Shown here one piece after another: positions 1 through 63,163 of a DNA stretch of 63,163 nucleotides (position 1 is its first letter; each line of letters opens with the position of its first letter). Location of the stretch: positions 1-63,163 of IMG/VR virus record IMGVR_UViG_3300037264_003470; one strand, 5' to 3'. Source of the DNA: a virus (Duplodnaviria > Caudoviricetes). The translations under genes and the position numbers were made by a program. The notes below the pieces were generated by a model that was given only the letters and a program-made list of their open reading frames with translations, searched no databases and was not told where the DNA came from.

Positions 1-11
1 TTGAATGGCAT

Positions 12-344
12 TTAAGGCATCCCGCCAGTTGCATTTAGCATACTAATAGACATTTTCTTTTTCTTCTTAGCTTCCATTAAGTCCCGATGCTCAACATAAG
101 CAGCAAAAGACTCATCCTTGAATTCTGGTTTCTTTTTAGGCTCGCCTTTTGTGGTATGTGGCAATTCCTTATAATGGGCTGTATCACCTTCTTTTTTTTC
201 CTTGGTAGCAATAGCATAAGGGCAAAGTTTACCTTTTATTTTATGCTTGCAAGCTTCTTTACTAAACTTGTCGGGGTGATGAGTCAACATTGCTCGAATC
301 GTACCCCTGAAACCCGCATATGCTTTATGATCTGGTCCTGGCAT
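12..344 (-). CDS. hypothetical basic protein
   Basis: 110-aa ORF; TAAATA box 7 nt upstream of ATG. Confidence 0.6.
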   Translation of the reverse strand: MPGPDHKAYAGFRGTIRAMLTHHPDKFSKEACKHKIKGKLCPYAIATKEKKEGDTAHYKELPHTTKGEPKKKPEFKDESFAAYVEHRDLMEAKKKKKMSISMLNATGGMP

Positions 345-357
345 AATAACTTATTTA

Positions 358-427
358 TGTACTATATTAATTTTATGAAAGAGTATTTGAAGTGTACTAT
401 ATTAATTTTATGAAAGAGTATTTGAAG
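358..427. repeat. perfect 35-bp tandem duplication (2 copies)
   Basis: tgtactatattaattttatgaaagagtatttgaag at 358-392 and 393-427. Confidence 0.95.
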
Positions 428-808
428 TATTTCATAGGTAAAGCTTGCACAATCACGACAATCCAAATCAATTTTCGTTTCAAGGAAGAAGCAATGATGG
501 ATTATTTTATGGGGTTTGTGGAAAGTATTGACGACAAAGGTATTTGGTTGGTTCATCCCATGACCAAATGCCGCAGCTACATACTATTCCCACATGTTGT
601 TTCAATTACTGAGGAGCAAATGCTCTTTGAAGACAACCCTGAACATGCTAAAATCATTGAGGAATATCGTAAGGAAAAACCATTAACGGCTACAAAAAAT
701 GCTATTCCGCCGATGAAAATGCAAGAAGCCTCCCCATTTGTTAATCCCGCTGCCTTAACAGAAATTGCTAAGAAAGCGAAACAGGCTTTTACTGAGGAAA
801 AGAAATGA
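410..808 (+). CDS. hypothetical protein
   Basis: ORF track 392..808; ATG 410 chosen as the likely start; stop overlaps glpX start (ATGA). Confidence 0.7.
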   Translation: MKEYLKYFIGKACTITTIQINFRFKEEAMMDYFMGFVESIDDKGIWLVHPMTKCRSYILFPHVVSITEEQMLFEDNPEHAKIIEEYRKEKPLTATKNAIPPMKMQEASPFVNPAALTEIAKKAKQAFTEEKK

Positions 809-1725
809 AATTGTTAGGTTTAGATTTGGTAAGATCGACAGAGAATAGTGCCATTGCCGCCTCTCATTGGATCGGCAGTGGAGATAAATTAGAAGCAGAC
901 AAAGCCGCCACCGAAGCAATAAGACGCCGATTAAACAAAATGGAATTTCGTGGGACTATTGCTATTGGCGAAGGTAAAAAAGATGAATCATATGGACTTT
1001 ATTGTGGGGAACACGTTGGGTTTTATCGAGACGATGACGACCGTGCCGCTCTGGATATAGCGGTTGATCCAATCGAAGGCACAAGACCAACCGTTACTTC
1101 TGGTCCTGAAGCCATGTCCACAATAGCTGTAGCCGATGGCGACAGTATGTTTCGGACACATGAGTTCTATATGAACAAACTGGCTTTTGGACCTTCCATT
1201 GCCAAAACAGTCCAATTAAACATAAACGATCCTATTGAACGAACAATACAGTTATTGGCACTTGCCACAGGCAAGAAAATGACTGATATTATGGTTTGTA
1301 TTTTGGATAGACCACGCCATATTGAAGTGATAGCAAGGATGAGACAAATGGGTGTCAGGATTAAGTTGATACAGGACTGCGACGTTAGTGGAGCTATAGC
1401 AGCTTGTTTGCCAGATAGAGGTATTGATTTGCTGTATGGCGCGGGTGGCGCACCCGAAGCGGTTTTGACTGCATGTGCTGTGAAATGCTTAGGCGGCGGC
1501 TTTCAAGTACAGCTATGCGATAAAGATGGCAAATATCTAGATGATAAAATCTACAATCAGGATGAATTGGTGATAGGACATTGTGTGTTTGCGGCCACTG
1601 GAATAACGGACGGTAGCCTTCTAAAAGGTGTTCGCTTTAGTGAATTTGGCCCTATTACCAATAGTGTGTTTATGCGATCAGAAAGTGGAACAGTCCGTTG
1701 GCTGACCAGTTATCACGGCAATTAA
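805..1725 (+). CDS. glpX: class II fructose-1,6-bisphosphatase (GlpX family)
   Basis: motifs IGEG, DIAVDPIEGT, LDRPRH, GGAPEAVL, FAATGITDGSLLKGVRF. Confidence 0.95.
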   Translation: MKLLGLDLVRSTENSAIAASHWIGSGDKLEADKAATEAIRRRLNKMEFRGTIAIGEGKKDESYGLYCGEHVGFYRDDDDRAALDIAVDPIEGTRPTVTSGPEAMSTIAVADGDSMFRTHEFYMNKLAFGPSIAKTVQLNINDPIERTIQLLALATGKKMTDIMVCILDRPRHIEVIARMRQMGVRIKLIQDCDVSGAIAACLPDRGIDLLYGAGGAPEAVLTACAVKCLGGGFQVQLCDKDGKYLDDKIYNQDELVIGHCVFAATGITDGSLLKGVRFSEFGPITNSVFMRSESGTVRWLTSYHGN

Positions 1726-4253
1726 GCTCTCAATAATGACTTCAAATATGTTACCTTTTCTTCAACTGGCAATGTAGCAAGTCTTCGTTCATGAATTATT
1801 CTGCCGTATTTTTCCATTGCGGACTCTTGTTTGCCTTTTAATAAATTTTTCGCTGTCCATTTTTCAACTTTTGATTTTGCAGTTTTTACTCTGTCGCTTT
1901 CAGATGCATGTGGCGTAGCATAGAATTGCCCCAAGATATCAATAAGGTCACTTCTGTTTCTAGCATGATGAATGTCTACATCCAAGTCTAAATGTCTGCC
2001 TATTTTTTTCAGTTCTGAAGTTGATAACTTTAAAAGTTCTTCATCTGTGTGTTTTTTATAATCCCTAACTGGTTCTCCCGCTGGCGCTTTTTCTTGTGGT
2101 GCTTCTTTAGCTTGTGGTGCTGTTTCGCCTGGTTCTAGTGCTTTTGCTGCTACTGCCGCTGGCTGTGGAGCTTCTGGTTTTGGAGCTTCTGGTTTTGGAG
2201 CTTCTGGTTTTGGAGCTTCTGGTTTTGGAGCTTCTGGTTTTGGATTTAATTCTGCCAGTTCTGGTGAAGGCGGTTCTTCAGGGCCACCTAATGACCGATT
2301 TAACCTAACTGCTAATTCTTTAACAAATCCTTTACGGTTTGAGGTGCCAGGACCACTAACAGCTATGTTGCCGTTATCGTCTTTTGCCAAATCACTAAGA
2401 CCGTGTTTTGCAATGAACACTTTTAAATCAGGTGAAGCTAAATGGCTAAGATAATCAAACTTCTTCTTTAGGGTTTCCAAAACTTCTTCTTTACTTAACG
2501 GTTTCTCTTCTTTAGTTGGCTCTTTTACTACAGGTGTACCAGCGATTTTATCTACTTTTGGAGTGCCTGTTCCACCTGATATTTTATCAGTAAGTTGTTG
2601 TAAAAACTGTCTGCCAAGAATTGCCATGTCTTTTACATCGTCTTCATTTGTTGGGACGTGCTGCGGGCCGCGCAACTGATGAAACGCATCAGTAAAAGTG
2701 TCCACGTCCATATCTTGTATTTTGTTCAACTGCGGCTTGTCGTTCTCTCCGTGTGCGGTGCCAAACATATATTGTGCTAATGTACCTAATTTGGCCAAAT
2801 CTTCTTCACTAGCATCTTTATAGTGATCCAAAATATCCTCCGCACGATCAAATTTTTTTCTAGCAGGTGCCGTAGGTGCGGGTGGCGCAGCAGCTTCTGG
2901 TGGTGTCTCAGGTGGTCCAGCCTCTGGTGGTATCGAAGTACCTTTTTCAGCTTTGTCTTTTGCAGCGTTATATCCGTATGCCCAAATATCAGCTTTAGGT
3001 TTATCCAATTTCTCAGGTCTAAGCCAAGGGTTATCCTCTAATTTTCTACCGTTACTAAAAGCCAATCGTCCTTGAAGCATTATCCCCTTTGCTACATTTG
3101 CTTCCTTCTTTTGTTTGACTGGTGGTGCAACAGGCACGGGCGCTGCTGGTGGTGTAGCTGAAATTGGTGGGGCAGTTGGTGTAACTGGAGCCACTGGTGG
3201 CGTCGGTTTTGGGGTTAGTACAGACGCGGGCGCAGGTGCTGCTGGGGTAGCTGAAACTGGTGGGGTAGTTGGTGTTGGGGCCGCTGGAGTTGGTGTAACT
3301 GGAGGCGAAGCTGTCGCTGCCGATGATGAAGTTGGAGTAGAAGGTGACGGAGCTTTAGGAACTCCTGCTGTTCCAAGCGAATCTTCTGGTGCTGTGCTTG
3401 TTGGCGATGCCGCCATTGGATTAACTTGTTTTCCTGGTACAGCCTCATGGTCTGTAGGTGTTAATCCCGCTGTGCGATACGCTCTTGTGGTCCCCAATTG
3501 GTCAATCATCGTATCTAATGATTTTATAAAGTTTGGGTGTATGTCAAAATTATCAGACAAATCTCTTAAATTCTTAAGAGCTTCTAATGCTTTTTGTTTT
3601 GTTTGTTCAAAATTGCGTTGGGTTTTTCGGTATTGCCATACTTTTTTGAGTAAGTTTGAAGCGCCGCCCCATAGACCACCCGCTAAACCACCTAAACCAG
3701 CCCCTGCGAATGTTCCACCAAGACCACCCGCAGCAGTGCCACCCAAAGCTCCATACCCCGCACCTTTTGCGGCATGTCTCCAAACGTCCCCCCAAAAGTC
3801 ACCTAGTTCTTCATTAAATTGCTCTGGCGGGAGCTTGTGAGCTTCTTCATACCAAACTACGAAAAGCTCTAGGGGGAACTGTTTTTCTTCCACTAATTCG
3901 GCTGTGATTTCTAACTTAAGATCGTTGGTTTTTGTTTCTAGAATTTTTGAGTAGTCATTGATAAAGACATTCTGGAATTCGTTGATAATTGTAAACTCTT
4001 GTCCATTATTCACTTCTAAGTTGGTTTTTATACTTTCGGCTATTTTTTTAAGATGGGCGTACTCTTGAAGTGATAGCTTCAATGAGTTATTGTTCTTAAT
4101 TTGGTCGCTGGTCCAGTTGTTTAAAGGTAACAACCACTTAGAACGCGGAGTTTTTAGATTACTGGCATTGTTGTTAATTTCAACGAATAATCCTTCAACT
4201 TCTCGTATTTTTTCCTGATAGATTTTGTTCTTGATCTTTGCCCACTTATTCAT
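1722..4253 (-). CDS. large Pro/Ala/Thr-rich protein with glycine-zipper segment and KPEAP repeats
   Basis: 843-aa ORF; GAGYGALGGTAAGGLGG segment, long PAPT tract, (KPEAP)5. Confidence 0.8.
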   Translation of the reverse strand: MNKWAKIKNKIYQEKIREVEGLFVEINNNASNLKTPRSKWLLPLNNWTSDQIKNNNSLKLSLQEYAHLKKIAESIKTNLEVNNGQEFTIINEFQNVFINDYSKILETKTNDLKLEITAELVEEKQFPLELFVVWYEEAHKLPPEQFNEELGDFWGDVWRHAAKGAGYGALGGTAAGGLGGTFAGAGLGGLAGGLWGGASNLLKKVWQYRKTQRNFEQTKQKALEALKNLRDLSDNFDIHPNFIKSLDTMIDQLGTTRAYRTAGLTPTDHEAVPGKQVNPMAASPTSTAPEDSLGTAGVPKAPSPSTPTSSSAATASPPVTPTPAAPTPTTPPVSATPAAPAPASVLTPKPTPPVAPVTPTAPPISATPPAAPVPVAPPVKQKKEANVAKGIMLQGRLAFSNGRKLEDNPWLRPEKLDKPKADIWAYGYNAAKDKAEKGTSIPPEAGPPETPPEAAAPPAPTAPARKKFDRAEDILDHYKDASEEDLAKLGTLAQYMFGTAHGENDKPQLNKIQDMDVDTFTDAFHQLRGPQHVPTNEDDVKDMAILGRQFLQQLTDKISGGTGTPKVDKIAGTPVVKEPTKEEKPLSKEEVLETLKKKFDYLSHLASPDLKVFIAKHGLSDLAKDDNGNIAVSGPGTSNRKGFVKELAVRLNRSLGGPEEPPSPELAELNPKPEAPKPEAPKPEAPKPEAPKPEAPQPAAVAAKALEPGETAPQAKEAPQEKAPAGEPVRDYKKHTDEELLKLSTSELKKIGRHLDLDVDIHHARNRSDLIDILGQFYATPHASESDRVKTAKSKVEKWTAKNLLKGKQESAMEKYGRIIHERRLATLPVEEKVTYLKSLLRA
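2166..2240. repeat. 15-bp tandem repeat x5 (encodes KPEAP)
   Basis: tggagcttctggttt x5, perfect. Confidence 0.95.
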
Positions 4254-4261
4254 GCCAATAT

Positions 4262-4480
4262 TTAGTTAATTTGGGGCAGTTTTTTCAAGGACATTATACA
4301 AGAATCAAAGCGATGAAATTCACTATTAAGATATTTCCTATAAAGGCGGTCAAATTCTTCTGAATCTTTTTCATCTATTTCAAAAATAATAGCTTTGCCT
4401 CTTTTACCTATTGCTTCATATTTGTGCATCATGTAATAAGCACCTGCACCTAGATCATCTATTGTTTTCTGCATTACCAT
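4262..4480 (-). CDS. small hypothetical protein
   Basis: ORF track 4262..4585; start moved to ATG 4480 (AAGGAA upstream) because the longer start crosses a hairpin and the upstream gene. Confidence 0.6.
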   Translation of the reverse strand: MVMQKTIDDLGAGAYYMMHKYEAIGKRGKAIIFEIDEKDSEEFDRLYRKYLNSEFHRFDSCIMSLKKLPQIN

Positions 4481-4507
4481 TCTATTCCTTTCTATTTCTA
4501 TAATAAG

Positions 4508-4546
4508 AAGGCAAGCCTTGAGCAACCACTGCTCAAGGCTTGCCTT
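4508..4546 (-). terminator. perfect 17-bp stem-loop, probable terminator or processing site
   Basis: AAGGCAAGCCTTGAGCA-accac-TGCTCAAGGCTTGCCTT directly after the stop of 4551..5153. Confidence 0.7.
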
Positions 4547-4550
4547 ACAC

Positions 4551-5153
4551 TTAAATGAATAACTCTTTAAGTTTTTTTGTAACAATATTGCATATTATTG
4601 CTTGTGCGTTTAATTCCTCTGCAATATTTAATAACCCTTGGTAAGCAAGGGCTATTTTTTCCATGCTGATTTTTGTTGAACAATTATTGATTTTTAAACA
4701 AGGATTCCATGTTTCTTCACTCCAATCTAACTCTAGATTAGGGAATGACCTTTTTAGTTTAAGTAGAATATAATCCATCAATTCTTTGGTTGGACTAAAT
4801 ATTTGGGGTTCCAGATTTGCGTCACCAACTTTAACATCAGCCAATCTTCGCCATAAAGCGAATACATCTACATCCCTGTGAAAACAGCATGATTCTCTTG
4901 CGCCATTTAAATTTGGTAAACAGCAATCACTAGATTCGTCATCAAAGGTAAGCTTGGGTTCTTTTGATTTTAAGCCACAGGCTCCTTGGATGTTATCCAA
5001 GGAGTCTTGAAGTAGTTTCTTTCGCCACTCTTCTTCAGCCTTTTCAGCGTTCCGAATAATGTCTTTCACTTCCTGAATTTCTTGGTTGCCCAAGGCAACC
5101 ACATCAGGTTCTCCTTCTGGATGTATAGCTACATCACAATCATAGTTTTTCAT
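4551..5153 (-). CDS. hypothetical protein
   Basis: 200-aa ORF. Confidence 0.75.
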   Translation of the reverse strand: MKNYDCDVAIHPEGEPDVVALGNQEIQEVKDIIRNAEKAEEEWRKKLLQDSLDNIQGACGLKSKEPKLTFDDESSDCCLPNLNGARESCCFHRDVDVFALWRRLADVKVGDANLEPQIFSPTKELMDYILLKLKRSFPNLELDWSEETWNPCLKINNCSTKISMEKIALAYQGLLNIAEELNAQAIICNIVTKKLKELFI

Positions 5154-5338
5154 CTTTCGCCTTTCTAATTAACAAAATGCCTTACTATCGTCTAGCAACG
5201 AGGCCCAAATATAATGGAATCATTCCATATAACTTGGGTTATTATAATGGCTGCAAATATATTTATGTAATATTTAACAATTTTTACCAAGAGGAATGAA
5301 TAATTTCAAAGTAATGAATTTAGGGTATATATAAGTTT

Positions 5339-5581
5339 ATGGAATTTAAAACATGGTTAGAGCAAAGAGAAAATAAGGAAAAGAGCCGAGAAGGTTTTGG
5401 TTCTAAGTTTTTGTCGTTAGCAATTCCTATGGGTGGGTCTATACTAGGTGGTCTTGCAGGTGGTACTATCGGCGGTCCAGCGGCAATATTACCTGCATAC
5501 CTTGCTGCTAAACACTTATTAACTAAACATGTTGAGAAGAATTACCCACAAAGTACCACAGAATTAATGAAGAAGAAGTAA
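5339..5581 (+). CDS. small glycine-zipper protein, possible internal virion protein
   Basis: N-terminus MEFKTWLE; GGSILGGLAGGTIGG; TATATA box 5 nt upstream. Confidence 0.65.
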   Translation: MEFKTWLEQRENKEKSREGFGSKFLSLAIPMGGSILGGLAGGTIGGPAAILPAYLAAKHLLTKHVEKNYPQSTTELMKKK

Positions 5582-6592
5582 TTACTGTAGAGAATTTTCA
5601 GCCGCTACCAGGCATCCCCTAGCAACGCTGAACAATGGATCGTTTGGTCTAACTATATTTCCAATCTGGATTGGCAGTTCTGCTTGTTTCATAACATCTC
5701 TAAACAGTGTGTCAAAACCAACAGGAAGAGAAGTTCCCCCTGCAATTACTACATTAACTGGCTTGTCAGAGCGAGCTTTCTTGCCAACTTCACTTAAACC
5801 CTTTTTAATCGTAATAAGTGTCTTTTCTATCATAATACGATATTGAGTTTGAATTGCTCTTTCCACAATGTTAGCTGGATTAGCACTTAGATTAACCTTT
5901 GTTTTTTCTTGGTTGATGAAAGTAATACTTTCCCCTGTAGCTTTAGCTGCCATTTTGTCAATCCAGTCACCACTATTGACAATAGCAAATGTGAAAACTG
6001 GTACACCAAACATAGCAAAACACAAATTAACCATGCCTGCACCAAAGGATATACCTATGCCAGTATAATTGTCATCTTTAAGTTCAGCATAAACTAATGC
6101 TAATCCTTCGTTAATTGGCATCGCTTTGACTTTGTAGCCTTCATCAGATTCATATGCTTTGAAAATGGATTCTAATATGTTGGTATGAAATTCTGCATCT
6201 GTTTCTTCATTAATGGCGTTCGCTGGCACGCTGAAATAAAGAACATCATTATTACTCTTGACGTTACCTTCTAATAAGCTGTGTAACATAATGCTCATAA
6301 CTTCGTAGGCGTCACGTTCTTTTGAATTTACACAGCCATCCTTCATCGGACGTTTTAGTTCTAATTGAGCCAATGTATAAGCCATTCGAACGGCTTTTTC
6401 TCCAAGAGCGTAGGCTTTATTTGATCGCTCAATCAATGGCACTCCCACTGTCTTCATCATTTGAAAAACAAGCCGATCCTCTAGGGCTATCTCAAGAAAA
6501 GCGTTCACTTCTCGGTCATAAACAAAATCTTTCTTCTCGTCTCTTGTGCAGCAGACAAGATTATATGTTCCCGCATCAAATCCTATAGGCAT
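5582..6592 (-). CDS. actin-like ATPase (MreB/ParM/FtsA superfamily)
   Basis: phosphate-1 IGFDAGTYN, connect INEGLA, phosphate-2 GISFGAGMVN, adenosine motif VIAGGTS. Confidence 0.85.
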   Translation of the reverse strand: MPIGFDAGTYNLVCCTRDEKKDFVYDREVNAFLEIALEDRLVFQMMKTVGVPLIERSNKAYALGEKAVRMAYTLAQLELKRPMKDGCVNSKERDAYEVMSIMLHSLLEGNVKSNNDVLYFSVPANAINEETDAEFHTNILESIFKAYESDEGYKVKAMPINEGLALVYAELKDDNYTGIGISFGAGMVNLCFAMFGVPVFTFAIVNSGDWIDKMAAKATGESITFINQEKTKVNLSANPANIVERAIQTQYRIMIEKTLITIKKGLSEVGKKARSDKPVNVVIAGGTSLPVGFDTLFRDVMKQAELPIQIGNIVRPNDPLFSVARGCLVAAENSLQ

Positions 6593-6594
6593 AA

Positions 6595-6831
6595 TTACTC
6601 CTGTTCTTTTTTCTTGCCAAACTTTACTTTGTCTTCTGATTTAAAAGTAGGAATGGCCCAAATCGTTTTATCTTCTTCTTCTTTCTCTATAGTGGTTTTA
6701 GTAGCTTTACTAGACTGCAATTCGACAGTTCCAGTGTTGATGTTAATGTTCAGGTCTATTGTTATATTTAACTGACATTCACCTTCTTTTGTTACTACCT
6801 GTACTTTTGTGGGCCTAATTAAATCTGCCAT
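6595..6831 (-). CDS. hypothetical protein
   Basis: 78-aa ORF in a tightly packed operon. Confidence 0.65.
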   Translation of the reverse strand: MADLIRPTKVQVVTKEGECQLNITIDLNININTGTVELQSSKATKTTIEKEEEDKTIWAIPTFKSEDKVKFGKKKEQE

Positions 6832-6837
6832 AACTTA

Positions 6838-7863
6838 TTATATAGGCCACTTTGAGAGCATTTTATCAACTCCTGCCTCTATTTCAGCCAGTGTTAACTC
6901 CGTAACACATGGTCGTAAGCCCAATGGAGTTCTTTGGTTATTTGGTCCAGTAACAGGGGCATCGCATTTTGGATGAGTACAATAAAGATAATTGTAGCAA
7001 GGTCCACCACAAGGCCAGTCACCGTTATCTCTATGTTTTTGCACAAGTATAAAGTCGTAGAATTTACCCCTTAACTTGCCGTCAACATGAGTAAAAATAC
7101 CTGTAAGTGGTTTGTTTATCGCTCCTGCATAATGGAAGTTAGAAGTATCAACTGTTACAACATAATCTGCTGCGTGAATATAACTCATCCAATCTGCTAT
7201 TGTTTTCCCAACCAACACAGGCACTTCCAGGTTGTTTAAAATTTCCAAAGGTTCATTGTGGGCAGAATAAACGAATAAACCCTTACGTCTCAACATTTTG
7301 ACAGTATCATTGATTTGTTCCAGAGTCAAAGACCTTAGTTTTTCATATGCAAATGGGGAGAAAAATACGCTTCGACCATTCTTGTTATACTTTAATAAAG
7401 ACCTATTTCTTAGCTCTCGTAATGCTAAAACACCATCCATTATTATGCTGTTGCTAATATAAGGAAGGCACATGTTGTGATCCAATAGCTTGATGCCACA
7501 ATATTCTGCCCAAATTTCGGCACGGTGTTTGGTGTTTTTACTCATTTCACTGGATTCATACTTGATGCAGCAATTGCTAATATCGTAAGAAATCATGTAA
7601 TCATTCTTGTTTAGTTTTTCTATATCAATCACGGCATCAAGATACTGATAATCTTTAACTAATTCTGCATATTCCTCAAAACAAGCAAATGTCAAGTGTA
7701 GGTCTGGATGCAAGTTTTTGAAATTTTTGAACAGCATCCTGCAATTGAGAATGTCACCAATGCCCCTTGAATTGCGAATTAACACTACTTTGTTTCTTTT
7801 ATCGTAGAAATCCCTTAAAGTAGGTTCAGTGGGTTTTTGTTTCTTTTTGAGTCCTAGTATCAT
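6838..7863 (-). CDS. glycosyltransferase family 9-like (heptosyltransferase-like)
   Basis: N-terminal RGIGDIL and C-terminal ADYVVTVDTSNFHYAGA motifs. Confidence 0.8.
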   Translation of the reverse strand: MILGLKKKQKPTEPTLRDFYDKRNKVVLIRNSRGIGDILNCRMLFKNFKNLHPDLHLTFACFEEYAELVKDYQYLDAVIDIEKLNKNDYMISYDISNCCIKYESSEMSKNTKHRAEIWAEYCGIKLLDHNMCLPYISNSIIMDGVLALRELRNRSLLKYNKNGRSVFFSPFAYEKLRSLTLEQINDTVKMLRRKGLFVYSAHNEPLEILNNLEVPVLVGKTIADWMSYIHAADYVVTVDTSNFHYAGAINKPLTGIFTHVDGKLRGKFYDFILVQKHRDNGDWPCGGPCYNYLYCTHPKCDAPVTGPNNQRTPLGLRPCVTELTLAEIEAGVDKMLSKWPI

Positions 7864-7881
7864 GATCTAATAGAGTAAAAT

Positions 7882-7915
7882 AAAAAAAGCCTGTCCTTTT
7901 GAGACAGGCTTTTTT
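7882..7915. terminator. rho-independent terminator (bidirectional form)
   Basis: A7-GCCTGTC-loop-GACAGGC-T6. Confidence 0.85.
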
Positions 7916-7929
7916 CGGATTTGTCCTTA

Positions 7930-8532
7930 TTAGCTGTTGCACTGAACCGTTAGACCTAGAATGATCTGTAGGGTCGTGGTTGTTACTGTACCGTCAAATG
8001 CAAGCTTGGTTACTGCCAAGTCACCTGCATTGAAGACCTGAGTATCGCCTGCGGCTAACAACATAACTGCGCCAACGTCGCCGTTTAGCTCAACAGTAAT
8101 GTTTTGGCCAACAACAGTACCCAAATTGGTCATCTGTACGAATGTTGCTGCTGCACCATATGTTCCAACAATGTCGATAAAGTTCGTTGCGAATGTAGCG
8201 GTATCGAGAACAGTATATGGATAGAAAATCTTCGGGAAGGTGTTTTCGCCTGGGATATCCGAGAAAATGCTACCGTCATCTACTAAAACTTCGATGAAAG
8301 CCGTTTCCTGTGGAACCTGTGGATAAGCAAAACGCTTCCAATAGTTGCAGTCCGTGAATACCTGGCCGTCAAATAATTCACGATAGATGCGATTTGGACC
8401 AGTGCAGAACATAGTGCGCTGCTTTGAAGGCTGCATCTGATTGCCCAAGAAACCTGGGGCCGCTGTCGCTGGGTTAAAATCTAAATAACCCTGCTTGCCT
8501 GGGTAATTTAAATGTACTTTAAAAACACTCAT
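7930..8532 (-). CDS. hypothetical protein, possibly structural
   Basis: 200-aa beta-rich ORF with its own terminator. Confidence 0.75.
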   Translation of the reverse strand: MSVFKVHLNYPGKQGYLDFNPATAAPGFLGNQMQPSKQRTMFCTGPNRIYRELFDGQVFTDCNYWKRFAYPQVPQETAFIEVLVDDGSIFSDIPGENTFPKIFYPYTVLDTATFATNFIDIVGTYGAAATFVQMTNLGTVVGQNITVELNGDVGAVMLLAAGDTQVFNAGDLAVTKLAFDGTVTTTTLQIILGLTVQCNS

Positions 8533-8589
8533 TTAATTTCTTCCTTGTTTGAGTCTGGTCTGTCTGTCTTGAGTATATATAATCGTACT

Positions 8590-8904
8590 TTAAAAATTTT
8601 CAGGAATTGGTATTTTTGCATTAACTAAAAGTGCTTTTAAGTCATCTTTTTTTTCCAAATGACAAGTATGAGCCATTTTTCCTGCAAAATCACTCATTTT
8701 TGACTCTAAAATTATGTTTCTTTTGCCGTGCATTTCATTTTTGAAAACATCTTTACAAGCAATGAATATTTTTATTCCTTTTAATTCATTCTCGATATAC
8801 ATTCTGGCCCATAGTATCTCTGCTAGAAGGTCTTTATCTTCACCAAAATATGATAGGCAATAGTTGTCCTTAATCTCTAGATATTGATTGAAAGGTATTG
8901 TCAT
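8590..8904 (-). CDS. hypothetical protein
   Basis: 104-aa ORF. Confidence 0.6.
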   Translation of the reverse strand: MTIPFNQYLEIKDNYCLSYFGEDKDLLAEILWARMYIENELKGIKIFIACKDVFKNEMHGKRNIILESKMSDFAGKMAHTCHLEKKDDLKALLVNAKIPIPENF

Positions 8905-9035
8905 GATAGAATCTCAGGAAAAAACTAAATTAGTACATGAAAGCTTTGGTTGTTTATTTAAACAACTTGAACCTTTTGATTATCATAGTAAAATGGTATT
9001 AGAGATTTTGTTTAAGCTTATTTTGGAGAAAAAAC

Positions 9036-9404
9036 ATGGAAAAACTGTATCTTTACCTAGCCAAGAGAAACAGGTCTGATGCTAAAATCATTGGTCATAT
9101 GTTTACAAATTGTCACATCTCAGCATCCAGATTCTCAGGCTTAGAACATTTAAGTGCTTTGGACTTACCAATAAAAGAACGATCAGAGTTAGAAAGAGTA
9201 GTCCACGAACATCGCATTGAATGGGAACTTTGGATTGAAAGTGCCAAAGATTACCATGAATTAAGAGAAAGTATGCACAGGGCAGGTATTGCTGCCCCAC
9301 CTTCTCCGAATTCACCTTTAATTAATTTCCCAATAAAAGAAATTTCAAGAGTTGCCGAGTTGAAACTAAGCAAGAATAAAGTTATGACTCGCCGTATGAG
9401 CTAA
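9036..9404 (+). CDS. hypothetical protein
   Basis: 122-aa ORF with GGAG SD. Confidence 0.65.
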   Translation: MEKLYLYLAKRNRSDAKIIGHMFTNCHISASRFSGLEHLSALDLPIKERSELERVVHEHRIEWELWIESAKDYHELRESMHRAGIAAPPSPNSPLINFPIKEISRVAELKLSKNKVMTRRMS

Positions 9405-9705
9405 GTATATTTACGAAGAATTTAGGTATTCGGAATGTTCCTGATCTAACTTCGACCAGTAATATGTTGTCGCCATCACATTCTAGAATGGTCCCACCCC
9501 TACGTTTGAAATCCTTTGCCATTTCTTGAAGATCACCCTGGTCAATGTCCATCTTGGTTATAAGTCTTTTAAGACTTATTTTTGATTCAACAATGCACCC
9601 ACGGTACTTTGGCTTGCGAGACTCAAACTTTCGTTGTTTGCTCATCCACTTTCTAAAATCATTTAGTGAAAAATTAGGTTCCTTCCTATTATTTTTATCC
9701 ATCAT
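9382..9705 (-). CDS. hypothetical protein
   Basis: 107-aa ORF coupled to the upstream gene. Confidence 0.65.
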   Translation of the reverse strand: MMDKNNRKEPNFSLNDFRKWMSKQRKFESRKPKYRGCIVESKISLKRLITKMDIDQGDLQEMAKDFKRRGGTILECDGDNILLVEVRSGTFRIPKFFVNILSSYGES

Positions 9706-10522
9706 TGAAAAACCTTTTCAAACCAGCTAATTTTATATATGTAGCAAATTCATAAACTGGATCAGGGTTAGTGTAAGCTACATTAATTTTTGCCTTTTGC
9801 ATCCAATATAAATTAGCGTCAATTAAGTTATGTGCTACCTTTTGTTGTGGATAAATCCATAATCCATCCTTTACTTTATCTACTCCAGGCCGTTCATCAT
9901 TATACATTTCTAGAGTTGATATAATGGCTAATTTCTTTACATTAAGCTTGTAACATATTCCTATAGCAGCACATACTGGATTTCTATAATCATCAATGAA
10001 ATTATTATGCTCCGCGAATGGGCCGTTATAAACATCACCAGTCGTAGGTGAGTAAGTGTATAGTGAACCTTTGTAGACTTCTAAAAAATGGGCGAAAGTT
10101 CTTGTAGAAGCAATGCATTTTGGCCAAGACCTGATTATCTGCGGATAGTAATATAAACACTCTTGATATGGGTTGTTGACTACATAATAATTTAACCTTC
10201 GCTGACTTTGCCATTTTGCAAACGCTTTGTTTACCCCAATAATTACTACATCCGATGGCAGTTCTTCAATAGCTTTCAAACTTTCATCAAATCCATAACC
10301 ATCACCTATTATGATTGCCTTTTCATGCGAGCCTTCTTCCCAAGGTGGATATTTTTTGAGACTGTTTTTGAATTCATTCTCTACAATGAGCTTGATATCT
10401 TCTAGAGACATAATATCATTTATGTCAACAGGTTTAATTATAGGTTTGGTAAAATTCCTGACCCAATGACCACTTCTTGACAAACAATATTCATTCTTAT
10501 TTATGTGATTTTTAATTAGCAT
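9695..10522 (-). CDS. MptE/Maf (DUF115)-like or glycosyltransferase-related protein
   Basis: AIIIGDGYG...VIIGVNKAF...YYVVNNP pattern. Confidence 0.5.
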   Translation of the reverse strand: MLIKNHINKNEYCLSRSGHWVRNFTKPIIKPVDINDIMSLEDIKLIVENEFKNSLKKYPPWEEGSHEKAIIIGDGYGFDESLKAIEELPSDVVIIGVNKAFAKWQSQRRLNYYVVNNPYQECLYYYPQIIRSWPKCIASTRTFAHFLEVYKGSLYTYSPTTGDVYNGPFAEHNNFIDDYRNPVCAAIGICYKLNVKKLAIISTLEMYNDERPGVDKVKDGLWIYPQQKVAHNLIDANLYWMQKAKINVAYTNPDPVYEFATYIKLAGLKRFFNDG

Positions 10523-10523
10523 A

Positions 10524-13500
10524 TTATCTTGGTGGAATAACTAAGTTAGTCAGCAATTTTTCTAAATCTGGACTTGGTTTTAATTCCACTGGCACCCCGT
10601 TCCATCGCATCATGATTTCTGGATTCTCAGGCATTACTAATTGAATAGTTCTTGGAATATTTTCAATGATTTCTATAGTTTTTGGTATGCCTGTAACCTG
10701 GAGAGTCTGTGGCATTCCTGTTACTTCTAACTTAATAGAAGTAGGGAAATTAGGTGCAGGTTCGACCAAAATTTTACGAGGAACATCTTTTGCATCAAGT
10801 ATAATTCTCTCTGGTAGATTATGAACTATCTCGATACTCTTTGGAATATCCCCACGAATAAGGATCGTATCTGGTATAGGCTGACTTGGCCCTATAACTT
10901 TAATTTCCTCTGGTAAGTTTCCTCTTAAGAAAATCTCTTGAGGTATGTCGTGCATTACCTTTATATCATTAATTTTAGGTACTACCAACTTAATTTCAGA
11001 AGGCAATAATTCACTTAAGTTAATAGCCAAATTATCATCATCAATTTCCTGCGTCATTTGTCGTCTGTTTGGTGCAACAGTCATTGGTGGTGCAGCCGCA
11101 AAAGCCATTGATGTAGATGGGCATACAACTTGTACAGTTACAACTGGTGGTGTACCCCAATCAACTGAAATTACTGGTGGTGGGCAGAAGCTTATGCATG
11201 GGAAACTTGGCGGCGCACAGAAGCTTATGCATGGGAAACTTGGCGGCGCACAGAAGTTAATACATGGAAATACTGGTGGTGGACAGAAGTTAATACATGG
11301 CAACACTGGTGATGGACAAAAACTGATACATGGGAAAGCTGGTGGCGTACAGAAGTTAATACAATCAATACTTGGCGGCGCACAGAAGCAAACAGGACTT
11401 ATTTTTACGTTTACATCAACATCCAACGATATTTTATCAAACACTGGTGGTGGACAAAAACTGATACATGGGAAAGTTGGCGGCGCACAGAAGTCAATGC
11501 ATGGGAAACTTGGCGGCGTACAGAAACTTATGCATGGGAAACTTGGCGGTACACAGATGTTAATACATAAATCTTCTGGTATGCAGAAACTAATACATGG
11601 GAACACTGGTGGTGGACAGAAACTTATACACTGAAAGCTAGGAGGTTCACAGAAACAAATAGGCTCCAGACTTAAATCCACAATTACATCAAATTTGATA
11701 GGAGATATAACAGGGAATGGAGCAAAGCTAATTGGTGGCGCTGTTGGAAATGCACAGAAACTTACACACTGGAAACTAGGAGGTTCACAGAAGCAAATAG
11801 GGCTTATTTTTACGTTTACATCAACATCGAATGATATTGTATCAAACACTGGTAACGGCGCGAAACTAATAGGAGCAAACGCTGGCGGTGGACAGAAGCT
11901 TACACAATGAAAATCTGGTGGTGGACAGAAGCTAATACACTGGAAGCTAGGAGGTTCACAGAAACAAATAGGCTCCAGACTCAAATCCACAACCACATCA
12001 AATTTGACAGGAGGTATAACAGGGAATGGAGCAAAGCTGATTGCTGGCACATTGCAGAAACTCACACACTGGAAGCTAGGAGGTTCACAGAAACTTACAC
12101 AATTAAACTTTGGCGGCTCACAGAAACAAATAGGCTCGATACTTAGCCCTACGGCCACATCGAATGATATTTTATCAAACACTGGCAACGGCGCGAAACT
12201 TATAGGAGCAAACGCTGGTGGTGGACAGAAACTAATACACTTAAAATCTGGTGGTGGACAGAAACTAATACACTGGAAGCTAGGCGGCTCACAGAAACAA
12301 ATAGGTTCTATGCTTAGCCCTACAGCCACATCGAATGATATTTTATCAAACACAGGCAATGGGGCGAAACTAATAGGGGCGAACTCTGGCATATTGCAGA
12401 AGCTTATACAGTCAAACTTTGGCGGCTCACAGAAACAAATAGGTTCTATGCTTAGCCCTACAGCCACATCGAATGATATTTTATCAAACACTGGTAACGG
12501 CGCGAAACTAATAGGAGCGAAGCTTGGCACATTGCAGAAACTTAAACAGTCAAACTTTGGCGGTTCACAGAAACAAATAGGTTCTATGCTTAGCCCTACA
12601 GCCACATCGAATGATATTTTATCAAACACTGGTAACGGGGCAAAGCTAATAGGAGCGAAGCTTGGCAATGAACAGAAGCTTATACAGTCAAACTTCGGCG
12701 GCTGGCAGAAGCACACAGGCTCCATGCTCACGTCTAGTATTATGCTAAATCTTACAGATTCTATGCTTGGGAATGGTGCGAAACTAATCACGCCAAAACT
12801 TGGCGGTTCACAGAAACAAATAGGTTCTATGCTTAGTCCTACAGCCACATCAAACGATACCCTATCTAGGTTTGGGAATGGCGCGAAACTAATAGGGGCG
12901 AAGCTAGGCGGTTCGCAGAAGCACACAGGTTCCAGGGTTAAGTCTATAGTTACATCAAATGATACTGGTTGGATGTTTGGGAACTGAGCAAAGCTAATAG
13001 GGGCGAAGCTAGGCGGTTCGCAGAAGCATATAGGGTCTATGCTTAGTCCTACAGCCACATCAAAAGACACTCTATCTATGCTTGGGAATGGTGCAAAGTT
13101 AATTAAACTAAAGCTTGGCGGTTCGCAGAAGCATACAGGCTCCATGCTTAAGTTTAATTGCATTGATATAGGATCAAACTTCGGTGGCTGGCAGAAGCAT
13201 ATAGGCTCCATGCTCACATCTAGTATTATGCTAAATCTTACAGATTCCATGCTTGGGAATGGTGCAAAACTAATTACGTCAAACTTTGGCGGCTCACAGA
13301 AACAAATAGGTTCTATGCTTAGTCCTACGGCCACATCGAATGATATTCTGTCAAAGCTTGGGAATGGTGCAAAGCCAATCACATCAAAACTTGGCGGTTT
13401 GCAGAAGCATATAGGCTCGAAACTAATAGGGGCAAAGCTAGGTGGTTCGCAGAAGCACACTGGTTCGATACTCAAATCTATAACTACGTCGAAGGATACG

Positions 13501-14627
13501 ATGCTTGGCATACAACAGCCAACCAAGGATATAACGCTAGGTAAATGGCATCCTTCTAGTGATATTACGCTGATTTTACATGGACTAACTATTTGTATAA
13601 CTTGTGGTGTTTTACATGCTTCAATTACAGATATACAACAAGATATTTGTGACATTGATATCTGTGAAGGACACAAGTTTACTTCTGGTAATAAAATAGG
13701 TGGCAAATTTAATAGTGGTCCAGGGCATATTTGTTTTGGAGCTATAAACTGTGGAAACGCTGGTATATCAGGAATATGAACCACAAATGGTACAGACGGG
13801 TTTGGTAGATTAATGCCGCAGCAGAACTCGTTTGGTGGCATTGGGCTTTGTACTAGACAACAATTAGCCGCACAAACTGTTACAGTAGGGTTATATGGCC
13901 CAGCACTTATGTATTGATGAACTCCAGATAGCTGAGTGTTTTCTTTAAATCCGTCACCAAAATCAAGTTCAAAAGAAAGATAATTACCAAAAATTCGAAT
14001 ACAATATTCAGCTAGGCCACCAGTGTTATTAAATTCAAATTCAACGTCAGGGCAGGCGTCATCACCCACTTGTGGGCAGCATCCTACCATTGAAGAGATT
14101 GATGAAGTGAGTGGGGCTGCATGTAAGGCATCTGGACTAGCTGCTAATGCATTAGTTTTCTGAACTTGTAGAGGCAATAAGTTCTTTCTTACGTTTTGTT
14201 GAGTTTTAAGTTGTGGTCCTACTTTTAATACATCACCAATATCACCTATTGCATCTTCAATTGCCATGACAGCATCTACTAATTGGTTGTGGGTCTGTGC
14301 CACTACATTTGAGTATATTGATGTGCCTTCATAATAGGACTGTGGCTCACCTTCCACCCCACGGATACAATCTTTTAACTGGTCTACTTTTCCATCTTCA
14401 TTAAGATTTACTGCGTCATAATAAATTAATTCGTCAGCGATAGTTACGAAACCGTTTTCAGGCCATATTTCTACTGAATTAGCATCTTGAGGAACGATGT
14501 TGATTAAATCGTCTAGTCTTTCTAAATTTTTGGACAAAGTGGCCTGCGTACTGTTTTTTACGTTGAACAGCGTGTAATCTGAATCGAGAGCAATCGGATA
14601 TACTGGTTTCGGTATCCCTCGCGGCAC
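10524..14627 (-). CDS. 1367-aa Cys/Pro-rich repeat protein with PKD-like domain, probable virion fibre or decoration
   Basis: GTG start with AAGGAG SD; LDFGDG..H.Y...G.Y PKD motif; dozens of FCEPPSF/CISF units. Confidence 0.8.
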   Translation of the reverse strand: MPRGIPKPVYPIALDSDYTLFNVKNSTQATLSKNLERLDDLINIVPQDANSVEIWPENGFVTIADELIYYDAVNLNEDGKVDQLKDCIRGVEGEPQSYYEGTSIYSNVVAQTHNQLVDAVMAIEDAIGDIGDVLKVGPQLKTQQNVRKNLLPLQVQKTNALAASPDALHAAPLTSSISSMVGCCPQVGDDACPDVEFEFNNTGGLAEYCIRIFGNYLSFELDFGDGFKENTQLSGVHQYISAGPYNPTVTVCAANCCLVQSPMPPNEFCCGINLPNPSVPFVVHIPDIPAFPQFIAPKQICPGPLLNLPPILLPEVNLCPSQISMSQISCCISVIEACKTPQVIQIVSPCKISVISLEGCHLPSVISLVGCCMPSIVSFDVVIDLSIEPVCFCEPPSFAPISFEPICFCKPPSFDVIGFAPFPSFDRISFDVAVGLSIEPICFCEPPKFDVISFAPFPSMESVRFSIILDVSMEPICFCQPPKFDPISMQLNLSMEPVCFCEPPSFSLINFAPFPSIDRVSFDVAVGLSIDPICFCEPPSFAPISFAQFPNIQPVSFDVTIDLTLEPVCFCEPPSFAPISFAPFPNLDRVSFDVAVGLSIEPICFCEPPSFGVISFAPFPSIESVRFSIILDVSMEPVCFCQPPKFDCISFCSLPSFAPISFAPLPVFDKISFDVAVGLSIEPICFCEPPKFDCLSFCNVPSFAPISFAPLPVFDKISFDVAVGLSIEPICFCEPPKFDCISFCNMPEFAPISFAPLPVFDKISFDVAVGLSIEPICFCEPPSFQCISFCPPPDFKCISFCPPPAFAPISFAPLPVFDKISFDVAVGLSIEPICFCEPPKFNCVSFCEPPSFQCVSFCNVPAISFAPFPVIPPVKFDVVVDLSLEPICFCEPPSFQCISFCPPPDFHCVSFCPPPAFAPISFAPLPVFDTISFDVDVNVKISPICFCEPPSFQCVSFCAFPTAPPISFAPFPVISPIKFDVIVDLSLEPICFCEPPSFQCISFCPPPVFPCISFCIPEDLCINICVPPSFPCISFCTPPSFPCIDFCAPPTFPCISFCPPPVFDKISLDVDVNVKISPVCFCAPPSIDCINFCTPPAFPCISFCPSPVLPCINFCPPPVFPCINFCAPPSFPCISFCAPPSFPCISFCPPPVISVDWGTPPVVTVQVVCPSTSMAFAAAPPMTVAPNRRQMTQEIDDDNLAINLSELLPSEIKLVVPKINDIKVMHDIPQEIFLRGNLPEEIKVIGPSQPIPDTILIRGDIPKSIEIVHNLPERIILDAKDVPRKILVEPAPNFPTSIKLEVTGMPQTLQVTGIPKTIEIIENIPRTIQLVMPENPEIMMRWNGVPVELKPSPDLEKLLTNLVIPPR
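11160..13500 (-). repeat. nested coding repeats (about 11-12-aa units grouped into higher-order units of roughly 35-57 aa)
   Basis: recurring PVFDKISFDVAVGLSIEPICFCEPP and PPSFPCISFC; DNA near-identical between units. Confidence 0.9.
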
Positions 14628-14649
14628 TTCTACTCCTTTATACTATATA

Positions 14650-16770
14650 TTAAAAAATTGTCATTAACCACTGTTTATTTATAGGGCTTTGACTGAAAGT
14701 GACATAGGACATATCTAGTTCATTGAACTTAAAGAATGCTGTATCTTCAATGCTTATATATGCTTTTGATTCCAAATCAGACGCAGCCAACAAACTGTTT
14801 AAATCACTTCTCGCTATTTTATTATGGGAATTAACCAGTTCCCAAGTGCCGCTAGTAGTATTGAAGCAATAAGAGCCACCAGCGTTATTAAAGAAATAAA
14901 TTCCATTATTCAAACCAATTAAAGAACCTTCTTTATTCCCATCCCCAGGCATATCTGGAAGTTTGACTATATTCCTGAACGGCAGGCCCAGCGTACCTTC
15001 TGTCTTATAGAAACTCTGAAATGCGAAGTGTTCTCCCAACCCAACAGTTCTTACTATATAACCAACGTCGTCTTTCCAAGTCGTTCTGTAAGCAGAATAA
15101 TGTCCATGTGCAGCGTCGTATTTTGAATCAAATACACCAGGATTAACTATCAGGTCATGTGCGCCATTTTTGAAATTGCTGTACTCAAGAGTATCATTAT
15201 CGCTAATCTCCGCTGCAATGTTATATGTGGTTTTTGTTTTGTTAGTCAATGACAACGTAGGTAATTGCTCGGTTGTTGGTGATCCACATATAAAGTATAT
15301 GTCCTTGCTGGATGCCAGCGCCGCCCAATTCCAAGGTCTGTTAAGAGAATGTTCAATCTTGTAATGATCGCTAAATCCATTGTAGGTTGAAAAATGTATA
15401 CGTTCTTCGGCAGGTAAGTCCGCTATGGTCCTTCCGCTCGCCCAAAACAGTAAACATTCACCACCTTCTCCAGATTTAAGGTTGTCCTTCTTGGCTACTC
15501 CGTTATTCCTCCAAAATTCAAATATTTGTCTCTGGTTCTCTGGTTTGTCCTCAATGAATTTATCACTTGATCTTAAAGCGTAAGTATTATTTGATGTTTT
15601 CAATACTTCGCTAACTAAGCCAAACTCATAAGACCTGATTCTTTGCTTATTCTCATTACTCCAAATCCATAAATTTGTCGGCTCTACAACATCTATAGCG
15701 TTTTCGTAAGTTGTTATTCTGTAAGCACCTAAGCCAGTATCTGTCCGCACTACCAAATCATGAAAGCCTCCGACTGTGAAAAGCGCCTTTGTTTTATGAG
15801 CATTCGCATGTGGTAGGTCATCGCTCAGGTTCCAGGTATAACTTGTAACAGAATCTGTTGCTTTATTTGTTTTTGGGTCTATGAGTTCGCCAGCAAAGGT
15901 TTTTTTATTGTTTTCAACAGATTTTTGTGGAATTTCAATTAATACAGGTTGGTTAACTGGAGTACGAATTTTAGGGATGATATCATCCAGGTGGATTTGG
16001 TTCTCGAACGGCAAGAATTTTATACTGGCTTGGTCAGGAGCTTGGCCTTTGATTTTAACCATATCGACAAAAGTAACCGTATCTTCCCCATAATAGTTTT
16101 TAACAGTGAGTGAGATAGTATAATCTCCAGAGTTAATGAATGTTTTCTCAACAAATGGCTCAAATGTTGTTATTTCTTCATCGTTGAATTTCCATTCATA
16201 TGTGACATTGCCAACTGGTCCTACGTTACCAGAGCCAGTGAAGACAAACCTTGTTGTAAATGGTGCTGCACCTATTGATCTATCTACTTCGAACCATGCT
16301 TTGGGAGAGAATAGAATTTTTTTCATGAAGTTCAATCTTCCAAATATGGTTCCAGTCTTGGGTTCACTTTCAACTGAATGTTTTGTGCCTAAGAATTTTT
16401 CTATAGACAAAATAGCTTCTTTTAATGCCTCTCTGTGATTTGCCATTGCCTGAAGAGTTATCGTTGTGATTTTTTTAGGCTTCACACAATCAATGGAATC
16501 TGGCAATAGCTCTAAATTGGTGAATTCTCTATTAGTTCTAGCCCCATAATACAAAGATACTGCTCGTTCTTTTGGGGAATTGTGCTGTTCAACCAAGGTT
16601 ATGATTCCAGATGGTGGGAATTTACTAATATCGCCGTCAGCTAATATCATATTGCTGCCAGGATGGTAGTCGAACCCTAATGGCACTCTTAATCCATCAT
16701 GTACCAAGTATAAATTTTCATCATTGTCTAAGTGTTCTGGATAATAACTGCCTTGGGGTAGGTTCGTCAT
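14650..16770 (-). CDS. PKD-domain virion-associated protein
   Basis: 706 aa; N-domain shared with both neighbours; YEWKFND..KTF...GDYTISLTVKN. Confidence 0.75.
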   Translation of the reverse strand: MTNLPQGSYYPEHLDNDENLYLVHDGLRVPLGFDYHPGSNMILADGDISKFPPSGIITLVEQHNSPKERAVSLYYGARTNREFTNLELLPDSIDCVKPKKITTITLQAMANHREALKEAILSIEKFLGTKHSVESEPKTGTIFGRLNFMKKILFSPKAWFEVDRSIGAAPFTTRFVFTGSGNVGPVGNVTYEWKFNDEEITTFEPFVEKTFINSGDYTISLTVKNYYGEDTVTFVDMVKIKGQAPDQASIKFLPFENQIHLDDIIPKIRTPVNQPVLIEIPQKSVENNKKTFAGELIDPKTNKATDSVTSYTWNLSDDLPHANAHKTKALFTVGGFHDLVVRTDTGLGAYRITTYENAIDVVEPTNLWIWSNENKQRIRSYEFGLVSEVLKTSNNTYALRSSDKFIEDKPENQRQIFEFWRNNGVAKKDNLKSGEGGECLLFWASGRTIADLPAEERIHFSTYNGFSDHYKIEHSLNRPWNWAALASSKDIYFICGSPTTEQLPTLSLTNKTKTTYNIAAEISDNDTLEYSNFKNGAHDLIVNPGVFDSKYDAAHGHYSAYRTTWKDDVGYIVRTVGLGEHFAFQSFYKTEGTLGLPFRNIVKLPDMPGDGNKEGSLIGLNNGIYFFNNAGGSYCFNTTSGTWELVNSHNKIARSDLNSLLAASDLESKAYISIEDTAFFKFNELDMSYVTFSQSPINKQWLMTIF

Positions 16771-17762
16771 ACTATATTTATTCCTTCTGGTAATACTACC
16801 TTCTTAATTTTGTTATCTGACAATCTGAGTATCAAGGATGGGGCGTAATTACCTTTCTTACTGTATTTGTGGGTAACGCTATGAATGTTTGGGTTAGTTA
16901 CTGTGATATCTACCCCATCCCCAAAAAACCAATGTCTTTCAACTATATCCCCGTCACTTTGGTCTACGAAAGAGAACTCAGTATCTATGCTGCCCTGAAG
17001 TGGAGTTACATAAAAGAACGAAGGGAGTTGATTGTTATTTATCTCTATGTAGTCAGCTTTTTCTGTTAAGCCTTGACCTTGGTTAACAGAAGTCATGGTT
17101 AATCGTACTGTGAATTTACCTTCGGTCGAGTAGGTGTGAATAGGATTTTCTTCGTTACTTGTTTCTCCGTCTCCAAAGTCCCACAAATATCTACCACCAT
17201 AGCCTGTTGAGAAATTATGAAAAGTTACAATTAAAGGTGCTGCACCCATTCGTGGGTAGCCCCTGAACACTGGTTTTGGGGCTAGCCATTTGTTTTCTAT
17301 ATAATTTAAAATTCCATTAATTGAGTCGTCACTTGGATTTTCCTTTAATCCTATTTTCTTTTCAATCTGAATAATGGCGTCTTTAATTGCGTTGTGGTGT
17401 TCTGCCATTAATGGGCAAGTAACTTTGCTTCCTGTTGGCCATGTGTGCGTAGAAGTGCCGTTGTAACCTCTGTGTAATAAATGCAACTGATCCCCAATTT
17501 TTTTACCATAAAAAACCACTTCATTGATTCCAAGCAATGTATCTGAATTAGGTGGTGTAATTTTGATTATGCCACTATTTGGGAAACTGCTTGCATTATC
17601 TAAAACTATGTATTTACCATTGGCTGGTAATGTATATCTGAGCGTATCTTGAGCCTTATTTGTCGCATAGTGTAGGTTAAACGGAGTGTCTTTTGCCTTC
17701 GGGAAAACAGATAAATGGCCTGGCGTTGAACTTTTATTGATTGTCAATTTGTTTTCGGACAT
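16767..17762 (-). CDS. tandem PKD-domain protein
   Basis: WDFGDGETSNEENPIHTYSTEGKFTVRLT and WFFGDG...HKYSKKGNY; ATG 17762 with GGAG SD. Confidence 0.85.
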   Translation of the reverse strand: MSENKLTINKSSTPGHLSVFPKAKDTPFNLHYATNKAQDTLRYTLPANGKYIVLDNASSFPNSGIIKITPPNSDTLLGINEVVFYGKKIGDQLHLLHRGYNGTSTHTWPTGSKVTCPLMAEHHNAIKDAIIQIEKKIGLKENPSDDSINGILNYIENKWLAPKPVFRGYPRMGAAPLIVTFHNFSTGYGGRYLWDFGDGETSNEENPIHTYSTEGKFTVRLTMTSVNQGQGLTEKADYIEINNNQLPSFFYVTPLQGSIDTEFSFVDQSDGDIVERHWFFGDGVDITVTNPNIHSVTHKYSKKGNYAPSLILRLSDNKIKKVVLPEGINIV

Positions 17763-18426
17763 TATTCTCCTTTTCACATGCAACTTGTATTTGAGCTTTA
17801 CAGCCTTCTAAAAGATTAATTACCTGTGCCTTTACTCCAGATTTTTCATGCAAAGATAACGCTGTTCTAAGTAAATCAGATGGCAATGGCTGTTTGGTCA
17901 AAATCCTCAAATTAATTTCTTCTGAAATCTTTGCTTCCCAAAATTCCTGTTGTGCTTCATGGTTGTCGTAATCTTTTAGTTGTTCTACTTTCTCTAAAGC
18001 TTCAAATGCCTGAAGAAAGAACTTCGCTTCCTGAATTTCAAACTCTAGCTTTTTTTGCATCTTATCTATGTTGTTTAAAAGGGATTCTACTTTCCTTTTT
18101 AGTCTTCTTGCCTTTATTACCTGTTCACGCTTGCAAATCTCGTTTAACTTTGTATTTTGATAAGTTAAATCCGTATCGGAATAGAACTTTTCATGGTCTA
18201 TTTTGATTAGTTCGATTTCGTCCTTAGTGTCTTCGATTTGCAGGGTTAGTGTCTCGATAGTTTCCTTTCTTGACTGAAGTTCTTTTAGACATTGCCATAG
18301 TTGTGCTTGTGTGGTAGGCTCTTTGCCTAATACGAAATACTTCAACTGGTAGAAACTGTGTCGATTTTCAGGCGCGCGTTCCAAAACCTTATCAATCTTC
18401 TCAAAAAACTCTTCATTACTTGACAT
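17734..18426 (-). CDS. coiled-coil hypothetical protein
   Basis: 230 aa, heptad-like E/K/L/I pattern; AGGAG SD. Confidence 0.75.
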   Translation of the reverse strand: MSSNEEFFEKIDKVLERAPENRHSFYQLKYFVLGKEPTTQAQLWQCLKELQSRKETIETLTLQIEDTKDEIELIKIDHEKFYSDTDLTYQNTKLNEICKREQVIKARRLKRKVESLLNNIDKMQKKLEFEIQEAKFFLQAFEALEKVEQLKDYDNHEAQQEFWEAKISEEINLRILTKQPLPSDLLRTALSLHEKSGVKAQVINLLEGCKAQIQVACEKENNVRKQIDNQ

Positions 18427-18469
18427 TTTATTTTCTCCTGGTTATTTATTATAGTTTCGGAGATTACAA

Positions 18470-19012
18470 ATGGCTACAACCAAAAAGACAAAGAAAAAAA
18501 CATATCTTGCTGGCAGGCGATGCTACTTGTCTGGCCCAATTGAGAATGACACTCATGGGCATAACTGGCGAGATGAACCTAAACGGATTCTGACGAGAAG
18601 GTTTAAAATTGACATGTTTGATCCTTTTGCCGATCCAAAGCAAATCTTTGCTGACGATCTTTACCAGGCGCGGGACACCCGTGATTACGATACCATAGTT
18701 AAAATTGCAAAAGGCTTTGTCAGAAAAGACCTGGCAATGGTGGATCGTGCAGACTTCATAATTGCCTATCTGCCCTACAAAGTTCCCACCTGTGGAACCC
18801 ATCACGAAATTATCAATAGCAACAACGCCAAAAAACCGACGTTGTTAGTATGCCCGCAGGGGAAAGAATTTGTTCCACTGTGGTATTATGGCTTTATTCC
18901 ACATGAGTTTATGTTTGGCTGTTGGGATGATTTATACAAATATTTAAAGGACGTGGATTGCGGCTTACACATGGGTAATAATCGCTGGCACTTTATCTAT
19001 GGTCTAGTTTAG
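18470..19012 (+). CDS. nucleoside 2-deoxyribosyltransferase-like / nucleotide N-glycosidase family
   Basis: YLSGPI, FDP, D...V.RADFIIAY, GT..E motifs. Confidence 0.75.
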   Translation: MATTKKTKKKTYLAGRRCYLSGPIENDTHGHNWRDEPKRILTRRFKIDMFDPFADPKQIFADDLYQARDTRDYDTIVKIAKGFVRKDLAMVDRADFIIAYLPYKVPTCGTHHEIINSNNAKKPTLLVCPQGKEFVPLWYYGFIPHEFMFGCWDDLYKYLKDVDCGLHMGNNRWHFIYGLV

Positions 19013-19551
19013 AATGGTTTTGCACCGACAAGTCCCTTGAACTTGTATCCTTTTTGTATTGCATTACTTGCCCAAATTATTTTACTTGAATCTAAAGGGT
19101 CCACGTCAGGAAAGTCGCCAATGTCTTGAAAAGATTTTTTGTGGATAAAGAGTCCGTTCATGTCTGAATAAGCGAAAGTAAGGTTGCGATTGATGATCGG
19201 GAATAGAATATCTTGCTCGTTTTCTACGAAATAGGAATACTTAATGTCTATTCTATTTCTGATCCAGCCTTTTGAGAAGAGTATAAAATTCCACTCGTCA
19301 CAGAGGGTGTGTGCCATGCCAGCATTAATCATTGCAGCTATTGTTTTACCACCCTTGTAACTCTTCTTGAAGCTAGATGCTGTATCTAAATCTTCTTTTT
19401 TACAGTTGTTGGGTAAAATAATAACCGTTTTAGCGTCTGGAAAATATATATTTATAGAGCTAATGGTATTAGTCAAATGGCCCAAATTTAAATTTGGACA
19501 CAATACTATAAACCCAAATTTTAAGGGTTTGTATTTATATAAATTAGTCAT
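19009..19551 (-). CDS. degenerate GT-A (GT2-like) fold protein
   Basis: FIVL.PN...L..TI.SI, MINAGM, GLFIHKKSFQDIGDF. Confidence 0.45.
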   Translation of the reverse strand: MTNLYKYKPLKFGFIVLCPNLNLGHLTNTISSINIYFPDAKTVIILPNNCKKEDLDTASSFKKSYKGGKTIAAMINAGMAHTLCDEWNFILFSKGWIRNRIDIKYSYFVENEQDILFPIINRNLTFAYSDMNGLFIHKKSFQDIGDFPDVDPLDSSKIIWASNAIQKGYKFKGLVGAKPF

Positions 19552-19555
19552 ACTA

Positions 19556-20020
19556 TTAAACGAAACAAATAAACCAACTCCAGGCAATCTCCATTTGATC
19601 TGTTTTGTTCAAATCAGCAAAAGTTGAAAGATTGAAAAGAGTACCATCGGATAATTCTAATCCCATTTCATTTAAAGGGAAATCATTACCTTCATTGTCG
19701 GTAATAATTACGCTAAAAATAACTTGAGTTGGCATTTCAGGGTCAAGTTGAGCAATTACTGGCTTCTTGATCCTTGTTACTCCGAAAAGTTTATCTTGGG
19801 ATGGAGAAATTTCTTTCGGAGTGCCATTAGCAGTTCCACTATCCCCAAAGAGTATATGGCTAACATACTTCTTGGGACTATCATCTAAAAGACAGCCAGC
19901 CAAGTATTCCTTGCCAGCAGATAAAATACTATTGTTGAATCTGAGTATCTCAGTCCTGCCAGTGTCTTTATACGTTATCCTAGCTTCTATAAAACCTTTT
20001 GGCTTAATTAAATCTGTCAT
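19556..20020 (-). CDS. tail-fibre attachment / baseplate protein (P2 gpH N-domain-like)
   Basis: N.IL.AG..YLA, ILFGDSG, EGN..LNEMGL..DGTLF. Confidence 0.6.
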   Translation of the reverse strand: MTDLIKPKGFIEARITYKDTGRTEILRFNNSILSAGKEYLAGCLLDDSPKKYVSHILFGDSGTANGTPKEISPSQDKLFGVTRIKKPVIAQLDPEMPTQVIFSVIITDNEGNDFPLNEMGLELSDGTLFNLSTFADLNKTDQMEIAWSWFICFV

Positions 20021-20027
20021 AATTCTC

Positions 20028-21776
20028 CTAAACTAATCTTCCGTTTTCTGTTCTACCATCCTTGTACATTACTTGACAATAAATAGCTTCAAAGCATTTT
20101 ATATTATCACCTGTATTGGAATTTTTACTCTTGATTTCACTCCTAATTTTTTCTACAGGAACCACAAAATCAGTCGTTCGACTGGTTATTTTCATATTAT
20201 GTAAAACCGCATGAAACGGAGAATAATCTATTATTGTTTCCTTAGCTTCTTCTATTTTTTCATCGCTAACTTTTTCAAATTCAAGGTGAACGTTAAACTT
20301 ACTGCTTTGCCCACCACTACACGGGTCTACAAAATCTTTATCCACGTCGCACGGATTATTAGAGTTATACAGACTGCCATTGTATGTGTCCATATTAAAA
20401 GCTTTTTCACTATACAGGAACGTGGTCCTAATTTTGCCAAAAGTGACTGGATTATGGAATGAATGTCTCTCTGGAATAAGTAAATCAAATAATGGATCGT
20501 CTTCTTCAATTAACTTGACATTCCAGTTTTTAAGTGGGTAAACCACCTTCGTCTCATCCCGCTGGTCAGCCAATGGCAGACTTTGTATATAGCTTTCTAT
20601 TGTTTTAGCATCTTCTGGAATTTTGTTATAATTATATTTAACCTTGACCACATCCCCTTTAAATAGATTGATTGGCTCTTGCTGAGCGTCTCCTCGCCAG
20701 ACTACTGCTATTTTTGGTTCTGGTATTAAAGTTTCTTGTAGAGATATAATACTGCTGGGCAGAGTAAAATATTCGTTTTTCTCCACTGATTTAATTGATA
20801 CTTCTATATCCTGGCTCATTGGTTTTTTACTTAGATATCCCAATATGCCGTCCTGCATATCTTTACTAATCACAAAGCCATCTGTCCAAGTATAAGGTGA
20901 TATAACTTGCCACAAGTTAGTTAACTTTAATAATCTGACGCCCGATTTGTCTAACGCCTCTTTTAAACCATTTAAAGTTCCTTTTTTCTTATATAAAGTC
21001 ATCACATGCTTCACTTGGTTTCGCCAAGCAGCAACACTATTAGATGTGAGTTGGAGATTGAAGAAATTTGCCAAAGCTGGCAGAAAACCGTCTGGTATGA
21101 ATGTGGGGCTTATTAGGTCAACCAAACCTACTGCCAAATCGTCTAAATCTAGAAAGAATTGAGCAATTGCTCTGTTGAACTTAACAAGTGTTTCGGGCGT
21201 CATATCTTCCGTAGTTGTTTTAGTTCGATACATCGCTGGAATGTACTTGTCGAATAAGAAATTGTATTTCTGCCTTGGAGCAAAGTGTCGATAAATGCTG
21301 TTTATTTTTTCTGCGGCTGGATAAAGAGTAAAGAGTTTTTGACCTGTTTGCAGCGGCCCATTTTCTTTATTTCTCCAATTCCAACTGATGAGATAAGTTC
21401 CTTCTCTCATCCCTTTAGGGTGCCAGAAAAACAGGAATTTACCTTCTATTACTTTTTTGTTCTCTATTAAATTAACAATCAAGTTCTTATTGCCCGACTT
21501 CCATAAAGGCTTTAAGGTTTCTAATACAATTTTAGCATCTGAGTAATATGTTCTTTTGGCCGCTTTCTTGCTTCTCGATAACAAGTCATTGGTTTCCCAC
21601 TCTGCTACTTCAAGAAATCTTTCATTCCCGCGCGAACTTCTTTCAATGTGATATATGACTACCTGCTCTACCGTGTACGGATTTTTTAACACACCTTCGT
21701 CACTATATGTTTCCAAGGTAAACCCAACATTATCATCTGTCTTTGGGGAATCCACATCCCTTATATAATTTATCAA
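20028..21776 (-). CDS. baseplate wedge protein (P2 gpI / T4 gp7-like)
   Basis: FLPALANFF...LYKKKGTLNGLKEAL motif; follows the gp6-like gene. Confidence 0.7.
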   Translation of the reverse strand: MINYIRDVDSPKTDDNVGFTLETYSDEGVLKNPYTVEQVVIYHIERSSRGNERFLEVAEWETNDLLSRSKKAAKRTYYSDAKIVLETLKPLWKSGNKNLIVNLIENKKVIEGKFLFFWHPKGMREGTYLISWNWRNKENGPLQTGQKLFTLYPAAEKINSIYRHFAPRQKYNFLFDKYIPAMYRTKTTTEDMTPETLVKFNRAIAQFFLDLDDLAVGLVDLISPTFIPDGFLPALANFFNLQLTSNSVAAWRNQVKHVMTLYKKKGTLNGLKEALDKSGVRLLKLTNLWQVISPYTWTDGFVISKDMQDGILGYLSKKPMSQDIEVSIKSVEKNEYFTLPSSIISLQETLIPEPKIAVVWRGDAQQEPINLFKGDVVKVKYNYNKIPEDAKTIESYIQSLPLADQRDETKVVYPLKNWNVKLIEEDDPLFDLLIPERHSFHNPVTFGKIRTTFLYSEKAFNMDTYNGSLYNSNNPCDVDKDFVDPCSGGQSSKFNVHLEFEKVSDEKIEEAKETIIDYSPFHAVLHNMKITSRTTDFVVPVEKIRSEIKSKNSNTGDNIKCFEAIYCQVMYKDGRTENGRLV

Positions 21777-23350
21777 CTATCTCCTGCCTCATATGTAAAG
21801 TTTATATTGATGTTGTCAGGTCTTATGATTTCGTTATGTTTTACTGTTACTATGTTTTCGGAAACCGTGCTGCCATCTACGGATTTATTGGTTATGAAAG
21901 ATATGTCAAAGTGATTAACTTCTTTCACTGCGGATAAGTTTTTTATCATGTCTTTTTCTTTCAAAGGCAATCCAAACTCCCACTTGTTTAGATCGAAATA
22001 TTGCTCTAGTTTTTCAGTTATCTTATTTCTTATTTCATTTTCAAATCTTTTCATTTTTTTGTTTAAATTAGCATTAACATTTATATCAACATACAACACT
22101 TCGCCGTCCTTGATACACAAATGATCTGTGAAAGTCTTTTTGTCATTGAGCATTTGAATTAACGCAGTCTTTAGGTTATCCCCAGCTTTAACTAATCTGT
22201 AATTACCTGTTTGCGCTAATATTATAATGTCGATTACGTTGCCTGCACATCCATGATTTCTCAATGATATATTAGACTTACCAACGACGCCATCGTATGA
22301 TGTTGCAAAACTGTCTGTTAAATATTTGTAGTCGGCTCCAGTGACAGCACGGTTTTGTGTTCTTAAGTAAGCTGGAAGTTTTTTCCTGATATCGTTTATG
22401 GTGTCACCAGGATAACCGTATTCGCTTTTTGTATAATTTTTAACATTTACAATAATATCATTGGATATTCCAGGTATTGCAGCAAAAACCTTTGTGTCAA
22501 AAGCGCCACTGACAATCTCAGTGGTTGATTTGTTTGGAAGTCTGAAACTAGCTTTAATGACTGAATCAGGCTGTGGAACCAGTCCAGCTTTATTGTCGCC
22601 AAATATTATAGATGGTTTATAGTAAGCATCGTATTCCACCATGTATTCAAGTTTTGGGCGCGATTCTGTAAAATGATCTACCTCAGTCCAAGGCGTATCA
22701 TTAATTGTAACCTTAATTGAACCAAAAAATACGTTTTCGAAAGGAATGGTAAAAATTTGGTTTGATTTGCCCGTGCTTTTAAATATTGTTCTTCTTGACA
22801 TTCCTTCTAGCCCTACAACAGCCTCAGTAAACATTGCACCAGCAGGGATGATTATATTAGTATCAAACACGGGGTTATTGCTCCCATCAGATGCGAATAG
22901 TTCGTAGGCAACATCAAATCCCAAACCATCCAGGTTAATTGTTATTGGCGCTCTTATGATTAAATCCTGAGAGTAAACATTGTTAACTCTAGCAAAGAAC
23001 ATTGCCTTGGCTGGCAGCGGTGGCATTGGTTTGTAACCAACTAATTTAGCTAGTCGAAAAGCATTTTCTAATTCAGTAACAGTATCAATGTAAAGCTCAT
23101 TAGCTAACTGATCTATTTTGAATGACAACATATCTGCCATTGCAGCCCAACATTCAATTAACATTATGGCCAATGAAGACTCACCTATATCATTAAAATC
23201 TTCACCAAAATTAGCCTTCAGTAAATCTAATGTTCTGGCTCTAATAGAAGAAAAATCCTGATTGGTGTAATTTACACTGTAAACAGGTAAATTATTTACA
23301 AATCTAGGTACAGCCAATGGTGTTACATCAAAAGGGCATGTTTCTGCCAT
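21773..23350 (-). CDS. baseplate wedge protein (T4 gp6 / baseplate J-like)
   Basis: NYTNQDF, LSFKIDQLANELYIDT, FGD..AG..P, QNRAVTGADY. Confidence 0.85.
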   Translation of the reverse strand: MAETCPFDVTPLAVPRFVNNLPVYSVNYTNQDFSSIRARTLDLLKANFGEDFNDIGESSLAIMLIECWAAMADMLSFKIDQLANELYIDTVTELENAFRLAKLVGYKPMPPLPAKAMFFARVNNVYSQDLIIRAPITINLDGLGFDVAYELFASDGSNNPVFDTNIIIPAGAMFTEAVVGLEGMSRRTIFKSTGKSNQIFTIPFENVFFGSIKVTINDTPWTEVDHFTESRPKLEYMVEYDAYYKPSIIFGDNKAGLVPQPDSVIKASFRLPNKSTTEIVSGAFDTKVFAAIPGISNDIIVNVKNYTKSEYGYPGDTINDIRKKLPAYLRTQNRAVTGADYKYLTDSFATSYDGVVGKSNISLRNHGCAGNVIDIIILAQTGNYRLVKAGDNLKTALIQMLNDKKTFTDHLCIKDGEVLYVDINVNANLNKKMKRFENEIRNKITEKLEQYFDLNKWEFGLPLKEKDMIKNLSAVKEVNHFDISFITNKSVDGSTVSENIVTVKHNEIIRPDNININFTYEAGDS

Positions 23351-23741
23351 CAATTCCTCCAAGAGACTTATAAACTGTTAAACTTTCAACATTGTTCACG
23401 TTAATAGGATCAATAAATAAAACAGTGATTTTAATTATCAATTTATTTTCTTCATTTCTGGCCAACTCCACAAGAATGTTTTCAACTTGAACCTTTGTTT
23501 CCCATTTTTTAATAGCACTAGCTATTTTCACTTTTAGTTCACTTTTGACCATCTCTATAGGTGCATTGAAATTGACCCTTTTTAATCCTACGCCAAAATA
23601 AGGAACAAATATTCTATCCTCTGGTTCTGTCAATATTATCGTTGCAATACTAGATTTTATTTGTGTTACATCTAATGCGGCATTATGGAAAAACCCTTGC
23701 GGGTGTTTAATAAGTGGATAAGCTATGCCTTTGTATCTCAT
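23328..23741 (-). CDS. baseplate gp25 / GPW-like protein
   Basis: IKSSIATIILTEPEDRIFVPYFGVGL...AIKKWE. Confidence 0.85.
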   Translation of the reverse strand: MRYKGIAYPLIKHPQGFFHNAALDVTQIKSSIATIILTEPEDRIFVPYFGVGLKRVNFNAPIEMVKSELKVKIASAIKKWETKVQVENILVELARNEENKLIIKITVLFIDPINVNNVESLTVYKSLGGIDGRNMPF

Positions 23742-23748
23742 TTAGTCC

Positions 23749-26022
23749 TCAATCGCTGGCTATTCCTTCACACGGTTCTGGTTCATGCAGCGCAGAAGCA
23801 AACACATGTTCGCTTGCTTTAAGTCCCGTAACAGCAGAAACATACTCAGGAATTTGCTGGAAAGCTACTACAACTGGATATACACAAGGCTGCCCCTGTC
23901 CAACAGGGTTTTGTGGCTCGCAATCCTTTCCAGCCAGTAAGAATATATAATCATCTGCCCAAAAAACTGCTGTACCACATCTGTTATAATATACATCTTT
24001 AACACTGACTAGCTTGTTTTTAGAAATAAACTCCATTTTGTCGGATGGGTTATCCTTTTCTTCACCAACCACTTCCACAAATTTATCATAGGAATAAACA
24101 ATATAATCTCCACCAGCACGCAAGAAGATTTGTCCTGGCCCGTGTAGGCGTTCTTGCATATGGAGAACATGTGGACCACGGATAAGATTGTCTTTTTGAG
24201 GTGACATAATTTGGAAATACTGCTGGTCAGTCTTAGTCTGGTCATGGAAATCGCATAAAGTTACGGTTATTCCATAACCACTTCGAAGTCTTACGAATGC
24301 TTTCTTTGCGTAAGGACCAGTTTTAGAACAACCGTTACGGTCAGCACTGCATTGTTTATTAAGTTCGTCAACCATGTCAAAAGTATGATTGGCGGTACTC
24401 TTCATGTGAATACCACGCAATGGACCAGCGATACAACCTGGCAATGTTTCATCGTTAAGACATATCTGATTGCCGCAAGCCGTAACGATATTAATACCAT
24501 TACGCTTACTTCGTAAATGTGGCTGATCTTCATAGTCAACCATTTCAATATAATGACCTGTTGCTGATCGCCAGTAAGTTCGTCCTTTGAATCTGCCTGT
24601 GCAACCGTCATAATCAAAAGGCTTCAAAGTTCGTTCCCATTCTGGCTTTTCCCTTGGCTCCTCCACAGAATCATCAAATACTATAGTGGCCCCTGAACGA
24701 GAACGAACTTGAATGCCCGACTGATTTAACCCGCAATCTTGACAATAGTATGGGTAACAGTCATGTCGATGTTTTTGATACTTGTTTTTGCCATAGTTGT
24801 TGAATTTAAAACAAAAGTCGGTTAGACCGTCAATAATGCCGTGCAAACAGTCTTTCGGTATTTCTGGTAAAACAACGTCAGGAAATGGTGTTTGTGGTGG
24901 ACACCAATCTTCTCTCCCTACCACGACAGGGATGCGAATGCCACCATATCCAACACCTGTCACGCCACCTGGCGGAAAGGAGAAAGTGCCATCCCCAACA
25001 TACTCTTGATCTACTGTCAGACTTGGAGTTTCTGGAATTGTATTACAATTTTCTGGACCTTGTGGACAAGTGTAAGGTATATCAGTTGGAACGAATTTTA
25101 TTATATTGTTGAGTGGATCACTATAAATTGTCATTGACACAGCGCAAATTTTTGGCACTACATCAACATAAGAAATAAAGCATTGTGGATTAAGCCATTC
25201 GCCGCATGGATGATATGGGTCGTCCTTCATGAGAAGAAGATTGCCCATGCTGGATATTACTTCTAATCTTTTCCATCTTCTATTACATTTTGGATCACCG
25301 TCATCCATAATAACGCGGTGCTTATCTGGTGTGGATATACTGTATTGATGTGGCCAAGTAGTCTTAGTAACCGAATCTGGAGAAAATTCTATATCTGTTT
25401 GTGTGTCTACGTCATAGCCCTGGTAGTTATCGGTGTTATTATGCGCATAAATCTGTGATTCATCATTCGGTCCTACCATGTAACCAGAACGATGCCCTTC
25501 CCATATCTTGTAATACTCTTGGATATGTGTATTCCAATTATCATGTTGAATTGGTCCCTTATCTCGATACCAAGTGCTTCCTATGTAAAAAGTCATCTGC
25601 GGGTCGCCATGCAAGAATGTTAAGCATAACATAGACCCTGGTGGTGGAACCCAATTTAAGCCGCAGTCATCAAACCCACCCATCGAGGAAATTGGCCACG
25701 CCCAATCAAGTTGGCTTATTTTAGTAGCTAGAGACTCTCCAGGCTGTCCATCGAATAAAGCTTTCTGGCTAAACTTTAAACCAGTGTGCAAAATTGGACT
25801 GAAGTATTTGACTCTGTTCTGTTTTAATGGATCACGGGTATCTACGCACAAAGCTAAATGCATACCGCGATATGCATTTATTTGGTGCATGAAATTAATT
25901 TTTCTTTTGAATATCTTCTTAAAATTAGACTGAAAATTGGTTTCTCTTAACCTCTTCTCATGCCTATCAAGCAGATTATATATTGTTTTTATGTGATCTT
26001 TTAAATTTCTAGGTCTTTCCAT
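23749..26022 (-). CDS. baseplate central spike (gp5/VgrG-like OB-fold protein)
   Basis: VDTRDPLKQNRVK..WAWP..VPPPGS..F.HGDP..IG; SRSG/SATGH beta repeats; ATG 26022 with GGAGG SD. Confidence 0.75.
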   Translation of the reverse strand: MERPRNLKDHIKTIYNLLDRHEKRLRETNFQSNFKKIFKRKINFMHQINAYRGMHLALCVDTRDPLKQNRVKYFSPILHTGLKFSQKALFDGQPGESLATKISQLDWAWPISSMGGFDDCGLNWVPPPGSMLCLTFLHGDPQMTFYIGSTWYRDKGPIQHDNWNTHIQEYYKIWEGHRSGYMVGPNDESQIYAHNNTDNYQGYDVDTQTDIEFSPDSVTKTTWPHQYSISTPDKHRVIMDDGDPKCNRRWKRLEVISSMGNLLLMKDDPYHPCGEWLNPQCFISYVDVVPKICAVSMTIYSDPLNNIIKFVPTDIPYTCPQGPENCNTIPETPSLTVDQEYVGDGTFSFPPGGVTGVGYGGIRIPVVVGREDWCPPQTPFPDVVLPEIPKDCLHGIIDGLTDFCFKFNNYGKNKYQKHRHDCYPYYCQDCGLNQSGIQVRSRSGATIVFDDSVEEPREKPEWERTLKPFDYDGCTGRFKGRTYWRSATGHYIEMVDYEDQPHLRSKRNGINIVTACGNQICLNDETLPGCIAGPLRGIHMKSTANHTFDMVDELNKQCSADRNGCSKTGPYAKKAFVRLRSGYGITVTLCDFHDQTKTDQQYFQIMSPQKDNLIRGPHVLHMQERLHGPGQIFLRAGGDYIVYSYDKFVEVVGEEKDNPSDKMEFISKNKLVSVKDVYYNRCGTAVFWADDYIFLLAGKDCEPQNPVGQGQPCVYPVVVAFQQIPEYVSAVTGLKASEHVFASALHEPEPCEGIASD

Positions 26023-26033
26023 TTGCCTCCTAA

Positions 26034-28247
26034 TTAATCTGGCGGTAAATCTCCCCCAGGAACAACTAAATAATTTTCTGAACAGGCTGTGCCACCACCA
26101 ACGAATAAGCCGCAAGCCGAATGTGGTGTTCCTGGCTGATTGCCCCAAGATACACCAGCATTACCTGATACAACCTTATCCAAACAACCAAATCTACCGC
26201 CATAGGGTACAGGTGTGCCTTCATCTGGACTTGAACCATCCCACGCACCAAGATTTGTAATAGACCCAGCCTGATTTAATTCAGCCGCAGGAGCTACAAG
26301 CTTAAGTTTTAAAGTAGTTATATATTGCCCATCTTTAATTTGATGATCTACCCCAAATATGAACCATCCCTTGTTGGTAAGTAACTTATTGATACTAGCC
26401 TTAAGGTCTGCATTTTCTTCATCTGGATCACCAGCAAGCCAACCAGGACAACCCTTAACAGGATTGTTAGGATCGTCTTCCAAGAAAAATGGGTTTACAA
26501 ATACTATCCCTACACATCTACCCATCCCTTCAATTGGACTGCATAGGAAGAAAGCAGGATCACCTTGTACCCTTAAATCCGCTTCAATAGCTCCAATACC
26601 TAAGTTAGCCATAATGTGGTGGAATGTAGATTCTTGTGTCTGAAGAGAAGGACTTCTTGTTTTTGAAGTTTCTTGTGTTGCTGTAACTGTTGCCATTCTT
26701 GTGTACCCAGGAGATGAAGCAATAGGACAATTTGCCCTGAAATATCCCTGTCTTGTATCAACGTTCGTTCCCACAATTGGAGTTGTATTACCCGCTGTTC
26801 TCTGTGCCGCTGCCACATGCCATCTAAAACTAGGAGCAAAAGACAACACTGGTGAACAATTACCTCCATTTACAATATAGACCGCCTTTAATCTCTTATT
26901 AATTTCTGCATCGTTGTAGTTAGATTGACAGTAAGGGATAGCGTTAGCCCATAAAATTAATCTTCCATATTGTGGCTGATCTGAACTACACACAGCACAA
27001 GGGTCATTGGTTCCGCCTGGTTGACCATTGGGTATAAACTTATAAGAAGGATCATAGTTCATAGTGATACCCACCCTCATCTTATTGCTAGTAACCTTGC
27101 CTGTTAAATCCCTTGCCAGCACACCTTGATTTAGCCATTCATGTATGATGGCCAAAGGTGGTTTTGTATTTGGATAAAAAACTTTTAAAGGACCATACCC
27201 AAGGCAATCAGCAAAACCATCATCAGAAAACTCCCTACACTTAGTATCGTTATCTGGTGTTACAAATTCCATGTCTACAACATCGCCATTTTTATCTAAT
27301 GCTTTAAATTCTACCCTAAATTGTGGGAAAGATACTCTACCAAGTAATTCAACAGCTTTAGTAAAATATATTTCTTTTTGATCTGTCCCGAAGACTTGCT
27401 GTATCATCTGTTCTTGCCCACGAACCAATGTATCTGTTCCCTCTACTTCGTATATAAATTTACCTTGTTCATAGTGGGCATTAACCCAATCTGTTAAGAA
27501 ATATAATACTGGACTACAGATGATAAAAGCAGAATTAAAGCCTGGTGGTGGCGGTGCTTTGGGTATGAGGTGTCCAGTATCAGTTAAAAACCCATCATTC
27601 AACCCACACCCTGGATCACCTAAATCTTGTGGTGGCTGGCCGCAAATATCTTCTGGCGCACCACCAGTTACATACCAACCCCATTGAACCTTCATGCGAT
27701 ACTTACCTTGAATTGGCGTAGAGTCAGCTTCGGGGTTAATACCCATTCTCTGAACCCATTCCTGAAATTCACTTCCTTTTTGATCCATAATGGTAACTCT
27801 TACTCTGTTGCCCTGGTCAGTAGTTCCCCAGCCATATTGAAAAGTTTTGATAACAGCTTTACATTGTTCAGGATTACATGGCTGTGAAATATTACCCATT
27901 GTTACGATTGTTTCAGCCGTTGATGGTGGGTATTCGTCATCACCGCAATATTGCTGGAAAGCTATTCTTGCCCATGCAGACATGGTAGTGCCGCCCAATG
28001 CTGTCTTTAGCATCGGCGCACCCTCACTATTTTCTTCTGGAAATGACATGAACTGACCACCACCAAAAGGGAATCCGACTAAACAAGTGCCGTCAGTACA
28101 TTCAACGAAATTGCCAGTATCGAACTCAGGCGAAGGTTGACAACAATAGGCTTTTTCATAATCAACATCGCACACAAGCGGGAAGTTTGGGTCTATAAAA
28201 TGATAAGCACAACTCGGCTTTATCGGTGGTGCTGGTGGGTCTGCCAT
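26034..28247 (-). CDS. baseplate hub-like protein (gp27/gpD-like)
   Basis: IEADLRVQGDP...GWFIFGVDHQI..G.YITTLKL; lies between gp53-like and gp5-like genes. Confidence 0.6.
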   Translation of the reverse strand: MADPPAPPIKPSCAYHFIDPNFPLVCDVDYEKAYCCQPSPEFDTGNFVECTDGTCLVGFPFGGGQFMSFPEENSEGAPMLKTALGGTTMSAWARIAFQQYCGDDEYPPSTAETIVTMGNISQPCNPEQCKAVIKTFQYGWGTTDQGNRVRVTIMDQKGSEFQEWVQRMGINPEADSTPIQGKYRMKVQWGWYVTGGAPEDICGQPPQDLGDPGCGLNDGFLTDTGHLIPKAPPPPGFNSAFIICSPVLYFLTDWVNAHYEQGKFIYEVEGTDTLVRGQEQMIQQVFGTDQKEIYFTKAVELLGRVSFPQFRVEFKALDKNGDVVDMEFVTPDNDTKCREFSDDGFADCLGYGPLKVFYPNTKPPLAIIHEWLNQGVLARDLTGKVTSNKMRVGITMNYDPSYKFIPNGQPGGTNDPCAVCSSDQPQYGRLILWANAIPYCQSNYNDAEINKRLKAVYIVNGGNCSPVLSFAPSFRWHVAAAQRTAGNTTPIVGTNVDTRQGYFRANCPIASSPGYTRMATVTATQETSKTRSPSLQTQESTFHHIMANLGIGAIEADLRVQGDPAFFLCSPIEGMGRCVGIVFVNPFFLEDDPNNPVKGCPGWLAGDPDEENADLKASINKLLTNKGWFIFGVDHQIKDGQYITTLKLKLVAPAAELNQAGSITNLGAWDGSSPDEGTPVPYGGRFGCLDKVVSGNAGVSWGNQPGTPHSACGLFVGGGTACSENYLVVPGGDLPPD

Positions 28248-28255
28248 ATTTCTCC

Positions 28256-28579
28256 TTAAAACATTAATGAACTGCCAGGCAGGACAATATTCCTACCAGC
28301 TTTAAATTCTAAAATATCTTTCATGCCATTCATTTCCATAATCTTCCACCAATAATCAGGCGCACCATAAGCTTTGGAAGAAACCAAGTCTGGTCTAAAT
28401 TCTACTTCCTTGGTTATTTCATAATGCTTATCGTGGTGATTAAAAGTTGCTTTTTTCTTCCTGTAAATTGGATAAGTCATCTTTCCATCATAAAATATTA
28501 CTAATGAAGTCGCATACCTGCTAGTTGGTGGGACATATGATCGCCCCTCCATGTTAGAATATTTAATTGATTTGGCCAT
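28256..28579 (-). CDS. baseplate wedge gp53 / LysM-like protein
   Basis: RPDLVSSKAYGAPDYWWKIMEMNG..D....GRNIVLP. Confidence 0.8.
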   Translation of the reverse strand: MAKSIKYSNMEGRSYVPPTSRYATSLVIFYDGKMTYPIYRKKKATFNHHDKHYEITKEVEFRPDLVSSKAYGAPDYWWKIMEMNGMKDILEFKAGRNIVLPGSSLMF

Positions 28580-28587
28580 AATTTACC

Positions 28588-29205
28588 TTATTTATTCTTA
28601 GTGTAATACTTACTTCCTTGGCTAATGTCTTGATCCCCCTTAAAGAATATTTTATTTGGATCGTCTTTATTTATGCAATTATTAACTGGCAACTTATTAC
28701 AAGGATAAACAACTTCCCAGCTACAACTAATAGAGAATTTATATGGTATAAAAGTGGTAACATCCCAAGCAACCTCTGTTGGATATCGTATGCTATAATT
28801 CTTTAATACTAAACATAATCCATCAGTGCCATCCATTAGAACCCCACATATAAATCTAACCACAGGCGGTGGAGTAAAAGGCACTATGCCGCTTGGTGGA
28901 CCTGGGTAAACTAGGTTTTGTATAATTCTTATAGCTTTTAAGTTTTCCATTATGTCTTTAAACTTGGTTATCATGAAGTGAAATTCAGTATTGATATTTC
29001 TAGGTTCAGAATAAGCGTAGGTGAGCATCGGACTTGATCTGCCTGGGGCTGGATCGTTTACATACTGCGCGCCTTTGCTGTCAGTGATATCTGGAAGTAT
29101 TTTTAGGTTTATGCAACCGCAAGGTGTTTGCAGTTCACACTTTCCTGCATTTGGACCATATTGTAATGGGGCTAATGACCCATCATTCTTCGTTCCCCTT
29201 GGCAT
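28588..29205 (-). CDS. tail tube initiator / CIS tube-like protein
   Basis: GRSSP..Y..S.PR, LVYP...PPPVVRF.CG; follows the tape measure. Confidence 0.6.
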   Translation of the reverse strand: MPRGTKNDGSLAPLQYGPNAGKCELQTPCGCINLKILPDITDSKGAQYVNDPAPGRSSPMLTYAYSEPRNINTEFHFMITKFKDIMENLKAIRIIQNLVYPGPPSGIVPFTPPPVVRFICGVLMDGTDGLCLVLKNYSIRYPTEVAWDVTTFIPYKFSISCSWEVVYPCNKLPVNNCINKDDPNKIFFKGDQDISQGSKYYTKNK

Positions 29206-29213
29206 TATTCTCC

Positions 29214-32200
29214 TTAATTACCTGTAAAATCACCTACTTCAAATTCCAAACCTACCTGTCTTTCTTTCGTCGCGTTAGCCCAACCTACGGGCAAAACATC
29301 TTCCATAAATGCTTCTAATGGATAATCTGGCCCTTCGTCACCTAAGTTGTTGTTACCCTTCTTAGCCAACAGTCTTCCTATTTTGTTGAGGACTTTAACT
29401 GTTGCCATTACCCCCGCCGCAGTTGTGCCTGTATTGTTCTCTGTTTTTGCCATATCAACATCACCATTTTGAGCCTCAGCCTTATTGCGTCTAAGCTCTG
29501 CTTCCACATCCTGTGACATGCCTGCTGGCATTGTAGGATTAGCAATGATTTGCTTATCAACCAGTGGTGCTATCGTTTCTGCAAGTTGTTGACTTGACAT
29601 GCCAAACATTTTCTCCGTTATCATGTTCTTTAAAGCGGTGTCTTCAACATAAAGTGTACCCTTTTTTGTTGCCTCTTCAGTAAGAGCGTTGCTAGCCGTT
29701 GCCGCCGTTACTTGAATGTCATATGTCTTTTGAAGTATGTCTTTTATTTCGTTCAATACAGTTAATTGTAAATCTGCTGGAGTGCCAGGTGCTGGCGCAG
29801 CCGCTGCCGCCGTTGTTTGCATTTTCTTTTCTAGTAACTCTGTCGCCAACTGCATTTTTGCTAATTGCTGAGCAATATCGCCTTTTGTTGTAAGACTATT
29901 TGCCTCATCATATTGTGCCTTAAGTGCGGTCTGCTCTTTTTCACTCATCTGCTTTAGTTCTGTTATATTTTTTGCACCACTTAATTTACCTGTAATATCT
30001 TCACCAATATCTTCTGGCCTTAACATTTGTTTGAGATTACCTGCCGCCACGTCAGCCGCTACATACTTACCCTGATTCATTAACAATGGCTTTAGGAACT
30101 CAGTCTTTGCTAAATACATAGCATCTTTTACACCTGATGCTCTTTCTAGTATTGCTGTTTTTTCTTTTTCGGTTCTGGCCCCGTGGAATTGTTCTTTGAA
30201 CTTATTCATTAAACCTTTATTCAAGGTGTCCATATCTTCAAGCGTTTTCTGCTCTTTAAAAGCTTTTAATGCGTCTTTGTCTGGTGCCAAACTATATACA
30301 CCCTTCTTTGTTCTGGTGAAAGATTCGTTGAATTTATCCAGCACTTTCTCAAATGGTGCCACCCTGCCTTGCTCATCTTTAAGCATACCTTCTACTATCT
30401 TGCCTCTTGCTGCTTCATATGCGTTCAGTCTCTTGGCTTGCTCTTCAGCCATTTGCTGCGACTTTTTCAGACCTTCTTCGGTATCTGGCAGTGTTGCATA
30501 AATCTTCCACGCATCTCTGGTGGACTGATCCATTTTTTTAAACATCTCGCCAAGAGATTCGGTCTTAGCAAATTCTGCGGCAGCAGCTTTGTCTACGTCC
30601 TTAGTAGCAGCTTGCCATCGCTTGCCAGCTTCCTGAATGTTGAGCCATTGTATGTTGCCTTTTTCATCTTTTCTCTGTAAGGTTTCTCTCATTACACCAA
30701 GGATTTGTGCCTCTTTTTCTCTTAGGGCTTCTTGTTGTTTTTCAAGTTTGGGCAAAAGTGCTAAAGCCTCATCTTCTTCTTTAGTGGTGCCGTGGAAAAA
30801 CTTTGTTATGTTTACACCAGCATTGACTCTTTGTGTATGGCGACCATGAATTTCTGCCAATTCAGCTTGTAAACCTTCTGCGCCTTTTTTGGCTTCAAGT
30901 CTTGCTTGCTCATATGTTTTAGCTAATTTAATATTTGCGACTGCCATGTTTTCTGCGTATGCTTCACGATAAGCTATTTCTTGTAATCTTGATTTTTCTT
31001 CTTTTGACGTAGCATCAGCAATTGCATCAGCATGTTTCGCCATGATAATAGCTTCTTTAGCTTCCATTTCTTGTTTTTTAATGGCTATTTTTGCTTTCAT
31101 TTCTTGTTCTCTTGTGCCTGCCCCATAAAATCCAAAGGTAAGGTCTTCGACCATGCCAAACCCTGTCCCACTTTCCATTAATTTTCCTACATTTTGTGCT
31201 GCTACCAATCTTTTCTCAGCATTTTCCTTTTCTATTTTAATTTGCTCCTTAGTAAGTTCACCACTCGCCAGTTTTGTAGTTCGCTCTATTCCCTCTTTAG
31301 AAATTTCACCTCCTCTTTTTTCAATAGCTGTGCCTTGATCTTGAATACTTTTTTCTATACCTCTTATATTGTTGTGTAAAGCATATATTGCTACGCCCAA
31401 GCCAGCAAGTAGTGCTATTAAACCAGCAGCGCCTGCAAGAGCGCCAGAAACACCAGCAAATGCGGCTATTAGACCACCAACCGCCAAAAGACCAATGACA
31501 ACTAGAATGACTTCTTTCCATTCCCACAAAAACATAATTACATTGCTAATTACCCCAATAATATCTCTGATTTGTATTGCCACGTCCTTAATGCCCTTGA
31601 TAAATTCATCAAAATTGAACCCATCGAACATCTTTGCTAATTCAGGTGCATTCTTCTTTATGTACTCACCTATACCATCAAGTAGTGGCTTAGCAATAGT
31701 GGCTATGCCATTAATAATAGCGGCGAGGAATCTTTGGAAACCAGTATGAGTAGGTAAACCTTCTATTTGACCCATAGCTTTCATTATGTTGTCAGCCATG
31801 TTGCCTACAAAATCACCAAGTAATTCAAATCCTTTCTTTATATCACCTTTTGCAAAAGCATCCCAAAATGGCGCAGTTGTTAATTGCCTTATAGCTTCCG
31901 TAAGGAATGGCATCGCTTGAGCTAATTTATCTAACAAAAATCCCTTGAACCTAGCTTCAAGTCTTAATAATGCGTCTCGCATTTCTGAAATAGGATCAGC
32001 TTTCTTCTGAGCCTGTCTTTGAATACGACCCTGTAAATCAGCCAATTCTGTAGCCAATGATTTTATGGTTTTAACATCTTTCTCTGCGATAGCTTTCTTA
32101 ATTTCTTCGGCTGTAGGTACAGTCTGAGCTATTTCTGGCGCTCCTATTTTTATCGCTTCATCTCTCATTCTCTTTGCTTGGTCTAGCAAAGCTTTTTCTA

Positions 32201-35165
32201 CAGCTTCTGTGCCCTTGCCTGGGTCTGCCCCAATAGCTTTTAAATACTCTTGATAATCTTTACTTCCTTTTGCGATGTTTTCAATTGCGCCATCAAAGTC
32301 TTTTGCCCCATCTTCAACGCTGTTACTAAACTGCTGTAAGAAATCAGCGCCAGTTGTCAGGAAGAGTTGTTGTTTCTGATAAGATGCTTGTTGTGCGCTC
32401 AATTGCCCCTGCAACTGCTTTCTCATTTCTCTTGGCAAGTCACCCATGTTGAGAAGTTCATCTAAAGCTTTCGAAGTATCTGGACCTGCTTCTTTTATTG
32501 CTTTATCAAATTTTTGTCTCCATGTAAGACCATCTTTCCCAACCGCTTTTTCTTTATCGGCAATTGCTGCAAGTTCATCTATGGTCATTGCCTGAGTGCT
32601 TGTGGACTTATTCAAATCTTCAATACGCTGAGCAAATGTCTTTGATCTGTCTTTTATGTTATCAATCTCAATACGCATAGCTTCAGCACCCATTCCGAAC
32701 AATTCTTTCGTCAAATAAGACATTCTGGATATCGCTGTCGCAGAAAGCTTTTTCATGTTCTCAGCTAGCGATTTATTTGGGTCTAAAGTCTTACCTTCTG
32801 CTTGTAATGCCTGTGCTGTTTGACTCGTCAACCAACCCTCAAGGTTTTTAGCAAACTTTGCCTCAAGTTCTTTATTACCTTGTACGACACCAAATGTTAT
32901 TGCATCTTCCATTCCCTTGCCGCCGACCGCCGCCAAGTTCATTTCTTGTGGACTTAAATTACCGCGCAACCTACCACCCGACATTATTTTTGTCATTGAT
33001 TGAGCTTCTGCTTCAGTACCAGTTTTCTTAGCTCTTGCCATTGTTTCAATAAGACTTCTAGCAGCCGTCGTAGTTAGAGTTCCAGCTTTTCTCATGTCTT
33101 CCATGAATGAATGCGCTGATTTAGCAACGTTAAGTAATTCATTACCTACCAAACCTGTGCTTCTGGCGATCTGAGTCATACCTCTTTGCATACTGCGAAG
33201 ATCATTTGTGGTCATGCCTAATCTTTGGTGCCAATCCAAGAACATTTCTGAGGTTTGTTCGCCATCAGCATTAATAAGTGTTGCTGTTTGCAAACCTACT
33301 CTGGTCAATTTATTTAGAGTCTTAGTCTCTTGGACACCTTTTTTGAAGTTGGTAAGCTGTCTTTTTTGGATGGTGGTAAAACTCTGGCCAGTTTCACCTA
33401 TATCATCCATAGTTGTGCCTAATTTTTCTAATGTCCTTGAGGCGGCGTCCAGATTGCTGTTATATTCTGTTACTCGTTTAGCAATAGTAGTCCATTCATC
33501 ACCTGTTCCCTTTGGTGGCGCACCAAAACCACTCATATTTACCGTAGGGGCCATTGTGGTTGCTCCTGTCGAAACAAACATGGCTTGACTCGCGTTACTG
33601 AAGGCTTCAACCTGCTCAATAAGTGGGGTTAATACAAAATTAATCATACCTTCTGCTAAGCCACCTAAAGCAGCACCAAAAGCTTTGATTACTGGTCCTA
33701 ATGCTGAGAAAAGAGAACCTACATATGGTATTAGACCACCAAGTTTATCTGTTACATCACCAAGTAATGTGAATGGAGCTTCAACTACTTTGCCCGCAGT
33801 TTTAGCTATGCCTGTTGCTACTCCATTTAGCAAAGCTTCCATCGGTTTTTCGCTAAATACAAATCTTGATGCTGCTGAAGTGCCTTGTAATGCCCTTCCT
33901 CTGGCAGTGGCACCAATTCTTTCCCATTTTTCTCTACGCTTATCCTGCATCCATTCCCGCATCATTGCTTTTTGGGAATCTTTGCCATTCTTTTTAGTTT
34001 CTTCTACACCTTCTTTTTCCACTGCCATTTGAGCTTTCTGGCCACCCCTGTTTTTCCTGGCTTGGCTTAGCGTTGACCTTGCTGTTTGTTTTGTGTGCTT
34101 AACGCCATCCTTTGTAACTCCAAGCAGCTTGTTTATACATCTACAAATACAACGACATAAATCAGATGTACCACCACCTACTTTTGCTTTACGTCCTTTG
34201 TCAACTGGCGTTCCTTCCCCATGTGTTACTCTGCCTTTTCCAGTTAAGTCATCTATATCACTTTGAGCTTTCTTTTGTGGTTTTTCTGTAGTCTTACCCA
34301 ATTGAAGAAAATTTCTAACCGTACCACCTACAGCCTTACCTAGCGCATCAACAGAACGTCCTACAAAACCAAATACCTTGCCGACCCAACTATCTGAAAC
34401 TTTTTTCGTAAGTTTCTCCCACCAGCCAGAAACTTTATTCGTAACTCCTTCCCACAAAGCAGAAGCCTTGCTTGTAACTCCTTCCCACAAAGCAGAAGCC
34501 TTGCTTGTAACTCCTTCCCACAAAGCATTGGCTTTCTCAGAGAAGGCAGTTGTCATACGCTGCCAACCATCTTTAAAGAAAGTCATAGTTGTGTTCCATC
34601 CACTGCGGAACATGTTTTGAGATTCTTTAGCAGCCTTCTCTCCCTCTTTCTGAAACCACTTAAAAGGATTTAGTTTCCCTAGATTACCAAAAGTTTTTGT
34701 GAAGTCCTTGCCGATCATGCCAAAAGCAGCACTAAATCTTCTTTGACTCTTTTCCAAAGCCTTGCCAAAGGTCATTGTTTTATCGGTGATTTTCTCAAAT
34801 GCTGGTTTAATTTCGCTAAAGGTGTCTTTAATTACTTTTGATATGTCACCACCATTGCCTGGCTTTAATGCTTTGGCAACTGCCTTAGCATAAGCTTTTG
34901 CCTGCTTATCTATTTGCTGGCCTTTTTTACTTATAGCTTCTTCACAACACTCTGCTACTCGTTTGATTAACTTGTTAAGAGCTTTTAATTCTCTGTCAAG
35001 ATCATTGCCAATAATCTTTTCTAGATTATCATTGAGTTTTTTAAGCTCCGCAGTATTTTCATCTTTTTTTTGCGCAGTCTTTTTGTTGCCAACATCACCA
35101 AGTAATGCTGCTTTAATTTCATCAATACTAGCTTTTACCTCACGATCAAATACATCGACTGGCAT
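29214..35165 (-). CDS. tail tape measure protein
   Basis: 1983 aa, helical A/K/E-rich, 11-aa W/F-spaced repeats (SKASALWEGVT), hydrophobic segment, upstream of baseplate genes. Confidence 0.85.
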   Translation of the reverse strand: MPVDVFDREVKASIDEIKAALLGDVGNKKTAQKKDENTAELKKLNDNLEKIIGNDLDRELKALNKLIKRVAECCEEAISKKGQQIDKQAKAYAKAVAKALKPGNGGDISKVIKDTFSEIKPAFEKITDKTMTFGKALEKSQRRFSAAFGMIGKDFTKTFGNLGKLNPFKWFQKEGEKAAKESQNMFRSGWNTTMTFFKDGWQRMTTAFSEKANALWEGVTSKASALWEGVTSKASALWEGVTNKVSGWWEKLTKKVSDSWVGKVFGFVGRSVDALGKAVGGTVRNFLQLGKTTEKPQKKAQSDIDDLTGKGRVTHGEGTPVDKGRKAKVGGGTSDLCRCICRCINKLLGVTKDGVKHTKQTARSTLSQARKNRGGQKAQMAVEKEGVEETKKNGKDSQKAMMREWMQDKRREKWERIGATARGRALQGTSAASRFVFSEKPMEALLNGVATGIAKTAGKVVEAPFTLLGDVTDKLGGLIPYVGSLFSALGPVIKAFGAALGGLAEGMINFVLTPLIEQVEAFSNASQAMFVSTGATTMAPTVNMSGFGAPPKGTGDEWTTIAKRVTEYNSNLDAASRTLEKLGTTMDDIGETGQSFTTIQKRQLTNFKKGVQETKTLNKLTRVGLQTATLINADGEQTSEMFLDWHQRLGMTTNDLRSMQRGMTQIARSTGLVGNELLNVAKSAHSFMEDMRKAGTLTTTAARSLIETMARAKKTGTEAEAQSMTKIMSGGRLRGNLSPQEMNLAAVGGKGMEDAITFGVVQGNKELEAKFAKNLEGWLTSQTAQALQAEGKTLDPNKSLAENMKKLSATAISRMSYLTKELFGMGAEAMRIEIDNIKDRSKTFAQRIEDLNKSTSTQAMTIDELAAIADKEKAVGKDGLTWRQKFDKAIKEAGPDTSKALDELLNMGDLPREMRKQLQGQLSAQQASYQKQQLFLTTGADFLQQFSNSVEDGAKDFDGAIENIAKGSKDYQEYLKAIGADPGKGTEAVEKALLDQAKRMRDEAIKIGAPEIAQTVPTAEEIKKAIAEKDVKTIKSLATELADLQGRIQRQAQKKADPISEMRDALLRLEARFKGFLLDKLAQAMPFLTEAIRQLTTAPFWDAFAKGDIKKGFELLGDFVGNMADNIMKAMGQIEGLPTHTGFQRFLAAIINGIATIAKPLLDGIGEYIKKNAPELAKMFDGFNFDEFIKGIKDVAIQIRDIIGVISNVIMFLWEWKEVILVVIGLLAVGGLIAAFAGVSGALAGAAGLIALLAGLGVAIYALHNNIRGIEKSIQDQGTAIEKRGGEISKEGIERTTKLASGELTKEQIKIEKENAEKRLVAAQNVGKLMESGTGFGMVEDLTFGFYGAGTREQEMKAKIAIKKQEMEAKEAIIMAKHADAIADATSKEEKSRLQEIAYREAYAENMAVANIKLAKTYEQARLEAKKGAEGLQAELAEIHGRHTQRVNAGVNITKFFHGTTKEEDEALALLPKLEKQQEALREKEAQILGVMRETLQRKDEKGNIQWLNIQEAGKRWQAATKDVDKAAAAEFAKTESLGEMFKKMDQSTRDAWKIYATLPDTEEGLKKSQQMAEEQAKRLNAYEAARGKIVEGMLKDEQGRVAPFEKVLDKFNESFTRTKKGVYSLAPDKDALKAFKEQKTLEDMDTLNKGLMNKFKEQFHGARTEKEKTAILERASGVKDAMYLAKTEFLKPLLMNQGKYVAADVAAGNLKQMLRPEDIGEDITGKLSGAKNITELKQMSEKEQTALKAQYDEANSLTTKGDIAQQLAKMQLATELLEKKMQTTAAAAAPAPGTPADLQLTVLNEIKDILQKTYDIQVTAATASNALTEEATKKGTLYVEDTALKNMITEKMFGMSSQQLAETIAPLVDKQIIANPTMPAGMSQDVEAELRRNKAEAQNGDVDMAKTENNTGTTAAGVMATVKVLNKIGRLLAKKGNNNLGDEGPDYPLEAFMEDVLPVGWANATKERQVGLEFEVGDFTGN
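34441..34526. repeat. 33-bp tandem repeat (2.6 copies) in tape measure
   Basis: gtaactccttcccacaaagcagaagccttgctt. Confidence 0.9.
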
Positions 35166-35234
35166 ATTGTTATTTATCTCTTTCTAAAAAACTATTAATG
35201 TAATAAAATGAATTGCGAAAAGGAATTATGGTAT

Positions 35235-35768
35235 CTATGCAAGTGGCTGCTGAATTTCTCCTGGTTGAGCAACAGGTTGATTTAATTGATACTTTATTAA
35301 CTCTTCTATCTGCATCCTTATTTGATCCAATTCATTTACGTCTAAAGTCCTAGACACTGCCGCAATACCTCTCAAGAAATCACTATCCATCATTCTTAAC
35401 TGGCTAATCCCGCTTCTTTTATAAGTTCTAAACGTGCCAGGATCATCCTTCCCCCCTGTTAAGTAAGCATTGCCCTTTATAAGTGAGTAAGCAAATGGTT
35501 TGTCTAAATAGGTGTTAATCATATATTTAACGTAAGGAACTGTTAAGTAATTTAAATTCACGCCTCTTATAGCATCACTATATATATCTGATACTAATAA
35601 CAACGGGTAAGGATCATGGACCATCTTATTCGCCCGCTGTCCAGCATAGTGAAAATTTACAATACTGCCTTTGTGAACTATTTTTGGGGTGGGTACAGCA
35701 GGGGTCGGATAGTCGATAGCTTTCCAGAAACTGCCTAATTGTTGAACTTGCTGCGGGGTAATCGGCAT
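35235..35768 (-). CDS. DNA end protector protein (T4 gp2-like)
   Basis: F.Y.....HDPYPLLLV....GVNLNYL...FRTY. Confidence 0.6.
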   Translation of the reverse strand: MPITPQQVQQLGSFWKAIDYPTPAVPTPKIVHKGSIVNFHYAGQRANKMVHDPYPLLLVSDIYSDAIRGVNLNYLTVPYVKYMINTYLDKPFAYSLIKGNAYLTGGKDDPGTFRTYKRSGISQLRMMDSDFLRGIAAVSRTLDVNELDQIRMQIEELIKYQLNQPVAQPGEIQQPLA

Positions 35769-35793
35769 GTTTTATTTAGACTATTAACCCCAT

Positions 35794-36282
35794 TTACGCT
35801 TTCATGTAAGTAAGATTGCTGTAATCCATGCCATAGTCGGACGATCTAACAACCACCTTGCCCCACGGATCACGTTCGAACTCTTTGTCGCGCAACTCTT
35901 TTTCAGCAATAGCACTTCGGTCAAAAAACTTTTTAACTTCAGTGGTCACTGCTGACATTATTTTTCTGCCAGCTTCTTCAGGTTTGTAATCTGTAACCAA
36001 GTCTTCAAACATTTCTTCAATGTCCATTGGGTATGCACGGCCAAAAGGCTCTGTTTTTTCGTCTTTTTGAACTCTAAAAGATATTTGATCGCCAACCTTG
36101 TAGATTCTAATACCTTCAAAGAAAGTGTTTTTCTTTGTGTTGTAAACAAAAAGGTACGGGTCATCGTCATCCAAGTGGCTTTTGACGTTCATGCCGTGAG
36201 CGAGAAGAATATGCTCAATGATCTTGAGTTGCTTCTTTGTCTCTCTTTCCTTTTTGTCAATGAATTCAATAAACTTTATCAT
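35794..36282 (-). CDS. hypothetical protein
   Basis: 162 aa; N-terminus MIKFIEFID. Confidence 0.75.
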   Translation of the reverse strand: MIKFIEFIDKKERETKKQLKIIEHILLAHGMNVKSHLDDDDPYLFVYNTKKNTFFEGIRIYKVGDQISFRVQKDEKTEPFGRAYPMDIEEMFEDLVTDYKPEEAGRKIMSAVTTEVKKFFDRSAIAEKELRDKEFERDPWGKVVVRSSDYGMDYSNLTYMKA

Positions 36283-36411
36283 CGGAATATCTATTGCACT
36301 CGACAGTGAATTTTAGTATCTTTTTGTCATGCTGCTTCGCTACCAATGAAACTTGTTGTTACTTTGGAAATGGAGATAGTAATATGTAACATTACTGAAA
36401 GGGTACGTCCT

Positions 36412-37053
36412 ATGGCTTATTATCAAAGTTCATATGACAAACGTGGTTCAGGTCGGGAAGGCGCGTTCGCCCAAGACCTTTATCACAGAACCTTGAAACA
36501 CTACAAAATTGGTTTCAAGGAATCTTCTATTAAAGAAGATTGCGAAGGCAAAGACCTTCGCCGTCTTAACGGTGAGGAAGACGATGTTAAAGCTCGTAAG
36601 AGCGCTGGGCCACACCGATTCTGGATGGAAATTTGTGCGGCTTTCAACGCTCCAATCGGTAGCGGTTGGAGCTATCATAATGTATGGATCGCCCAACTCA
36701 TGGTTTACGAAGCCGACCAATTCATCACCGACATTATCTTCGGCAGATATTTCTCGCCCGACGCAATAAGAGATATTGTCGAAAAGAAATGTGACCTCAA
36801 TGTTACTACGCGAGTTAGTAACGAGTTACACAAACTCTACCATCGCTGGTCCAGTAACGTTAAAACGGGGGAAATGGAACATCGTGGCGCAACTGTGTGT
36901 GCTACTTATGAAGACCTGGAAAGCGTGGAATCATTCCAGAGAATCGAAGTTCCCCGTGACTGGTGGCCAGATATTATGAAAGAATATAATACCCTGGCCA
37001 CAATTAAAGCAAAAGGTAAGAAGGCTAATCCTCCTTATTTTGGCATTAAGTAA
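36412..37053 (+). CDS. putative PD-(D/E)xK nuclease-fold protein
   Basis: G..E...; ED..GKDL...DVKARK..W.EI; opposite orientation to neighbours, own terminator. Confidence 0.45.
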   Translation: MAYYQSSYDKRGSGREGAFAQDLYHRTLKHYKIGFKESSIKEDCEGKDLRRLNGEEDDVKARKSAGPHRFWMEICAAFNAPIGSGWSYHNVWIAQLMVYEADQFITDIIFGRYFSPDAIRDIVEKKCDLNVTTRVSNELHKLYHRWSSNVKTGEMEHRGATVCATYEDLESVESFQRIEVPRDWWPDIMKEYNTLATIKAKGKKANPPYFGIK

Positions 37054-37056
37054 ACC

Positions 37057-37084
37057 AAAAAGGCCACTCGCAAGAGTGGCCTTT
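37057..37084. terminator. rho-independent terminator between convergent genes
   Basis: AAAAAGGCCACTC-GCAA-GAGTGGCCTTT. Confidence 0.85.
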
Positions 37085-37088
37085 CTTA

Positions 37089-38423
37089 TTATCCGCACTG
37101 TCTCATTAGTATTTCTGACGCATTTGGCACGCATCGCTGTAAAACTCGTAGATCACTTGGATTGCCAGTATAAGGCGTTTCCCTTATGACTATGCCAGGA
37201 AAACTTGAAGCTGCTTCTTTGATAATATGCATGTTTGCAGTCAGGAACAACTGTCCTTGACGCCTTACAATAAATTCATGCTCTTTCTTATAAGGCTTGC
37301 CATCTTCGTCTACTTCACCACTATTTTTCATGTACATGATTTTAAGATCAACGAAACTAATAATCGCTCCGTCGTCATCAATCATGGCTTCTGAACCGTC
37401 ATCCTGTTTTGTGCGAACAACTAAACGACCATCCGTGTAAGCTGCTTTCAAAGAAGTGGCGATATCCCAACCTACGGAATATACCGTTCCATCAGTACCA
37501 GTAACGTTGATGATGAAAGCCCTTGTTTTGAAAGTTTCAGCAATTGATTCCATCACAACACGCTTACGAAGCACATCTTTTTCTTCTGGACTGCCATCCT
37601 CTAATCTTTGCAATTCTGGCGCTTTTAAATACCTTTGTGGGTCATCTGTCCTCAGACTCCAGTTGCCAATATAAAGATCACCAAACCTGGAATTAAATCT
37701 TGTAGACATACGAATAGAGAAATCTTTTTCGTTGTAAATAAGGTCTTCCGTAGATGCACCACTACCAACCTGTACGGAGCCAGTTAATGCCGCGATGAAC
37801 TTGCGATGCATGTCTGCCTTCATGCTGTACAAACCAGTAAGTTTAATATAGACATTGTTCAATAGTGGTTGGGTCTGCAAAACTTCAACTATGTGGTTGG
37901 AGACGGATGTGCCTGGATTGGTATGGTCTAAGTCATCCTTGATTAATTTCTTGATTTCTTTTGAAGCTTTGTCAATGTTTGAATGTTCTCTTAGGAATAT
38001 AATTTGTAGGTTGTCTTCTACGAACTTTCTTTGATAGGGGTCTAAATTCCTATCACGAACATCCATAATCATTTCTTTCATTTCTTGAACATCACCTTTG
38101 ATAGATGAATTCATGAATTCTTTTTTCCATTGTTCGAAGTCGAGATGTTTCTTTTCTTCTGGCATGTCTGGATGCTGAGGATCAGCAGAAAAATCTTCTT
38201 CGCCTGGGTGTGTATCCATCTGGTCAGGCGGCATATTAGCTACATTTGGATCGCCACCTGGAGACGCAGCAGGAGCATTTGCCCCCGTTGGACTATAAGG
38301 ATCAGTAGGCAAGCCACCAGCTTGATCGCCTGGACCTGTACCCGTAGCATAAGCACCTTGTTCAGTTAGCTTCTTTTTGTTGAACCCTTCCAACCAATCC
38401 TCAAGATTTATTCTGTCCGTCAT
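37089..38423 (-). CDS. hypothetical protein, possibly virion
   Basis: 444 aa, low-complexity N-terminal region. Confidence 0.8.
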   Translation of the reverse strand: MTDRINLEDWLEGFNKKKLTEQGAYATGTGPGDQAGGLPTDPYSPTGANAPAASPGGDPNVANMPPDQMDTHPGEEDFSADPQHPDMPEEKKHLDFEQWKKEFMNSSIKGDVQEMKEMIMDVRDRNLDPYQRKFVEDNLQIIFLREHSNIDKASKEIKKLIKDDLDHTNPGTSVSNHIVEVLQTQPLLNNVYIKLTGLYSMKADMHRKFIAALTGSVQVGSGASTEDLIYNEKDFSIRMSTRFNSRFGDLYIGNWSLRTDDPQRYLKAPELQRLEDGSPEEKDVLRKRVVMESIAETFKTRAFIINVTGTDGTVYSVGWDIATSLKAAYTDGRLVVRTKQDDGSEAMIDDDGAIISFVDLKIMYMKNSGEVDEDGKPYKKEHEFIVRRQGQLFLTANMHIIKEAASSFPGIVIRETPYTGNPSDLRVLQRCVPNASEILMRQCG

Positions 38424-38862
38424 TTGCTTCCTTTTGCTTTTGTATCTTATTAATCTGCTTAATTAATTCCCGTTTGGCGGAACTATCGCCTAAATTTATA
38501 GTGTTGTTTTGATGTGCCGCCAAGTATCTAGGGAAAGTATCTCGTTCTTTCAGTTTAACCCTAGTAGCCAAATCAAGAACTTTGGTCATTTTCTCAGAAA
38601 TACCTGCTTTAATCTCAAAGAGTTTGGTCAAAGCTTCCTTGCTAGCACTTGTCGAATCGCCTTCGTTAATAACCATTTCGATAAAATTATGCTTAACTTC
38701 ATCTACTTCTTGTCGCTCCTGGCGTAAATTATTCATAACCTCGTTACACCAACCCATCCACACTTCGTCAGGGATAAGAGCCTTTTCTTCTTCTTGAGAT
38801 TGTGGTGCTGGAACATTTACGTTCATTTGAGGAATTAAGCTTTCCAGTTCTTTGTCGTCCAT
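38401..38862 (-). CDS. hypothetical protein
   Basis: 153 aa; TAAATA 5 nt upstream. Confidence 0.75.
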   Translation of the reverse strand: MDDKELESLIPQMNVNVPAPQSQEEEKALIPDEVWMGWCNEVMNNLRQERQEVDEVKHNFIEMVINEGDSTSASKEALTKLFEIKAGISEKMTKVLDLATRVKLKERDTFPRYLAAHQNNTINLGDSSAKRELIKQINKIQKQKEANDGQNKS

Positions 38863-38913
38863 ATAATTATTTAGGGCAAGTGCATCTATTTTGTATGTTT
38901 ATTAAAACTATAT

Positions 38914-39315
38914 ATGGCAAGGATATCTATGGAAGAGAAATTTAGAGAAGTTAACGATTCACTGAAACTTGTTTTTGAAATGACCGCTCGTATTGACGAG
39001 CGGATGAAAGTGCTTATCGAGAGCAATAGTGAATCTAAGGATAGAATTGAGAAACTATATGAAAACCAAATGACTTTAATAAATCGTATTGCTATACTGG
39101 AAAACAAAAATAGTACAGAATTAATTACTGATCTTAAAAACGATGTTAATATAATAGATGGTAAAATTGAGCATCTTTCAGAACGATTGATTCACGTCGA
39201 GAAAGAGATGGCGCAAACAACTAATAAGTGGTCCAGTGTTGTTGATTTTATTTTCAAAGTCGGCGTGGTAGTAATTGGCAGTATAATTTTGTGGAAATTG
39301 GGCCTTAAGCCGTAA
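38914..39315 (+). CDS. coiled-coil protein with C-terminal TM helix (XhlA/holin-like architecture)
   Basis: heptads followed by FIFKVGVVVIGSIILWKLG. Confidence 0.6.
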   Translation: MARISMEEKFREVNDSLKLVFEMTARIDERMKVLIESNSESKDRIEKLYENQMTLINRIAILENKNSTELITDLKNDVNIIDGKIEHLSERLIHVEKEMAQTTNKWSSVVDFIFKVGVVVIGSIILWKLGLKP

Positions 39316-39339
39316 ATATAATAATAGGTGAAAAGGTAT

Positions 39340-40935
39340 ATGAGAAAAACATTTTTAGAATTTGTTGGATTGAAAGAGAACACAGATGCTAAGAAGGCGT
39401 CTTCGGAAGTTAAACTAGCTGACGATACCGACTTCAAGCCATTTGTTATTGATGGTGAAAATCACCCTAATTTAAGGGTTATTGCTAAAGCCTTCTTGGA
39501 TAGTGATAAAGTTTCCCTGCCTGGTCCTGACGGTTATCCACAAAAGTTAACCACCATCGACCCAGCCAAGGGCGAAACCTCACCACGTCTAAAGAAAAAG
39601 GGATTATATCTTGTCGGCGGTGCAGTCCGTGACCATCTCTTGGGCAAAACTCCTAGAGATTACAACTTAGTAACGGATGCGGGACCAGATGAAATTCGTT
39701 TAATTCTGAGAAGCGCTGGATTTACCGAAGTTAAACCACAAAGCGATGGGAAGTCGCAAACAACCAAATATGACAAGCATCCAGATGCAGGACAAAAGAA
39801 CAAGGTTTTCCACGCAAAGGGCTGGGATCGTGGCGGGAAAGAATATATTTTTAACGCCAGAGTCAATGGAGAAGAGTTCGAAATAGCCACGTTTAGAAAA
39901 GGCTCTAAAGGCAGCGGTGACGGCAAGACTCCAGACAACATGGAGTTCGGCACTTTAGATGATGATGCGGGCAGAAGAGACTTTACTGTTAATGCCATGT
40001 ATATTCCTTTGACAAGTGCTGATGGTGCTAATGCTAAACTTGTTGACCCGCACGGCGGCGCACATCACTTGCGTCGAGGTGAAATTGAATTCGTAGGCAA
40101 TCCAAAAGAACGACTTGGGGAAGATCAGGGCCGCGTGTTGAGATATGTTCGTCAGGTTGCTTCACACGGCAAGAATACTAAGATTGGCGACGATGTTAAA
40201 TCTGCTATCAAAGATATCAAAGATTTACCATCAATCAGCCGTGAAAAGATTAAAGAAGAGTTTCTTAAAGGCTTACAACATCCAGACACCGATCCTGTCC
40301 AGTATGTCAAAATGTATAAGGAAATGGGTCTATTGGATACTGTGTTCCCTGACATGACTTTCAAACTTGACTCAGCCGAAGACTTCTCTGATAAAAAAGA
40401 AAAGCGATTGGCAATTGCGTGGTTGCTAAGAGCTAATCCGCCTGCCAAAGTAGAGAAAATGCTCCATCAGGGTACTTGGTCAGATGACGAAGTGCGTGAT
40501 ATTGTTACACTTATCGAATTCTCAAAATGGATGAGTGAACATGGCAAAAATCCAAAGCTATTCTTGGATAAGTTCTTCGACATGAAGAAGAATTTTCATA
40601 AGACTGGCATGGTGCCTAGCTTGATTAAACAGTGGGGTGGTATGAATAAGCAGCCAGAAGATGTTTTACACCACTTCCTAAATCATGAACTTGACACCAA
40701 GGGTTTTGTTGCCGATGAAAAAGGCAAGAAGAGTATTAACCCATTAATTGCCAAGCTTTTCGGTGGTCGTACTCCACAAGGTTCAGAGTTTTCAGATGCA
40801 ATTAAATGGCTAGAAACTGACAAGTTCCGCAAGAGACTTGAAACAAAAGATGAAGCTCTGTCTAGTGGCGAAGAAGATCATGACCATGATGACCACGACG
40901 AAGAAGATCATCATGACGATGACACCGAGGAGTAA
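39340..40935 (+). CDS. tRNA nucleotidyltransferase / poly(A) polymerase family (class II CCA-adding-like)
   Basis: LYLVGGAVRD.LLG, EIATFR, RRDFTVNAM, ED..R.LR, SREKIKEEF. Confidence 0.9.
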   Translation: MRKTFLEFVGLKENTDAKKASSEVKLADDTDFKPFVIDGENHPNLRVIAKAFLDSDKVSLPGPDGYPQKLTTIDPAKGETSPRLKKKGLYLVGGAVRDHLLGKTPRDYNLVTDAGPDEIRLILRSAGFTEVKPQSDGKSQTTKYDKHPDAGQKNKVFHAKGWDRGGKEYIFNARVNGEEFEIATFRKGSKGSGDGKTPDNMEFGTLDDDAGRRDFTVNAMYIPLTSADGANAKLVDPHGGAHHLRRGEIEFVGNPKERLGEDQGRVLRYVRQVASHGKNTKIGDDVKSAIKDIKDLPSISREKIKEEFLKGLQHPDTDPVQYVKMYKEMGLLDTVFPDMTFKLDSAEDFSDKKEKRLAIAWLLRANPPAKVEKMLHQGTWSDDEVRDIVTLIEFSKWMSEHGKNPKLFLDKFFDMKKNFHKTGMVPSLIKQWGGMNKQPEDVLHHFLNHELDTKGFVADEKGKKSINPLIAKLFGGRTPQGSEFSDAIKWLETDKFRKRLETKDEALSSGEEDHDHDDHDEEDHHDDDTEE

Positions 40936-40937
40936 TA

Positions 40938-41549
40938 TTGCAACTAAAATTCAGAAAATTTGTAGAGGCAGTATCCCCTGGTATCAAAAGGATTGTAATT
41001 TTCGATTTTGATGATACGCTGGTTTCTACTCCGACTCCAGAAGAAGGAAAACTTGCATATCAAAATGCTACAGGACAACCGTGGCCGCATAAAGGCTGGT
41101 GGGGCAACCCTGAAAGTTTAAAACCGCCAGTCTTTAACACAGAACCTGCAAAATTAAACCCAGCAGTTGCCAATGCTTTTCGCTCTTTTAAAGATGATGC
41201 GCAAACCTACGTTGTCGTAATGACAGGCCGTATAGCTAAATTTGAAAATCAAGTCAAAGAAATATTGAACAAGTACGGAATCCATCCAGACGAATACTTT
41301 TTCCGTGGACAAAAAGACCTTACCCAGCATCCAAACTATCCCCATAAAGGCGATACTTATGACTATAAAGAATTCGTAATCCTAAACCGCCTAATGAATC
41401 AAGAAGTGCAAATGGTAGAAATTTTTGATGACAGGGAAGAACACATTCCTAATTTCGTGCAACTTGGCAAAACTTTAAGAGCAAAGTGGCCCAATCTACA
41501 ATCGGTTATTATTCATGATGTTCGTCAACATAAGGACTACAATTTATAA
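40938..41549 (+). CDS. HAD phosphatase, Swiss-army-knife RNA-repair type
   Basis: IFDFDDTLVSTP, GWWGNPESL, VMTGR, K, IFDDREEH. Confidence 0.8.
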   Translation: MQLKFRKFVEAVSPGIKRIVIFDFDDTLVSTPTPEEGKLAYQNATGQPWPHKGWWGNPESLKPPVFNTEPAKLNPAVANAFRSFKDDAQTYVVVMTGRIAKFENQVKEILNKYGIHPDEYFFRGQKDLTQHPNYPHKGDTYDYKEFVILNRLMNQEVQMVEIFDDREEHIPNFVQLGKTLRAKWPNLQSVIIHDVRQHKDYNL

Positions 41550-41576
41550 GTCCGTGTTTCTGCTGGATTAATTTAG

Positions 41577-42386
41577 ATGAAAGACGTTATTAAATTAGAA
41601 ATACACGCTTCCCACGCCTGTAACTTTACATGCGAAAGTTGTAGCCATTTTTCAAATAATGGGCACAAAGGATTCCTTACTCCAGAAGACGCTGACTACC
41701 AAATGGGTTTATGGAGTAATAGATTAAATCCACAACGGTTCTGCGTGCTAGGTGGTGAACCATTACTTAATCCGCGCATTGAAGAATTTCTTCGGATTGC
41801 CAGAAAACACTGGAAGGGCGCTGTTGAACTTATAACAAATGGATTTTTACTACCCCATTTTTCAAACTTGGGATCATTGCTGCGGGAACTTGACATAAAT
41901 TTAGTTATAAGCAAACATGGGAACTCGCCCAAATTTGATGAACAATGGGACGTAGTTATGACCTGCTTAAATTCCATGAATATTCCATATTATGTAAGAG
42001 ATAGTATTAGCAATTGGACTCGCCGCTATAAAGGCTATGGCCCAAACGTACTTCCCTACGAAGATAATCGCCCTGAGGATAGCTGGAATATCTGTCCCTG
42101 TAAATACTGCCTCCAAATACTAGATGGCAAACTATACAAATGTTCTGTAATCACCTACTTACAACTTCAAAAAAGACGCTGGCCTGATATCTCCCCTAAA
42201 TGGGATCGTTACCTGGCATATAAGCCATTGGAACATACCGCTACGGATCAGGAACTTGACGAGTTTATCTCTCGAAAACACGAATCAATTTGTGAGATGT
42301 GTCCTGCGGAAGTTGATAAGTTTGAAAAACCATCACCTTTAATCACGGTTGGCGAGCTATTATCTAAATTGCGTCCAACTTCTTGA
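41577..42386 (+). CDS. radical SAM protein
   Basis: CNFTCESC, GGEPLL, ITNG, C-terminal Cys cluster. Confidence 0.9.
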   Translation: MKDVIKLEIHASHACNFTCESCSHFSNNGHKGFLTPEDADYQMGLWSNRLNPQRFCVLGGEPLLNPRIEEFLRIARKHWKGAVELITNGFLLPHFSNLGSLLRELDINLVISKHGNSPKFDEQWDVVMTCLNSMNIPYYVRDSISNWTRRYKGYGPNVLPYEDNRPEDSWNICPCKYCLQILDGKLYKCSVITYLQLQKRRWPDISPKWDRYLAYKPLEHTATDQELDEFISRKHESICEMCPAEVDKFEKPSPLITVGELLSKLRPTS

Positions 42387-43362
42387 TTTCGTTAATGGTA
42401 TTAAGTATAAAAGCATTTGCTTTTTGCAACATAACAACTTGTTGTTCAGCCGCATCTGCCAAAGCGTATATTGGAGTTAATTTCTTTATATCATAAATGA
42501 TTTTATCATCGCTTGATATAGGATCATAAATTATCTTTAAGTCTTTTTTGATTGCGGAACATCGCATATAAACTTCTACAACCGCTTGAGCAGCTTGATC
42601 CTCTGTTATTGCGGGGGTCGTTTTGAATAAATCAAATAGCGTTTTCCAGTGATGCCATGTAGGTATTTTACCATCTTTTAATTTACCAGATATGTGTAAA
42701 GGATTGGCAAGTTTAAATAACCAATTTGAAAAGACTTTTACCTTAATCTGATCCAGACTTCTCATTGGGAAATGAGCTAAATAAATTGAAATTGTAGCTG
42801 AGCAAGGGGCTACTTTAAGGTCTTCTTCATTTTTATAGTAAATTTCATGACCACCCAATAAAACAAAACTGTTTGGCTTTGAATAAATTGACCGAGGAAT
42901 AAGCGATTTGTGTTGATTAATGTCTACAGGCGCAAGTCGATGTTGAATCCTTTTCAAAACGTTTATTTCACTTTTGTCGTCACCTGGCTGCGGTAAATAA
43001 TTGTGCCATACTACAAGAGAAGCTTTGTCCGTAGGTAGCTTGTCCAAATTAGCAGAAAAATCTTTCGAAATAATGAACTCGTCTGCATCTAAAAAGATAA
43101 CGAAATCACTGTCTATCTCCCTTATTAACCTGTTGAACTCCTCGGCTTGTATATGTCTTGACGAACTATTGGTATAAATTTCTATATTATATCCTTCGTT
43201 TTTTAATTTGCTAATAATCTCAGAAGTATTGTCTTGTGGGTTGTGTTCTACTAGATATAACTTGTTTAAGTATTTGAGGTTATGTCTAATGAAGATTTCA
43301 ATAATATCTGATTCATTTTTGACTACGGAGATGCCTGTGCAATTCAATTTGCCTCCTTGCAA
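42364..43362 (-). CDS. glycosyltransferase family 2-like
   Basis: VVKNESDII..FI.H, DNT..I, FLDADEF, HFPMRS. Confidence 0.85.
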   Translation of the reverse strand: MQGGKLNCTGISVVKNESDIIEIFIRHNLKYLNKLYLVEHNPQDNTSEIISKLKNEGYNIEIYTNSSSRHIQAEEFNRLIREIDSDFVIFLDADEFIISKDFSANLDKLPTDKASLVVWHNYLPQPGDDKSEINVLKRIQHRLAPVDINQHKSLIPRSIYSKPNSFVLLGGHEIYYKNEEDLKVAPCSATISIYLAHFPMRSLDQIKVKVFSNWLFKLANPLHISGKLKDGKIPTWHHWKTLFDLFKTTPAITEDQAAQAVVEVYMRCSAIKKDLKIIYDPISSDDKIIYDIKKLTPIYALADAAEQQVVMLQKANAFILNTINEIKKLDAI

Positions 43363-43373
43363 ATTTATATATA

Positions 43374-43745
43374 ATGGCTAAAACAAATCTAGGATTTATA
43401 AGTGTAGATAATGCAATTCTTGTTTTCGGGGTGACTATGGTGTATGATTACTTCCGAGAAGTAGCCAGTTTCTTTAAGAACTCTAATTTAGTAGAAGAAC
43501 AAATAAGCGTAAGACGTGTAAAGATACGCGAAGGTTTGGATGGTTTATGTGAAAAAAAGGATGATAAATTTATTATAAAGGTTAGTTCAAATCTTAATGA
43601 GAACTACTCCATTGATGTGCTGATACACGAAGTTGCCCATGCTGTGGCCTGGGACAAGGACACAGATATTCATGGGCCAAATTGGGGACGAGCTTACAGC
43701 AAAGTTTACCGATTATTTCTTGAAAAGTTTGTGAGCGACGAGTAG
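43374..43745 (-). other. placeholder not supported on minus strand; see plus-strand CDS at same coordinates
   Basis: no credible minus-strand gene here. Confidence 0.01.
43374..43745 (+). CDS. HExxH zinc metallopeptidase (SprT-like)
   Basis: VLIHEVAHA...HGPNW. Confidence 0.7.
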   Translation: MAKTNLGFISVDNAILVFGVTMVYDYFREVASFFKNSNLVEEQISVRRVKIREGLDGLCEKKDDKFIIKVSSNLNENYSIDVLIHEVAHAVAWDKDTDIHGPNWGRAYSKVYRLFLEKFVSDE

Positions 43746-43817
43746 GATAAAATATTACCAACTTGAAGGGTAGCAATTCTTTTGCTCAAAGGTAAATAAA
43801 CATCTAAGGAGTAGAAG

Positions 43818-44447
43818 ATGGTGCCAGCGCTTTTTATAAAAGACAAGGTTGTTACTGGCTCGCATCATGGAGATGCGTTTTCCAAACTGACCGAACAAGA
43901 AAAAAACGATTGCGGACTAATAAGTGGTTTTCTTGATGACGAACACCACAAGTTTGTAACCGAGGATGAGACGATCTATCTAAAAGATATTATCATCTTG
44001 CGACACGCTCAAAGCGATCTTCGAGTAGAAGATGGCTCAATTACATCGGGCGGGCGTGCGCAAGCATTCCGTGCAGCAGAATTCTTAAGGGAACTTCATC
44101 TTGCTGGTTATGTTGGTCTTTGTAGTCCCTATCTAAGATGCAAGCAAACTTCTGCAATAATCAGGGAAATATGTTCTATCTCATTTGAGGCTGACAACCA
44201 TCTTTGTAAACAAACACCATTTGAAGATTACCACGATTTTCAAAATCGCATCACAGAAACACTTGATATTCTCCCGCCTAAATCTGTCCTAATCACACAT
44301 ACTGATTTCATCCAAAATATCCTTAGCCTTACTCATTTGATAAAAGAAAACTTGAAAATGATTTTGAATTGTAGTATAACCTACATACATCAAAATAGGC
44401 TAATATGGCTAGCTAAGGATATCAATGCTCAAGAAAATCGAAGTTGA
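43818..44447 (+). CDS. histidine phosphatase superfamily protein
   Basis: LRHAQ, G..QA, SPYLRCKQT, LITH; AAGGAG SD. Confidence 0.8.
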   Translation: MVPALFIKDKVVTGSHHGDAFSKLTEQEKNDCGLISGFLDDEHHKFVTEDETIYLKDIIILRHAQSDLRVEDGSITSGGRAQAFRAAEFLRELHLAGYVGLCSPYLRCKQTSAIIREICSISFEADNHLCKQTPFEDYHDFQNRITETLDILPPKSVLITHTDFIQNILSLTHLIKENLKMILNCSITYIHQNRLIWLAKDINAQENRS

Positions 44448-45036
44448 TCCACGCATTAAAGTTAAGAATTTAGTAGATTTAATTGAACAGCCCGTTGTTA
44501 TAAGGTTGAAAAAATTTAATGAAGAAGGAACAGATAAATTTTCAGAAGACTTAAATAAAGCTCATGAGACAGGCCAGCCTGTTATTCCTATAGTCGTAGA
44601 CTCATACGGCGGGCAAGTTTATTCTGTTCTAGGCATGATTTCGGAAATTCAAAGTTGTCATTTGCCCGTCGCCACTATTGTTGAATCAAAAGCAATGTCT
44701 GCGGGCGCAATCCTGTTTGGTTTAGGCAATAATGGCTTGCGGTATATGGCCCCACATGCTACCCTAATGATTCATGAGGTTTCAAGCTTTCAATTTGGAA
44801 AAATTGAAGATTTAAAAGCAGATGTTGATGAAACAGATCGCCTCAACAGTTATATTTTTGAGATTCTAGCCAAAAATTGCGGTAAATCAAAGAACTATTT
44901 CATGGACATAATCCATGAAAAAGGTCATGCCGACTGGTATCTCACAGCCAAGGAAGCAAAAAAACATGATTTATGTAATCATATTCGGGTGCCGCAATTT
45001 AACGTTAAGATAGAGGTTGATTACAAATTTATTTAA
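44425..45036 (+). CDS. clpP: ClpP-family serine protease
   Basis: DSYGG.V, AMSAG (Ser), MIHE (His), DWYLTAKEA (Asp). Confidence 0.85.
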   Translation: MLKKIEVDPRIKVKNLVDLIEQPVVIRLKKFNEEGTDKFSEDLNKAHETGQPVIPIVVDSYGGQVYSVLGMISEIQSCHLPVATIVESKAMSAGAILFGLGNNGLRYMAPHATLMIHEVSSFQFGKIEDLKADVDETDRLNSYIFEILAKNCGKSKNYFMDIIHEKGHADWYLTAKEAKKHDLCNHIRVPQFNVKIEVDYKFI

Positions 45037-45045
45037 GGAATTACA

Positions 45046-45276
45046 ATGGAACTTGAATTTTGCACAACCGAAGAACTTGTTGATGAAATTTCCAAACGCA
45101 CAACCTTTGCAGGTATCGTTCTCCGCTCCCACAAAGAAGCAAAAAATTGCAGCGAGGTTACGATCCATCAGAATTGGGATATTACTTATTCCAGACTGTC
45201 CGCGCAACAGGTGGCCGATCTTTTGGAAGACGCAGTAGATCATTTCCGCCAGTTGGCCGAAGCCGATAACGAATAA
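45046..45276 (+). CDS. hypothetical protein
   Basis: 76 aa, AAGGA SD. Confidence 0.65.
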   Translation: MELEFCTTEELVDEISKRTTFAGIVLRSHKEAKNCSEVTIHQNWDITYSRLSAQQVADLLEDAVDHFRQLAEADNE

Positions 45277-45277
45277 T

Positions 45278-45306
45278 TTGCTTTGCCTGTTGATCTGTGA
45301 TATGCT
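45278..45306 (+). promoter_or_regulatory. sigma70-type promoter with extended -10
   Basis: TTGCTT-N17-TATGCT with TG at -15/-14. Confidence 0.5.
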
Positions 45307-45328
45307 TGTCAAAAAGCGGAGAATAAAG

Positions 45329-45568
45329 ATGCCGAAATATTATGTAGATGCTGGGGAGTTTCGCAAAATAATTGAAGAAAAGACCCCCACTAATGCAGCT
45401 ATAGAAGCCTTTAGAGCATTAGAAAACAATCCAGTGCGGACCTTAAGCAGCATTACTGTTGTAAGTGAACTTGGCTTTGACGCCAATAGCGAAGACGATT
45501 GGTGTATGTCAACAATGGAAATTCTAGAACAGAGCGACCAGTTGGGTCGGTATAAATCAGACTTGTAA
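45329..45568 (+). CDS. hypothetical protein
   Basis: ATG 45329 after GGAG. Confidence 0.65.
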   Translation: MPKYYVDAGEFRKIIEEKTPTNAAIEAFRALENNPVRTLSSITVVSELGFDANSEDDWCMSTMEILEQSDQLGRYKSDL

Positions 45569-45578
45569 AGGAGCTTCG

Positions 45579-45899
45579 ATGCGGTGCCCTAGAATGGATG
45601 AATTGCCAGTCGTATCCGATTGGCAAATGAAAATCTATTGCCCCAATTGTAAACATTACTCCACAGGACAGTGCAATAATCCCGCCCGCAAAAACGACAC
45701 TGACCTGTGCCCAATGACGAATGTTGAACCCGTAGAATATGCAGGTGAATTCAAACACAAAGTTCACCAGAAAGTTATAATTAAACCACAAAATGTGGAA
45801 GGTGAAATAGTAAATAGACAGTTATCATCAATTGGTGTTTTGTATGAAATAAAGACTGCTGATAATAGATTTTGGATTACTGAAAACCACCTGGAGTAG
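45579..45899 (+). CDS. hypothetical Cys-containing protein
   Basis: CPNC..C..C; AAGGAG SD. Confidence 0.65.
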   Translation: MRCPRMDELPVVSDWQMKIYCPNCKHYSTGQCNNPARKNDTDLCPMTNVEPVEYAGEFKHKVHQKVIIKPQNVEGEIVNRQLSSIGVLYEIKTADNRFWITENHLE

Positions 45900-45902
45900 C
45901 TT

Positions 45903-46487
45903 ATGCCGATCTTTAGCGGGTTCGAGGGAGAAGAATTTCGATTCGATGGAATTCCAAATAAATATTTCAATCTTCTAACAGATGAGAACGTCCAGGTAAA
46001 CGCACACTTTAACTCGCATAAAAAAATAGGTGAAATCGGCATCAAAATCGGTAACTCAAAAATAAGATGGTCAGCACAGGATGGTAAAGCAGAAATCAAT
46101 GGTCAGAAACTTCATCATCGTTCTTATATCACTGTTGATAATCAAGCTTATCACTCTTTTGTCGAAATAAAATCTTTAATCGCAACAGCCATAAATGGTA
46201 ACACTCCTGTTAATAGCCTTTTTGTCAATGCAGTTAAATACTGTTTCAACATCGTTAGAAATAAAAATTGTAGCGTAGTGTTACCCTATTTTTTTAAGTT
46301 TGATGCCATTATATATAATGGAAATGTTCGACCACATGGTATAGTTGGACAAACAGCAGACTTCAATGGTGCCCCAAGAATTTCCAATGGAAACCAAGGA
46401 CAAGGCATTATTGAAGGAAATTCACTCGATTATGTGGTGAACGATATCTGGAGCAATAACTTCAGATATAATAAGTTTAAGGATTGA
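45903..46487 (+). CDS. VWD/root-cap-like domain protein
   Basis: P.F.GF.GE.F.F.G.P..YFNLLTD..VQVNAHF ... PHGIVGQT. Confidence 0.5.
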   Translation: MPIFSGFEGEEFRFDGIPNKYFNLLTDENVQVNAHFNSHKKIGEIGIKIGNSKIRWSAQDGKAEINGQKLHHRSYITVDNQAYHSFVEIKSLIATAINGNTPVNSLFVNAVKYCFNIVRNKNCSVVLPYFFKFDAIIYNGNVRPHGIVGQTADFNGAPRISNGNQGQGIIEGNSLDYVVNDIWSNNFRYNKFKD

Positions 46488-46488
46488 A

Positions 46489-46665
46489 ATGGATGTTTAT
46501 TATGTAAAACCTAAAGACTTCGCCGCTTGCTCATTTGACAATGTAGATGAAGCTTTAGAAGAAGCAAAAATGCACTTAGTTGATGGTGTTAAAGAAGTTA
46601 AGATCATTCTAAAGGAAATGACTCAAGAAGAATATGACTCTCTTCCTGAATTTGAGGGCTATTAA
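46489..46665 (+). CDS. small hypothetical protein (58 aa, below the ORF-track cutoff)
   Basis: MDVYYVKPK...LPEFEGY*, abuts both neighbours. Confidence 0.6.
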   Translation: MDVYYVKPKDFAACSFDNVDEALEEAKMHLVDGVKEVKIILKEMTQEEYDSLPEFEGY

Positions 46666-46908
46666 ATGGATATTGACACTATTCCTATTGACCGTGATAT
46701 GGCTCATGTTATTCTTGGCGCATTCAGCGTTGCAGAACACGAAGCTATGTCTAGCCTTGTTTCTACCACTGACGAAAATGGAATCCACGGCAGACCAGAA
46801 GGTAAAGCCTACGCTGAAGCAGAACTAAGAGTGCTAAGGGTTATTACCAAACTTTATCCTGATGTAGCTAAGCAATATTTTGATCTAAATAAACAGCCAA
46901 AGCTATAA
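46666..46908 (+). CDS. hypothetical protein
   Basis: 80 aa. Confidence 0.6.
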   Translation: MDIDTIPIDRDMAHVILGAFSVAEHEAMSSLVSTTDENGIHGRPEGKAYAEAELRVLRVITKLYPDVAKQYFDLNKQPKL

Positions 46909-47032
46909 ATAATGCATGGCTTTTTATTGTCCCAAGGACATTTCATTACCCCCACCGTAGGACATTGGCAAGCTCAGAAAAGTGGTAATTTTAATGTTGA
47001 CTCCAGCTATTGGGGATCGTTAATATACCTAT

Positions 47033-47236
47033 ATGCGTAAATTCTGGCAGGACGTGAAAAGAACCCTCAAACTTTACTTGACCGTTCTTGTCCCAGGCAC
47101 AGCTATCGCAGTAGTTGTTGGCCTAGCCACTGACGAAGAAATCGGGAATATAACTGCTGTAATCGCAGGTATTATTGGTGGACTATATATTGTCTACTAT
47201 GAACATAAACATGATGTTTGGAGAAGGAATAAATGA
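47033..47236 (+). CDS. small 2-TM membrane protein
   Basis: two hydrophobic stretches; TTGACT-N18-TAATAT upstream. Confidence 0.6.
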   Translation: MRKFWQDVKRTLKLYLTVLVPGTAIAVVVGLATDEEIGNITAVIAGIIGGLYIVYYEHKHDVWRRNK

Positions 47237-47487
47237 ACACAGAACCAAGAGAACCATACGTTAAAGGACAATTGATCGTCTGGTTCGTTAAAGATAAAGA
47301 GATTGATAAAAATACCATCCAAGAAATTTGTGATAATTGCGGTGTTGAAATGATAGACTTTCATAATGACCGCTGCCGCGTTAAATTCGATGAAAAAGAT
47401 GTTGATGCTGTTATGGAAAAATTATATGGCTGGCCAGAATATATCAAAAATACTAGCCGTAATTACTACGTTTATTTGCGTGGGTAA
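47233..47487 (+). CDS. hypothetical protein
   Basis: 84 aa, ATGA coupling. Confidence 0.6.
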   Translation: MNTEPREPYVKGQLIVWFVKDKEIDKNTIQEICDNCGVEMIDFHNDRCRVKFDEKDVDAVMEKLYGWPEYIKNTSRNYYVYLRG

Positions 47488-47490
47488 CAT

Positions 47491-47655
47491 ATGAATGATC
47501 TATGGGATAAATTGACTAATAATGTCATCACCAGTGTCGTTTTCATGCTCTGTGCAACCATTTTGGGTTGTGCTTTAATCTTTGGCGCTTATTCATGCAT
47601 TAACGCCGAATATCAATACAACCTCAAAAGGATTGAATTGATTAAACCAAGATGA
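47491..47655 (+). CDS. small membrane protein (54 aa)
   Basis: MNDLWDKL..VITSVVFMLCATILGCALIFG; coupled to next gene. Confidence 0.55.
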   Translation: MNDLWDKLTNNVITSVVFMLCATILGCALIFGAYSCINAEYQYNLKRIELIKPR

Positions 47656-48071
47656 CCAATAAAGAACACTACGGCGATTACAAGTGGATTAAAGTCAAGC
47701 GATATACTATGGATGAATCCAAGTCCTGGGAAGATCGCTATAAAGACTTAGATAATCACCACTTAAAGGAAACTACTTTCCTTATTAGTGAAATTAGAGC
47801 GTTGGCGGAAAGATTGGACGAAACCGAAAAAGTAGAAACTGAACGTAAAAGAAAAGAAAAACTTGGCGAATATTTTAGATCGTTCATGATTTTTTGGTTT
47901 GGCTTCGCCATGCTCCCAGCACTAACCATAGATTTTTTTATGGACAAAAAAACTCAATTTCTCTACCATGATTGGATATTCGGTGGTATGATCCTATTTG
48001 GATTGGTCATGTCCTCTTTGTTAACCTACTGTAAATACAGGAAAGACAACAATGGCGCTAACACAAATTGA
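47652..48071 (+). CDS. membrane protein
   Basis: 139 aa, two C-terminal TM segments. Confidence 0.65.
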   Translation: MTNKEHYGDYKWIKVKRYTMDESKSWEDRYKDLDNHHLKETTFLISEIRALAERLDETEKVETERKRKEKLGEYFRSFMIFWFGFAMLPALTIDFFMDKKTQFLYHDWIFGGMILFGLVMSSLLTYCKYRKDNNGANTN

Positions 48072-48372
48072 CAAAGAAGTTGTAACCTTCTTGAAGACCT
48101 TGGGTTCTGGCCCTAACAAGATTGCAGAAAATCTTACTGAATTGAAAATCAAAGGCGTGGCGGGCGATGACAGCCAATGCCCAATCGCCAAAGCCATCAG
48201 AAAACAATTCAAGAACTTGAAAGGGCTTTCCGTAACCGCAGAGGTGGAATTCACCTATAAAGGTGAAAATCATTTCGTTACCTACCCAGCAGCAGTTGGT
48301 AAGTTTATCGAAAAGTTTGACAAGGGTGATTATCCAGCACTTGCTACAAAACAAAGTTTAGCAGCAATCTAA
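48052..48372 (+). CDS. hypothetical protein
   Basis: 106 aa, CPIA...FD.G.YP. Confidence 0.7.
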   Translation: MALTQIDKEVVTFLKTLGSGPNKIAENLTELKIKGVAGDDSQCPIAKAIRKQFKNLKGLSVTAEVEFTYKGENHFVTYPAAVGKFIEKFDKGDYPALATKQSLAAI

Positions 48373-48602
48373 TGGCAAAAACAAAAATCCCTGAAGGCTT
48401 TCAGGAATGGTGGGACAACTATAAACATAAAGTCCCAAGCCCAAAAAGAAACTCTGTCAAACATTGGGCGCTCCTCGGATGGAGCGCCCATGTTGATTAT
48501 GAAGAACAACTAGATTTACAAAGCAAAGAATTTGATAAGAAAATACTAGAAGAATACCAAAAAGCAGGCTGTCCCCCTGGCTGGTGGGGCGAGTGTTCAT
48601 AG
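48372..48602 (+). CDS. hypothetical protein
   Basis: 76 aa, TAATG coupling. Confidence 0.6.
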   Translation: MAKTKIPEGFQEWWDNYKHKVPSPKRNSVKHWALLGWSAHVDYEEQLDLQSKEFDKKILEEYQKAGCPPGWWGECS

Positions 48603-48610
48603 GAGAAATC

Positions 48611-48958
48611 ATGCTCACGATCATCCATTGCGATCAATGTAACAAGTCTGGTATGTTTGACTTTGAACTTAAATTCCATATCGAAAGCCATTTGTGCGAA
48701 AAGTGCCACCACCATGAAATGGAAAACTGGACGTTCTACTTCTGTAATATAGAATGCCTAATGGCCTGGATAAAGAAAATAGAACTAGAAGAAAAAGGTC
48801 TGCATTGCCGCAATTGTAAAGATATGCACGGAAAATCCACAGGCTTCCGCTGGGGCTTTGAAGCCAATGGTATCTGTACCACCTGTAATGGCACCAAAAG
48901 AGTCAAAGCCCATCGACTGCAAGAATGGGAACATAGACTTACTTCGGCGGAAGCTTAG
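48611..48958 (+). CDS. zinc-finger protein
   Basis: multiple CxxC, CTTCNGT; AGGAG SD. Confidence 0.65.
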   Translation: MLTIIHCDQCNKSGMFDFELKFHIESHLCEKCHHHEMENWTFYFCNIECLMAWIKKIELEEKGLHCRNCKDMHGKSTGFRWGFEANGICTTCNGTKRVKAHRLQEWEHRLTSAEA

Positions 48959-49160
48959 AGTCTTTTCCGTGCTTCTTTTCATGTTTGTTACGCTTTACAA
49001 TAGCATCCTTTATTGCAGGTGGTGCAGTAGAATAACTATTAATCGCCGCATCAGGAATACTCGGTCCTTTACCTATGTCAATGCCAGCAGCAGCCCGTCT
49101 TGCTCTTTTAGCAGCCGTTGATTCTTTAAACTTTATCCAATCCGAAAATAACTGTATCAT
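48939..49160 (-). CDS. small basic protein
   Basis: N-terminus MIQLFSDWIKFKES; coupled to the MTase stop. Confidence 0.6.
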   Translation of the reverse strand: MIQLFSDWIKFKESTAAKRARRAAAGIDIGKGPSIPDAAINSYSTAPPAIKDAIVKRNKHEKKHGKDSKLPPK

Positions 49161-49885
49161 GCATTATTTATCCTTTCTTTCGCTTTTTCAAACATAGATT
49201 TATCAATTTCCATACCTATAAATCTTCTCTTTAAGTTCTTACAAGCCACACCCGTTGATCCAGACCCCATAACATTATCTAAAACCAAATCATTCTCATT
49301 CGAATATGTTTTAATTAAATACTCTAATAATGGCACAGGCTTCTGCGTCGAATGTATCCTCTTCTTCTGCGGGTCGCGGGCATACCTAAGTGTGTTCTTT
49401 GGATAAGCGTGCGTGTAAGATACATAAGTATATTCTGGCTTATCAAAACTCTTAACTTCATTTACCAATTCGCTTTTTAAATGTGGAAGCTTGTGCTTAT
49501 AAGGCTTGTCAAGCTCTACCATCTGTGGATTGTAAGTCGGCCTCTTACTATAAAATACACAAATTTCTTCAATAACCCGCAATGGCTGATGCTTTGAATT
49601 CAAAAAACCTGTTCCCTTCTCCTTCTCCCAATACCAACAATACTTGAATTCATCCAGATTACTCATGATTAAGTACGATGTAAAAGGCTGCGATGCAAAT
49701 AATAACACCGTTCCATTAGCCTTTAGTATACGCTTGTACTCAACCCACAATTTGCCTAAATCAAAACTTTTGTCCCACCGTGCAGGCGTTATACCATATG
49801 GAAGATCAGCTATAACCAAGTCTACAGATTTTTCTGAAATCTGCGGCATAAACTCAAAACAATCGCCTAAGTGTAAACCCATCAT
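49157..49885 (-). CDS. DNA amino-methyltransferase (N6-A/N4-C, beta class)
   Basis: GDC, DLVIADLPYG, HSTQKP, VLDNVMGSGSTG, FIGMEID. Confidence 0.9.
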   Translation of the reverse strand: MMGLHLGDCFEFMPQISEKSVDLVIADLPYGITPARWDKSFDLGKLWVEYKRILKANGTVLLFASQPFTSYLIMSNLDEFKYCWYWEKEKGTGFLNSKHQPLRVIEEICVFYSKRPTYNPQMVELDKPYKHKLPHLKSELVNEVKSFDKPEYTYVSYTHAYPKNTLRYARDPQKKRIHSTQKPVPLLEYLIKTYSNENDLVLDNVMGSGSTGVACKNLKRRFIGMEIDKSMFEKAKERINNA

Positions 49886-49999
49886 GAACTTAGATGAGTA
49901 ACCACAATGCAATAAACCCACCAAACATGACGTTCTTTGAAAATACAGCATTTGCAACTGCTTGATGCTAAACAACTTACGTCAAAACTTAAAAAGAAT

Positions 50000-50027
50000 T
50001 TGACAATGGACATTTGCGGAGTATTAT
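50000..50027 (+). promoter_or_regulatory. sigma70-type promoter
   Basis: TTGACA-N16-TATTAT upstream of 50078. Confidence 0.55.
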
Positions 50028-50077
50028 AAGGGTAGACGTTTTGAACACTGCCATCAACAATTTCCAGAGACTAACTC

Positions 50078-52387
50078 ATGACTGCTGTATTGAAGCTCCG
50101 TGATGAGACGGGGCTAAAACTGCCTACAGGCCAATTTCTCACGCCGCCTAAAATTGATTGTTCTGTCTATAAAGAACACATCAAGGTTGTTGTAAACGAT
50201 TTTAACAAAAGCCTACATGTTGCTGGCTTCAAGGATGTTCTCTTTGAGTGTGATGAAATTCTAGCTTGCAGTGATCGTCAGCTAGCGAGCAATGATGCAA
50301 TCTGCCGTTTCATCAGCGGTCAATGCAACGGTAAAATTTGGGAAAACACCATCCTTAACTGCGTTGATACCCTCAAGATCGTGCGGGATTGCGCAGGTAA
50401 ATCCATCGTTTTCCACAGTCCTATGTTGTCGGGCAAGACTACTTATAGCCATGCCCTGCAACTTATGCTCCTGCCAGTCATTCATTTCATCCGTGACGTG
50501 CCTTATTGGGGTATCCGCCTGGTTCCCAATAAGTGCGGTCTTGAAGATCAATCGCTAGCTGACTATAAGAAGTTTTGCCAGCTTTATGATGGCCTTCATA
50601 TTCGTATGGGCAGCACAATTCTCACGCTCCGCGAATATCAGGTCAAAATGAGCGGTTACTTCGATTTGAATAATTTTGCTGAATGTGAAGATTTGTTCGT
50701 CAAGCGAATCAACAAAAATTCCAGAGAAGAAATTTTCAAAATTCTTGAACGAGTTTATCAGAAACAAGGTAATGGTCTGTTCATTGTAGATGAACCAGAC
50801 TATGGTAGCAAGTTTGAATCTGAACTTCATAAGATTTTAAACTTGAGCAAAGATTTGCATGACCGTCATAAGGGCGATATGCTTATCGGCACCACTGCCA
50901 CAGAAAAAGAACTATCAAACGAAGAACATATTGTTCACCAGAAGGGAAACCTGTACGCTTCGTACTGCGGTCCTAACTGCACGGGCGGCGATTATATCGA
51001 CCCTGATTTCCCTGATCTGCCGTCGCCCGAAATCTATAACCACGCTGACTTTTCCCAAGAAATGGGCCTATCAGGGGATTTGGCCTATGTCTGGCCAAGC
51101 TATTACGAAGATTCTGTCAGGTTTGAGAAACATTTGAAACGGCAAGAAAAATGCGAAGAAACTGGCCGTAGTGAACCGCCCCACGATATTTGGCTTCCCA
51201 CTACCAGCCATGACGAATATCAAGAACTTTGTGAATCTGCCATTATCGAGTACCTAGAAACCGTTCTAATTAAGAATAACTATAAGGGAATGCCTGGTGC
51301 TGCAATCCGCTTTGTAAACTCCAATACATCAATGCAAGCTTTTGCCGAAATTCTAAAGAAGGCTTTACCCGAAGTCCAAATTCTTGAGTATAACGATGGA
51401 CGTAATAAGGTGTCTTTTGAAACATTCCTGAAACGACACCGTAATGAACAATCCTATTTTGCCATCCTGGTAACTGGTAGCTTCCGCATGGGCGATTATG
51501 TCTCTCCTAATACCATCGGCTATTGGTTGGAATTTGCTGAGTCTGTAACCATGCGAGCAATTCTTCAAGGCTTCTACGGTCGATGCTGCGGTGCCAATAA
51601 AGGAAATCCGCCTGCGGCCTGGGTCGCCAAAGACAGAACAGCTAACGCCTTGCAGGTTTATATTGACTCTAAAGGAAAAATTAACCTTCTGAAATTCTGT
51701 GAACGAACAGAGGTCGCAGATAATGACCCTCGATCTTTCGTCGTCTATAATGATACCATATGCCCCACCTGCAAAAAATTCCTTAACTTGCTTGAACATC
51801 ACGCTGTAAGCAAGTTGGGGAATGGCTTTTACAGAGATAAATTCAGGGGCGGCGGTATGAATGTAGAGAACGAATATGAGGAGTTTAAGAAGCACGTTGC
51901 CCAATATCATAACCGCCGCCTACTCGGTGTGCGGGAAACTGTACGGGAAACCATTGGTGACAAAATCATGAATTGTGGCATGAAAAAGCACGGTGATCTA
52001 CCGTTCTTTAGCTGCTACAAACTAACCAGCAAAGCCGACCAACGTGGTACAGCCAATGATCGAACCGACCGCTTGGTTGACCCACGCGGCGCAAATGTAA
52101 CCAAAGTTAATGAAATTCTCTTTAGCTTGCTGTGGCTAAAGAAGGATAATAAGCGGAAAACCGTTGCTGTAGATAACGCTAAATTCCGCTGTGTGCCTAA
52201 AGGTGCTGATAAGAAAGAACAAGCCAAAGTGAGTAGTTCCTTTATCATGTTTTCCGCTGAGCGGCGCGGCGTACAAGACGCTCAGAACGGAATAAAACCC
52301 AAAGATAATCCCTATGACTCAGCAAAATACCCGCAACAAAATCAAGAATGGCTCCAAGGTTATAACTCCGTTGCAATGGCACGATAG
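50078..52387 (+). CDS. SF2 helicase-like ATPase
   Basis: Walker A SPMLSGKT, Walker B IVDEPD, motif III TTAT, motif VI QGFYGRCCG. Confidence 0.65.
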   Translation: MTAVLKLRDETGLKLPTGQFLTPPKIDCSVYKEHIKVVVNDFNKSLHVAGFKDVLFECDEILACSDRQLASNDAICRFISGQCNGKIWENTILNCVDTLKIVRDCAGKSIVFHSPMLSGKTTYSHALQLMLLPVIHFIRDVPYWGIRLVPNKCGLEDQSLADYKKFCQLYDGLHIRMGSTILTLREYQVKMSGYFDLNNFAECEDLFVKRINKNSREEIFKILERVYQKQGNGLFIVDEPDYGSKFESELHKILNLSKDLHDRHKGDMLIGTTATEKELSNEEHIVHQKGNLYASYCGPNCTGGDYIDPDFPDLPSPEIYNHADFSQEMGLSGDLAYVWPSYYEDSVRFEKHLKRQEKCEETGRSEPPHDIWLPTTSHDEYQELCESAIIEYLETVLIKNNYKGMPGAAIRFVNSNTSMQAFAEILKKALPEVQILEYNDGRNKVSFETFLKRHRNEQSYFAILVTGSFRMGDYVSPNTIGYWLEFAESVTMRAILQGFYGRCCGANKGNPPAAWVAKDRTANALQVYIDSKGKINLLKFCERTEVADNDPRSFVVYNDTICPTCKKFLNLLEHHAVSKLGNGFYRDKFRGGGMNVENEYEEFKKHVAQYHNRRLLGVRETVRETIGDKIMNCGMKKHGDLPFFSCYKLTSKADQRGTANDRTDRLVDPRGANVTKVNEILFSLLWLKKDNKRKTVAVDNAKFRCVPKGADKKEQAKVSSSFIMFSAERRGVQDAQNGIKPKDNPYDSAKYPQQNQEWLQGYNSVAMAR

Positions 52388-53222
52388 GGAGTATAAAGAC
52401 CAAGCCAGACACTATGTAATGGAATACGCTCGGCATTCCCTGCATAGTGTCTGGCTCCCTGGCAGCGAAGCTATGTGCTTTGAACAAGCCGTCGATCTAG
52501 GCATCTGCACCAAACGCAGCCATGCCCACCTGATCGAACGTGATAAACCTACGTTTATAAAGTTGCAAGAAACAATCAAGAAAAAAAGACTCCATGAACG
52601 AGCTAATATCCATCTGCATAACATCAACCTGGAAGACTTCATCCCTCCAGAACCAATTGACTTCGCCTTTATTGACCTGTTGGGTACGTTTACACCGTCC
52701 GTCCTATTGTGGCTACAACAAATACTAGCTAAGAATGTTATACCTGACTGTCGCCTGTGCTTTACACACTTATATAAAAATAGAAATAACTATAACCTAG
52801 AAGAACTTATGGAACTATGTCAAACCAAATATAAAGATGTATATGATAGCTGTAAAGACCTGTGGCAGTATAACGATGAATGGATTGCATTGACAGCATT
52901 TGAACTTAAATGCTGCTTCAATGAATGGGATTTTGTGCTGAAAAGTCCATATCCCTATAGAGATAGTCATTGGGGTATGACCGTGTACCGCTGTGAAGAT
53001 TTCCAGCGAAAAGAAACTGGTCTGCCTGATATCCAAACACTAATCATGCAAACCAATTCTGGTAAGCGTGATATTCATTGGAATAGAGTATTGAAAGCAT
53101 ACAAAAATGCCTTCGATATCACCAAAGAGTATTGTGAGCAGCAGGATGTTCCTGACTTTAGTGAACGTTTCACAACCATGTTAAATGAGGTGCTACATGA
53201 AAGAGATTACAAGATTGATTGA
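52314..53222 (+). CDS. class I SAM-dependent methyltransferase-like protein
   Basis: WLPG, LIERD, IDFAFIDLLG; overlaps helicase end. Confidence 0.5.
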   Translation: MTQQNTRNKIKNGSKVITPLQWHDREYKDQARHYVMEYARHSLHSVWLPGSEAMCFEQAVDLGICTKRSHAHLIERDKPTFIKLQETIKKKRLHERANIHLHNINLEDFIPPEPIDFAFIDLLGTFTPSVLLWLQQILAKNVIPDCRLCFTHLYKNRNNYNLEELMELCQTKYKDVYDSCKDLWQYNDEWIALTAFELKCCFNEWDFVLKSPYPYRDSHWGMTVYRCEDFQRKETGLPDIQTLIMQTNSGKRDIHWNRVLKAYKNAFDITKEYCEQQDVPDFSERFTTMLNEVLHERDYKID

Positions 53223-53391
53223 CAAGCTCAAGAAGGCAAAAGGTGATTATGATAAGATGCGAGGCTTCCGCCGCGCTCTTACTGTATGGAGCCAAAAACG
53301 GGAACAAGAGACGGGTACACCCGCCTTCTACTTCATCCGTGCCTTCAAAATGAGAGTAACCAAAGAAGGTTTAAACGCTCTAGCCGTTTAA
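53197..53391 (+). CDS. small basic protein
   Basis: GAGGTG SD, 64 aa. Confidence 0.55.
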   Translation: MKEITRLIDKLKKAKGDYDKMRGFRRALTVWSQKREQETGTPAFYFIRAFKMRVTKEGLNALAV

Positions 53392-53393
53392 AC

Positions 53394-53423
53394 AAAAAAA
53401 AGGCGGGGCAACCCGCCTTTTTT
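53394..53423. terminator. bidirectional rho-independent terminator
   Basis: A8-GGCGGG-GCAA-CCCGCC-T6 between convergent genes. Confidence 0.9.
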
Positions 53424-54076
53424 CATTTCCAAATACTCGCTTCCAAATCTCTCCAGGTTCCACCACGCCTAACCAACGCCTGCTCAAGATTCTTTAATAA
53501 AGGATGAGCCACCCTTGGAGGTAATTGCCCAATCGCTTGAAATAAGATTGTAAAAGCTTCCTTGAACTTCATAAGATTGCCAGTAGTAATACCACTAGAA
53601 CCAAATAATGTATCCGCCACATTACGCGCAGAAGTCATCACTCCCTTCCATACCGCCGACCCAATATCCGCCAACTTACTGTAACCAGCAGTGTTCACAC
53701 TAGGAAACTCGCCACCACCCACTACCCCCATCGCCCGCCCCGCCTTGGGTTCCTTTGATTCATACCCAACACTTTCAACCGCCTTCACCGCCTGCCTTAT
53801 ATTGTTCAATATGGGTCCACGCCAACTTTCATTTTTGTTTATGTAGTCTAATATTGCCGCAGCAGCACCATAAGCACGCGATTTGCTCCCGCGAAATGCC
53901 TTCATCACCCCAATCGTCGCTGGAACTAAACCAGATGCAGCCGCTGGCGCTACACCAGCCGCAGCACCAAGCCCTTTGTAAATCCATGAATCAGGATTGT
54001 CCTTCATGGGTGTGTAATCCGTAACGTTAAAACTGGCTTCATCCCGCCTTACTACATACTCAGCAAAAGTTTGCAT
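53423..54076 (-). CDS. hypothetical protein, possible internal virion protein
   Basis: N-terminus MQTFAEYV..RDEA; Ala/Gly-rich hydrophobic stretch. Confidence 0.75.
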   Translation of the reverse strand: MQTFAEYVVRRDEASFNVTDYTPMKDNPDSWIYKGLGAAAGVAPAAASGLVPATIGVMKAFRGSKSRAYGAAAAILDYINKNESWRGPILNNIRQAVKAVESVGYESKEPKAGRAMGVVGGGEFPSVNTAGYSKLADIGSAVWKGVMTSARNVADTLFGSSGITTGNLMKFKEAFTILFQAIGQLPPRVAHPLLKNLEQALVRRGGTWRDLEASIWK

Positions 54077-54119
54077 ACCCTATCTATTGTCCCCAACGTC
54101 AAAATCTATTTTTATTAAT

Positions 54120-54671
54120 TTAACCACGCTTCATGCCAGAAAAAGTATTCTGGTCAATTATCTTAACTCTAATCGGTGATCCCAAAGCTAAAGCTGCATA
54201 TAACCTCGTCCTCCCACCAATTACAATAAGCCCATTAGAACCTTTTAATAACACGGGTGCCTCATAATTTCCACTCTGTATGCCCCTAATTAAACTAGAA
54301 ACATCATACCCGCGATTCCTCCCCTCCCCACTATCCCGCGACTGCATCAACTGAACAAACTTCATAGCAGCATCAGGCTGACCACTAATTTGCGCTATCT
54401 GCTGAGGTAATTGCTCCTGCCCCACCTTGTTTGCAAGATTCTTCAAAGTAATAATCGACTTGGCAGGTATCGTTGTCTCTGGTGCTGAATCAATAATCTT
54501 ACCCAACTGAATCGCCATCTCATTCTCTTCGTTTGACCAAACTGAACCTGGCGGCTTATGAGAAATACCTATTGATTTTAATAAAGCTTGTATCTCTGGC
54601 ACCCGTTGAGATATTAATTCCCCAGCCTCTTCGTAACCACTCTCAAATAACCATTCCCTAAAAATCCCCAT
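54120..54671 (-). CDS. ParB/Srx-like domain protein
   Basis: PVLL....VIGGRTRLYAALALG..IRVKII (variant of the DGxxR motif). Confidence 0.55.
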   Translation of the reverse strand: MGIFREWLFESGYEEAGELISQRVPEIQALLKSIGISHKPPGSVWSNEENEMAIQLGKIIDSAPETTIPAKSIITLKNLANKVGQEQLPQQIAQISGQPDAAMKFVQLMQSRDSGEGRNRGYDVSSLIRGIQSGNYEAPVLLKGSNGLIVIGGRTRLYAALALGSPIRVKIIDQNTFSGMKRG

Positions 54672-54701
54672 AAAACTATTTAACCACGCTACCTTAAATA
54701 T

Positions 54702-55133
54702 ATGAAAACCTATAACATATTAGTCCAATTCCCCAACCACCACTTCCAAGGTCCAGTCACCGTCCAAGATGGCTGGGAAATATCCAATAAACACGAAATC
54801 ATTACCACCTTTACCTTCGATGGCCTGACAGTCTATGAAGATGGCTCAAACATCGCACTCGAAGAAAGAGAATTACTCTCCATCTTCGCTGAATTCTTTG
54901 ACTTTGGTGCCAAATACTTTAAGAATGGTGAACTAAACGGCGATGATGTGGCCGCTAAATTGAGATTACAACTCGGAGAACTTTATCTAGGAAATCAACC
55001 TAAGTCTACCTACAGTTACCGCTTCACTGGCGTCTGGCCACACTCCGTTAACTTCGGGGAACTATGCTATAGTTCCGATCCCACTGTCCACCTCGAAGTA
55101 ACCTGGAAATATAAAGAAATGACTACCCTCTAA
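54702..55133 (+). CDS. tail tube (T4 gp19)-like protein
   Basis: YRFTGVWPHSVNFGELCYSS...LEVTWKY. Confidence 0.55.
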   Translation: MKTYNILVQFPNHHFQGPVTVQDGWEISNKHEIITTFTFDGLTVYEDGSNIALEERELLSIFAEFFDFGAKYFKNGELNGDDVAAKLRLQLGELYLGNQPKSTYSYRFTGVWPHSVNFGELCYSSDPTVHLEVTWKYKEMTTL

Positions 55134-55134
55134 T

Positions 55135-55551
55135 TTACCACTTTATCTTTAACCCCCATCGAGGTTCATACCACTCCCTGGCCGTTACATAATCCACATT
55201 CGCCGCTTCCATGTAATTATCACAATGAACACTTATAGGATCAATCTTGAACTTGTAAGCTTTATTCAATCTGCCCAACTGCGCCACCGCCATTTCCCAC
55301 GCTGGCTCCCTTGTGACACCATCCCCAAATCGAATCTCCGTCTCCCTCTTACCCTTATTAATCGCGTAAAAAATATCCTCCTCTATACGCTTAATAATAT
55401 CTTCTATATCCTTCTTTAGTTTAGCCTCTTCCGCCTTCATCTTCTTTTCCTCCGCTATTTTAACTCTGACCCGATTCTCTGCCGCTTCCTTGATGTTTCT
55501 TATATTAGCCTCATTAAGCATCTTAACCAATTGTTTTCTCTTGGGTAACAT
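55135..55551 (-). CDS. hypothetical protein
   Basis: 138 aa. Confidence 0.65.
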   Translation of the reverse strand: MLPKRKQLVKMLNEANIRNIKEAAENRVRVKIAEEKKMKAEEAKLKKDIEDIIKRIEEDIFYAINKGKRETEIRFGDGVTREPAWEMAVAQLGRLNKAYKFKIDPISVHCDNYMEAANVDYVTAREWYEPRWGLKIKW

Positions 55552-55918
55552 ATTCCATCACCTCATAGTGAAGTTTAAGCTCTAAAATACTTTCTTCATA
55601 TGATTGAATCACTTCTGCCGTTACACCCTTATAATTGTAACTGTCAGATTCCTTTAATTCGTAATGACCCAATCCCATGTTGTGTAACTCATGACCACAA
55701 TTTGGACACTTAGGCGGAACCTTAATATACCACTTAACACTCACCGTCCCCTTCGGGACGGGAAACGTGTGTAAAAAGAAATTCCTTATATCGCATTCAA
55801 CATCAAATATGATAACATGAAAAGTGTTTTCCTCTGTTGGTGATGCTGTTACCTTAACACTCGCCGTAACAAAACTGTACTCACCAAACTTACCTTCAAT
55901 AGTTTGTTTAGAATGCAT
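55523..55918 (-). CDS. hypothetical protein with CPNC motif
   Basis: 131 aa. Confidence 0.6.
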   Translation of the reverse strand: MHSKQTIEGKFGEYSFVTASVKVTASPTEENTFHVIIFDVECDIRNFFLHTFPVPKGTVSVKWYIKVPPKCPNCGHELHNMGLGHYELKESDSYNYKGVTAEVIQSYEESILELKLHYEVMEYVTQEKTIG

Positions 55919-56561
55919 TTTTATTCCATAATTCCTTAATTATACTCAAATCATACCTGTAATCATTCATCTTAAATAATGTCTTAGGCGCAGCTTTGAT
56001 GTAATCTAAAAACCGTTCTTCTTTAGCCATAAATTCTTCTGGAATATCATAACTGTGATGCGGTATCTCCAACGCCTTCTCCCATAAGAAATTAAAAAGC
56101 AACTCTTCAGGCTGACTCACCCTGTAATAAAATAAATTGGGCGGTATACTCCTGCCACTATACTTCTTTATAGGCTCCTGCGGATCATTCAATTGACAAT
56201 TATGACACAATTTTACCAAATTGATTTTCTTAAATTTCTTGAAACTGGTCTTTCTGTACCTTAAATCCATATGATCGGCTTTGCCAAGTATAGAACCAGG
56301 ATGACCAGAAATACCAACAAACTCAGCAGTGCTAACAACATCACTACTCTCGTCATCATAACGATTAACATTCCTGTCTATCTTTACATCCGTTGACGCC
56401 AGCGTTCTACCAATATACCACCAGAAATCAATCTTCTGATAATAGTTTTCGTAAAACGTCGCCTCCCTGTCAAATATACAAATAGGGAACTTGAGCGGCA
56501 AAGATAAAACATGCGCCTGCTCAGTCGTGAAGCCGTAAGCAAGTGATTTAATGTCGTACAT
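55908..56561 (-). CDS. hypothetical protein
   Basis: 217 aa. Confidence 0.65.
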   Translation of the reverse strand: MYDIKSLAYGFTTEQAHVLSLPLKFPICIFDREATFYENYYQKIDFWWYIGRTLASTDVKIDRNVNRYDDESSDVVSTAEFVGISGHPGSILGKADHMDLRYRKTSFKKFKKINLVKLCHNCQLNDPQEPIKKYSGRSIPPNLFYYRVSQPEELLFNFLWEKALEIPHHSYDIPEEFMAKEERFLDYIKAAPKTLFKMNDYRYDLSIIKELWNKNAF

Positions 56562-56623
56562 CAGTTGAACCCTGTGAAATTGGTCAAAAACTCATGATAA
56601 CGGGTTTTCAGGAGAAAAACAAG

Positions 56624-57115
56624 TTACCATATTTCTATTTCTTTGGATAGTGATGGTGTCGGCTGATCTACTGGTCTACTAATTACTGCTGGTCTTGGCT
56701 CATCTATATTTCTAACACGCGGTACTTTCGCCGCGTTTGGATTGTAACGACGATTTGGTATAAAAACCATATTATTACGGTCGATAACGCCGACGATTTG
56801 AGTATTAGGGACAAAGTTTTGTGGGGCGTTGGCGCGGTGTTTACGATGATGGTCATACGGCATGTCAATCAAGAGAACATGATCGCCAAAATGAGAGCGA
56901 TTAAATGGCCCCGTATTCCCTGATTGAACCAGATTAGTAATATCATTATTATTAGAGAAAGAATCAGTAGTCGAATCCAAAGCTTTATATAAGAACGGTT
57001 GCCCTTGTAAAAACCTTTTAGCTATATTTTCAGATGTGAAGTGTGTTAAACGAATCATATCTGGTGGAATAGACGGCAATTGAAGTTGAGATTCTAACCA
57101 TAATCTAAAGTTCAT
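56624..57115 (-). CDS. hypothetical protein, possible internal virion protein
   Basis: N-terminus MNFRLWLES. Confidence 0.7.
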   Translation of the reverse strand: MNFRLWLESQLQLPSIPPDMIRLTHFTSENIAKRFLQGQPFLYKALDSTTDSFSNNNDITNLVQSGNTGPFNRSHFGDHVLLIDMPYDHHRKHRANAPQNFVPNTQIVGVIDRNNMVFIPNRRYNPNAAKVPRVRNIDEPRPAVISRPVDQPTPSLSKEIEIW

Positions 57116-57116
57116 A

Positions 57117-57347
57117 TTATTGCCCCATCATTCCGTGTTTTTGAAATAACGCTATTACTTGCCTATTCATGGTTTGTGCTACATTCATTAACTCCCCTTT
57201 TAATTGCGGATTTTGAATTTGACTTGCCGCACGCATAAGCCCACTCTGAGCCTGCCCAAATTGCTGAATATCTGGACCTATCTGACCAGGCTGTTGCTGG
57301 CCTAATACTTCATCTTTTCTTGTTATAAACTTATTAAACTTTTCCAT
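57117..57347 (-). CDS. Gln-rich small protein
   Basis: N-terminus MEKFNKFI; TATATA 4 nt upstream. Confidence 0.65.
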   Translation of the reverse strand: MEKFNKFITRKDEVLGQQQPGQIGPDIQQFGQAQSGLMRAASQIQNPQLKGELMNVAQTMNRQVIALFQKHGMMGQ

Positions 57348-57621
57348 TAAATATATAATGTCTTGGTGTATAATAAAAAATTGGCGGCGGCGATTTTTGG
57401 AAAATGGAAAAATTAGTTTTTTTAGATATGTGTGTGGAAATTGAAAAATCCCTGGCGTGGAATTTTGAAATTGATTCTTTAAAAGAACTAACTGGTATTG
57501 CGTCCACGGTAGGCTCCCCTATGTTACTTTTTTAAACAGAAAATGAAATTAATTTCTCCTTTCTTAATTATGTTAGTACAACCTCAATAGCAATTCAATG
57601 GGCATGGGCGATGCCCCCACG

Positions 57622-57747
57622 TTAGCACGTTGCCATACGCTTGCACCAGCGTAGGCTGCGCCACTTGCCATACCACGCAAGGCGTGCTTGCGTCTTGAAG
57701 CGGCGTGCCCGCTTGCTCCCGTCCACGATGCAGCTTGACTTCTTCAT
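57622..57747 (-). CDS. array cassette: 41-aa basic peptide
   Basis: MKKSSCIVDG...RMATC*, GGAGG SD, fills one repeat slot. Confidence 0.6.
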   Translation of the reverse strand: MKKSSCIVDGSKRARRFKTQARLAWYGKWRSLRWCKRMATC

Positions 57748-57804
57748 AGGGGTATCCTCCTACCCCATTCAGTACAACCGCAATTAGAGGTTCATTAGTA
57801 AAAA

Positions 57805-57828
57805 GGGCAGGGTTGCGGTCCCCTGCCC
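57805..57828 (-). terminator. type-A array hairpin (representative copy)
   Basis: GGGCAGGG-ttgcggtc-CCCTGCCC with adjacent A-run (U-tract on the minus strand); related copies near 58141, 60117, 61326, 61640, 62515, 62796. Confidence 0.75.
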
Positions 57829-57843
57829 TTACCCCTAACGTTG

Positions 57844-58065
57844 TTACGCGGCGTCCAGCAACTCCATGCCGAATTCGACGGCTTCCTTCGCTTCGCGGAG
57901 GCCGATGCCCGTCTGCGTGCGGAGGTGCTTGATCGCCATGATCTTCTTTTCGTGGAGGTCCACGCCGAAGTCGCGGAGCATCTTGAGCATCTTGAGGGCC
58001 GCGCGGGTGTCGCGGATCATTTCGTCGCGGGCCGACAGGGGCGGGTTGTAACCAGTGCTGTTCAT
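57844..58065 (-). CDS. array cassette: ribosomal protein L7/L12 C-terminal-domain-like protein
   Basis: KKIMAIKHLRTQTGIGLREAKEAVE matches the L12 CTD KI.AIK..R..TGLGL.EAK..VE motif. Confidence 0.8.
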   Translation of the reverse strand: MNSTGYNPPLSARDEMIRDTRAALKMLKMLRDFGVDLHEKKIMAIKHLRTQTGIGLREAKEAVEFGMELLDAA

Positions 58066-58172
58066 CGTTCGTCTCCAGAAAGGGGTGATCGTCGCTACAC
58101 TGTAATTAGTACAACCTCAATTAGAGGTTCATTAGAGAAAGGGCAGGGTTGCGGTCCCCTGCCCGTCTCGCC

Positions 58173-58619
58173 TTAGTCGAGTAAGGCGGCGACTTCGCAG
58201 CAGACAAAACCGCAGTCGATTGCTACTGCCATCGGCAGCGCCAGTAGCAACGGGCTTCCCGTCAGTGCAGCGATGGACAAGGAACAGTGCCAAACCGATA
58301 GCGCCAGCAGGCCAACGCCAACGCAAGCCGTGAGGATTGCTGCCCTGCGCTGGCCGCGCTTGTAAAGCAGACTGGCCACCTTGCCCAACACGAGGATGAT
58401 GACGGGGACGATGAGGCCCATGCCCCAACCCGCCCAACCGATTTCCGCGTGCTGCGCGTTGGCGTAGCCGTTCAGCAGCGCCGACAAGATCGCCATGATG
58501 ACAACGCCAGCGTTGGCGTAAGCCGTCAAGTGATCGCCCTTCACAGCGACGGGCTTGGCCTTGCGAGCGGGCTTGCGGGCGGGCTTGGCGTCGGTCAGCT
58601 TCAGTGCAGTGGCGTTCAT
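58173..58619 (-). CDS. array cassette: 4-TM membrane protein
   Basis: four hydrophobic segments, basic N-terminus; GGAG SD. Confidence 0.8.
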   Translation of the reverse strand: MNATALKLTDAKPARKPARKAKPVAVKGDHLTAYANAGVVIMAILSALLNGYANAQHAEIGWAGWGMGLIVPVIILVLGKVASLLYKRGQRRAAILTACVGVGLLALSVWHCSLSIAALTGSPLLLALPMAVAIDCGFVCCEVAALLD

Positions 58620-58687
58620 CGCAGTTCTCCGTAAGGGGTGACTCGTCCTACACCTGATTTAGTACAACCTCAATTAGAGGTTAATTA

Positions 58688-58703
58688 GGGAGTGGGCGCT
58701 CCC
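58688..58703 (-). terminator. type-B array hairpin (representative copy)
   Basis: GGGAG-tgggcg-CTCCC; related copies near 59017, 60463, 60720, 60964, 62015, 63146. Confidence 0.55.
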
Positions 58704-58709
58704 TTCCCC

Positions 58710-58949
58710 TTAGTATTCGTCCACCTCTTGCCAGTCGTCGCCACGGTAGTCGGGGCCGTCGTCCTCATCGGCGTCATCGGGCCGACACGTCGCGCAGATC
58801 GCCTTGAACGTTTCCCACGTCACGCGCTCGCCGCTCTCGCCAATGCGGAGGTAAGTGGGGCGCGGCCCACTGTAGTTGCGCATCTCCTCCAGCGTGAACA
58901 CCGCACGACTGAACTCGCCAGCGCCGTTGTCAACGTACAGTGCGAACAT
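58710..58949 (-). CDS. array cassette: hypothetical, acidic tail
   Basis: fills repeat slot, GGAG SD. Confidence 0.75.
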   Translation of the reverse strand: MFALYVDNGAGEFSRAVFTLEEMRNYSGPRPTYLRIGESGERVTWETFKAICATCRPDDADEDDGPDYRGDDWQEVDEY

Positions 58950-59038
58950 GTCAGGCTCCGTAAGGGGTGATCGTCGTTACAACCCAATTAGTACAACCTC
59001 AATTAGAGGCTGATTAGGGAGTGGGCGCTCCCTTCCCC

Positions 59039-59404
59039 TTAACTCCAGTGTAGTCCTCCCGTCAGCGCCACGTCCACGCCGATCCCGTTCGCCTGCAACA
59101 AGCGGGCCGCGCGGCTGAGGTCGTCCTCATGGCCAGCGCAGTCTTCCCCGATCCCGTCCACGGGACGGAACTTCCCCCAGCCGAACGTGAGGAAGCCGTC
59201 CAAGTCCCCGATGGGGCCGTCGCTATCGCGCTCCTTCCACTGGCGATAGCCGTCCTCATACTCATTCCAGGCAGTCGCCGCAGCGCGTTCGGCATCGTGC
59301 CGCTTGGCCATTTCGGTCATGCGGTCGTGCGTGCCGCTGGGGACGCGAGCCAGGACTTCCAAGGCGGCGCGGTCGGTCGTGTTCGGATAGAGGCGGGTTC
59401 CCAT
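59039..59404 (-). CDS. array cassette: hypothetical
   Basis: 121 aa, fills repeat slot, GGAG SD. Confidence 0.8.
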   Translation of the reverse strand: MGTRLYPNTTDRAALEVLARVPSGTHDRMTEMAKRHDAERAAATAWNEYEDGYRQWKERDSDGPIGDLDGFLTFGWGKFRPVDGIGEDCAGHEDDLSRAARLLQANGIGVDVALTGGLHWS

Positions 59405-59696
59405 CGTCAGACTCCAGTAAGGGGTGATCGTCGCTACAACCCAATTAGTACAACCTTGATTAGAGGTTCATTAGGGAGGAACGGCTGGACGGCGCAAAGT
59501 CGGTCGAGGTTCGAGGTTAAAATGGCCCGTAATCGCGCCAGGATCGCTTGAGACGAGCGCAAACGGGTCGAGGCTATGTCGGGTCGGTTTTAGGTTTGGA
59601 GGGCTTAAAAGCGATTTAATCGCATTCCAGGCTGGCGCTAGTTTGTACACTATAAATTGGCATTAAATGAGGTTGTACTGATATTAAATTGGTAAT

Positions 59697-59721
59697 AAAA
59701 AACCCACCCTTGCGGGTGGGC
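59697..59721 (-). terminator. rho-independent terminator
   Basis: minus strand CCCACCC-GCAA-GGGTGGG followed by T6. Confidence 0.85.
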
Positions 59722-59729
59722 TGTGTCGG

Positions 59730-60044
59730 TCAAACCTCGACCGTTTCCTGCCCGTTGGCGATACGGGCAAGCTGGCCAGCGTACTTGTGCAGCATACGGC
59801 GGGCTGCGCCAAGCTGATTGACAGACAACGGGCAAGGATAGCGCGGGTCGGGTCGGAGGCACTTCTGCGCCAAGTCGGAACCGAACTTGGCATCCCTGTA
59901 ATTGAAGCCGCGCCCGTTGTCGTGCTTGGTGGTTTCGTCGCTTTTCTCGTCCTCGGTCTGGCGCTCGTACAGGACGACAAGAGCGCGGTAGACGGCCTTG
60001 GGGTTGTTGGCCAGCAGCACGCGGATGGATTCGGTAGTGTGCAT
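59730..60044 (-). CDS. array cassette: phage-type hypothetical protein
   Basis: NGRGFN.RDA...LS..Q...AR..L.KYAGQL; GGAG SD. Confidence 0.8.
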   Translation of the reverse strand: MHTTESIRVLLANNPKAVYRALVVLYERQTEDEKSDETTKHDNGRGFNYRDAKFGSDLAQKCLRPDPRYPCPLSVNQLGAARRMLHKYAGQLARIANGQETVEV

Positions 60045-60149
60045 CGCGGTACTCCGTAAGGGGTGATCTTCACTACACCCCGATTAGTACAACCGCAATG
60101 ATCCTGTAATGGGAAAGGGCAGGGTTGCGGTCCCCTGCCTTCCCTGGAG

Positions 60150-60395
60150 TTACTCGTCGTACTTGCCGTGATACTGGCGGTCGCTCACCTTGCGGTCGAG
60201 GTTGCGACCGATGCCGCGCGATTCGGGCCGCTTGGCAGGCGGGTCGCAATCGGCGCAGGCGCTCTTGTGTTCGTTGTAGGCGCTCCAGAAAGCGTGCTTG
60301 CAAGAGCAGCAAAGCCGCTGCACCAGGATAGCGCCGCCCGTCGTCTTGCGGGACGCGATGACCTCACCGACGCCGACTTGGACCAGAGCGTTCAT
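60150..60395 (-). CDS. array cassette: zinc-ribbon protein
   Basis: start moved to MNALVQV (AAGGAG SD); CCSC..CADC. Confidence 0.75.
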   Translation of the reverse strand: MNALVQVGVGEVIASRKTTGGAILVQRLCCSCKHAFWSAYNEHKSACADCDPPAKRPESRGIGRNLDRKVSDRQYHGKYDE

Positions 60396-60486
60396 GCGAT
60401 GCTCCTTGAAAGGGGTGATGTTCGCTACACCAGGATTAGTACAACCGCAATGATCCTGTAATGGGAGTGGGCGCACTCCCTCGGTG

Positions 60487-60672
60487 TTACTCCGCTTTCC
60501 AGCGGCGGGCCTTGCGTGCGGCCTTGATGCGGCGGCGCTCCCTGCGCTTGTCAGCAGCAGCGGCCATACCGATCTGATCCTCGATGCGGAACAGGTTGCC
60601 GCGTTCGGGCGCAGGGCCGAGCTTGATGGTGAAGCCCTTGTCATTGCGGCGGATTGCGGTTGTCTGGTGCAT
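60487..60672 (-). CDS. array cassette: basic small protein
   Basis: AAGGAG SD, Arg-rich C-terminus. Confidence 0.7.
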   Translation of the reverse strand: MHQTTAIRRNDKGFTIKLGPAPERGNLFRIEDQIGMAAAADKRRERRRIKAARKARRWKAE

Positions 60673-60741
60673 GATTGTTCTCCTTACTCTATTTAGTACA
60701 ACCGCAATGATCTTGTAATGGGAGTGGGCGCTCCCTTGCTG

Positions 60742-60915
60742 TTAGCAGACCTGATACTCATGTCCGTTCACAGTCAAGACGCCGCCGAAGAACGTCCACG
60801 TCGGTTCGCTGGTCAGCGCAGCTTCATGCGCCGCAAGCAATTGCTCCATGTCCTCCTCGATCTGTTGCTTGCTCAGACTCTGGCCGCTACGGTCGGTTGC
60901 GTTCAGAATGGTCAT
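60742..60915 (-). CDS. array cassette: 57-aa hypothetical
   Basis: MTILNATDRS...HEYQVC*, AAGGAGG SD. Confidence 0.7.
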   Translation of the reverse strand: MTILNATDRSGQSLSKQQIEEDMEQLLAAHEAALTSEPTWTFFGGVLTVNGHEYQVC

Positions 60916-60985
60916 GCTTCCCTCCTTGCTCCAATCAGTACAACCTCGATTAGAGGATGATTAGGGAGTGGGCGCTCCCTTCCCC

Positions 60986-61261
60986 TTAGTCCTGGGTGCG
61001 GCAGTAGCACTTGTAGGGCTTGTTATCGGGGCCGTAGACGACGAGGTTGAAAGACGAGCCACTGCCGTCTTCTCTCTGAATGCTGGACAGGATGCAAGGG
61101 ATGCCATTGATGCTGATGCCGCCCTTGCATCCGCTGGCCGTGAGCGCGTTGAACAGGGTGAACTTGGTCATCGGCGTGGCACAACGCATCAAGCGCTGTT
61201 CCATCGTCAAGTCGAGCGTGGCAGTGGCAGAGCGCCGAGTCGAGAGAGTCCCTTGCAGCAT
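60986..61261 (-). CDS. array cassette: hypothetical
   Basis: 91 aa, GGAGG SD. Confidence 0.75.
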   Translation of the reverse strand: MLQGTLSTRRSATATLDLTMEQRLMRCATPMTKFTLFNALTASGCKGGISINGIPCILSSIQREDGSGSSFNLVVYGPDNKPYKCYCRTQD

Positions 61262-61359
61262 GACAGCCTCCAGTTAGGGTTATCGTTACACTTCATTTAG
61301 TACAACCTTAATTAGAGGATAAAAAGGCAGGGTTTGCGTTCCCCTGCCCACCCCTAACG

Positions 61360-61563
61360 TTATGCTACCATGTCTTTGAGTTGTTCGCTCTGGCTCTTGG
61401 CGTGGTTGAACGGGACCAGATAGAACCCGTGCGGGATGACGTGGCCAAGCCAGAACAATTCGCCGCCGCGCCAGACCAGCATCAGCTTCCCCCGCTTGGC
61501 ATGGGAATAGGTGAAGTCGTCAGCAAGGACGCGGGCCAACTGGCGAGAGATGTAGGTTCGCAT
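61360..61563 (-). CDS. array cassette: hypothetical
   Basis: start moved to MRTYISRQ (GGAG SD). Confidence 0.75.
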   Translation of the reverse strand: MRTYISRQLARVLADDFTYSHAKRGKLMLVWRGGELFWLGHVIPHGFYLVPFNHAKSQSEQLKDMVA

Positions 61564-61666
61564 CGCAGTTCTCCGTAAGGGGTGATGTTGGCTACACACA
61601 AATTAGTACAACCTTAATTACAGGATGATAACAAAAAAAGGCAGGGGTTTCCCCCTGCCCTATTGT

Positions 61667-61945
61667 TTACGCGGCCTTGACCGCGAGGAGCGTGTCGAGC
61701 GGCGACTGCCCCTCGAAGTCGGCCAGGTAGGAAATGGGGTTCATCTTCCGCGCCTCCTGCGCCTTGTTCTTGCTCAAGCCCGTCTTGGCGACGACCTCCT
61801 TGACGGACAAGAGCCGACGCATCAGCGGGCCGATGACGGGCTTGCCCTTGTCGGACGGCACCGTGGGATTGTCCACGATGCGGGACACCTTCAGACCGTT
61901 CTCGATGCGGGACAGCAGGACCACCGTGACGTTGAGCAGCTTCAT
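61667..61945 (-). CDS. array cassette: hypothetical, possible HTH-like segment
   Basis: LSVKEVVAKTGLSKN; GGAG SD. Confidence 0.75.
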   Translation of the reverse strand: MKLLNVTVVLLSRIENGLKVSRIVDNPTVPSDKGKPVIGPLMRRLLSVKEVVAKTGLSKNKAQEARKMNPISYLADFEGQSPLDTLLAVKAA

Positions 61946-62036
61946 CGCGTTACTCCAGAAAGGGGTGATGTTCGTTACAACCCAATTAGTACAACCTTGA
62001 TTAAGGGATCATTAGGGAGTGGGCGCTCCCTGTCCC

Positions 62037-62225
62037 TTATTCCCAATACGTCCCTCCCAGCGCTCCGCGCACCTTGACCAGACCAGCGGAGCGGAGCGCA
62101 TCTTCGCGTGCCTTGCGTGACGCATTCCGCTTGTCCCGCTTGCGCTTGCCTTCGTCGCAATCGCGGCAGAGGTTGTCGCCGTCAGCCGTGGCAATCTCGC
62201 AGCCGCATTTCTCGCAAACCTTCAT
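62037..62225 (-). CDS. array cassette: zinc-ribbon protein
   Basis: CEKC..CRDC; GGAGG SD. Confidence 0.75.
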   Translation of the reverse strand: MKVCEKCGCEIATADGDNLCRDCDEGKRKRDKRNASRKAREDALRSAGLVKVRGALGGTYWE

Positions 62226-62294
62226 GGTCGCCTCCAGTGTTAGGGTTATACCACAATTAGTACAACCTTAATTAGAGGAAGATTGGGCGCTCCC

Positions 62295-62468
62295 TTAGCG
62301 TGGTTCAACTTTGGTATAGTGCCAAAAGTGGCGGATTGTGCCGTCCCGTCTCGCATCGTCCAGGCGCTTTACCTCTTCGTCGGCCCGTTCTTTGGTCCAA
62401 ACGACCTTGACAACGGTGATAGCACCGTCTTGAAAATGATGCCGAACAACCGCGAATGCGTCATCCAT
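62295..62468 (-). CDS. array cassette: 57-aa hypothetical
   Basis: MDDAFAVV...TKVEPR*, AGGGGA SD. Confidence 0.65.
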   Translation of the reverse strand: MDDAFAVVRHHFQDGAITVVKVVWTKERADEEVKRLDDARRDGTIRHFWHYTKVEPR

Positions 62469-62543
62469 TGTTTCCCCTTTGTAGGTCTAGTACAACCTTA
62501 ATTAGAGGAAGATTGGCAGGGTTTGCGGTCCCCTGCCCACCCC

Positions 62544-62735
62544 TTACTTGACGTACTCTTTGCTTTCGCCCGTCTTGATGCTGACGACCTCGTACTTGCG
62601 CTGAATGAGGTCTTTCAGGGTTTGCGGGTGAACGCCCGCCATGCTGCGGATGACGACGGTGAATTCCTGCACCGCATGGTCGAGGGTGACGGTCTTTCCA
62701 TCGGTCAGCTTCTCGCCGTAGAGGTGAATCATCAT
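62544..62735 (-). CDS. array cassette: hypothetical
   Basis: 63 aa, GGAG SD. Confidence 0.75.
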   Translation of the reverse strand: MMIHLYGEKLTDGKTVTLDHAVQEFTVVIRSMAGVHPQTLKDLIQRKYEVVSIKTGESKEYVK

Positions 62736-62824
62736 GGCACTTCTCCAGTGTTAGGGTTATACCTCAATTAGTACAACCTTAATTAGAGGAAGATTGGCAG
62801 GGTTTGCGGTCCCCTGCCTTCCCC

Positions 62825-63085
62825 TTAGTGCGGCACCGTTGCGAGCAGCTTTTGCAACTTCTCTTTCTGTTTCCAGTGTTCCGCGTTCCAGATGTTCTCA
62901 TTCAGAGCGCGGCGGATGCGGTCGCGTATCTCTCGCGTCTTGTAAGCGTAAGAGCATTCCGCCCACATCTCTTCCGCGAAGTCGAGCAGCGTCAGCGCCT
63001 CCTCGTACTTCTCCGCGTTGCAGAGGTCCAGAATGCGGTCCTTCTGGCGAACAAGCAGATTGTCCAGAGCGTATTCAGCGATCAT
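62825..63085 (-). CDS. array cassette: hypothetical helical protein
   Basis: 86 aa, GGAGG SD. Confidence 0.75.
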   Translation of the reverse strand: MIAEYALDNLLVRQKDRILDLCNAEKYEEALTLLDFAEEMWAECSYAYKTREIRDRIRRALNENIWNAEHWKQKEKLQKLLATVPH

Positions 63086-63163
63086 GGTCGCCTCCAGGGT
63101 TAGGGTTATACACCAATTAGTACAACCTTAATTAGAGGATAATTAGGGAGTGGGCGCTCCCTT

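Follow-up and report, generated by a model that had tools for sequence, protein, structure and literature searches.

At the end of a 63,163-nucleotide stretch of viral DNA (IMGVR_UViG_3300037264_003470, hereafter the window), small genes alternate with copies of a short repeat. What does this repeat do? It could initiate transcription, act within the transcript, or serve as a site at which genes are exchanged. We consider it probable that the small genes are self-contained expression units, each resting on a phage-specific promoter, and that they are shuffled by recombination between repeats. The array would then be the distal and densest part of a hyperplastic region in an uncultivated huge phage, whose relatives measure 340-595 kb.

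The repeat core, GGTTGTACT, has 18 exact matches in the window. Seventeen are on the minus strand, as the original prediction had stated, and one is inverted (plus strand, 59671-59679). All are located within 57575-63127, and none is found in the remaining 57 kb. Only 0.21 matches are expected by chance, and a count of 18 was not reached in any of 100 shuffles. A 12-mer search allowing two mismatches produced 13 extra matches in the AT-rich 57 kb, compared with 14.5 expected for the whole window, which is the chance level. Motif and ORF coordinates confirm that 16 minus-strand ORFs of 41-148 aa, each downstream of a motif copy, alternate with the repeats. Because the array continues past the end of the window, the cassette count of "16+" is a lower bound. 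The intergenic modules, calculated from ORF coordinates, are 69-107 nt in length, with one of 325 nt. The array is as GC-rich as had been estimated by eye (0.55-0.60 at 58-63 kb vs 0.34-0.47 in the rest of the window). Its features are as follows.

62825..63127, minus strand: cassette W0, core 63119-63127, ORF 62825-63085 (86 aa)
62544..62778, minus strand: cassette W1, core 62770-62778, ORF 62544-62735 (63 aa)
62295..62497, minus strand: cassette W2, core 62489-62497, ORF 62295-62468 (57 aa); only in the window
62037..62267, minus strand: cassette W3, core 62259-62267, ORF 62037-62225 (62 aa, Cys-rich)
61667..61996, minus strand: cassette W4, core 61988-61996, ORF 61667-61945 (92 aa)
61360..61613, minus strand: cassette W5, core 61605-61613, ORF 61360-61563 (67 aa)
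60986..61307, minus strand: cassette W6, core 61299-61307, ORF 60986-61261 (91 aa)
60742..60945, minus strand: cassette W7, core 60937-60945, ORF 60742-60915 (57 aa); missing from the same position in relative G001
60487..60703, minus strand: cassette W8, core 60695-60703, ORF 60487-60672 (61 aa)
60150..60446, minus strand: cassette W9, core 60438-60446, ORF 60150-60401 (83 aa)
59730..60094, minus strand: cassette W10, core 60086-60094, ORF 59730-60044 (104 aa)
59456..59729, no strand: non-coding gap of 274 nt with a T-run hairpin and the inverted motif copy
59039..59455, minus strand: cassette W11, core 59447-59455, ORF 59039-59404 (121 aa)
58710..58998, minus strand: cassette W12, core 58990-58998, ORF 58710-58949 (79 aa)
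58173..58669, minus strand: cassette W13, core 58661-58669, ORF 58173-58619 (148 aa)
57844..58116, minus strand: cassette W14, core 58108-58116, ORF 57844-58065 (73 aa)
57622..57779, minus strand: cassette W15, core 57771-57779, ORF 57622-57747 (41 aa); lost in G001
57394..57616, minus strand: last motif copy (core 57575-57583, directed at the first AT-rich genes) and GC-rich/AT-rich junction

In the sense orientation, modules read stop codon, GC hairpin, motif, SD and ATG, which is the layout initially proposed; 15 of the 16 3' regions have a GC hairpin after the stop codon. The motif consensus over 110 sites is tAATTGaGGTTGTACTAAtt, and the hairpin-to-motif spacing is 10-25 nt. Each gene had been predicted to carry an identical promoter, RBS and terminator. 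A promoter-like repeat, an SD and a hairpin are indeed present, but with a U-run in only about three hairpins, terminator function remains putative. One hairpin with a T-run precedes W5 (61638-61661). Leader hairpins, thought to be usual, range from -13 to 0 kcal/mol; some are stable, but others are near zero.

The non-coding gap matched no Rfam family. It includes a T-run hairpin that resembles an intrinsic terminator (59701-59722, minus strand), and its inverted motif copy overlaps with a plus-strand sigma70-like site (59657-59685), the sole one in the array. A sigma70 scan yielded this one site and zero on the cassette strand, compared with 2.5 expected from shuffles, in agreement with the initial view that the core is unlike a sigma70 site. 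The gap is kept in G001, whose single reverse copy is at 92977.

The motif extends well beyond the window. In G001, a 159.5-kb relative, 94 forward copies and one reverse copy are spread over 11.86-95.17 kb (84 kb), and none is found in 95.2-159.5 kb. Thus, what appeared to be a self-contained 16-gene array is the distal end of a putative promoter regulon that extends over 84 kb or more. A search for the core in related phages had been recommended, and in addition to the 94 co-oriented G001 copies it produced variants in four further relatives. These 340-595 kb phages carry dense, GC3-rich cassette arrays and lineage-specific motifs: AAAGCTGTACTAA (W01), AATTGCAATTGTACCA (G002), AGCTTAGTTGTACCAAT (G004) and CTTAGCTGTACCAAG (G005). 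In four lineages, the motif is a single contiguous block of 16-19 nt. Its upstream half varies by lineage and the element is otherwise almost invariant, with TGTACYAA common to all variants in the clade.

Module anatomy and the clade-wide distribution of the motif are observed directly, as are its orientation and spacing relative to genes. Within 150 nt downstream of the motif, an SD, a start codon and an ORF of 30 aa or longer are present at 77 of 95 G001 sites, at 17 of 18 window sites and at 85 of 134 W01 sites, but at only 20-25% of random positions. The distance from motif to start codon peaks at 20-50 nt. The 595-kb W01 has two oppositely oriented gene blocks, each with co-oriented copies, that reach 293 kb (G001 and the window are genome fragments). 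Copies also precede larger genes, including those for a DUF932 protein and a sigma factor, and reside upstream of large conserved genes across 84-290 kb.

The cassette ORFs are real genes under purifying selection, as all 13 orthologous pairs gave dN/dS values of 0.08-0.54. Values for individual genes include 0.12 for W0 (orthologues at 88% aa identity in G001, 64% in G002 and 45% in G004), 0.20 for W1 (87% in G001), 0.17 for W3 (92% in G001), 0.54 for W4 (GC3 0.96), 0.23 for W6 (orthologues in G001, G002, G004 and W01) and 0.08 for W12. W5 has orthologues in G001 and G002. Not all of the genes are ORFans: six have orthologues in relatives other than G001. In addition, W10 has 11 homologues in metagenomes, W11 has 13, one of which is on a 596,617-bp contig, and W13 has 146. 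W13 is predicted to encode a four-helix membrane protein of a widespread family without a Pfam name (its AlphaFold model has four long helices; pLDDT 73). Its genome matches are restricted to Gemmata, Frigoriglobus and Planctomycetales MAGs. This family, shared with Planctomycetes genomes, gives the only hint of the gene capture that had been proposed. W14 partially matches the ribosomal L7/L12 C-terminal domain (PF00542; 27.4 bits vs a cut-off of 25.9). GC3 is 0.73-0.96 in cassette genes compared with about 0.35 genome-wide, and this elevation is kept in orthologues across the clade.

Cassette content and order, which the original prediction had singled out for comparison, differ between the window and G001. 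Eleven cassettes are collinear, and one is translocated: the orthologue of W14 is G001 cassette 85 (G85; 92224, 85% aa), at another array position. Three are found only in the window (W2, W7 and W15) and three only in G001 (G78, G87 and G91). W2, for which no homologue was found in G001, G002, G004 or W01, is replaced at its G001 position by G78, an unrelated 85-aa cassette. The modules that flank W7 on both sides align to G001 91570-91637; relatives of W7 at 41-47% are found elsewhere in the arrays of G001, G002, G004 and W01. At the W15 site, G001 has two motif copies 65 nt apart (95098 and 95163); W15 has orthologues in G002 (63%), W01 and G004, and none in G001.

Every break point is inside a repeat module, and the flanking modules align to both sides. 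Rearrangement occurs at the level of cassettes, with break points in repeats, which agrees with the proposal that cassettes are gained and lost through them. The break points are scattered through the modules, with no fixed position. The modules, of ~100 nt, are 70-90% alike, and 6 of 13 are closer to a non-orthologous G001 module. Homologous recombination is the mechanism that we infer, from these two genomes and from looser differences in cassette order in G002. As for excised mini-circles and deletion junctions, the joints seen in DNA-run contigs have sides of 20-30 nt within repeats and, being shorter than 31 nt, were counted as repeat artefacts; they come from contigs only.

According to the reading we favor, the GC-rich hairpin would end or stabilise the upstream message. 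A contiguous phage-specific promoter of 16-19 bp, here TAATTGAGGTTGTACTAAT, with TGTACYAA as its invariant part, would be followed by a short leader, an SD and a start codon. Host RNA polymerase with a phage sigma would read the motif. The ~100-nt modules, being so much alike, would act as portable homology, and recombination between them would delete, insert, replace or move single cassettes, in the manner described for the PeSL cassettes of T4-type phages. As a promoter, the motif would give rise to primary 5' ends shortly after TGTACTAA. Were it used by a phage sigma, these genes, initially cast as early host-takeover effectors, would be delayed-early or middle, not immediate-early.

Which polymerase might recognize such an element? 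A search of the genome for sigma factors, polymerases and recombinases had been advised; in the relatives it recovered sigma-70-family genes but no RNA polymerase and no tyrosine recombinase. W01 has three sigma-70-family genes, all with orthologues in G004; the 165-aa protein is also found in G005. Upstream of its gene are TTGCAT-17-TATAAC in W01, TTGACT-17-TATACT in G004 and TTGACA-17-TATTAT in G005. Because these are near-consensus sigma70 promoters, this sigma is plausibly the first to be produced. In W01 and G004, the gene for the 333-aa sigma follows the motif of the respective lineage. Hence one sigma would be made from a host-type promoter and another from the motif itself. Two sigma factors with region 2 only, of 186 and 333 aa, are possible readers of the motif. 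No sigma gene was found in the window or G001, both fragments, so the link between motif and sigma rests on the relatives. Three conserved sigma-70-family genes, together with no detectable phage RNA polymerase, suggest that host RNA polymerase acts with a phage sigma. A 2026 review (PMC13282480) notes that sigma homologues, thought to steer host polymerase to phage promoters, are frequent in jumbo phages that lack an RNA polymerase.

Phage sigma cascades with phage-specific promoter classes are established for SPO1 (gp28 and gp33/34) and T4 (gp55). As in those cascades, sigma-70-family genes occur without a phage polymerase, the promoter class is unlike the host consensus, and one sigma gene has a host-type promoter whereas a second has the phage motif. 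However, the motif has no visible -35 block: in four lineages it stands as one block with no separate -35-like element, nothing conserved was found 15-17 nt upstream in G002, G004 and W01, and a bipartite -35/-10 arrangement is not seen. Such a block would be atypical of a sigma that has both regions 2 and 4; it is more typical of single-subunit polymerases or -10-only sigma factors.

Alternatively, the motif might be the promoter of an unrecognised phage RNA polymerase, single-subunit or otherwise non-canonical. Promoters of T7-group single-subunit polymerases are contiguous, ~20 bp long and nearly invariant, and precede many genes. The repeated element of these phages, almost invariant over 16-19 bp with a lineage-specific upstream half, follows the same pattern, and it may resemble the T3, K11 and SP6 promoters (AATTA...ACTA). 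However, neither PF00940 (single-subunit RNA polymerase) nor PF00562 was found in the window, G001 or the 595-kb W01, and PF00623 was not found in these three, G004 or G002. No control genome was positive for PF00940, so that negative is weak. We regard a phage polymerase as unlikely.

Equally improbable, in our judgment, is a role for the motif in RNA, whereby long polycistronic transcripts would contain it as a processing site or 5'-UTR element and hairpins would serve as 3' stabilisers after cleavage. Metatranscriptome contigs (runs X2-X4) hold pieces of the array at 100% identity, and some cross both hairpin and motif (59012-59570 and 61882-62126). That observation, the scarcity of U-runs and the short distance between hairpin and motif agree with such a role. 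However, read-through is indistinguishable from DNA carry-over in these contigs, in which starts are not visible. Moreover, the conserved inverted copy (59671; G001 92977) is on an otherwise gene-free strand with no upstream transcript to feed it, the opposing gene blocks of W01 each have their own co-oriented copies, and no sequence-specific RNase candidate was identified.

Far less probable is dedicated site-specific gene capture at the repeats. The array does resemble an integron in its tandem single-gene cassettes of variable content. However, a tyrosine recombinase (PF00589) was found in none of five records (the window, G001, G002, G004 and W01, among them a 98% complete record and a 595-kb one), whereas all 14 controls were positive; the absence of an integrase first noted for the window thus extends beyond it. 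Integron cassettes are promoterless and end in attC sites, but each cassette here has its own promoter-like motif and SD. Copies also precede large core genes, and break points are not fixed. An integron was therefore rejected.

An assembly chimera of an AT-rich and a GC-rich phage, suggested by the sharp GC step at 57.4-57.6 kb and by array unitigs at ~2x the depth of the junction contig (110-142 vs 62), has a negligible probability and is rejected as far as two assemblies and a bridging contig allow: the junction (57394..57616) is 89.7% identical to 95130-95352 of the independently assembled G001, which is syntenic at 76-90% identity over 149468-89266 with the junction included; G002, G004 and W01 have a like architecture; and a single Logan DNA-run contig crosses 56800-57830 with 0 differences.

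The closest known system is the PeSL (promoter-early stem-loop) of T4-type phages (RB49/phi1), described in PMC2839356 and PMC4122927 as a mobile regulatory cassette, with about 50 copies per T4-type genome. Both systems are composite modules of stop codon, stem-loop, promoter, SD and start codon, and both precede small genes, the majority without a known function, and are concentrated in hyperplastic regions. The repeated unit is represented here by 17 co-oriented modules of predicted activity. In both, indels and replacements between relatives (here, the window and G001) are bounded by modules, and the ~100 nt that modules share could allow homologous recombination. The PeSL promoter is a host sigma70 early promoter, whereas the cassette strand here has zero such sites, and the element is a contiguous, lineage-variable block of 16-19 bp. 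Copies are also more numerous than in T4-type genomes: G001 has at least 94, and W01 has about 130 8-mer matches. These phages measure 340-595 kb and are not known to be T4-type. Finally, their cassette genes stand apart in GC3 from the genome that carries them. On balance, the cassettes are best regarded as mobile, regulatory and PeSL-like, with a putative promoter that is not of the sigma70 type and is probably used by host polymerase together with a phage sigma.

It is conceivable, although we hold it only tentatively, that this clade of 340-600 kb phages has two translation regimes in one genome and infects GC-rich Planctomycetes (Gemmataceae). The first regime would comprise dozens to more than 100 single-gene cassettes that are shuffled and expressed from a lineage-specific, sigma-dependent promoter. 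Their genes would be kept at host-like, GC3-rich codon usage, such that host tRNAs translate them upon transcription. The second would comprise AT-rich late genes dependent on the 48-63 tRNAs that the phage itself encodes. As an alternative, high GC3 may reflect recombination-linked, GC-biased conversion in a repeat-dense array. If there are two regimes, high GC3 would be actively maintained and would not be a residue of recent transfer.

The window has 18 exact copies of the core GGTTGTACT (17 minus-strand copies and one plus-strand copy), compared with a mean of 0.21 in shuffled sequence. Every copy lies within 57575-63127, and a 12-mer search allowing up to two mismatches produced only chance-level matches in the remaining 57 kb. 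Between the copies lie 16 ORFs, 41-148 amino acids long, that are read from the minus strand. According to the ORF coordinates, these ORFs are separated by intergenic modules of 69-107 nt, plus a single 325-nt gap. Each module runs from a stop codon through a GC-rich hairpin, 10-25 nt of spacer, the promoter-like motif (which in the window and its relative G001 contains TGTACTAA) and a leader of 20-50 nt to a GGAG-type Shine-Dalgarno (SD) sequence and ATG. Folding places a GC hairpin of -8 to -30 kcal/mol directly 3' of 15 of the 16 stop codons, and these hairpins are of two sequence types, GGGAGCGCCCACTCCC and GGCAGGGGACCGCAA(A)CCCTGCC. Thus, the array of single-gene cassettes on a modular repeat put forward in the original prediction has a real anatomy, except that the leader hairpin included in that layout is weak and inconsistent between cassettes when folded. 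The higher GC content ascribed to the array ORFs is also borne out, at 0.55-0.60 for 58-63 kb versus 0.34-0.47 in other parts of the window. Rfam searches with E values up to 1 yielded sub-threshold, terminator-like matches only.

In several cassettes, for example at 58974-58985, 59431-59442 and 61972-61983, the core is followed 14 nt downstream by a degenerate second half-copy of the motif (GGGTTGTAACGA or GGGTTGTAGCGA), which contributes to the variable leader hairpin. One interval of the array departs from the regular arrangement:

59456-59729, non-coding gap of 274 nt, with a strong hairpin followed by a T-run and the sole inverted motif copy
59671-59679, plus strand, inverted core copy, the only plus-strand copy in the window

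The inverted motif is oriented towards the 3' end of cassette W10, and the array's only sigma70-like site overlaps it. This arrangement is kept in G001, and the gap may be a source of antisense or small RNA.

The IMG/VR record that makes up the window stops within the array. Scanning IMG/VR for the pattern produced G001, a close relative of 159,507 bp with 94 forward core copies and one reverse copy at 11.86-95.17 kb and zero in the remaining 64 kb. Its GC content rises from 0.43-0.45 to 0.59 near 95 kb and then falls to 0.38-0.40. The window aligns to G001 149468-89266 at 76-90% identity, and the GC step itself is bridged, with window 57394-57616 matching G001 95130-95352 at 89.7%. The window array is therefore the final 5.6 kb of a region, at least 84 kb long, in which the copies share one orientation. 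Moreover, a Logan contig of the DNA run spans 56800-57830 with 0 differences to the window. The GC junction is therefore not an assembly artefact, and the suspicion of a chimera at 57.4-57.7 kb is refuted. Over 56800-63163, depth in the DNA run averages 110-142 for unique array unitigs and 62 for the contig covering the junction and AT-rich side. This step falls at about 57.8 kb, within the array; possible explanations are GC bias, a long terminal repeat and the presence of another strain with the same array.

Among the matches listed from IMG/VR and metagenome scans, other multi-copy metagenome contigs are 98.6-100% identical to G001; the rest are single-copy loci, apart from four loci with two copies. 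The array DNA has zero matches among 50,697 GenBank phages. CheckV estimates of completeness are at odds, at 12% for the 63-kb window versus 79% for the 159.5-kb G001. Synteny with relatives of 390-595 kb, together with a 596,617-bp contig that carries a close homologue of the cassette gene W11 (77%), suggests that the full genome is several hundred kb.

Among GenBank records, LR756511.1 (W01) comes closest; it is a 595,163-bp sequence from an uncultured phage, with a baseplate protein 64.5% identical in amino acids. We take this record to come from the 2020 huge-phage survey, and no literature mentioning LR756511 was found. G001 and W01 share synteny along about 200 kb, in which the dense array block has the opposite orientation. 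The core GGTTGTACT is absent from W01, where a word count shows TAAAGCTGTACT and its relatives to be the most over-represented words. At 0.7-19.2 kb, where GC is 0.50-0.52 versus 0.41-0.43 in the rest, W01 carries AGCTGTAC 55 times in forward orientation, or roughly every 300 bp; 73 more copies, in reverse orientation, are scattered from 19 to 293 kb.

Further relatives were reached through a DUF932 protein encoded inside the array. Their motif variants are AATTGCAATTGTACCA in G002 and G003, AGCTTAGTTGTACCAAT in G004 (390 kb, 98% complete) and CTTAGCTGTACCAAG in G005 (373 kb); GGTTGTACTAA and AATTGTACCAA are likewise variants of different lineages. In G002 and G004, the variants cluster in 30-60 kb arrays of raised GC. 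When sites are aligned on TGTAC, conservation in each lineage is confined to a single uninterrupted block of 16-19 nt with TGTACYAA at its end, and no lineage has a second conserved block upstream of the motif. By these sequence comparisons, the cassette and motif system is clade-wide in huge phages. The array is one end of a clade-wide regulon of promoter-like copies rather than a stand-alone capture platform. The motif and array are undescribed in the literature searched on huge-phage promoter motifs, Planctomycetes phages and Planctomycetes promoter mapping, a search that covered main texts.

The cassette ORFs are real genes by the measure of selection: dN/dS is 0.08-0.54 in 13 of 13 orthologous pairs, with dS of 0.17-0.87 and GC3 of 0.73-0.96. 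Pfam names no family for 15 of the 16; W14 has a partial match to the ribosomal L7/L12 C-terminal domain (27.4 bits). W13, a predicted four-helix membrane protein (AlphaFold pLDDT 73), belongs to a family with 146 homologues, and W11 and W10 have 13 and 11. PHROGs and Pfam name few of the large ORFs. The AT-rich part of the window (1-57000) has the look of a tail module; features noted in this part are:

10524-14627, minus strand, large ORF of 1367 aa with no PHROG family match
21773-23362, baseplate wedge/J protein
29214-35165, tape-measure-like ORF of 1983 aa
39328-40935, tRNA nucleotidyltransferase

The 1367-aa ORF holds a long internal tandem-repeat region, because blastn against G001 gives many offset self-like alignments at 11.2-13.5 kb.

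Comparison of cassettes between the window (W0-W15) and G001 (G76-G91) by blastp and blastn established the orthologous pairs W0=G76, W1=G77, W3-W6=G79-G82, W8=G83, W9=G84, W10=G86 and W11-W13=G88-G90. Cassette order is not fixed among relatives, as expected from the proposed gain and loss of genes by recombination between repeats. W2 and G78 are unrelated genes in the same slot. W7 is missing from the matching G001 slot, where G001 91570-91637 aligns to the modules flanking W7 on both sides. G85 lies between G84 and G86, and its orthologue W14 (85% aa) follows W13 in the window; G87 and G91 have no counterpart there. W15 is absent from G001, where two motif copies 65 nt apart remain, and its presence in G002, G004 and W01 implies that G001 lost it. 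The order of shared cassettes in G002 (W7, W0, W5, W6, W8, W15) implies that W7 has moved there too.

All break points between the window and G001 fall inside modules. The 109-nt modules are 70-91% identical to their positional orthologues, and for 6 of 13 the closest G001 match is a non-orthologous module, which fits exchange among modules. The joints seen in the DNA run are short-sided, fall within repeats and count neither for nor against cassette circles. In agreement with the earlier observation that the window has no integrase, none of the five records contains a tyrosine recombinase. Taken from these genome comparisons, the pattern fits turnover of cassettes through exchange between repeats.

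In its placement, the motif resembles a promoter. Of the motif sites, 77 of 95 (G001), 17 of 18 (window) and 85 of 134 (W01) have an SD sequence, a start codon and an ORF of 30 aa or more in the 150 nt that lie downstream, compared with 20-25% of random positions. Distances from motif to start codon peak at 20-50 nt, and W01 has two gene blocks of opposite orientation, each with co-oriented motif copies. A sigma70-consensus scan of the cassette strand of the array found zero sites, consistent with the earlier remark that the core does not match a sigma70 -10 element; textbook sigma70 promoters exist elsewhere in the relatives. Metatranscriptome runs from another study contain array pieces at 100% identity, as contigs only, for which DNA carry-over is possible. 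Some of these contigs cross the hairpin and motif; they carry no start, end or strand information, none covers 56800-57012, and they weigh neither for nor against transcription. A k-mer search for a late-promoter motif in the AT-rich part of G001 produced nothing convincing.

The proposed search for an RNA polymerase or sigma factor had a divided outcome. Profile searches with PF00940 (T7-type polymerase) and PF00562 found no match in the window, G001 or W01, nor did PF00623 in these three, G004 or G002. However, three members of the sigma-70 family are encoded in W01 (165, 333 and 186 aa), all with orthologues in G004 and the 165-aa one also in G005. Regions 2 and 4 are both present in the 165-aa protein, whose closest relatives are FliA/WhiG-type factors; the others match region 2 only. 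The gene for the 165-aa protein lies behind a near-consensus sigma70 promoter in three of three genomes:

W01, TTGCAT-17-TATAAC
G004, TTGACT-17-TATACT
G005, TTGACA-17-TATTAT

The 333-aa sigma gene is preceded by the motif of its own lineage in W01 and G004. Jumbo phages without a polymerase are described in a 2026 review as commonly encoding sigma homologues, thought to guide the host polymerase to phage promoters (PMC13282480). We infer a possible cascade in which host sigma would drive a phage sigma, which in turn would activate the motif promoter class. The single-block motif argues somewhat against a sigma with regions 2 and 4 as its reader, and the same architecture keeps an unrecognised phage polymerase in play.

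GC3 was measured on motif-anchored ORFs, as a greedy longest-ORF profile gave spurious antisense ORFs in GC-rich DNA and was dropped. In G001, it is about 0.5 at 10-70 kb and reaches 0.82 at 90-95 kb. For long ORFs in general, the four genomes give GC3 values of 0.32-0.42. Orthologues of W0, W5, W6, W7, W8 and W15 are GC3-rich in every lineage (0.42-0.83), even at 41-71% amino acid identity. High GC3 therefore appears to be maintained and not left over from a recent transfer. Possible causes are host-like codons in genes expressed before phage tRNAs build up and GC-biased conversion within a recombining array. The relatives carry 48-63 tRNAs (W01 63, G004 48). Each of these two sets includes one tRNA with a CTA anticodon, which would read TAG; the window is clean in the standard code.

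Among 185,579 species genomes, the W13 family occurs only in four Planctomycetes MAGs (Gemmata, Frigoriglobus and Planctomycetales), at loci of 56-70% GC, which hints at a GC-rich host. For W11, these four MAGs gave no match. Searching 20 kb of window DNA against 201 genomes of the family of the Gemmata MAG gave weak similarity at the W13 gene and one 29-nt match (28/29) between window 59534-59562, in the non-coding gap, and a Gemmataceae genome (G024, locus L235). This match lies outside a CRISPR array, is of borderline significance across the 201 genomes searched and was set aside as host evidence. A 10.3-kb Planctomycetales MAG contig around a W13 homologue has a co-oriented repeat with GACACCCGC, mostly cTGACACCCGC, found 13 times in 10 kb and mostly 40-60 nt upstream of small-gene start codons. 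It differs from the window motif and resembles another, unrelated array with one promoter per gene, carried either by a planctomycete genome or by an element inside one.

Among known systems, the closest is the promoter-early stem-loop (PeSL) cassette of T4-type phages, in which recombination between promoter/stem-loop modules is described as deleting, inserting and replacing ORFans (PMC2839356; PMC4122927). The array shares the pattern of cassette turnover at repeats and, by analogy, appears to work alike, although its promoter-like motif, unlike that of PeSLs, is not a sigma70 promoter. The architectural reading in the original prediction is thus largely right. Beyond this PeSL-like architecture, the unusual feature is the stable GC3 split.

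Scanning for the motif of a lineage provides an annotation handle that marks both transcription units and the hyperplastic region. The motif variants and conserved sigma genes form a natural candidate set of orthogonal sigma-promoter pairs. A GC3 gap of about 0.4 between gene classes of a single phage genome is stable and unusual, and makes a link between codon usage, expression timing and phage tRNAs testable. The findings extend the idea that promoter-terminator modules serve as portable homology for shuffling from T4-type to uncultivated huge phages, where the system is of much larger scale than in T4-type phages and its promoter is seemingly specified by the phage.

What the first reader, a model, noticed from the sequence alone, without database searches (positions are those of the whole stretch)
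57622..63085. Cassette borders fall at the start and stop codons; 15 of 16 genes end in TAA
Seen: 15 of 16 ORFs stop with TAA despite GC-rich coding. The TAA is often fused to the repeat (+strand CCCTTA or CCCCTTA ending in the stops at 58710, 59039, 60986, 62037, 62295, 62544, 62825). The only TGA gene (59730) has a different terminator. SD-to-ATG spacers are also shared between unrelated genes: CGCAGTTCTCC follows CAT at both 58619 and 61563, and GGTCGCCTCC at both 62225 and 63085. Inference: the variable unit is the bare coding sequence and the repeat supplies the stop and RBS. This resembles integron cassettes, whose origin is unresolved, and suggests precise ORF capture or de novo gene birth inside a fixed frame.
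Basis: partly seen in the sequence, partly recalled or inferred. Interest (0 to 1): 0.75.

Follow-up and report, generated by a model that had tools for sequence, protein, structure and literature searches.

The report
Phage promoter-terminator gene cassette array
Sixteen small genes in a large uncultured phage each sit in their own copy of a repeated hairpin, promoter-like and ribosome-site unit, so the repeats end at the start and stop codons; T4-type phages are known to do this, but here the promoter is unfamiliar and the genes are oddly GC-rich.

Summary
On the minus strand of 57622-63085 lie 16 small ORFs: 15 end in TAA, 7 as TAAGGG(G), and both shared SD-to-ATG spacers are present.

The integron-like reading does not hold. 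Each intergenic unit is hairpin, then an 18-nt promoter-like core (AATTGNGGTTGTACTAAT), then a short GGAG leader. A 159.5-kb relative (G001) has 93 copies of the core, all on one strand. A 373-kb relative (G002) has the same layout with a different core, 110 forward and 3 reverse, plus three sigma-factor-like ORFs.

- 13 of 16 genes have G001 orthologs under purifying selection (pooled dN/dS 0.25).
- Their stops differ: TAA 9, TAG 3, TGA 1.
- TAA is 35 of 54 and 26 of 55 in the relatives' arrays, against 36 of 57 in the window's backbone.
- Gene gains, losses and moves mostly carry promoter and hairpin, and break at varied points.
- No tyrosine recombinase was found.

The closest known system is the PeSL cassettes of T4-type phages. 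The new features are the non-sigma-70 core and a GC3 gradient from about 0.45 to 0.9 along the array.

The parts
57558..57621 (-). Last module of the array: hairpin (57600-57616), promoter-like core (57575-57583) and a leader that runs into the AT-rich genes downstream
   Evidence: The junction is conserved in G001 (90% identity). G002 has the same layout and a closely similar leader, by my reading.
57622..57747 (-). Gene 1, 41 aa, stop TAA. An orphan whose coding status is uncertain (GC2 higher than GC1).
   Evidence: Absent from G001, which has an empty slot at this place. No homolog found.
57748..57843 (-). Intergenic module upstream of gene 1: type A hairpin 57806-57827, core 57771-57779, leader whose SD lies in a small hairpin loop
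57844..58065 (-). Gene 2, 73 aa, TAA. Weak match to the ribosomal L7/L12 C-terminal domain.
   Evidence: The G001 ortholog (86% aa) sits at a different place in the array.
58066..58172 (-). Intergenic module: type A hairpin 58142-58163, core 58108-58116, leader with GGAG
58173..58619 (-). Gene 3, 148 aa, TAA. Hydrophobic, membrane-protein-like by eye.
   Evidence: The G001 ortholog (81% aa) ends in TAG.
58620..58709 (-). Intergenic module: TAAGGGGAA, type B hairpin 58688-58703, core 58661-58669, leader
58710..58949 (-). Gene 4, 79 aa, TAA. A chimera: the N-terminal 56 aa match one G001 gene and the acidic C-terminal tail matches another.
58950..59038 (-). Intergenic module: type B hairpin 59017-59032, core 58990-58998, leader
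59039..59404 (-). Gene 5, 121 aa, TAA
   Evidence: The homologs in G001 and G002 end in TAG.
59405..59729 (-). Long spacer: core 59447-59455 and leader of gene 5, a conserved non-coding stretch of about 250 nt, and the terminator of gene 6 (59701-59722)
   Evidence: The stretch is conserved in G001 and present twice in G002.
59671..59679 (+). The single opposite-strand copy of the promoter-like core, pointing at the 3' end of gene 6
   Evidence: The copy in G002 carries G002's own core variant.
59730..60044 (-). Gene 6, 104 aa, the only TGA stop. Member of PHROG 21015.
   Evidence: The G002 homolog ends in TAA followed by GGGGAAGG and a hairpin.
60045..60149 (-). Intergenic module: type A hairpin 60118-60139, core 60086-60094, leader
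60150..60395 (-). Gene 7, 81 aa, TAA, Cys-rich
60396..60486 (-). Intergenic module: type B-like hairpin 60463-60480, core 60438-60446, leader
60487..60672 (-). Gene 8, 61 aa, TAA
60673..60741 (-). Short intergenic module: type B hairpin 60720-60735, core 60695-60703, short leader with AAGGAG
60742..60915 (-). Gene 9, 57 aa, TAA. The whole unit is missing at this place in G001.
   Evidence: Only a 45% paralog exists elsewhere in G001.
60916..60985 (-). Intergenic module: type B hairpin 60964-60979, core 60937-60945, short leader
60986..61261 (-). Gene 10, 91 aa, TAA
   Evidence: Its first 13 residues lie outside the tblastn match to G001 (q14-91), and the N-terminal region aligns poorly.
61262..61359 (-). 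Intergenic module: type A hairpin 61326-61348, core 61299-61307, second leader class (AACCCTAAC...GGAGG)
61360..61563 (-). Gene 11, 67 aa, TAA, followed in frame by CGT TAG
61564..61666 (-). Intergenic module: hairpin with T-run 61640-61659, core 61605-61613, leader identical to gene 3's over the last 22 nt
61667..61945 (-). Gene 12, 92 aa, TAA, GC3 0.96
61946..62036 (-). Intergenic module: type B hairpin 62015-62030, core 61988-61996, leader
62037..62225 (-). Gene 13, 62 aa, TAA, zinc-ribbon-like Cys pairs
62226..62294 (-). Intergenic module: truncated B hairpin arm 62285-62294, core 62259-62267, second leader class
62295..62468 (-). Gene 14, 57 aa, TAA, an orphan. G001 has an unrelated 85-aa gene in this place.
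62469..62543 (-). Intergenic module: type A hairpin 62515-62537, core 62489-62497, short leader
62544..62735 (-). Gene 15, 63 aa, TAA
62736..62824 (-). Intergenic module: type A hairpin 62796-62818, core 62770-62778, second leader class
62825..63085 (-). Gene 16, 86 aa, TAA
63086..63163 (-). Intergenic module cut by the end of the record: type B hairpin 63146-63161, core 63119-63127, second leader class. The array goes on beyond the record.
   Evidence: G001 continues with about 40 more units.

Best explanation
The segment is the downstream end of a very long, one-directional block of phage transcription units in a huge, uncultured, tRNA-rich phage lineage.

Anatomy. Each small gene sits in its own expression slot. 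In the direction of transcription the slot reads: the previous gene's stop codon; a G-rich flank and stem-loop (terminator, attenuator or 3'-end stabiliser); an 18-nt phage-specific promoter (AATTGNGGTTGTACTAAT); a leader of about 25-35 nt with a (CT)GGAG ribosome site; then ATG. The promoter is most likely read by host RNA polymerase carrying a phage sigma factor, with the transcript starting about 18 nt after the first G of the core.

Why the borders are sharp. These elements fill the 69-107-nt gaps completely, so likeness between slots necessarily stops at the start and stop codons. In tightly packed units the stop codon overlaps the first conserved letters of the next module (TA[AG]GGG, or the TAA of TAATTG).

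How it evolves. The coding sequences are unrelated to one another, inherited vertically and kept by purifying selection. The slots are kept alike by function and by recombination among their many copies. That same recombination deletes, duplicates, moves and swaps whole units or parts of them, which is the modular shuffling described for PeSLs of T4-type phages.

Stop codons. The near-exclusive TAA is a local excess on top of a phage-wide preference for TAA and a shortage of TGA in these arrays. It is not a fixed property of the repeat.

Shown: anatomy, copy numbers and strand bias, orthology and selection, junctions of gene differences, change of the core between relatives. Inferred: promoter and terminator activity, the sigma factor, and recombination as the mechanism.
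For: Anatomy.
- The window has 17 minus-strand cores and 1 plus-strand core against 0.38 expected. The modules were read out.
- 119 of 124 cores examined in the three genomes have a hairpin of 5 bp or more within 70 nt upstream.
- Type A hairpins fold at -18 to -23 kcal/mol.

Promoter reading.
- GGTTGTACTRA occurs 93 times forward and 0 reverse across 11.8-95.2 kb of G001.
- G002 has the same layout with the core AGCTGTACCTAGT (TTAGCTGTAC 110 forward, 3 reverse).
- An ATG lies exactly 18 nt after the core start in 16 of 96 G001 cores and 21 of 77 G002 cores, mostly without an SD and opening ORFs of 50 aa or more. This fits leaderless transcripts and fixes the likely start site.
- No sigma-70-consensus promoter was found at any core.
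- G002 has three Sigma70_r2 matches over Pfam's cut-off.

Real genes.
- 13 of 16 have G001 orthologs at 63-92% aa identity with dN/dS 0.08-0.55. Pooled dN/dS is 0.25 over the 14 pairs.
- Gene 5 has 13 homologs, all 117-123 aa.
- Gene 6 has homologs in 11 isolated-phage records.

Shuffling.
- Unit-sized indels are bounded by hairpin copies (gene 9; the gene 2 homolog in G001).
- An extra G001 unit is bounded by leaders identical for 24 nt up to the ATG.
- Gene 14 is replaced. Gene 4 is a chimera.
- Orthologous genes carry different hairpin classes (at least genes 4, 13, 15, 16). One G001 hairpin is a hybrid of the two classes.
- The six window genes found in G002 stand in a different order.

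Stop codons.
- G001 orthologs: TAA 9, TAG 3, TGA 1 of 13.
- Gene 6 ends in TGA in the window and G001 but in TAA in G002.
- TAA is 35 of 54 in the G001 array and 26 of 55 in the G002 array, against 36 of 57 and 40 of 66 in the backbones.
- TGA is 14 of 125 in arrays against 30 of 123 in backbones (p 0.008).
- In five G001 units the stop lies 2-5 nt before the next core; in the after-stop letters printed there it reads as the TAA or TAG at the head of the core's own upstream motif.

Prior description. PMC2839356 (sections 13 and 16 read) describes PeSLs as running from the upstream stop codon to the SD and start codon of the next gene.
Against: - No transcript ends were seen. The RNA-library runs are held as contigs and cannot show starts, ends or strand.
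- No sigma factor or RNA polymerase gene was found in the window or G001, both of which are fragments. The PF00940 search rang in no control genome, so it says nothing.
- Type B hairpins are weak (-11.2 kcal/mol, no better than 38 of 200 shuffles) and lack a T-run. They may not terminate.
- Recombination between repeats does not explain the gene 1 indel. It begins at the ATG and ends 5 nt after the stop, with no flanking repeat that I could see.
- It also does not explain how a leader comes to be joined to an unrelated CDS exactly at the ATG in the first place.
- The GC-rich coding sequence inside an AT-rich phage is not explained by this model.
- Only two relatives were found, so the set of events is small.
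Confidence: 0.8

Rival explanations
1. Gene-capture platform. The slots are pre-made expression sites into which foreign, GC-rich coding sequences are joined at the ATG and stop by an unknown precise mechanism, with new genes added at the end next to the late genes.
For: - Gene 1 plus 5 nt is present in the window, whereas G001 has an empty slot with the leader followed directly by a hairpin. Genes 1 and 14 have no homolog anywhere I searched.
- Exact leader or post-stop runs shared by unrelated genes end within 2 nt of the CDS.
- GC3 rises towards the late-gene junction in G001 (rho 0.72, n 54) and in G002 (rho 0.71, n 74), as expected if the newest genes are the least ameliorated.
- Gene 6 homologs occur in phages of GC-rich Proteobacteria.
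Against: - Most events between the window and G001 carry promoter and hairpin along.
- Breakpoints vary in position.
- No recombinase was found.
- The GC-rich genes nearest the junction are conserved between the window and G001, and two of them (genes 5 and 6) also in G002, so they are not recent arrivals.
- Polarised third-position changes give GC-to-AT 21 against AT-to-GC 11 of 47. This is weak and biased by parsimony.
Confidence: 0.12
2. Integron-like system: site-specific recombination at the hairpins by an integrase inserts promoterless ORF cassettes.
For: It is an array of single small genes separated by hairpin-bearing repeats. This is a resemblance only.
Against: - No PF00589 match in the window, G001 or the 98%-complete G002, while the control rang in 14 of 14 genomes.
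- Every unit has its own promoter-like core.
- The hairpins are perfect stems of 5-7 bp with loops of 4-9 nt. They are not long imperfect palindromes.
- Junctions of gene differences are not at one fixed point.
Confidence: 0.02
3. De novo gene birth: the ORFs arise inside fixed regulatory frames from non-coding GC-rich filler.
For: - Most cassette proteins match no family: 15 of 16 have no Pfam match and 13 of 16 no PHROG match.
- Gene 1 has odd codon-position composition, with GC2 at 0.61 above GC1 at 0.44, and no relatives.
Against: - 13 of 16 have orthologs with dN/dS well below 1 and an excess of third-position differences.
- 6 of 16 have homologs in the more distant G002.
- Genes 5 and 6 have full-length homologs elsewhere.
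Confidence: 0.03
4. Assembly chimera: a GC-rich stretch from another organism was joined to an AT-rich phage contig at a repeat.
For: - GC jumps from about 0.40 to about 0.60 at 57.6 kb.
- The record ends inside a repeat.
- Array contigs have about twice the depth of backbone contigs in DNA run X1.
Against: - The same junction is present in G001 (90% identity across it), and I read the same arrangement in G002.
- The same core motif occurs on both sides of the composition change in G001 and G002.
- The last core of the array drives AT-rich genes.
Confidence: 0.01

Closest known systems
PeSLs (promoter-early stem-loops) in the hyperplastic regions of T4-type phages (Arbiol et al. 2010, PMC2839356; Comeau et al. 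2014, PMC4122927)
   Same: - A composite repeat of stem-loop plus promoter runs from the stop codon of one small gene to the SD and start codon of the next.
- There are dozens of copies in front of small genes of unknown function.
- Gene differences between close relatives are bounded by the repeats, and recombination between copies is proposed as the cause.
   Basis: PMC2839356 sections 13 and 16 read; PMC4122927 outline and abstract only.
   Different: - The promoter part is not a sigma-70 consensus. It is an 18-nt phage-specific core that differs between related phages.
- The hairpin always precedes the promoter.
- Roughly 95-115 cores lie on one strand across 80-130 kb.
- The genes are far GC-richer than the phage backbone, with a GC3 gradient.
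- Neither mini-circles nor promoter or terminator activity could be tested here.
[quoted passage not shown]
   Same: A cluster of small early genes with their own strong promoters and ribosome sites at a genome end. Basis: passages of PMC6873191; the primary paper, Stewart et al. 1998, was seen only as a reference.
   Different: - The SPO1 genes are grouped in operons read from host-type early promoters (recalled).
- Whether the present array lies in a terminal repeat is open. The only hint is twofold depth in one DNA run.
- The functions of the window's genes are unknown.
Integron cassette arrays
   Same: A row of single small genes separated by hairpin-bearing repeats.
   Different: There is no integrase. 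Each gene has its own promoter-like core. The hairpins are short and perfect. The junctions vary in position.
Phage-specific promoter sets that change together with the phage's own transcription factor (T7, T3 and SP6 RNA polymerase promoters; phage sigma factors). Recalled, not tested.
   Same: A compact conserved motif in many copies on one strand, differing between related phages while its spacing to the gene start is kept.
   Different: No single-subunit polymerase was detected, though that search was uninformative. The position of the motif fits a -10-type element, and G002 has sigma-like ORFs. The cognate factor is not identified.

Membership tests
PeSL-type composite regulatory cassettes | Repeated intergenic motif that combines a promoter with a stem-loop and spans from the upstream stop codon to the SD and start codon of the next gene | tested here: met
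   15 complete modules in the window. 119 of 124 cores in three genomes have a hairpin within 70 nt upstream. The definition is taken from PMC2839356, figure 2 legend.
PeSL-type composite regulatory cassettes | The promoter part matches the host sigma-70 early-promoter consensus (-35 and -10 boxes) | tested here: not met
   The consensus scan finds no sigma-70-type site at any core. It found 1 site elsewhere, against 2.5 expected. The core differs between relatives.
PeSL-type composite regulatory cassettes | Concentrated in variable regions, in front of small genes without known homologs | tested here: met
   15 of 16 proteins have no Pfam match and 13 of 16 no PHROG match. Cores are densest where genes are smallest.
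PeSL-type composite regulatory cassettes | Insertions, deletions and replacements between close relatives are bounded by the repeats | tested here: met
   Gene 9 unit, gene 2 move, gene 14 replacement, extra G001 unit. The gene order differs in G002.
PeSL-type composite regulatory cassettes | Promoter and terminator activity shown; circular excision products | not testable with these tools
   The only RNA runs are held as contigs. Joints in contigs had sides of 30 nt or less inside repeats and were set aside.
PeSL-type composite regulatory cassettes | Host phage is a T4-type myovirus | not tested
   The backbone has baseplate-wedge, tape-measure and prohead-protease matches, but 39 of 49 large ORFs match no PHROG. 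No T4 core-gene test was run.
Integron | Integron-type tyrosine recombinase next to the array | tested here: not met
   PF00589 gives 0 matches in the window, G001 and G002, while the control rang in 14 of 14 genomes. The window and G001 are fragments; G002 is rated 98% complete.
Integron | attC sites: long imperfect palindromes with conserved outer core sites at the 3' end of each cassette | tested here: inconclusive
   The recurring hairpins are perfect stems of 5-7 bp with loops of 4-9 nt. No attC model was available to run. The attC description is recalled.
Integron | Cassettes mostly lack promoters and are read from one common promoter | tested here: not met
   All 16 genes are preceded by their own copy of the promoter-like core, and a 17th copy follows gene 1. 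Promoter activity itself is inferred.
Integron | Recombination junction at one fixed point of the repeat | tested here: not met
   Junctions fall in hairpins, in leaders, at the ATG and inside coding sequence.
SPO1-type host-takeover module | Lies in the terminal redundancy of the genome | tested here: inconclusive
   Array contigs have depth 110-142 against 58-62 for the backbone in DNA run X1. GC bias or a co-occurring strain would give the same result. No termini were determined.
SPO1-type host-takeover module | Products shut off host functions early in infection | not testable with these tools
   No function could be assigned. Only gene 2 (weak L7/L12 C-terminal domain match) and gene 6 (PHROG 21015, function unknown) match families at E below 0.001; gene 13 has two marginal PHROG matches at E 0.005-0.009.

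The most novel reading that the evidence does not exclude
The array is a polar gene-acquisition and expression platform of huge phages. Ready-made slots (hairpin, phage promoter, leader) take up foreign GC-rich coding sequences, joined at or near the ATG and the stop. New genes enter at the end next to the late genes. The smooth GC3 decline away from that end (0.9 down to 0.45 over 40-80 kb, seen in two genomes) then records their age as they drift towards the AT-rich, tRNA-supported codon usage of the phage. The empty slot in G001, at the place where the window has orphan gene 1, would be such a site caught unoccupied.
Probability: 0.12. Interest if true: 0.75.

Novelty: new variant of a known kind. 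Interest (0 to 1): 0.4.

Why it matters
The sharp cassette borders and the TAA bias looked like a trace of an unknown ORF-capture mechanism. They turn out to be what a fully packed terminator-promoter-leader module produces, a design described for T4-type phages in 2010. Earlier entries of this scan report it in other phages (unchecked AI notes).

Three things are worth keeping.
- A candidate promoter with a predicted start site. It has about 95-115 copies per genome and a different core in a related phage, and the near-complete relative has three sigma-like genes. This is a directly testable promoter-factor pair for an uncultured huge phage.
- A clean three-genome example of regulatory modules and coding sequences evolving as separate layers.
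- An unexplained composition pattern. The small genes are GC-rich (GC3 up to 0.96) in a phage whose backbone has GC3 of about 0.31-0.42, and in the relative G002 that backbone carries 58 tRNA genes. GC3 also changes smoothly along the array. If this reflects early genes tuned to a GC-rich host and late genes tuned to the phage's own tRNAs, it bears on why large phages carry tRNA sets.

Tried and rejected
- Long-range pairing between the stop flank (TAAGGGG) and the leader (CCCCTTA). The best stems in matched modules average 5.19 nt, against 5.22 for mismatched partners. 117 of 200 control draws reached the observed value. Rejected; the complementarity comes from shared G-rich and C-rich consensus.
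- Search for relatives by DNA. blastn of the array against 50,697 phage records gave no match. Two core patterns scanned in IMG/VR found multi-copy matches only in G001 among the loci listed; other contigs had single matches. One search reported 116 stretches and listed 80.
- A backbone protein found only G001, a contig identical to G001 over the locus fetched, and a 1.4-kb fragment.
- tblastn of genes 2, 3, 5 and 12 against isolated phages gave no match.
- Gene 6 homologs in four other phages are full-length (99-112 aa). Their stops are TAG, TGA, TGA and TAA, their GC equals the local GC, and their flanks are unrelated. At 32-46% identity this cannot test where the borders lie.
- Rfam: four matches at E 0.07-0.88, none near its gathering score.
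- T7-type RNA polymerase (PF00940): no match, but the control rang nowhere, so the result is uninformative. RNA polymerase beta (PF00562): none in G002.
- Stop-codon reassignment. Reading TAG through raises open-frame cover no more than reading TGA or TAA through. No sign of it.
- Polarising substitutions with G002 as outgroup. Of 47 polarised third-position changes, GC-to-AT 21, AT-to-GC 11, within-class 15. Too few and biased.
- Read laying. RNA-library contigs touch both the array and the late region at low depth, and cannot show transcription units. Joints between array positions had sides of 20-30 nt in repeats and were disregarded.
- Literature search for the core motif. 1,056 papers hold one of three strings. 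By title and abstract, 14 of the 15 listed concern no phage; one is on thermophilic phage GVE2 (its title concerns host MreB), and I opened none.
- Earlier notes of this scan held nothing for this genome.

Full report
**What the window is.** The record is the window itself: one 63,163-bp virus contig. Bases 1 to about 57,500 have GC 0.34-0.47. They carry large genes with baseplate-wedge, tape-measure, prohead-protease, tRNA-nucleotidyltransferase and methyltransferase matches. Only 10 of 49 large ORFs match any PHROG. From 57.6 kb to the end, GC is 0.55-0.60. The record ends inside a repeat.

**Checking the observation.**
- On the minus strand lie 16 ORFs of 41-148 aa. Fifteen end in TAA. The one at 59730-60044 ends in TGA and is followed by a hairpin plus T-run terminator.
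- The nine-letter core AGTACAACC occurs 18 times against 0.38 expected, only within 57575-63127.
- Coding GC is 0.53-0.66 and GC3 is 0.56-0.96.

**Anatomy of the repeat.** Read on the coding (minus) strand, each 69-107-nt gap (14 of 15 complete gaps) has the same order of parts.
- First the stop codon, often followed by a G-rich run.
- Then a stem-loop. Type A is GGCAGGG, a loop, then CCCTGCC; it folds at -18 to -23 kcal/mol and several copies have a T-run. Type B is GGGAG-CGCCCA-CTCCC; it folds at -11 kcal/mol and has no T-run.
- Then a conserved core, AATTGNGGTTGTACTAAT.
- Then a leader of one of two main classes, ending in (CT)GGAG and a 5-8-nt spacer, then ATG.
- A sigma-70 consensus scan finds nothing at the cores. 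Rfam finds nothing near its gathering scores.

**Relatives.**
- The core pattern found a 159,507-bp IMG/VR contig, G001. The window is syntenic to it at 76-91% nucleotide identity, ignoring the 61-75% hits inside a repetitive gene.
- G001 has GGTTGTACTRA 93 times forward and 0 reverse, from 11.8 to 95.2 kb. Copies are sparse at first and then come about every 350 nt. The window's array corresponds to the last 6 kb of that block.
- Gene 5 has 13 homologs in the large protein collection, all 117-123 aa. An alignment of them led to a 373,404-bp record rated 98% complete, G002.
- G002 has the same architecture and, by my reading, the same junction to AT-rich genes. Its core is different: AGCTGTACCTAGT, with TTAGCTGTAC 110 times forward and 3 reverse.
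- In both relatives an ATG lies exactly 18 nt after the core start far more often than chance: 16 of 96 cores in G001 and 21 of 77 in G002. These mostly lack an SD and open ORFs of 50 aa or more. This is what a promoter with a fixed start site and leaderless messages would give.
- G002 has three Sigma70_r2 matches above Pfam's cut-off, no RNA polymerase beta match, and 58 tRNA genes.
- I therefore read the core as a phage-specific, probably phage-sigma-dependent promoter. This is an inference; no transcript ends could be seen.

**Are the ORFs genes?**
- 13 of 16 have orthologs in G001 at 63-92% aa identity. Differences are mostly at third positions and dN/dS is 0.08-0.55. Pooled dN/dS is 0.25 over the 14 pairs, which include the gene 9 paralog.
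- 6 of 16 have homologs in the 52 kb of G002 that I searched.
- Gene 6 belongs to PHROG 21015. It has full-length homologs in 11 isolated-phage records, from Xanthomonas, Stenotrophomonas, Pseudomonas, Stutzerimonas, Rhizobium and Rhodobacter phages.
- Genes 1 and 14 have no relative anywhere I searched.

**Where do differences between genomes begin and end?**
- Gene 9. The missing piece in G001 is promoter, leader, CDS and hairpin, bounded by two copies of the type B hairpin.
- Gene 2. Its G001 ortholog sits between the orthologs of genes 7 and 6, as a unit bounded by type A hairpins. In the window, gene 2 takes the place of an unrelated 37-aa ORF. Likeness is lost just after ATGAAC and regained at the hairpin.
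- Gene 14. It is replaced by an unrelated 85-aa gene together with the hairpin, core context and leader.
- G001 has an extra Cys-rich gene upstream of gene 5, flanked by leaders identical for 24 nt up to the ATG. Unequal crossing-over between such leaders removes a gene exactly at the ATG.
- Gene 4 of the window joins the N-terminal 56 aa of one G001 gene to the acidic tail of that extra gene.
- Orthologous genes carry different modules. Gene 16 has another leader class and other hairpin classes on both sides, with high identity starting at the ATG. Gene 15 has a different 5' leader half but the same last 14 nt. Gene 10 differs through the leader and across its N-terminal region: the tblastn match begins at residue 14 and that region aligns poorly.
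- One G001 hairpin has a type B stem around a type A loop.
- Gene 1. The window has 131 nt (the CDS plus 5 nt) where G001 has the leader followed at once by the next hairpin. This is the one event that looks like a bare-CDS difference. I found no flanking repeat or source for it.

Overall, the junctions vary in position and mostly lie inside repeats. This points to homologous or short-homology recombination among the modules, not to a site-specific reaction. No tyrosine recombinase is present in any of the three records.

**Why the borders look exact.** When unrelated cassettes share an exact run up to the ATG or directly after the stop, the match never enters the CDS by more than 2 nt.
- Runs of 10 nt or more up to the ATG: 2 of 120 pairs in the window, 7 of 630 in G001, up to 51 nt long.
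- Runs of 20 nt or more after the stop: 3 of 120 and 9 of 630, up to 81 nt long.

This follows from the packing. The module occupies the whole gap, so the only sequence shared between units ends where the unique CDS begins. In five G001 units the stop lies 2-5 nt before the next core. In the letters printed after those stops it reads as part of the core's own upstream motif (TAATTG or TAGTTG). The PeSL paper describes the same span, from the stop codon of the upstream gene to the SD and start codon of the next (PMC2839356 figure 2 legend).

**Stop codons.**

| Gene set | TAA | TAG | TGA | n |
|---|---|---|---|---|
| Window array | 15 | 0 | 1 | 16 |
| Window backbone (heuristic ORFs of 80 aa or more) | 36 | 7 | 14 | 57 |
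| G001 late region | 40 | 10 | 16 | 66 |
| G001 array (first gene after each core) | 35 | 14 | 5 | 54 |
| G002 array | 26 | 21 | 8 | 55 |

- Window array against window backbone gives Fisher p 0.015.
- Orthologs change their stop. Genes 3, 4 and 5 have TAG in G001. Gene 6 has TGA in the window and G001 but TAA followed by GGGGAAGG in G002.
- What is shared by the three arrays is a shortage of TGA: 14 of 125 against 30 of 123 in backbones, p 0.008. Also shared is the context TA[AG]GGG. In the G001 83-95 kb stretch, 17 of 33 stops are followed by GGG or AGGG.
- So the near-exclusive TAA is a local feature of this record. The stop can travel with the downstream module, but it is not fixed by it.

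**Comparison with known systems.**
- The closest match is the PeSL system of T4-type phages: the same span, the same association with small unknown genes, and the same repeat-bounded gene differences.
- It fails one defining feature, the sigma-70-type promoter. I therefore file it as working like PeSLs, a variant rather than a member.
- The SPO1 host-takeover module is a functional analogue.
- Integron membership fails on integrase, on promoterless cassettes and on fixed junctions.
- Earlier entries of this scan describe PeSL-like arrays with unfamiliar promoters in other huge phages. They are unchecked notes on other genomes and add no evidence here.

**What remains unexplained.**
- The composition. 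In G001, GC3 rises from about 0.46 (12-40 kb) to 0.8-0.9 at 90-95 kb, then drops to 0.36 in the late genes (Spearman 0.72, p 9e-10, n 54).
- G002 repeats this against a uniform backbone of GC3 0.31-0.42 (Spearman 0.71, p 1e-12, n 74).
- Possible causes: early genes tuned to a GC-rich host while the backbone relies on the phage's tRNAs; imports from a GC-rich gene pool that slowly ameliorate; or recombination-linked GC bias. My polarised-substitution test was too weak to choose between them.
- On prior work I saw only search listings and the starts of abstracts. These concern early against late codon usage in phages (PMC5683454) and GC3 landscapes along phage genomes (PMC2266997). I did not read them, so I cannot say whether such a gradient is in print.

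**Verdict.** The integron-like or de novo interpretation is not supported, apart from the single gene 1 case. The structure is a new variant of a known kind. Interest is moderate, and rests mainly on the testable promoter and the composition gradient.

Noticed in passing
G001 12-95 kb (L012-L015, L001-L011) and G002 281-325 kb (L153, L154, L142); window 57622-63085: GC3 of the genes behind the promoter-like cores rises smoothly along the direction of transcription. It goes from about 0.45 to 0.8-0.9 and then falls to about 0.35 at the junction with the late genes. Spearman is 0.72 in G001 (n 54) and 0.71 in G002 (n 74). In the window, the genes nearest the junction are the GC-richest.
   Followed up: partly
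window 59456-59700; G001 92928-93226; L142 4624-4840 and 6953-7180: A conserved non-coding stretch of about 250 nt interrupts the array. It holds the only opposite-strand copy of the promoter-like core (in G002, that genome's own core variant), pointing into the terminator of the preceding gene. It also holds a small hairpin with a T-run (AATGCGATTAAATCGCTTTT). It may encode small RNAs.
   Followed up: partly
window 57801-63143 against 50000-57830: In the one DNA run that holds the record (possibly its source), contigs of the array have k-mer depth 110-142 against 58-62 for the backbone. The change falls at about 57.8 kb. A long terminal repeat, GC bias or a co-occurring strain could each explain it.
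   Followed up: no
G001 37-80 kb; G002 281-300 kb: Many units have the ATG exactly 18 nt after the start of the core and no Shine-Dalgarno sequence (16 of 96 and 21 of 77 cores). This suggests leaderless messages. None of the window's 17 units is of this class.
   Followed up: partly
window hairpins 57600-57616, 58688-58703 and others; G001 and G002 arrays: Hairpins with different stems (GGGAG/CTCCC, CAGGGT/ACCCTG, GGGCAT/ATGCCC, GGGGT/ACCCC) share the loop CGCCC(A). The loop is conserved while the stems vary in a paired way, which hints that the loop is recognised by something.
   Followed up: partly
window 57844-58065: Gene 2 (73 aa) matches the C-terminal domain of ribosomal protein L7/L12 just above Pfam's cut-off (27.4 against 25.9 bits, residues 38-64). 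It may be a small translation-factor-binding mimic.
   Followed up: no
G002 (whole record, L155-L171): The 373-kb relative carries 58 tRNA genes, mostly at 27-92 kb, including one with anticodon CUA, and three sigma-factor-like ORFs (about 16.9, 96.4 and 157.8 kb). Reading TAG through did not open frames more than reading the other stops through.
   Followed up: partly
window 58710-58949; G001 93278-93493 and 94054-94281: Gene 4 of the window is a chimera of two G001 genes, joined in an acidic, repeat-like stretch. Recombination therefore also reshuffles coding parts.
   Followed up: yes
window 61360-61366 and 57835-57846: In genes 11 and 2 the TAA is followed in frame by a second stop (TAG) that lies in the conserved TTAGGGG flank of the hairpin, giving tandem stops.
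   Followed up: no
G001 77186-77258 (L006 3557-3629): A tRNA-Glu(UUC) gene sits inside the G001 array. The window itself has no tRNA gene.
   Followed up: no
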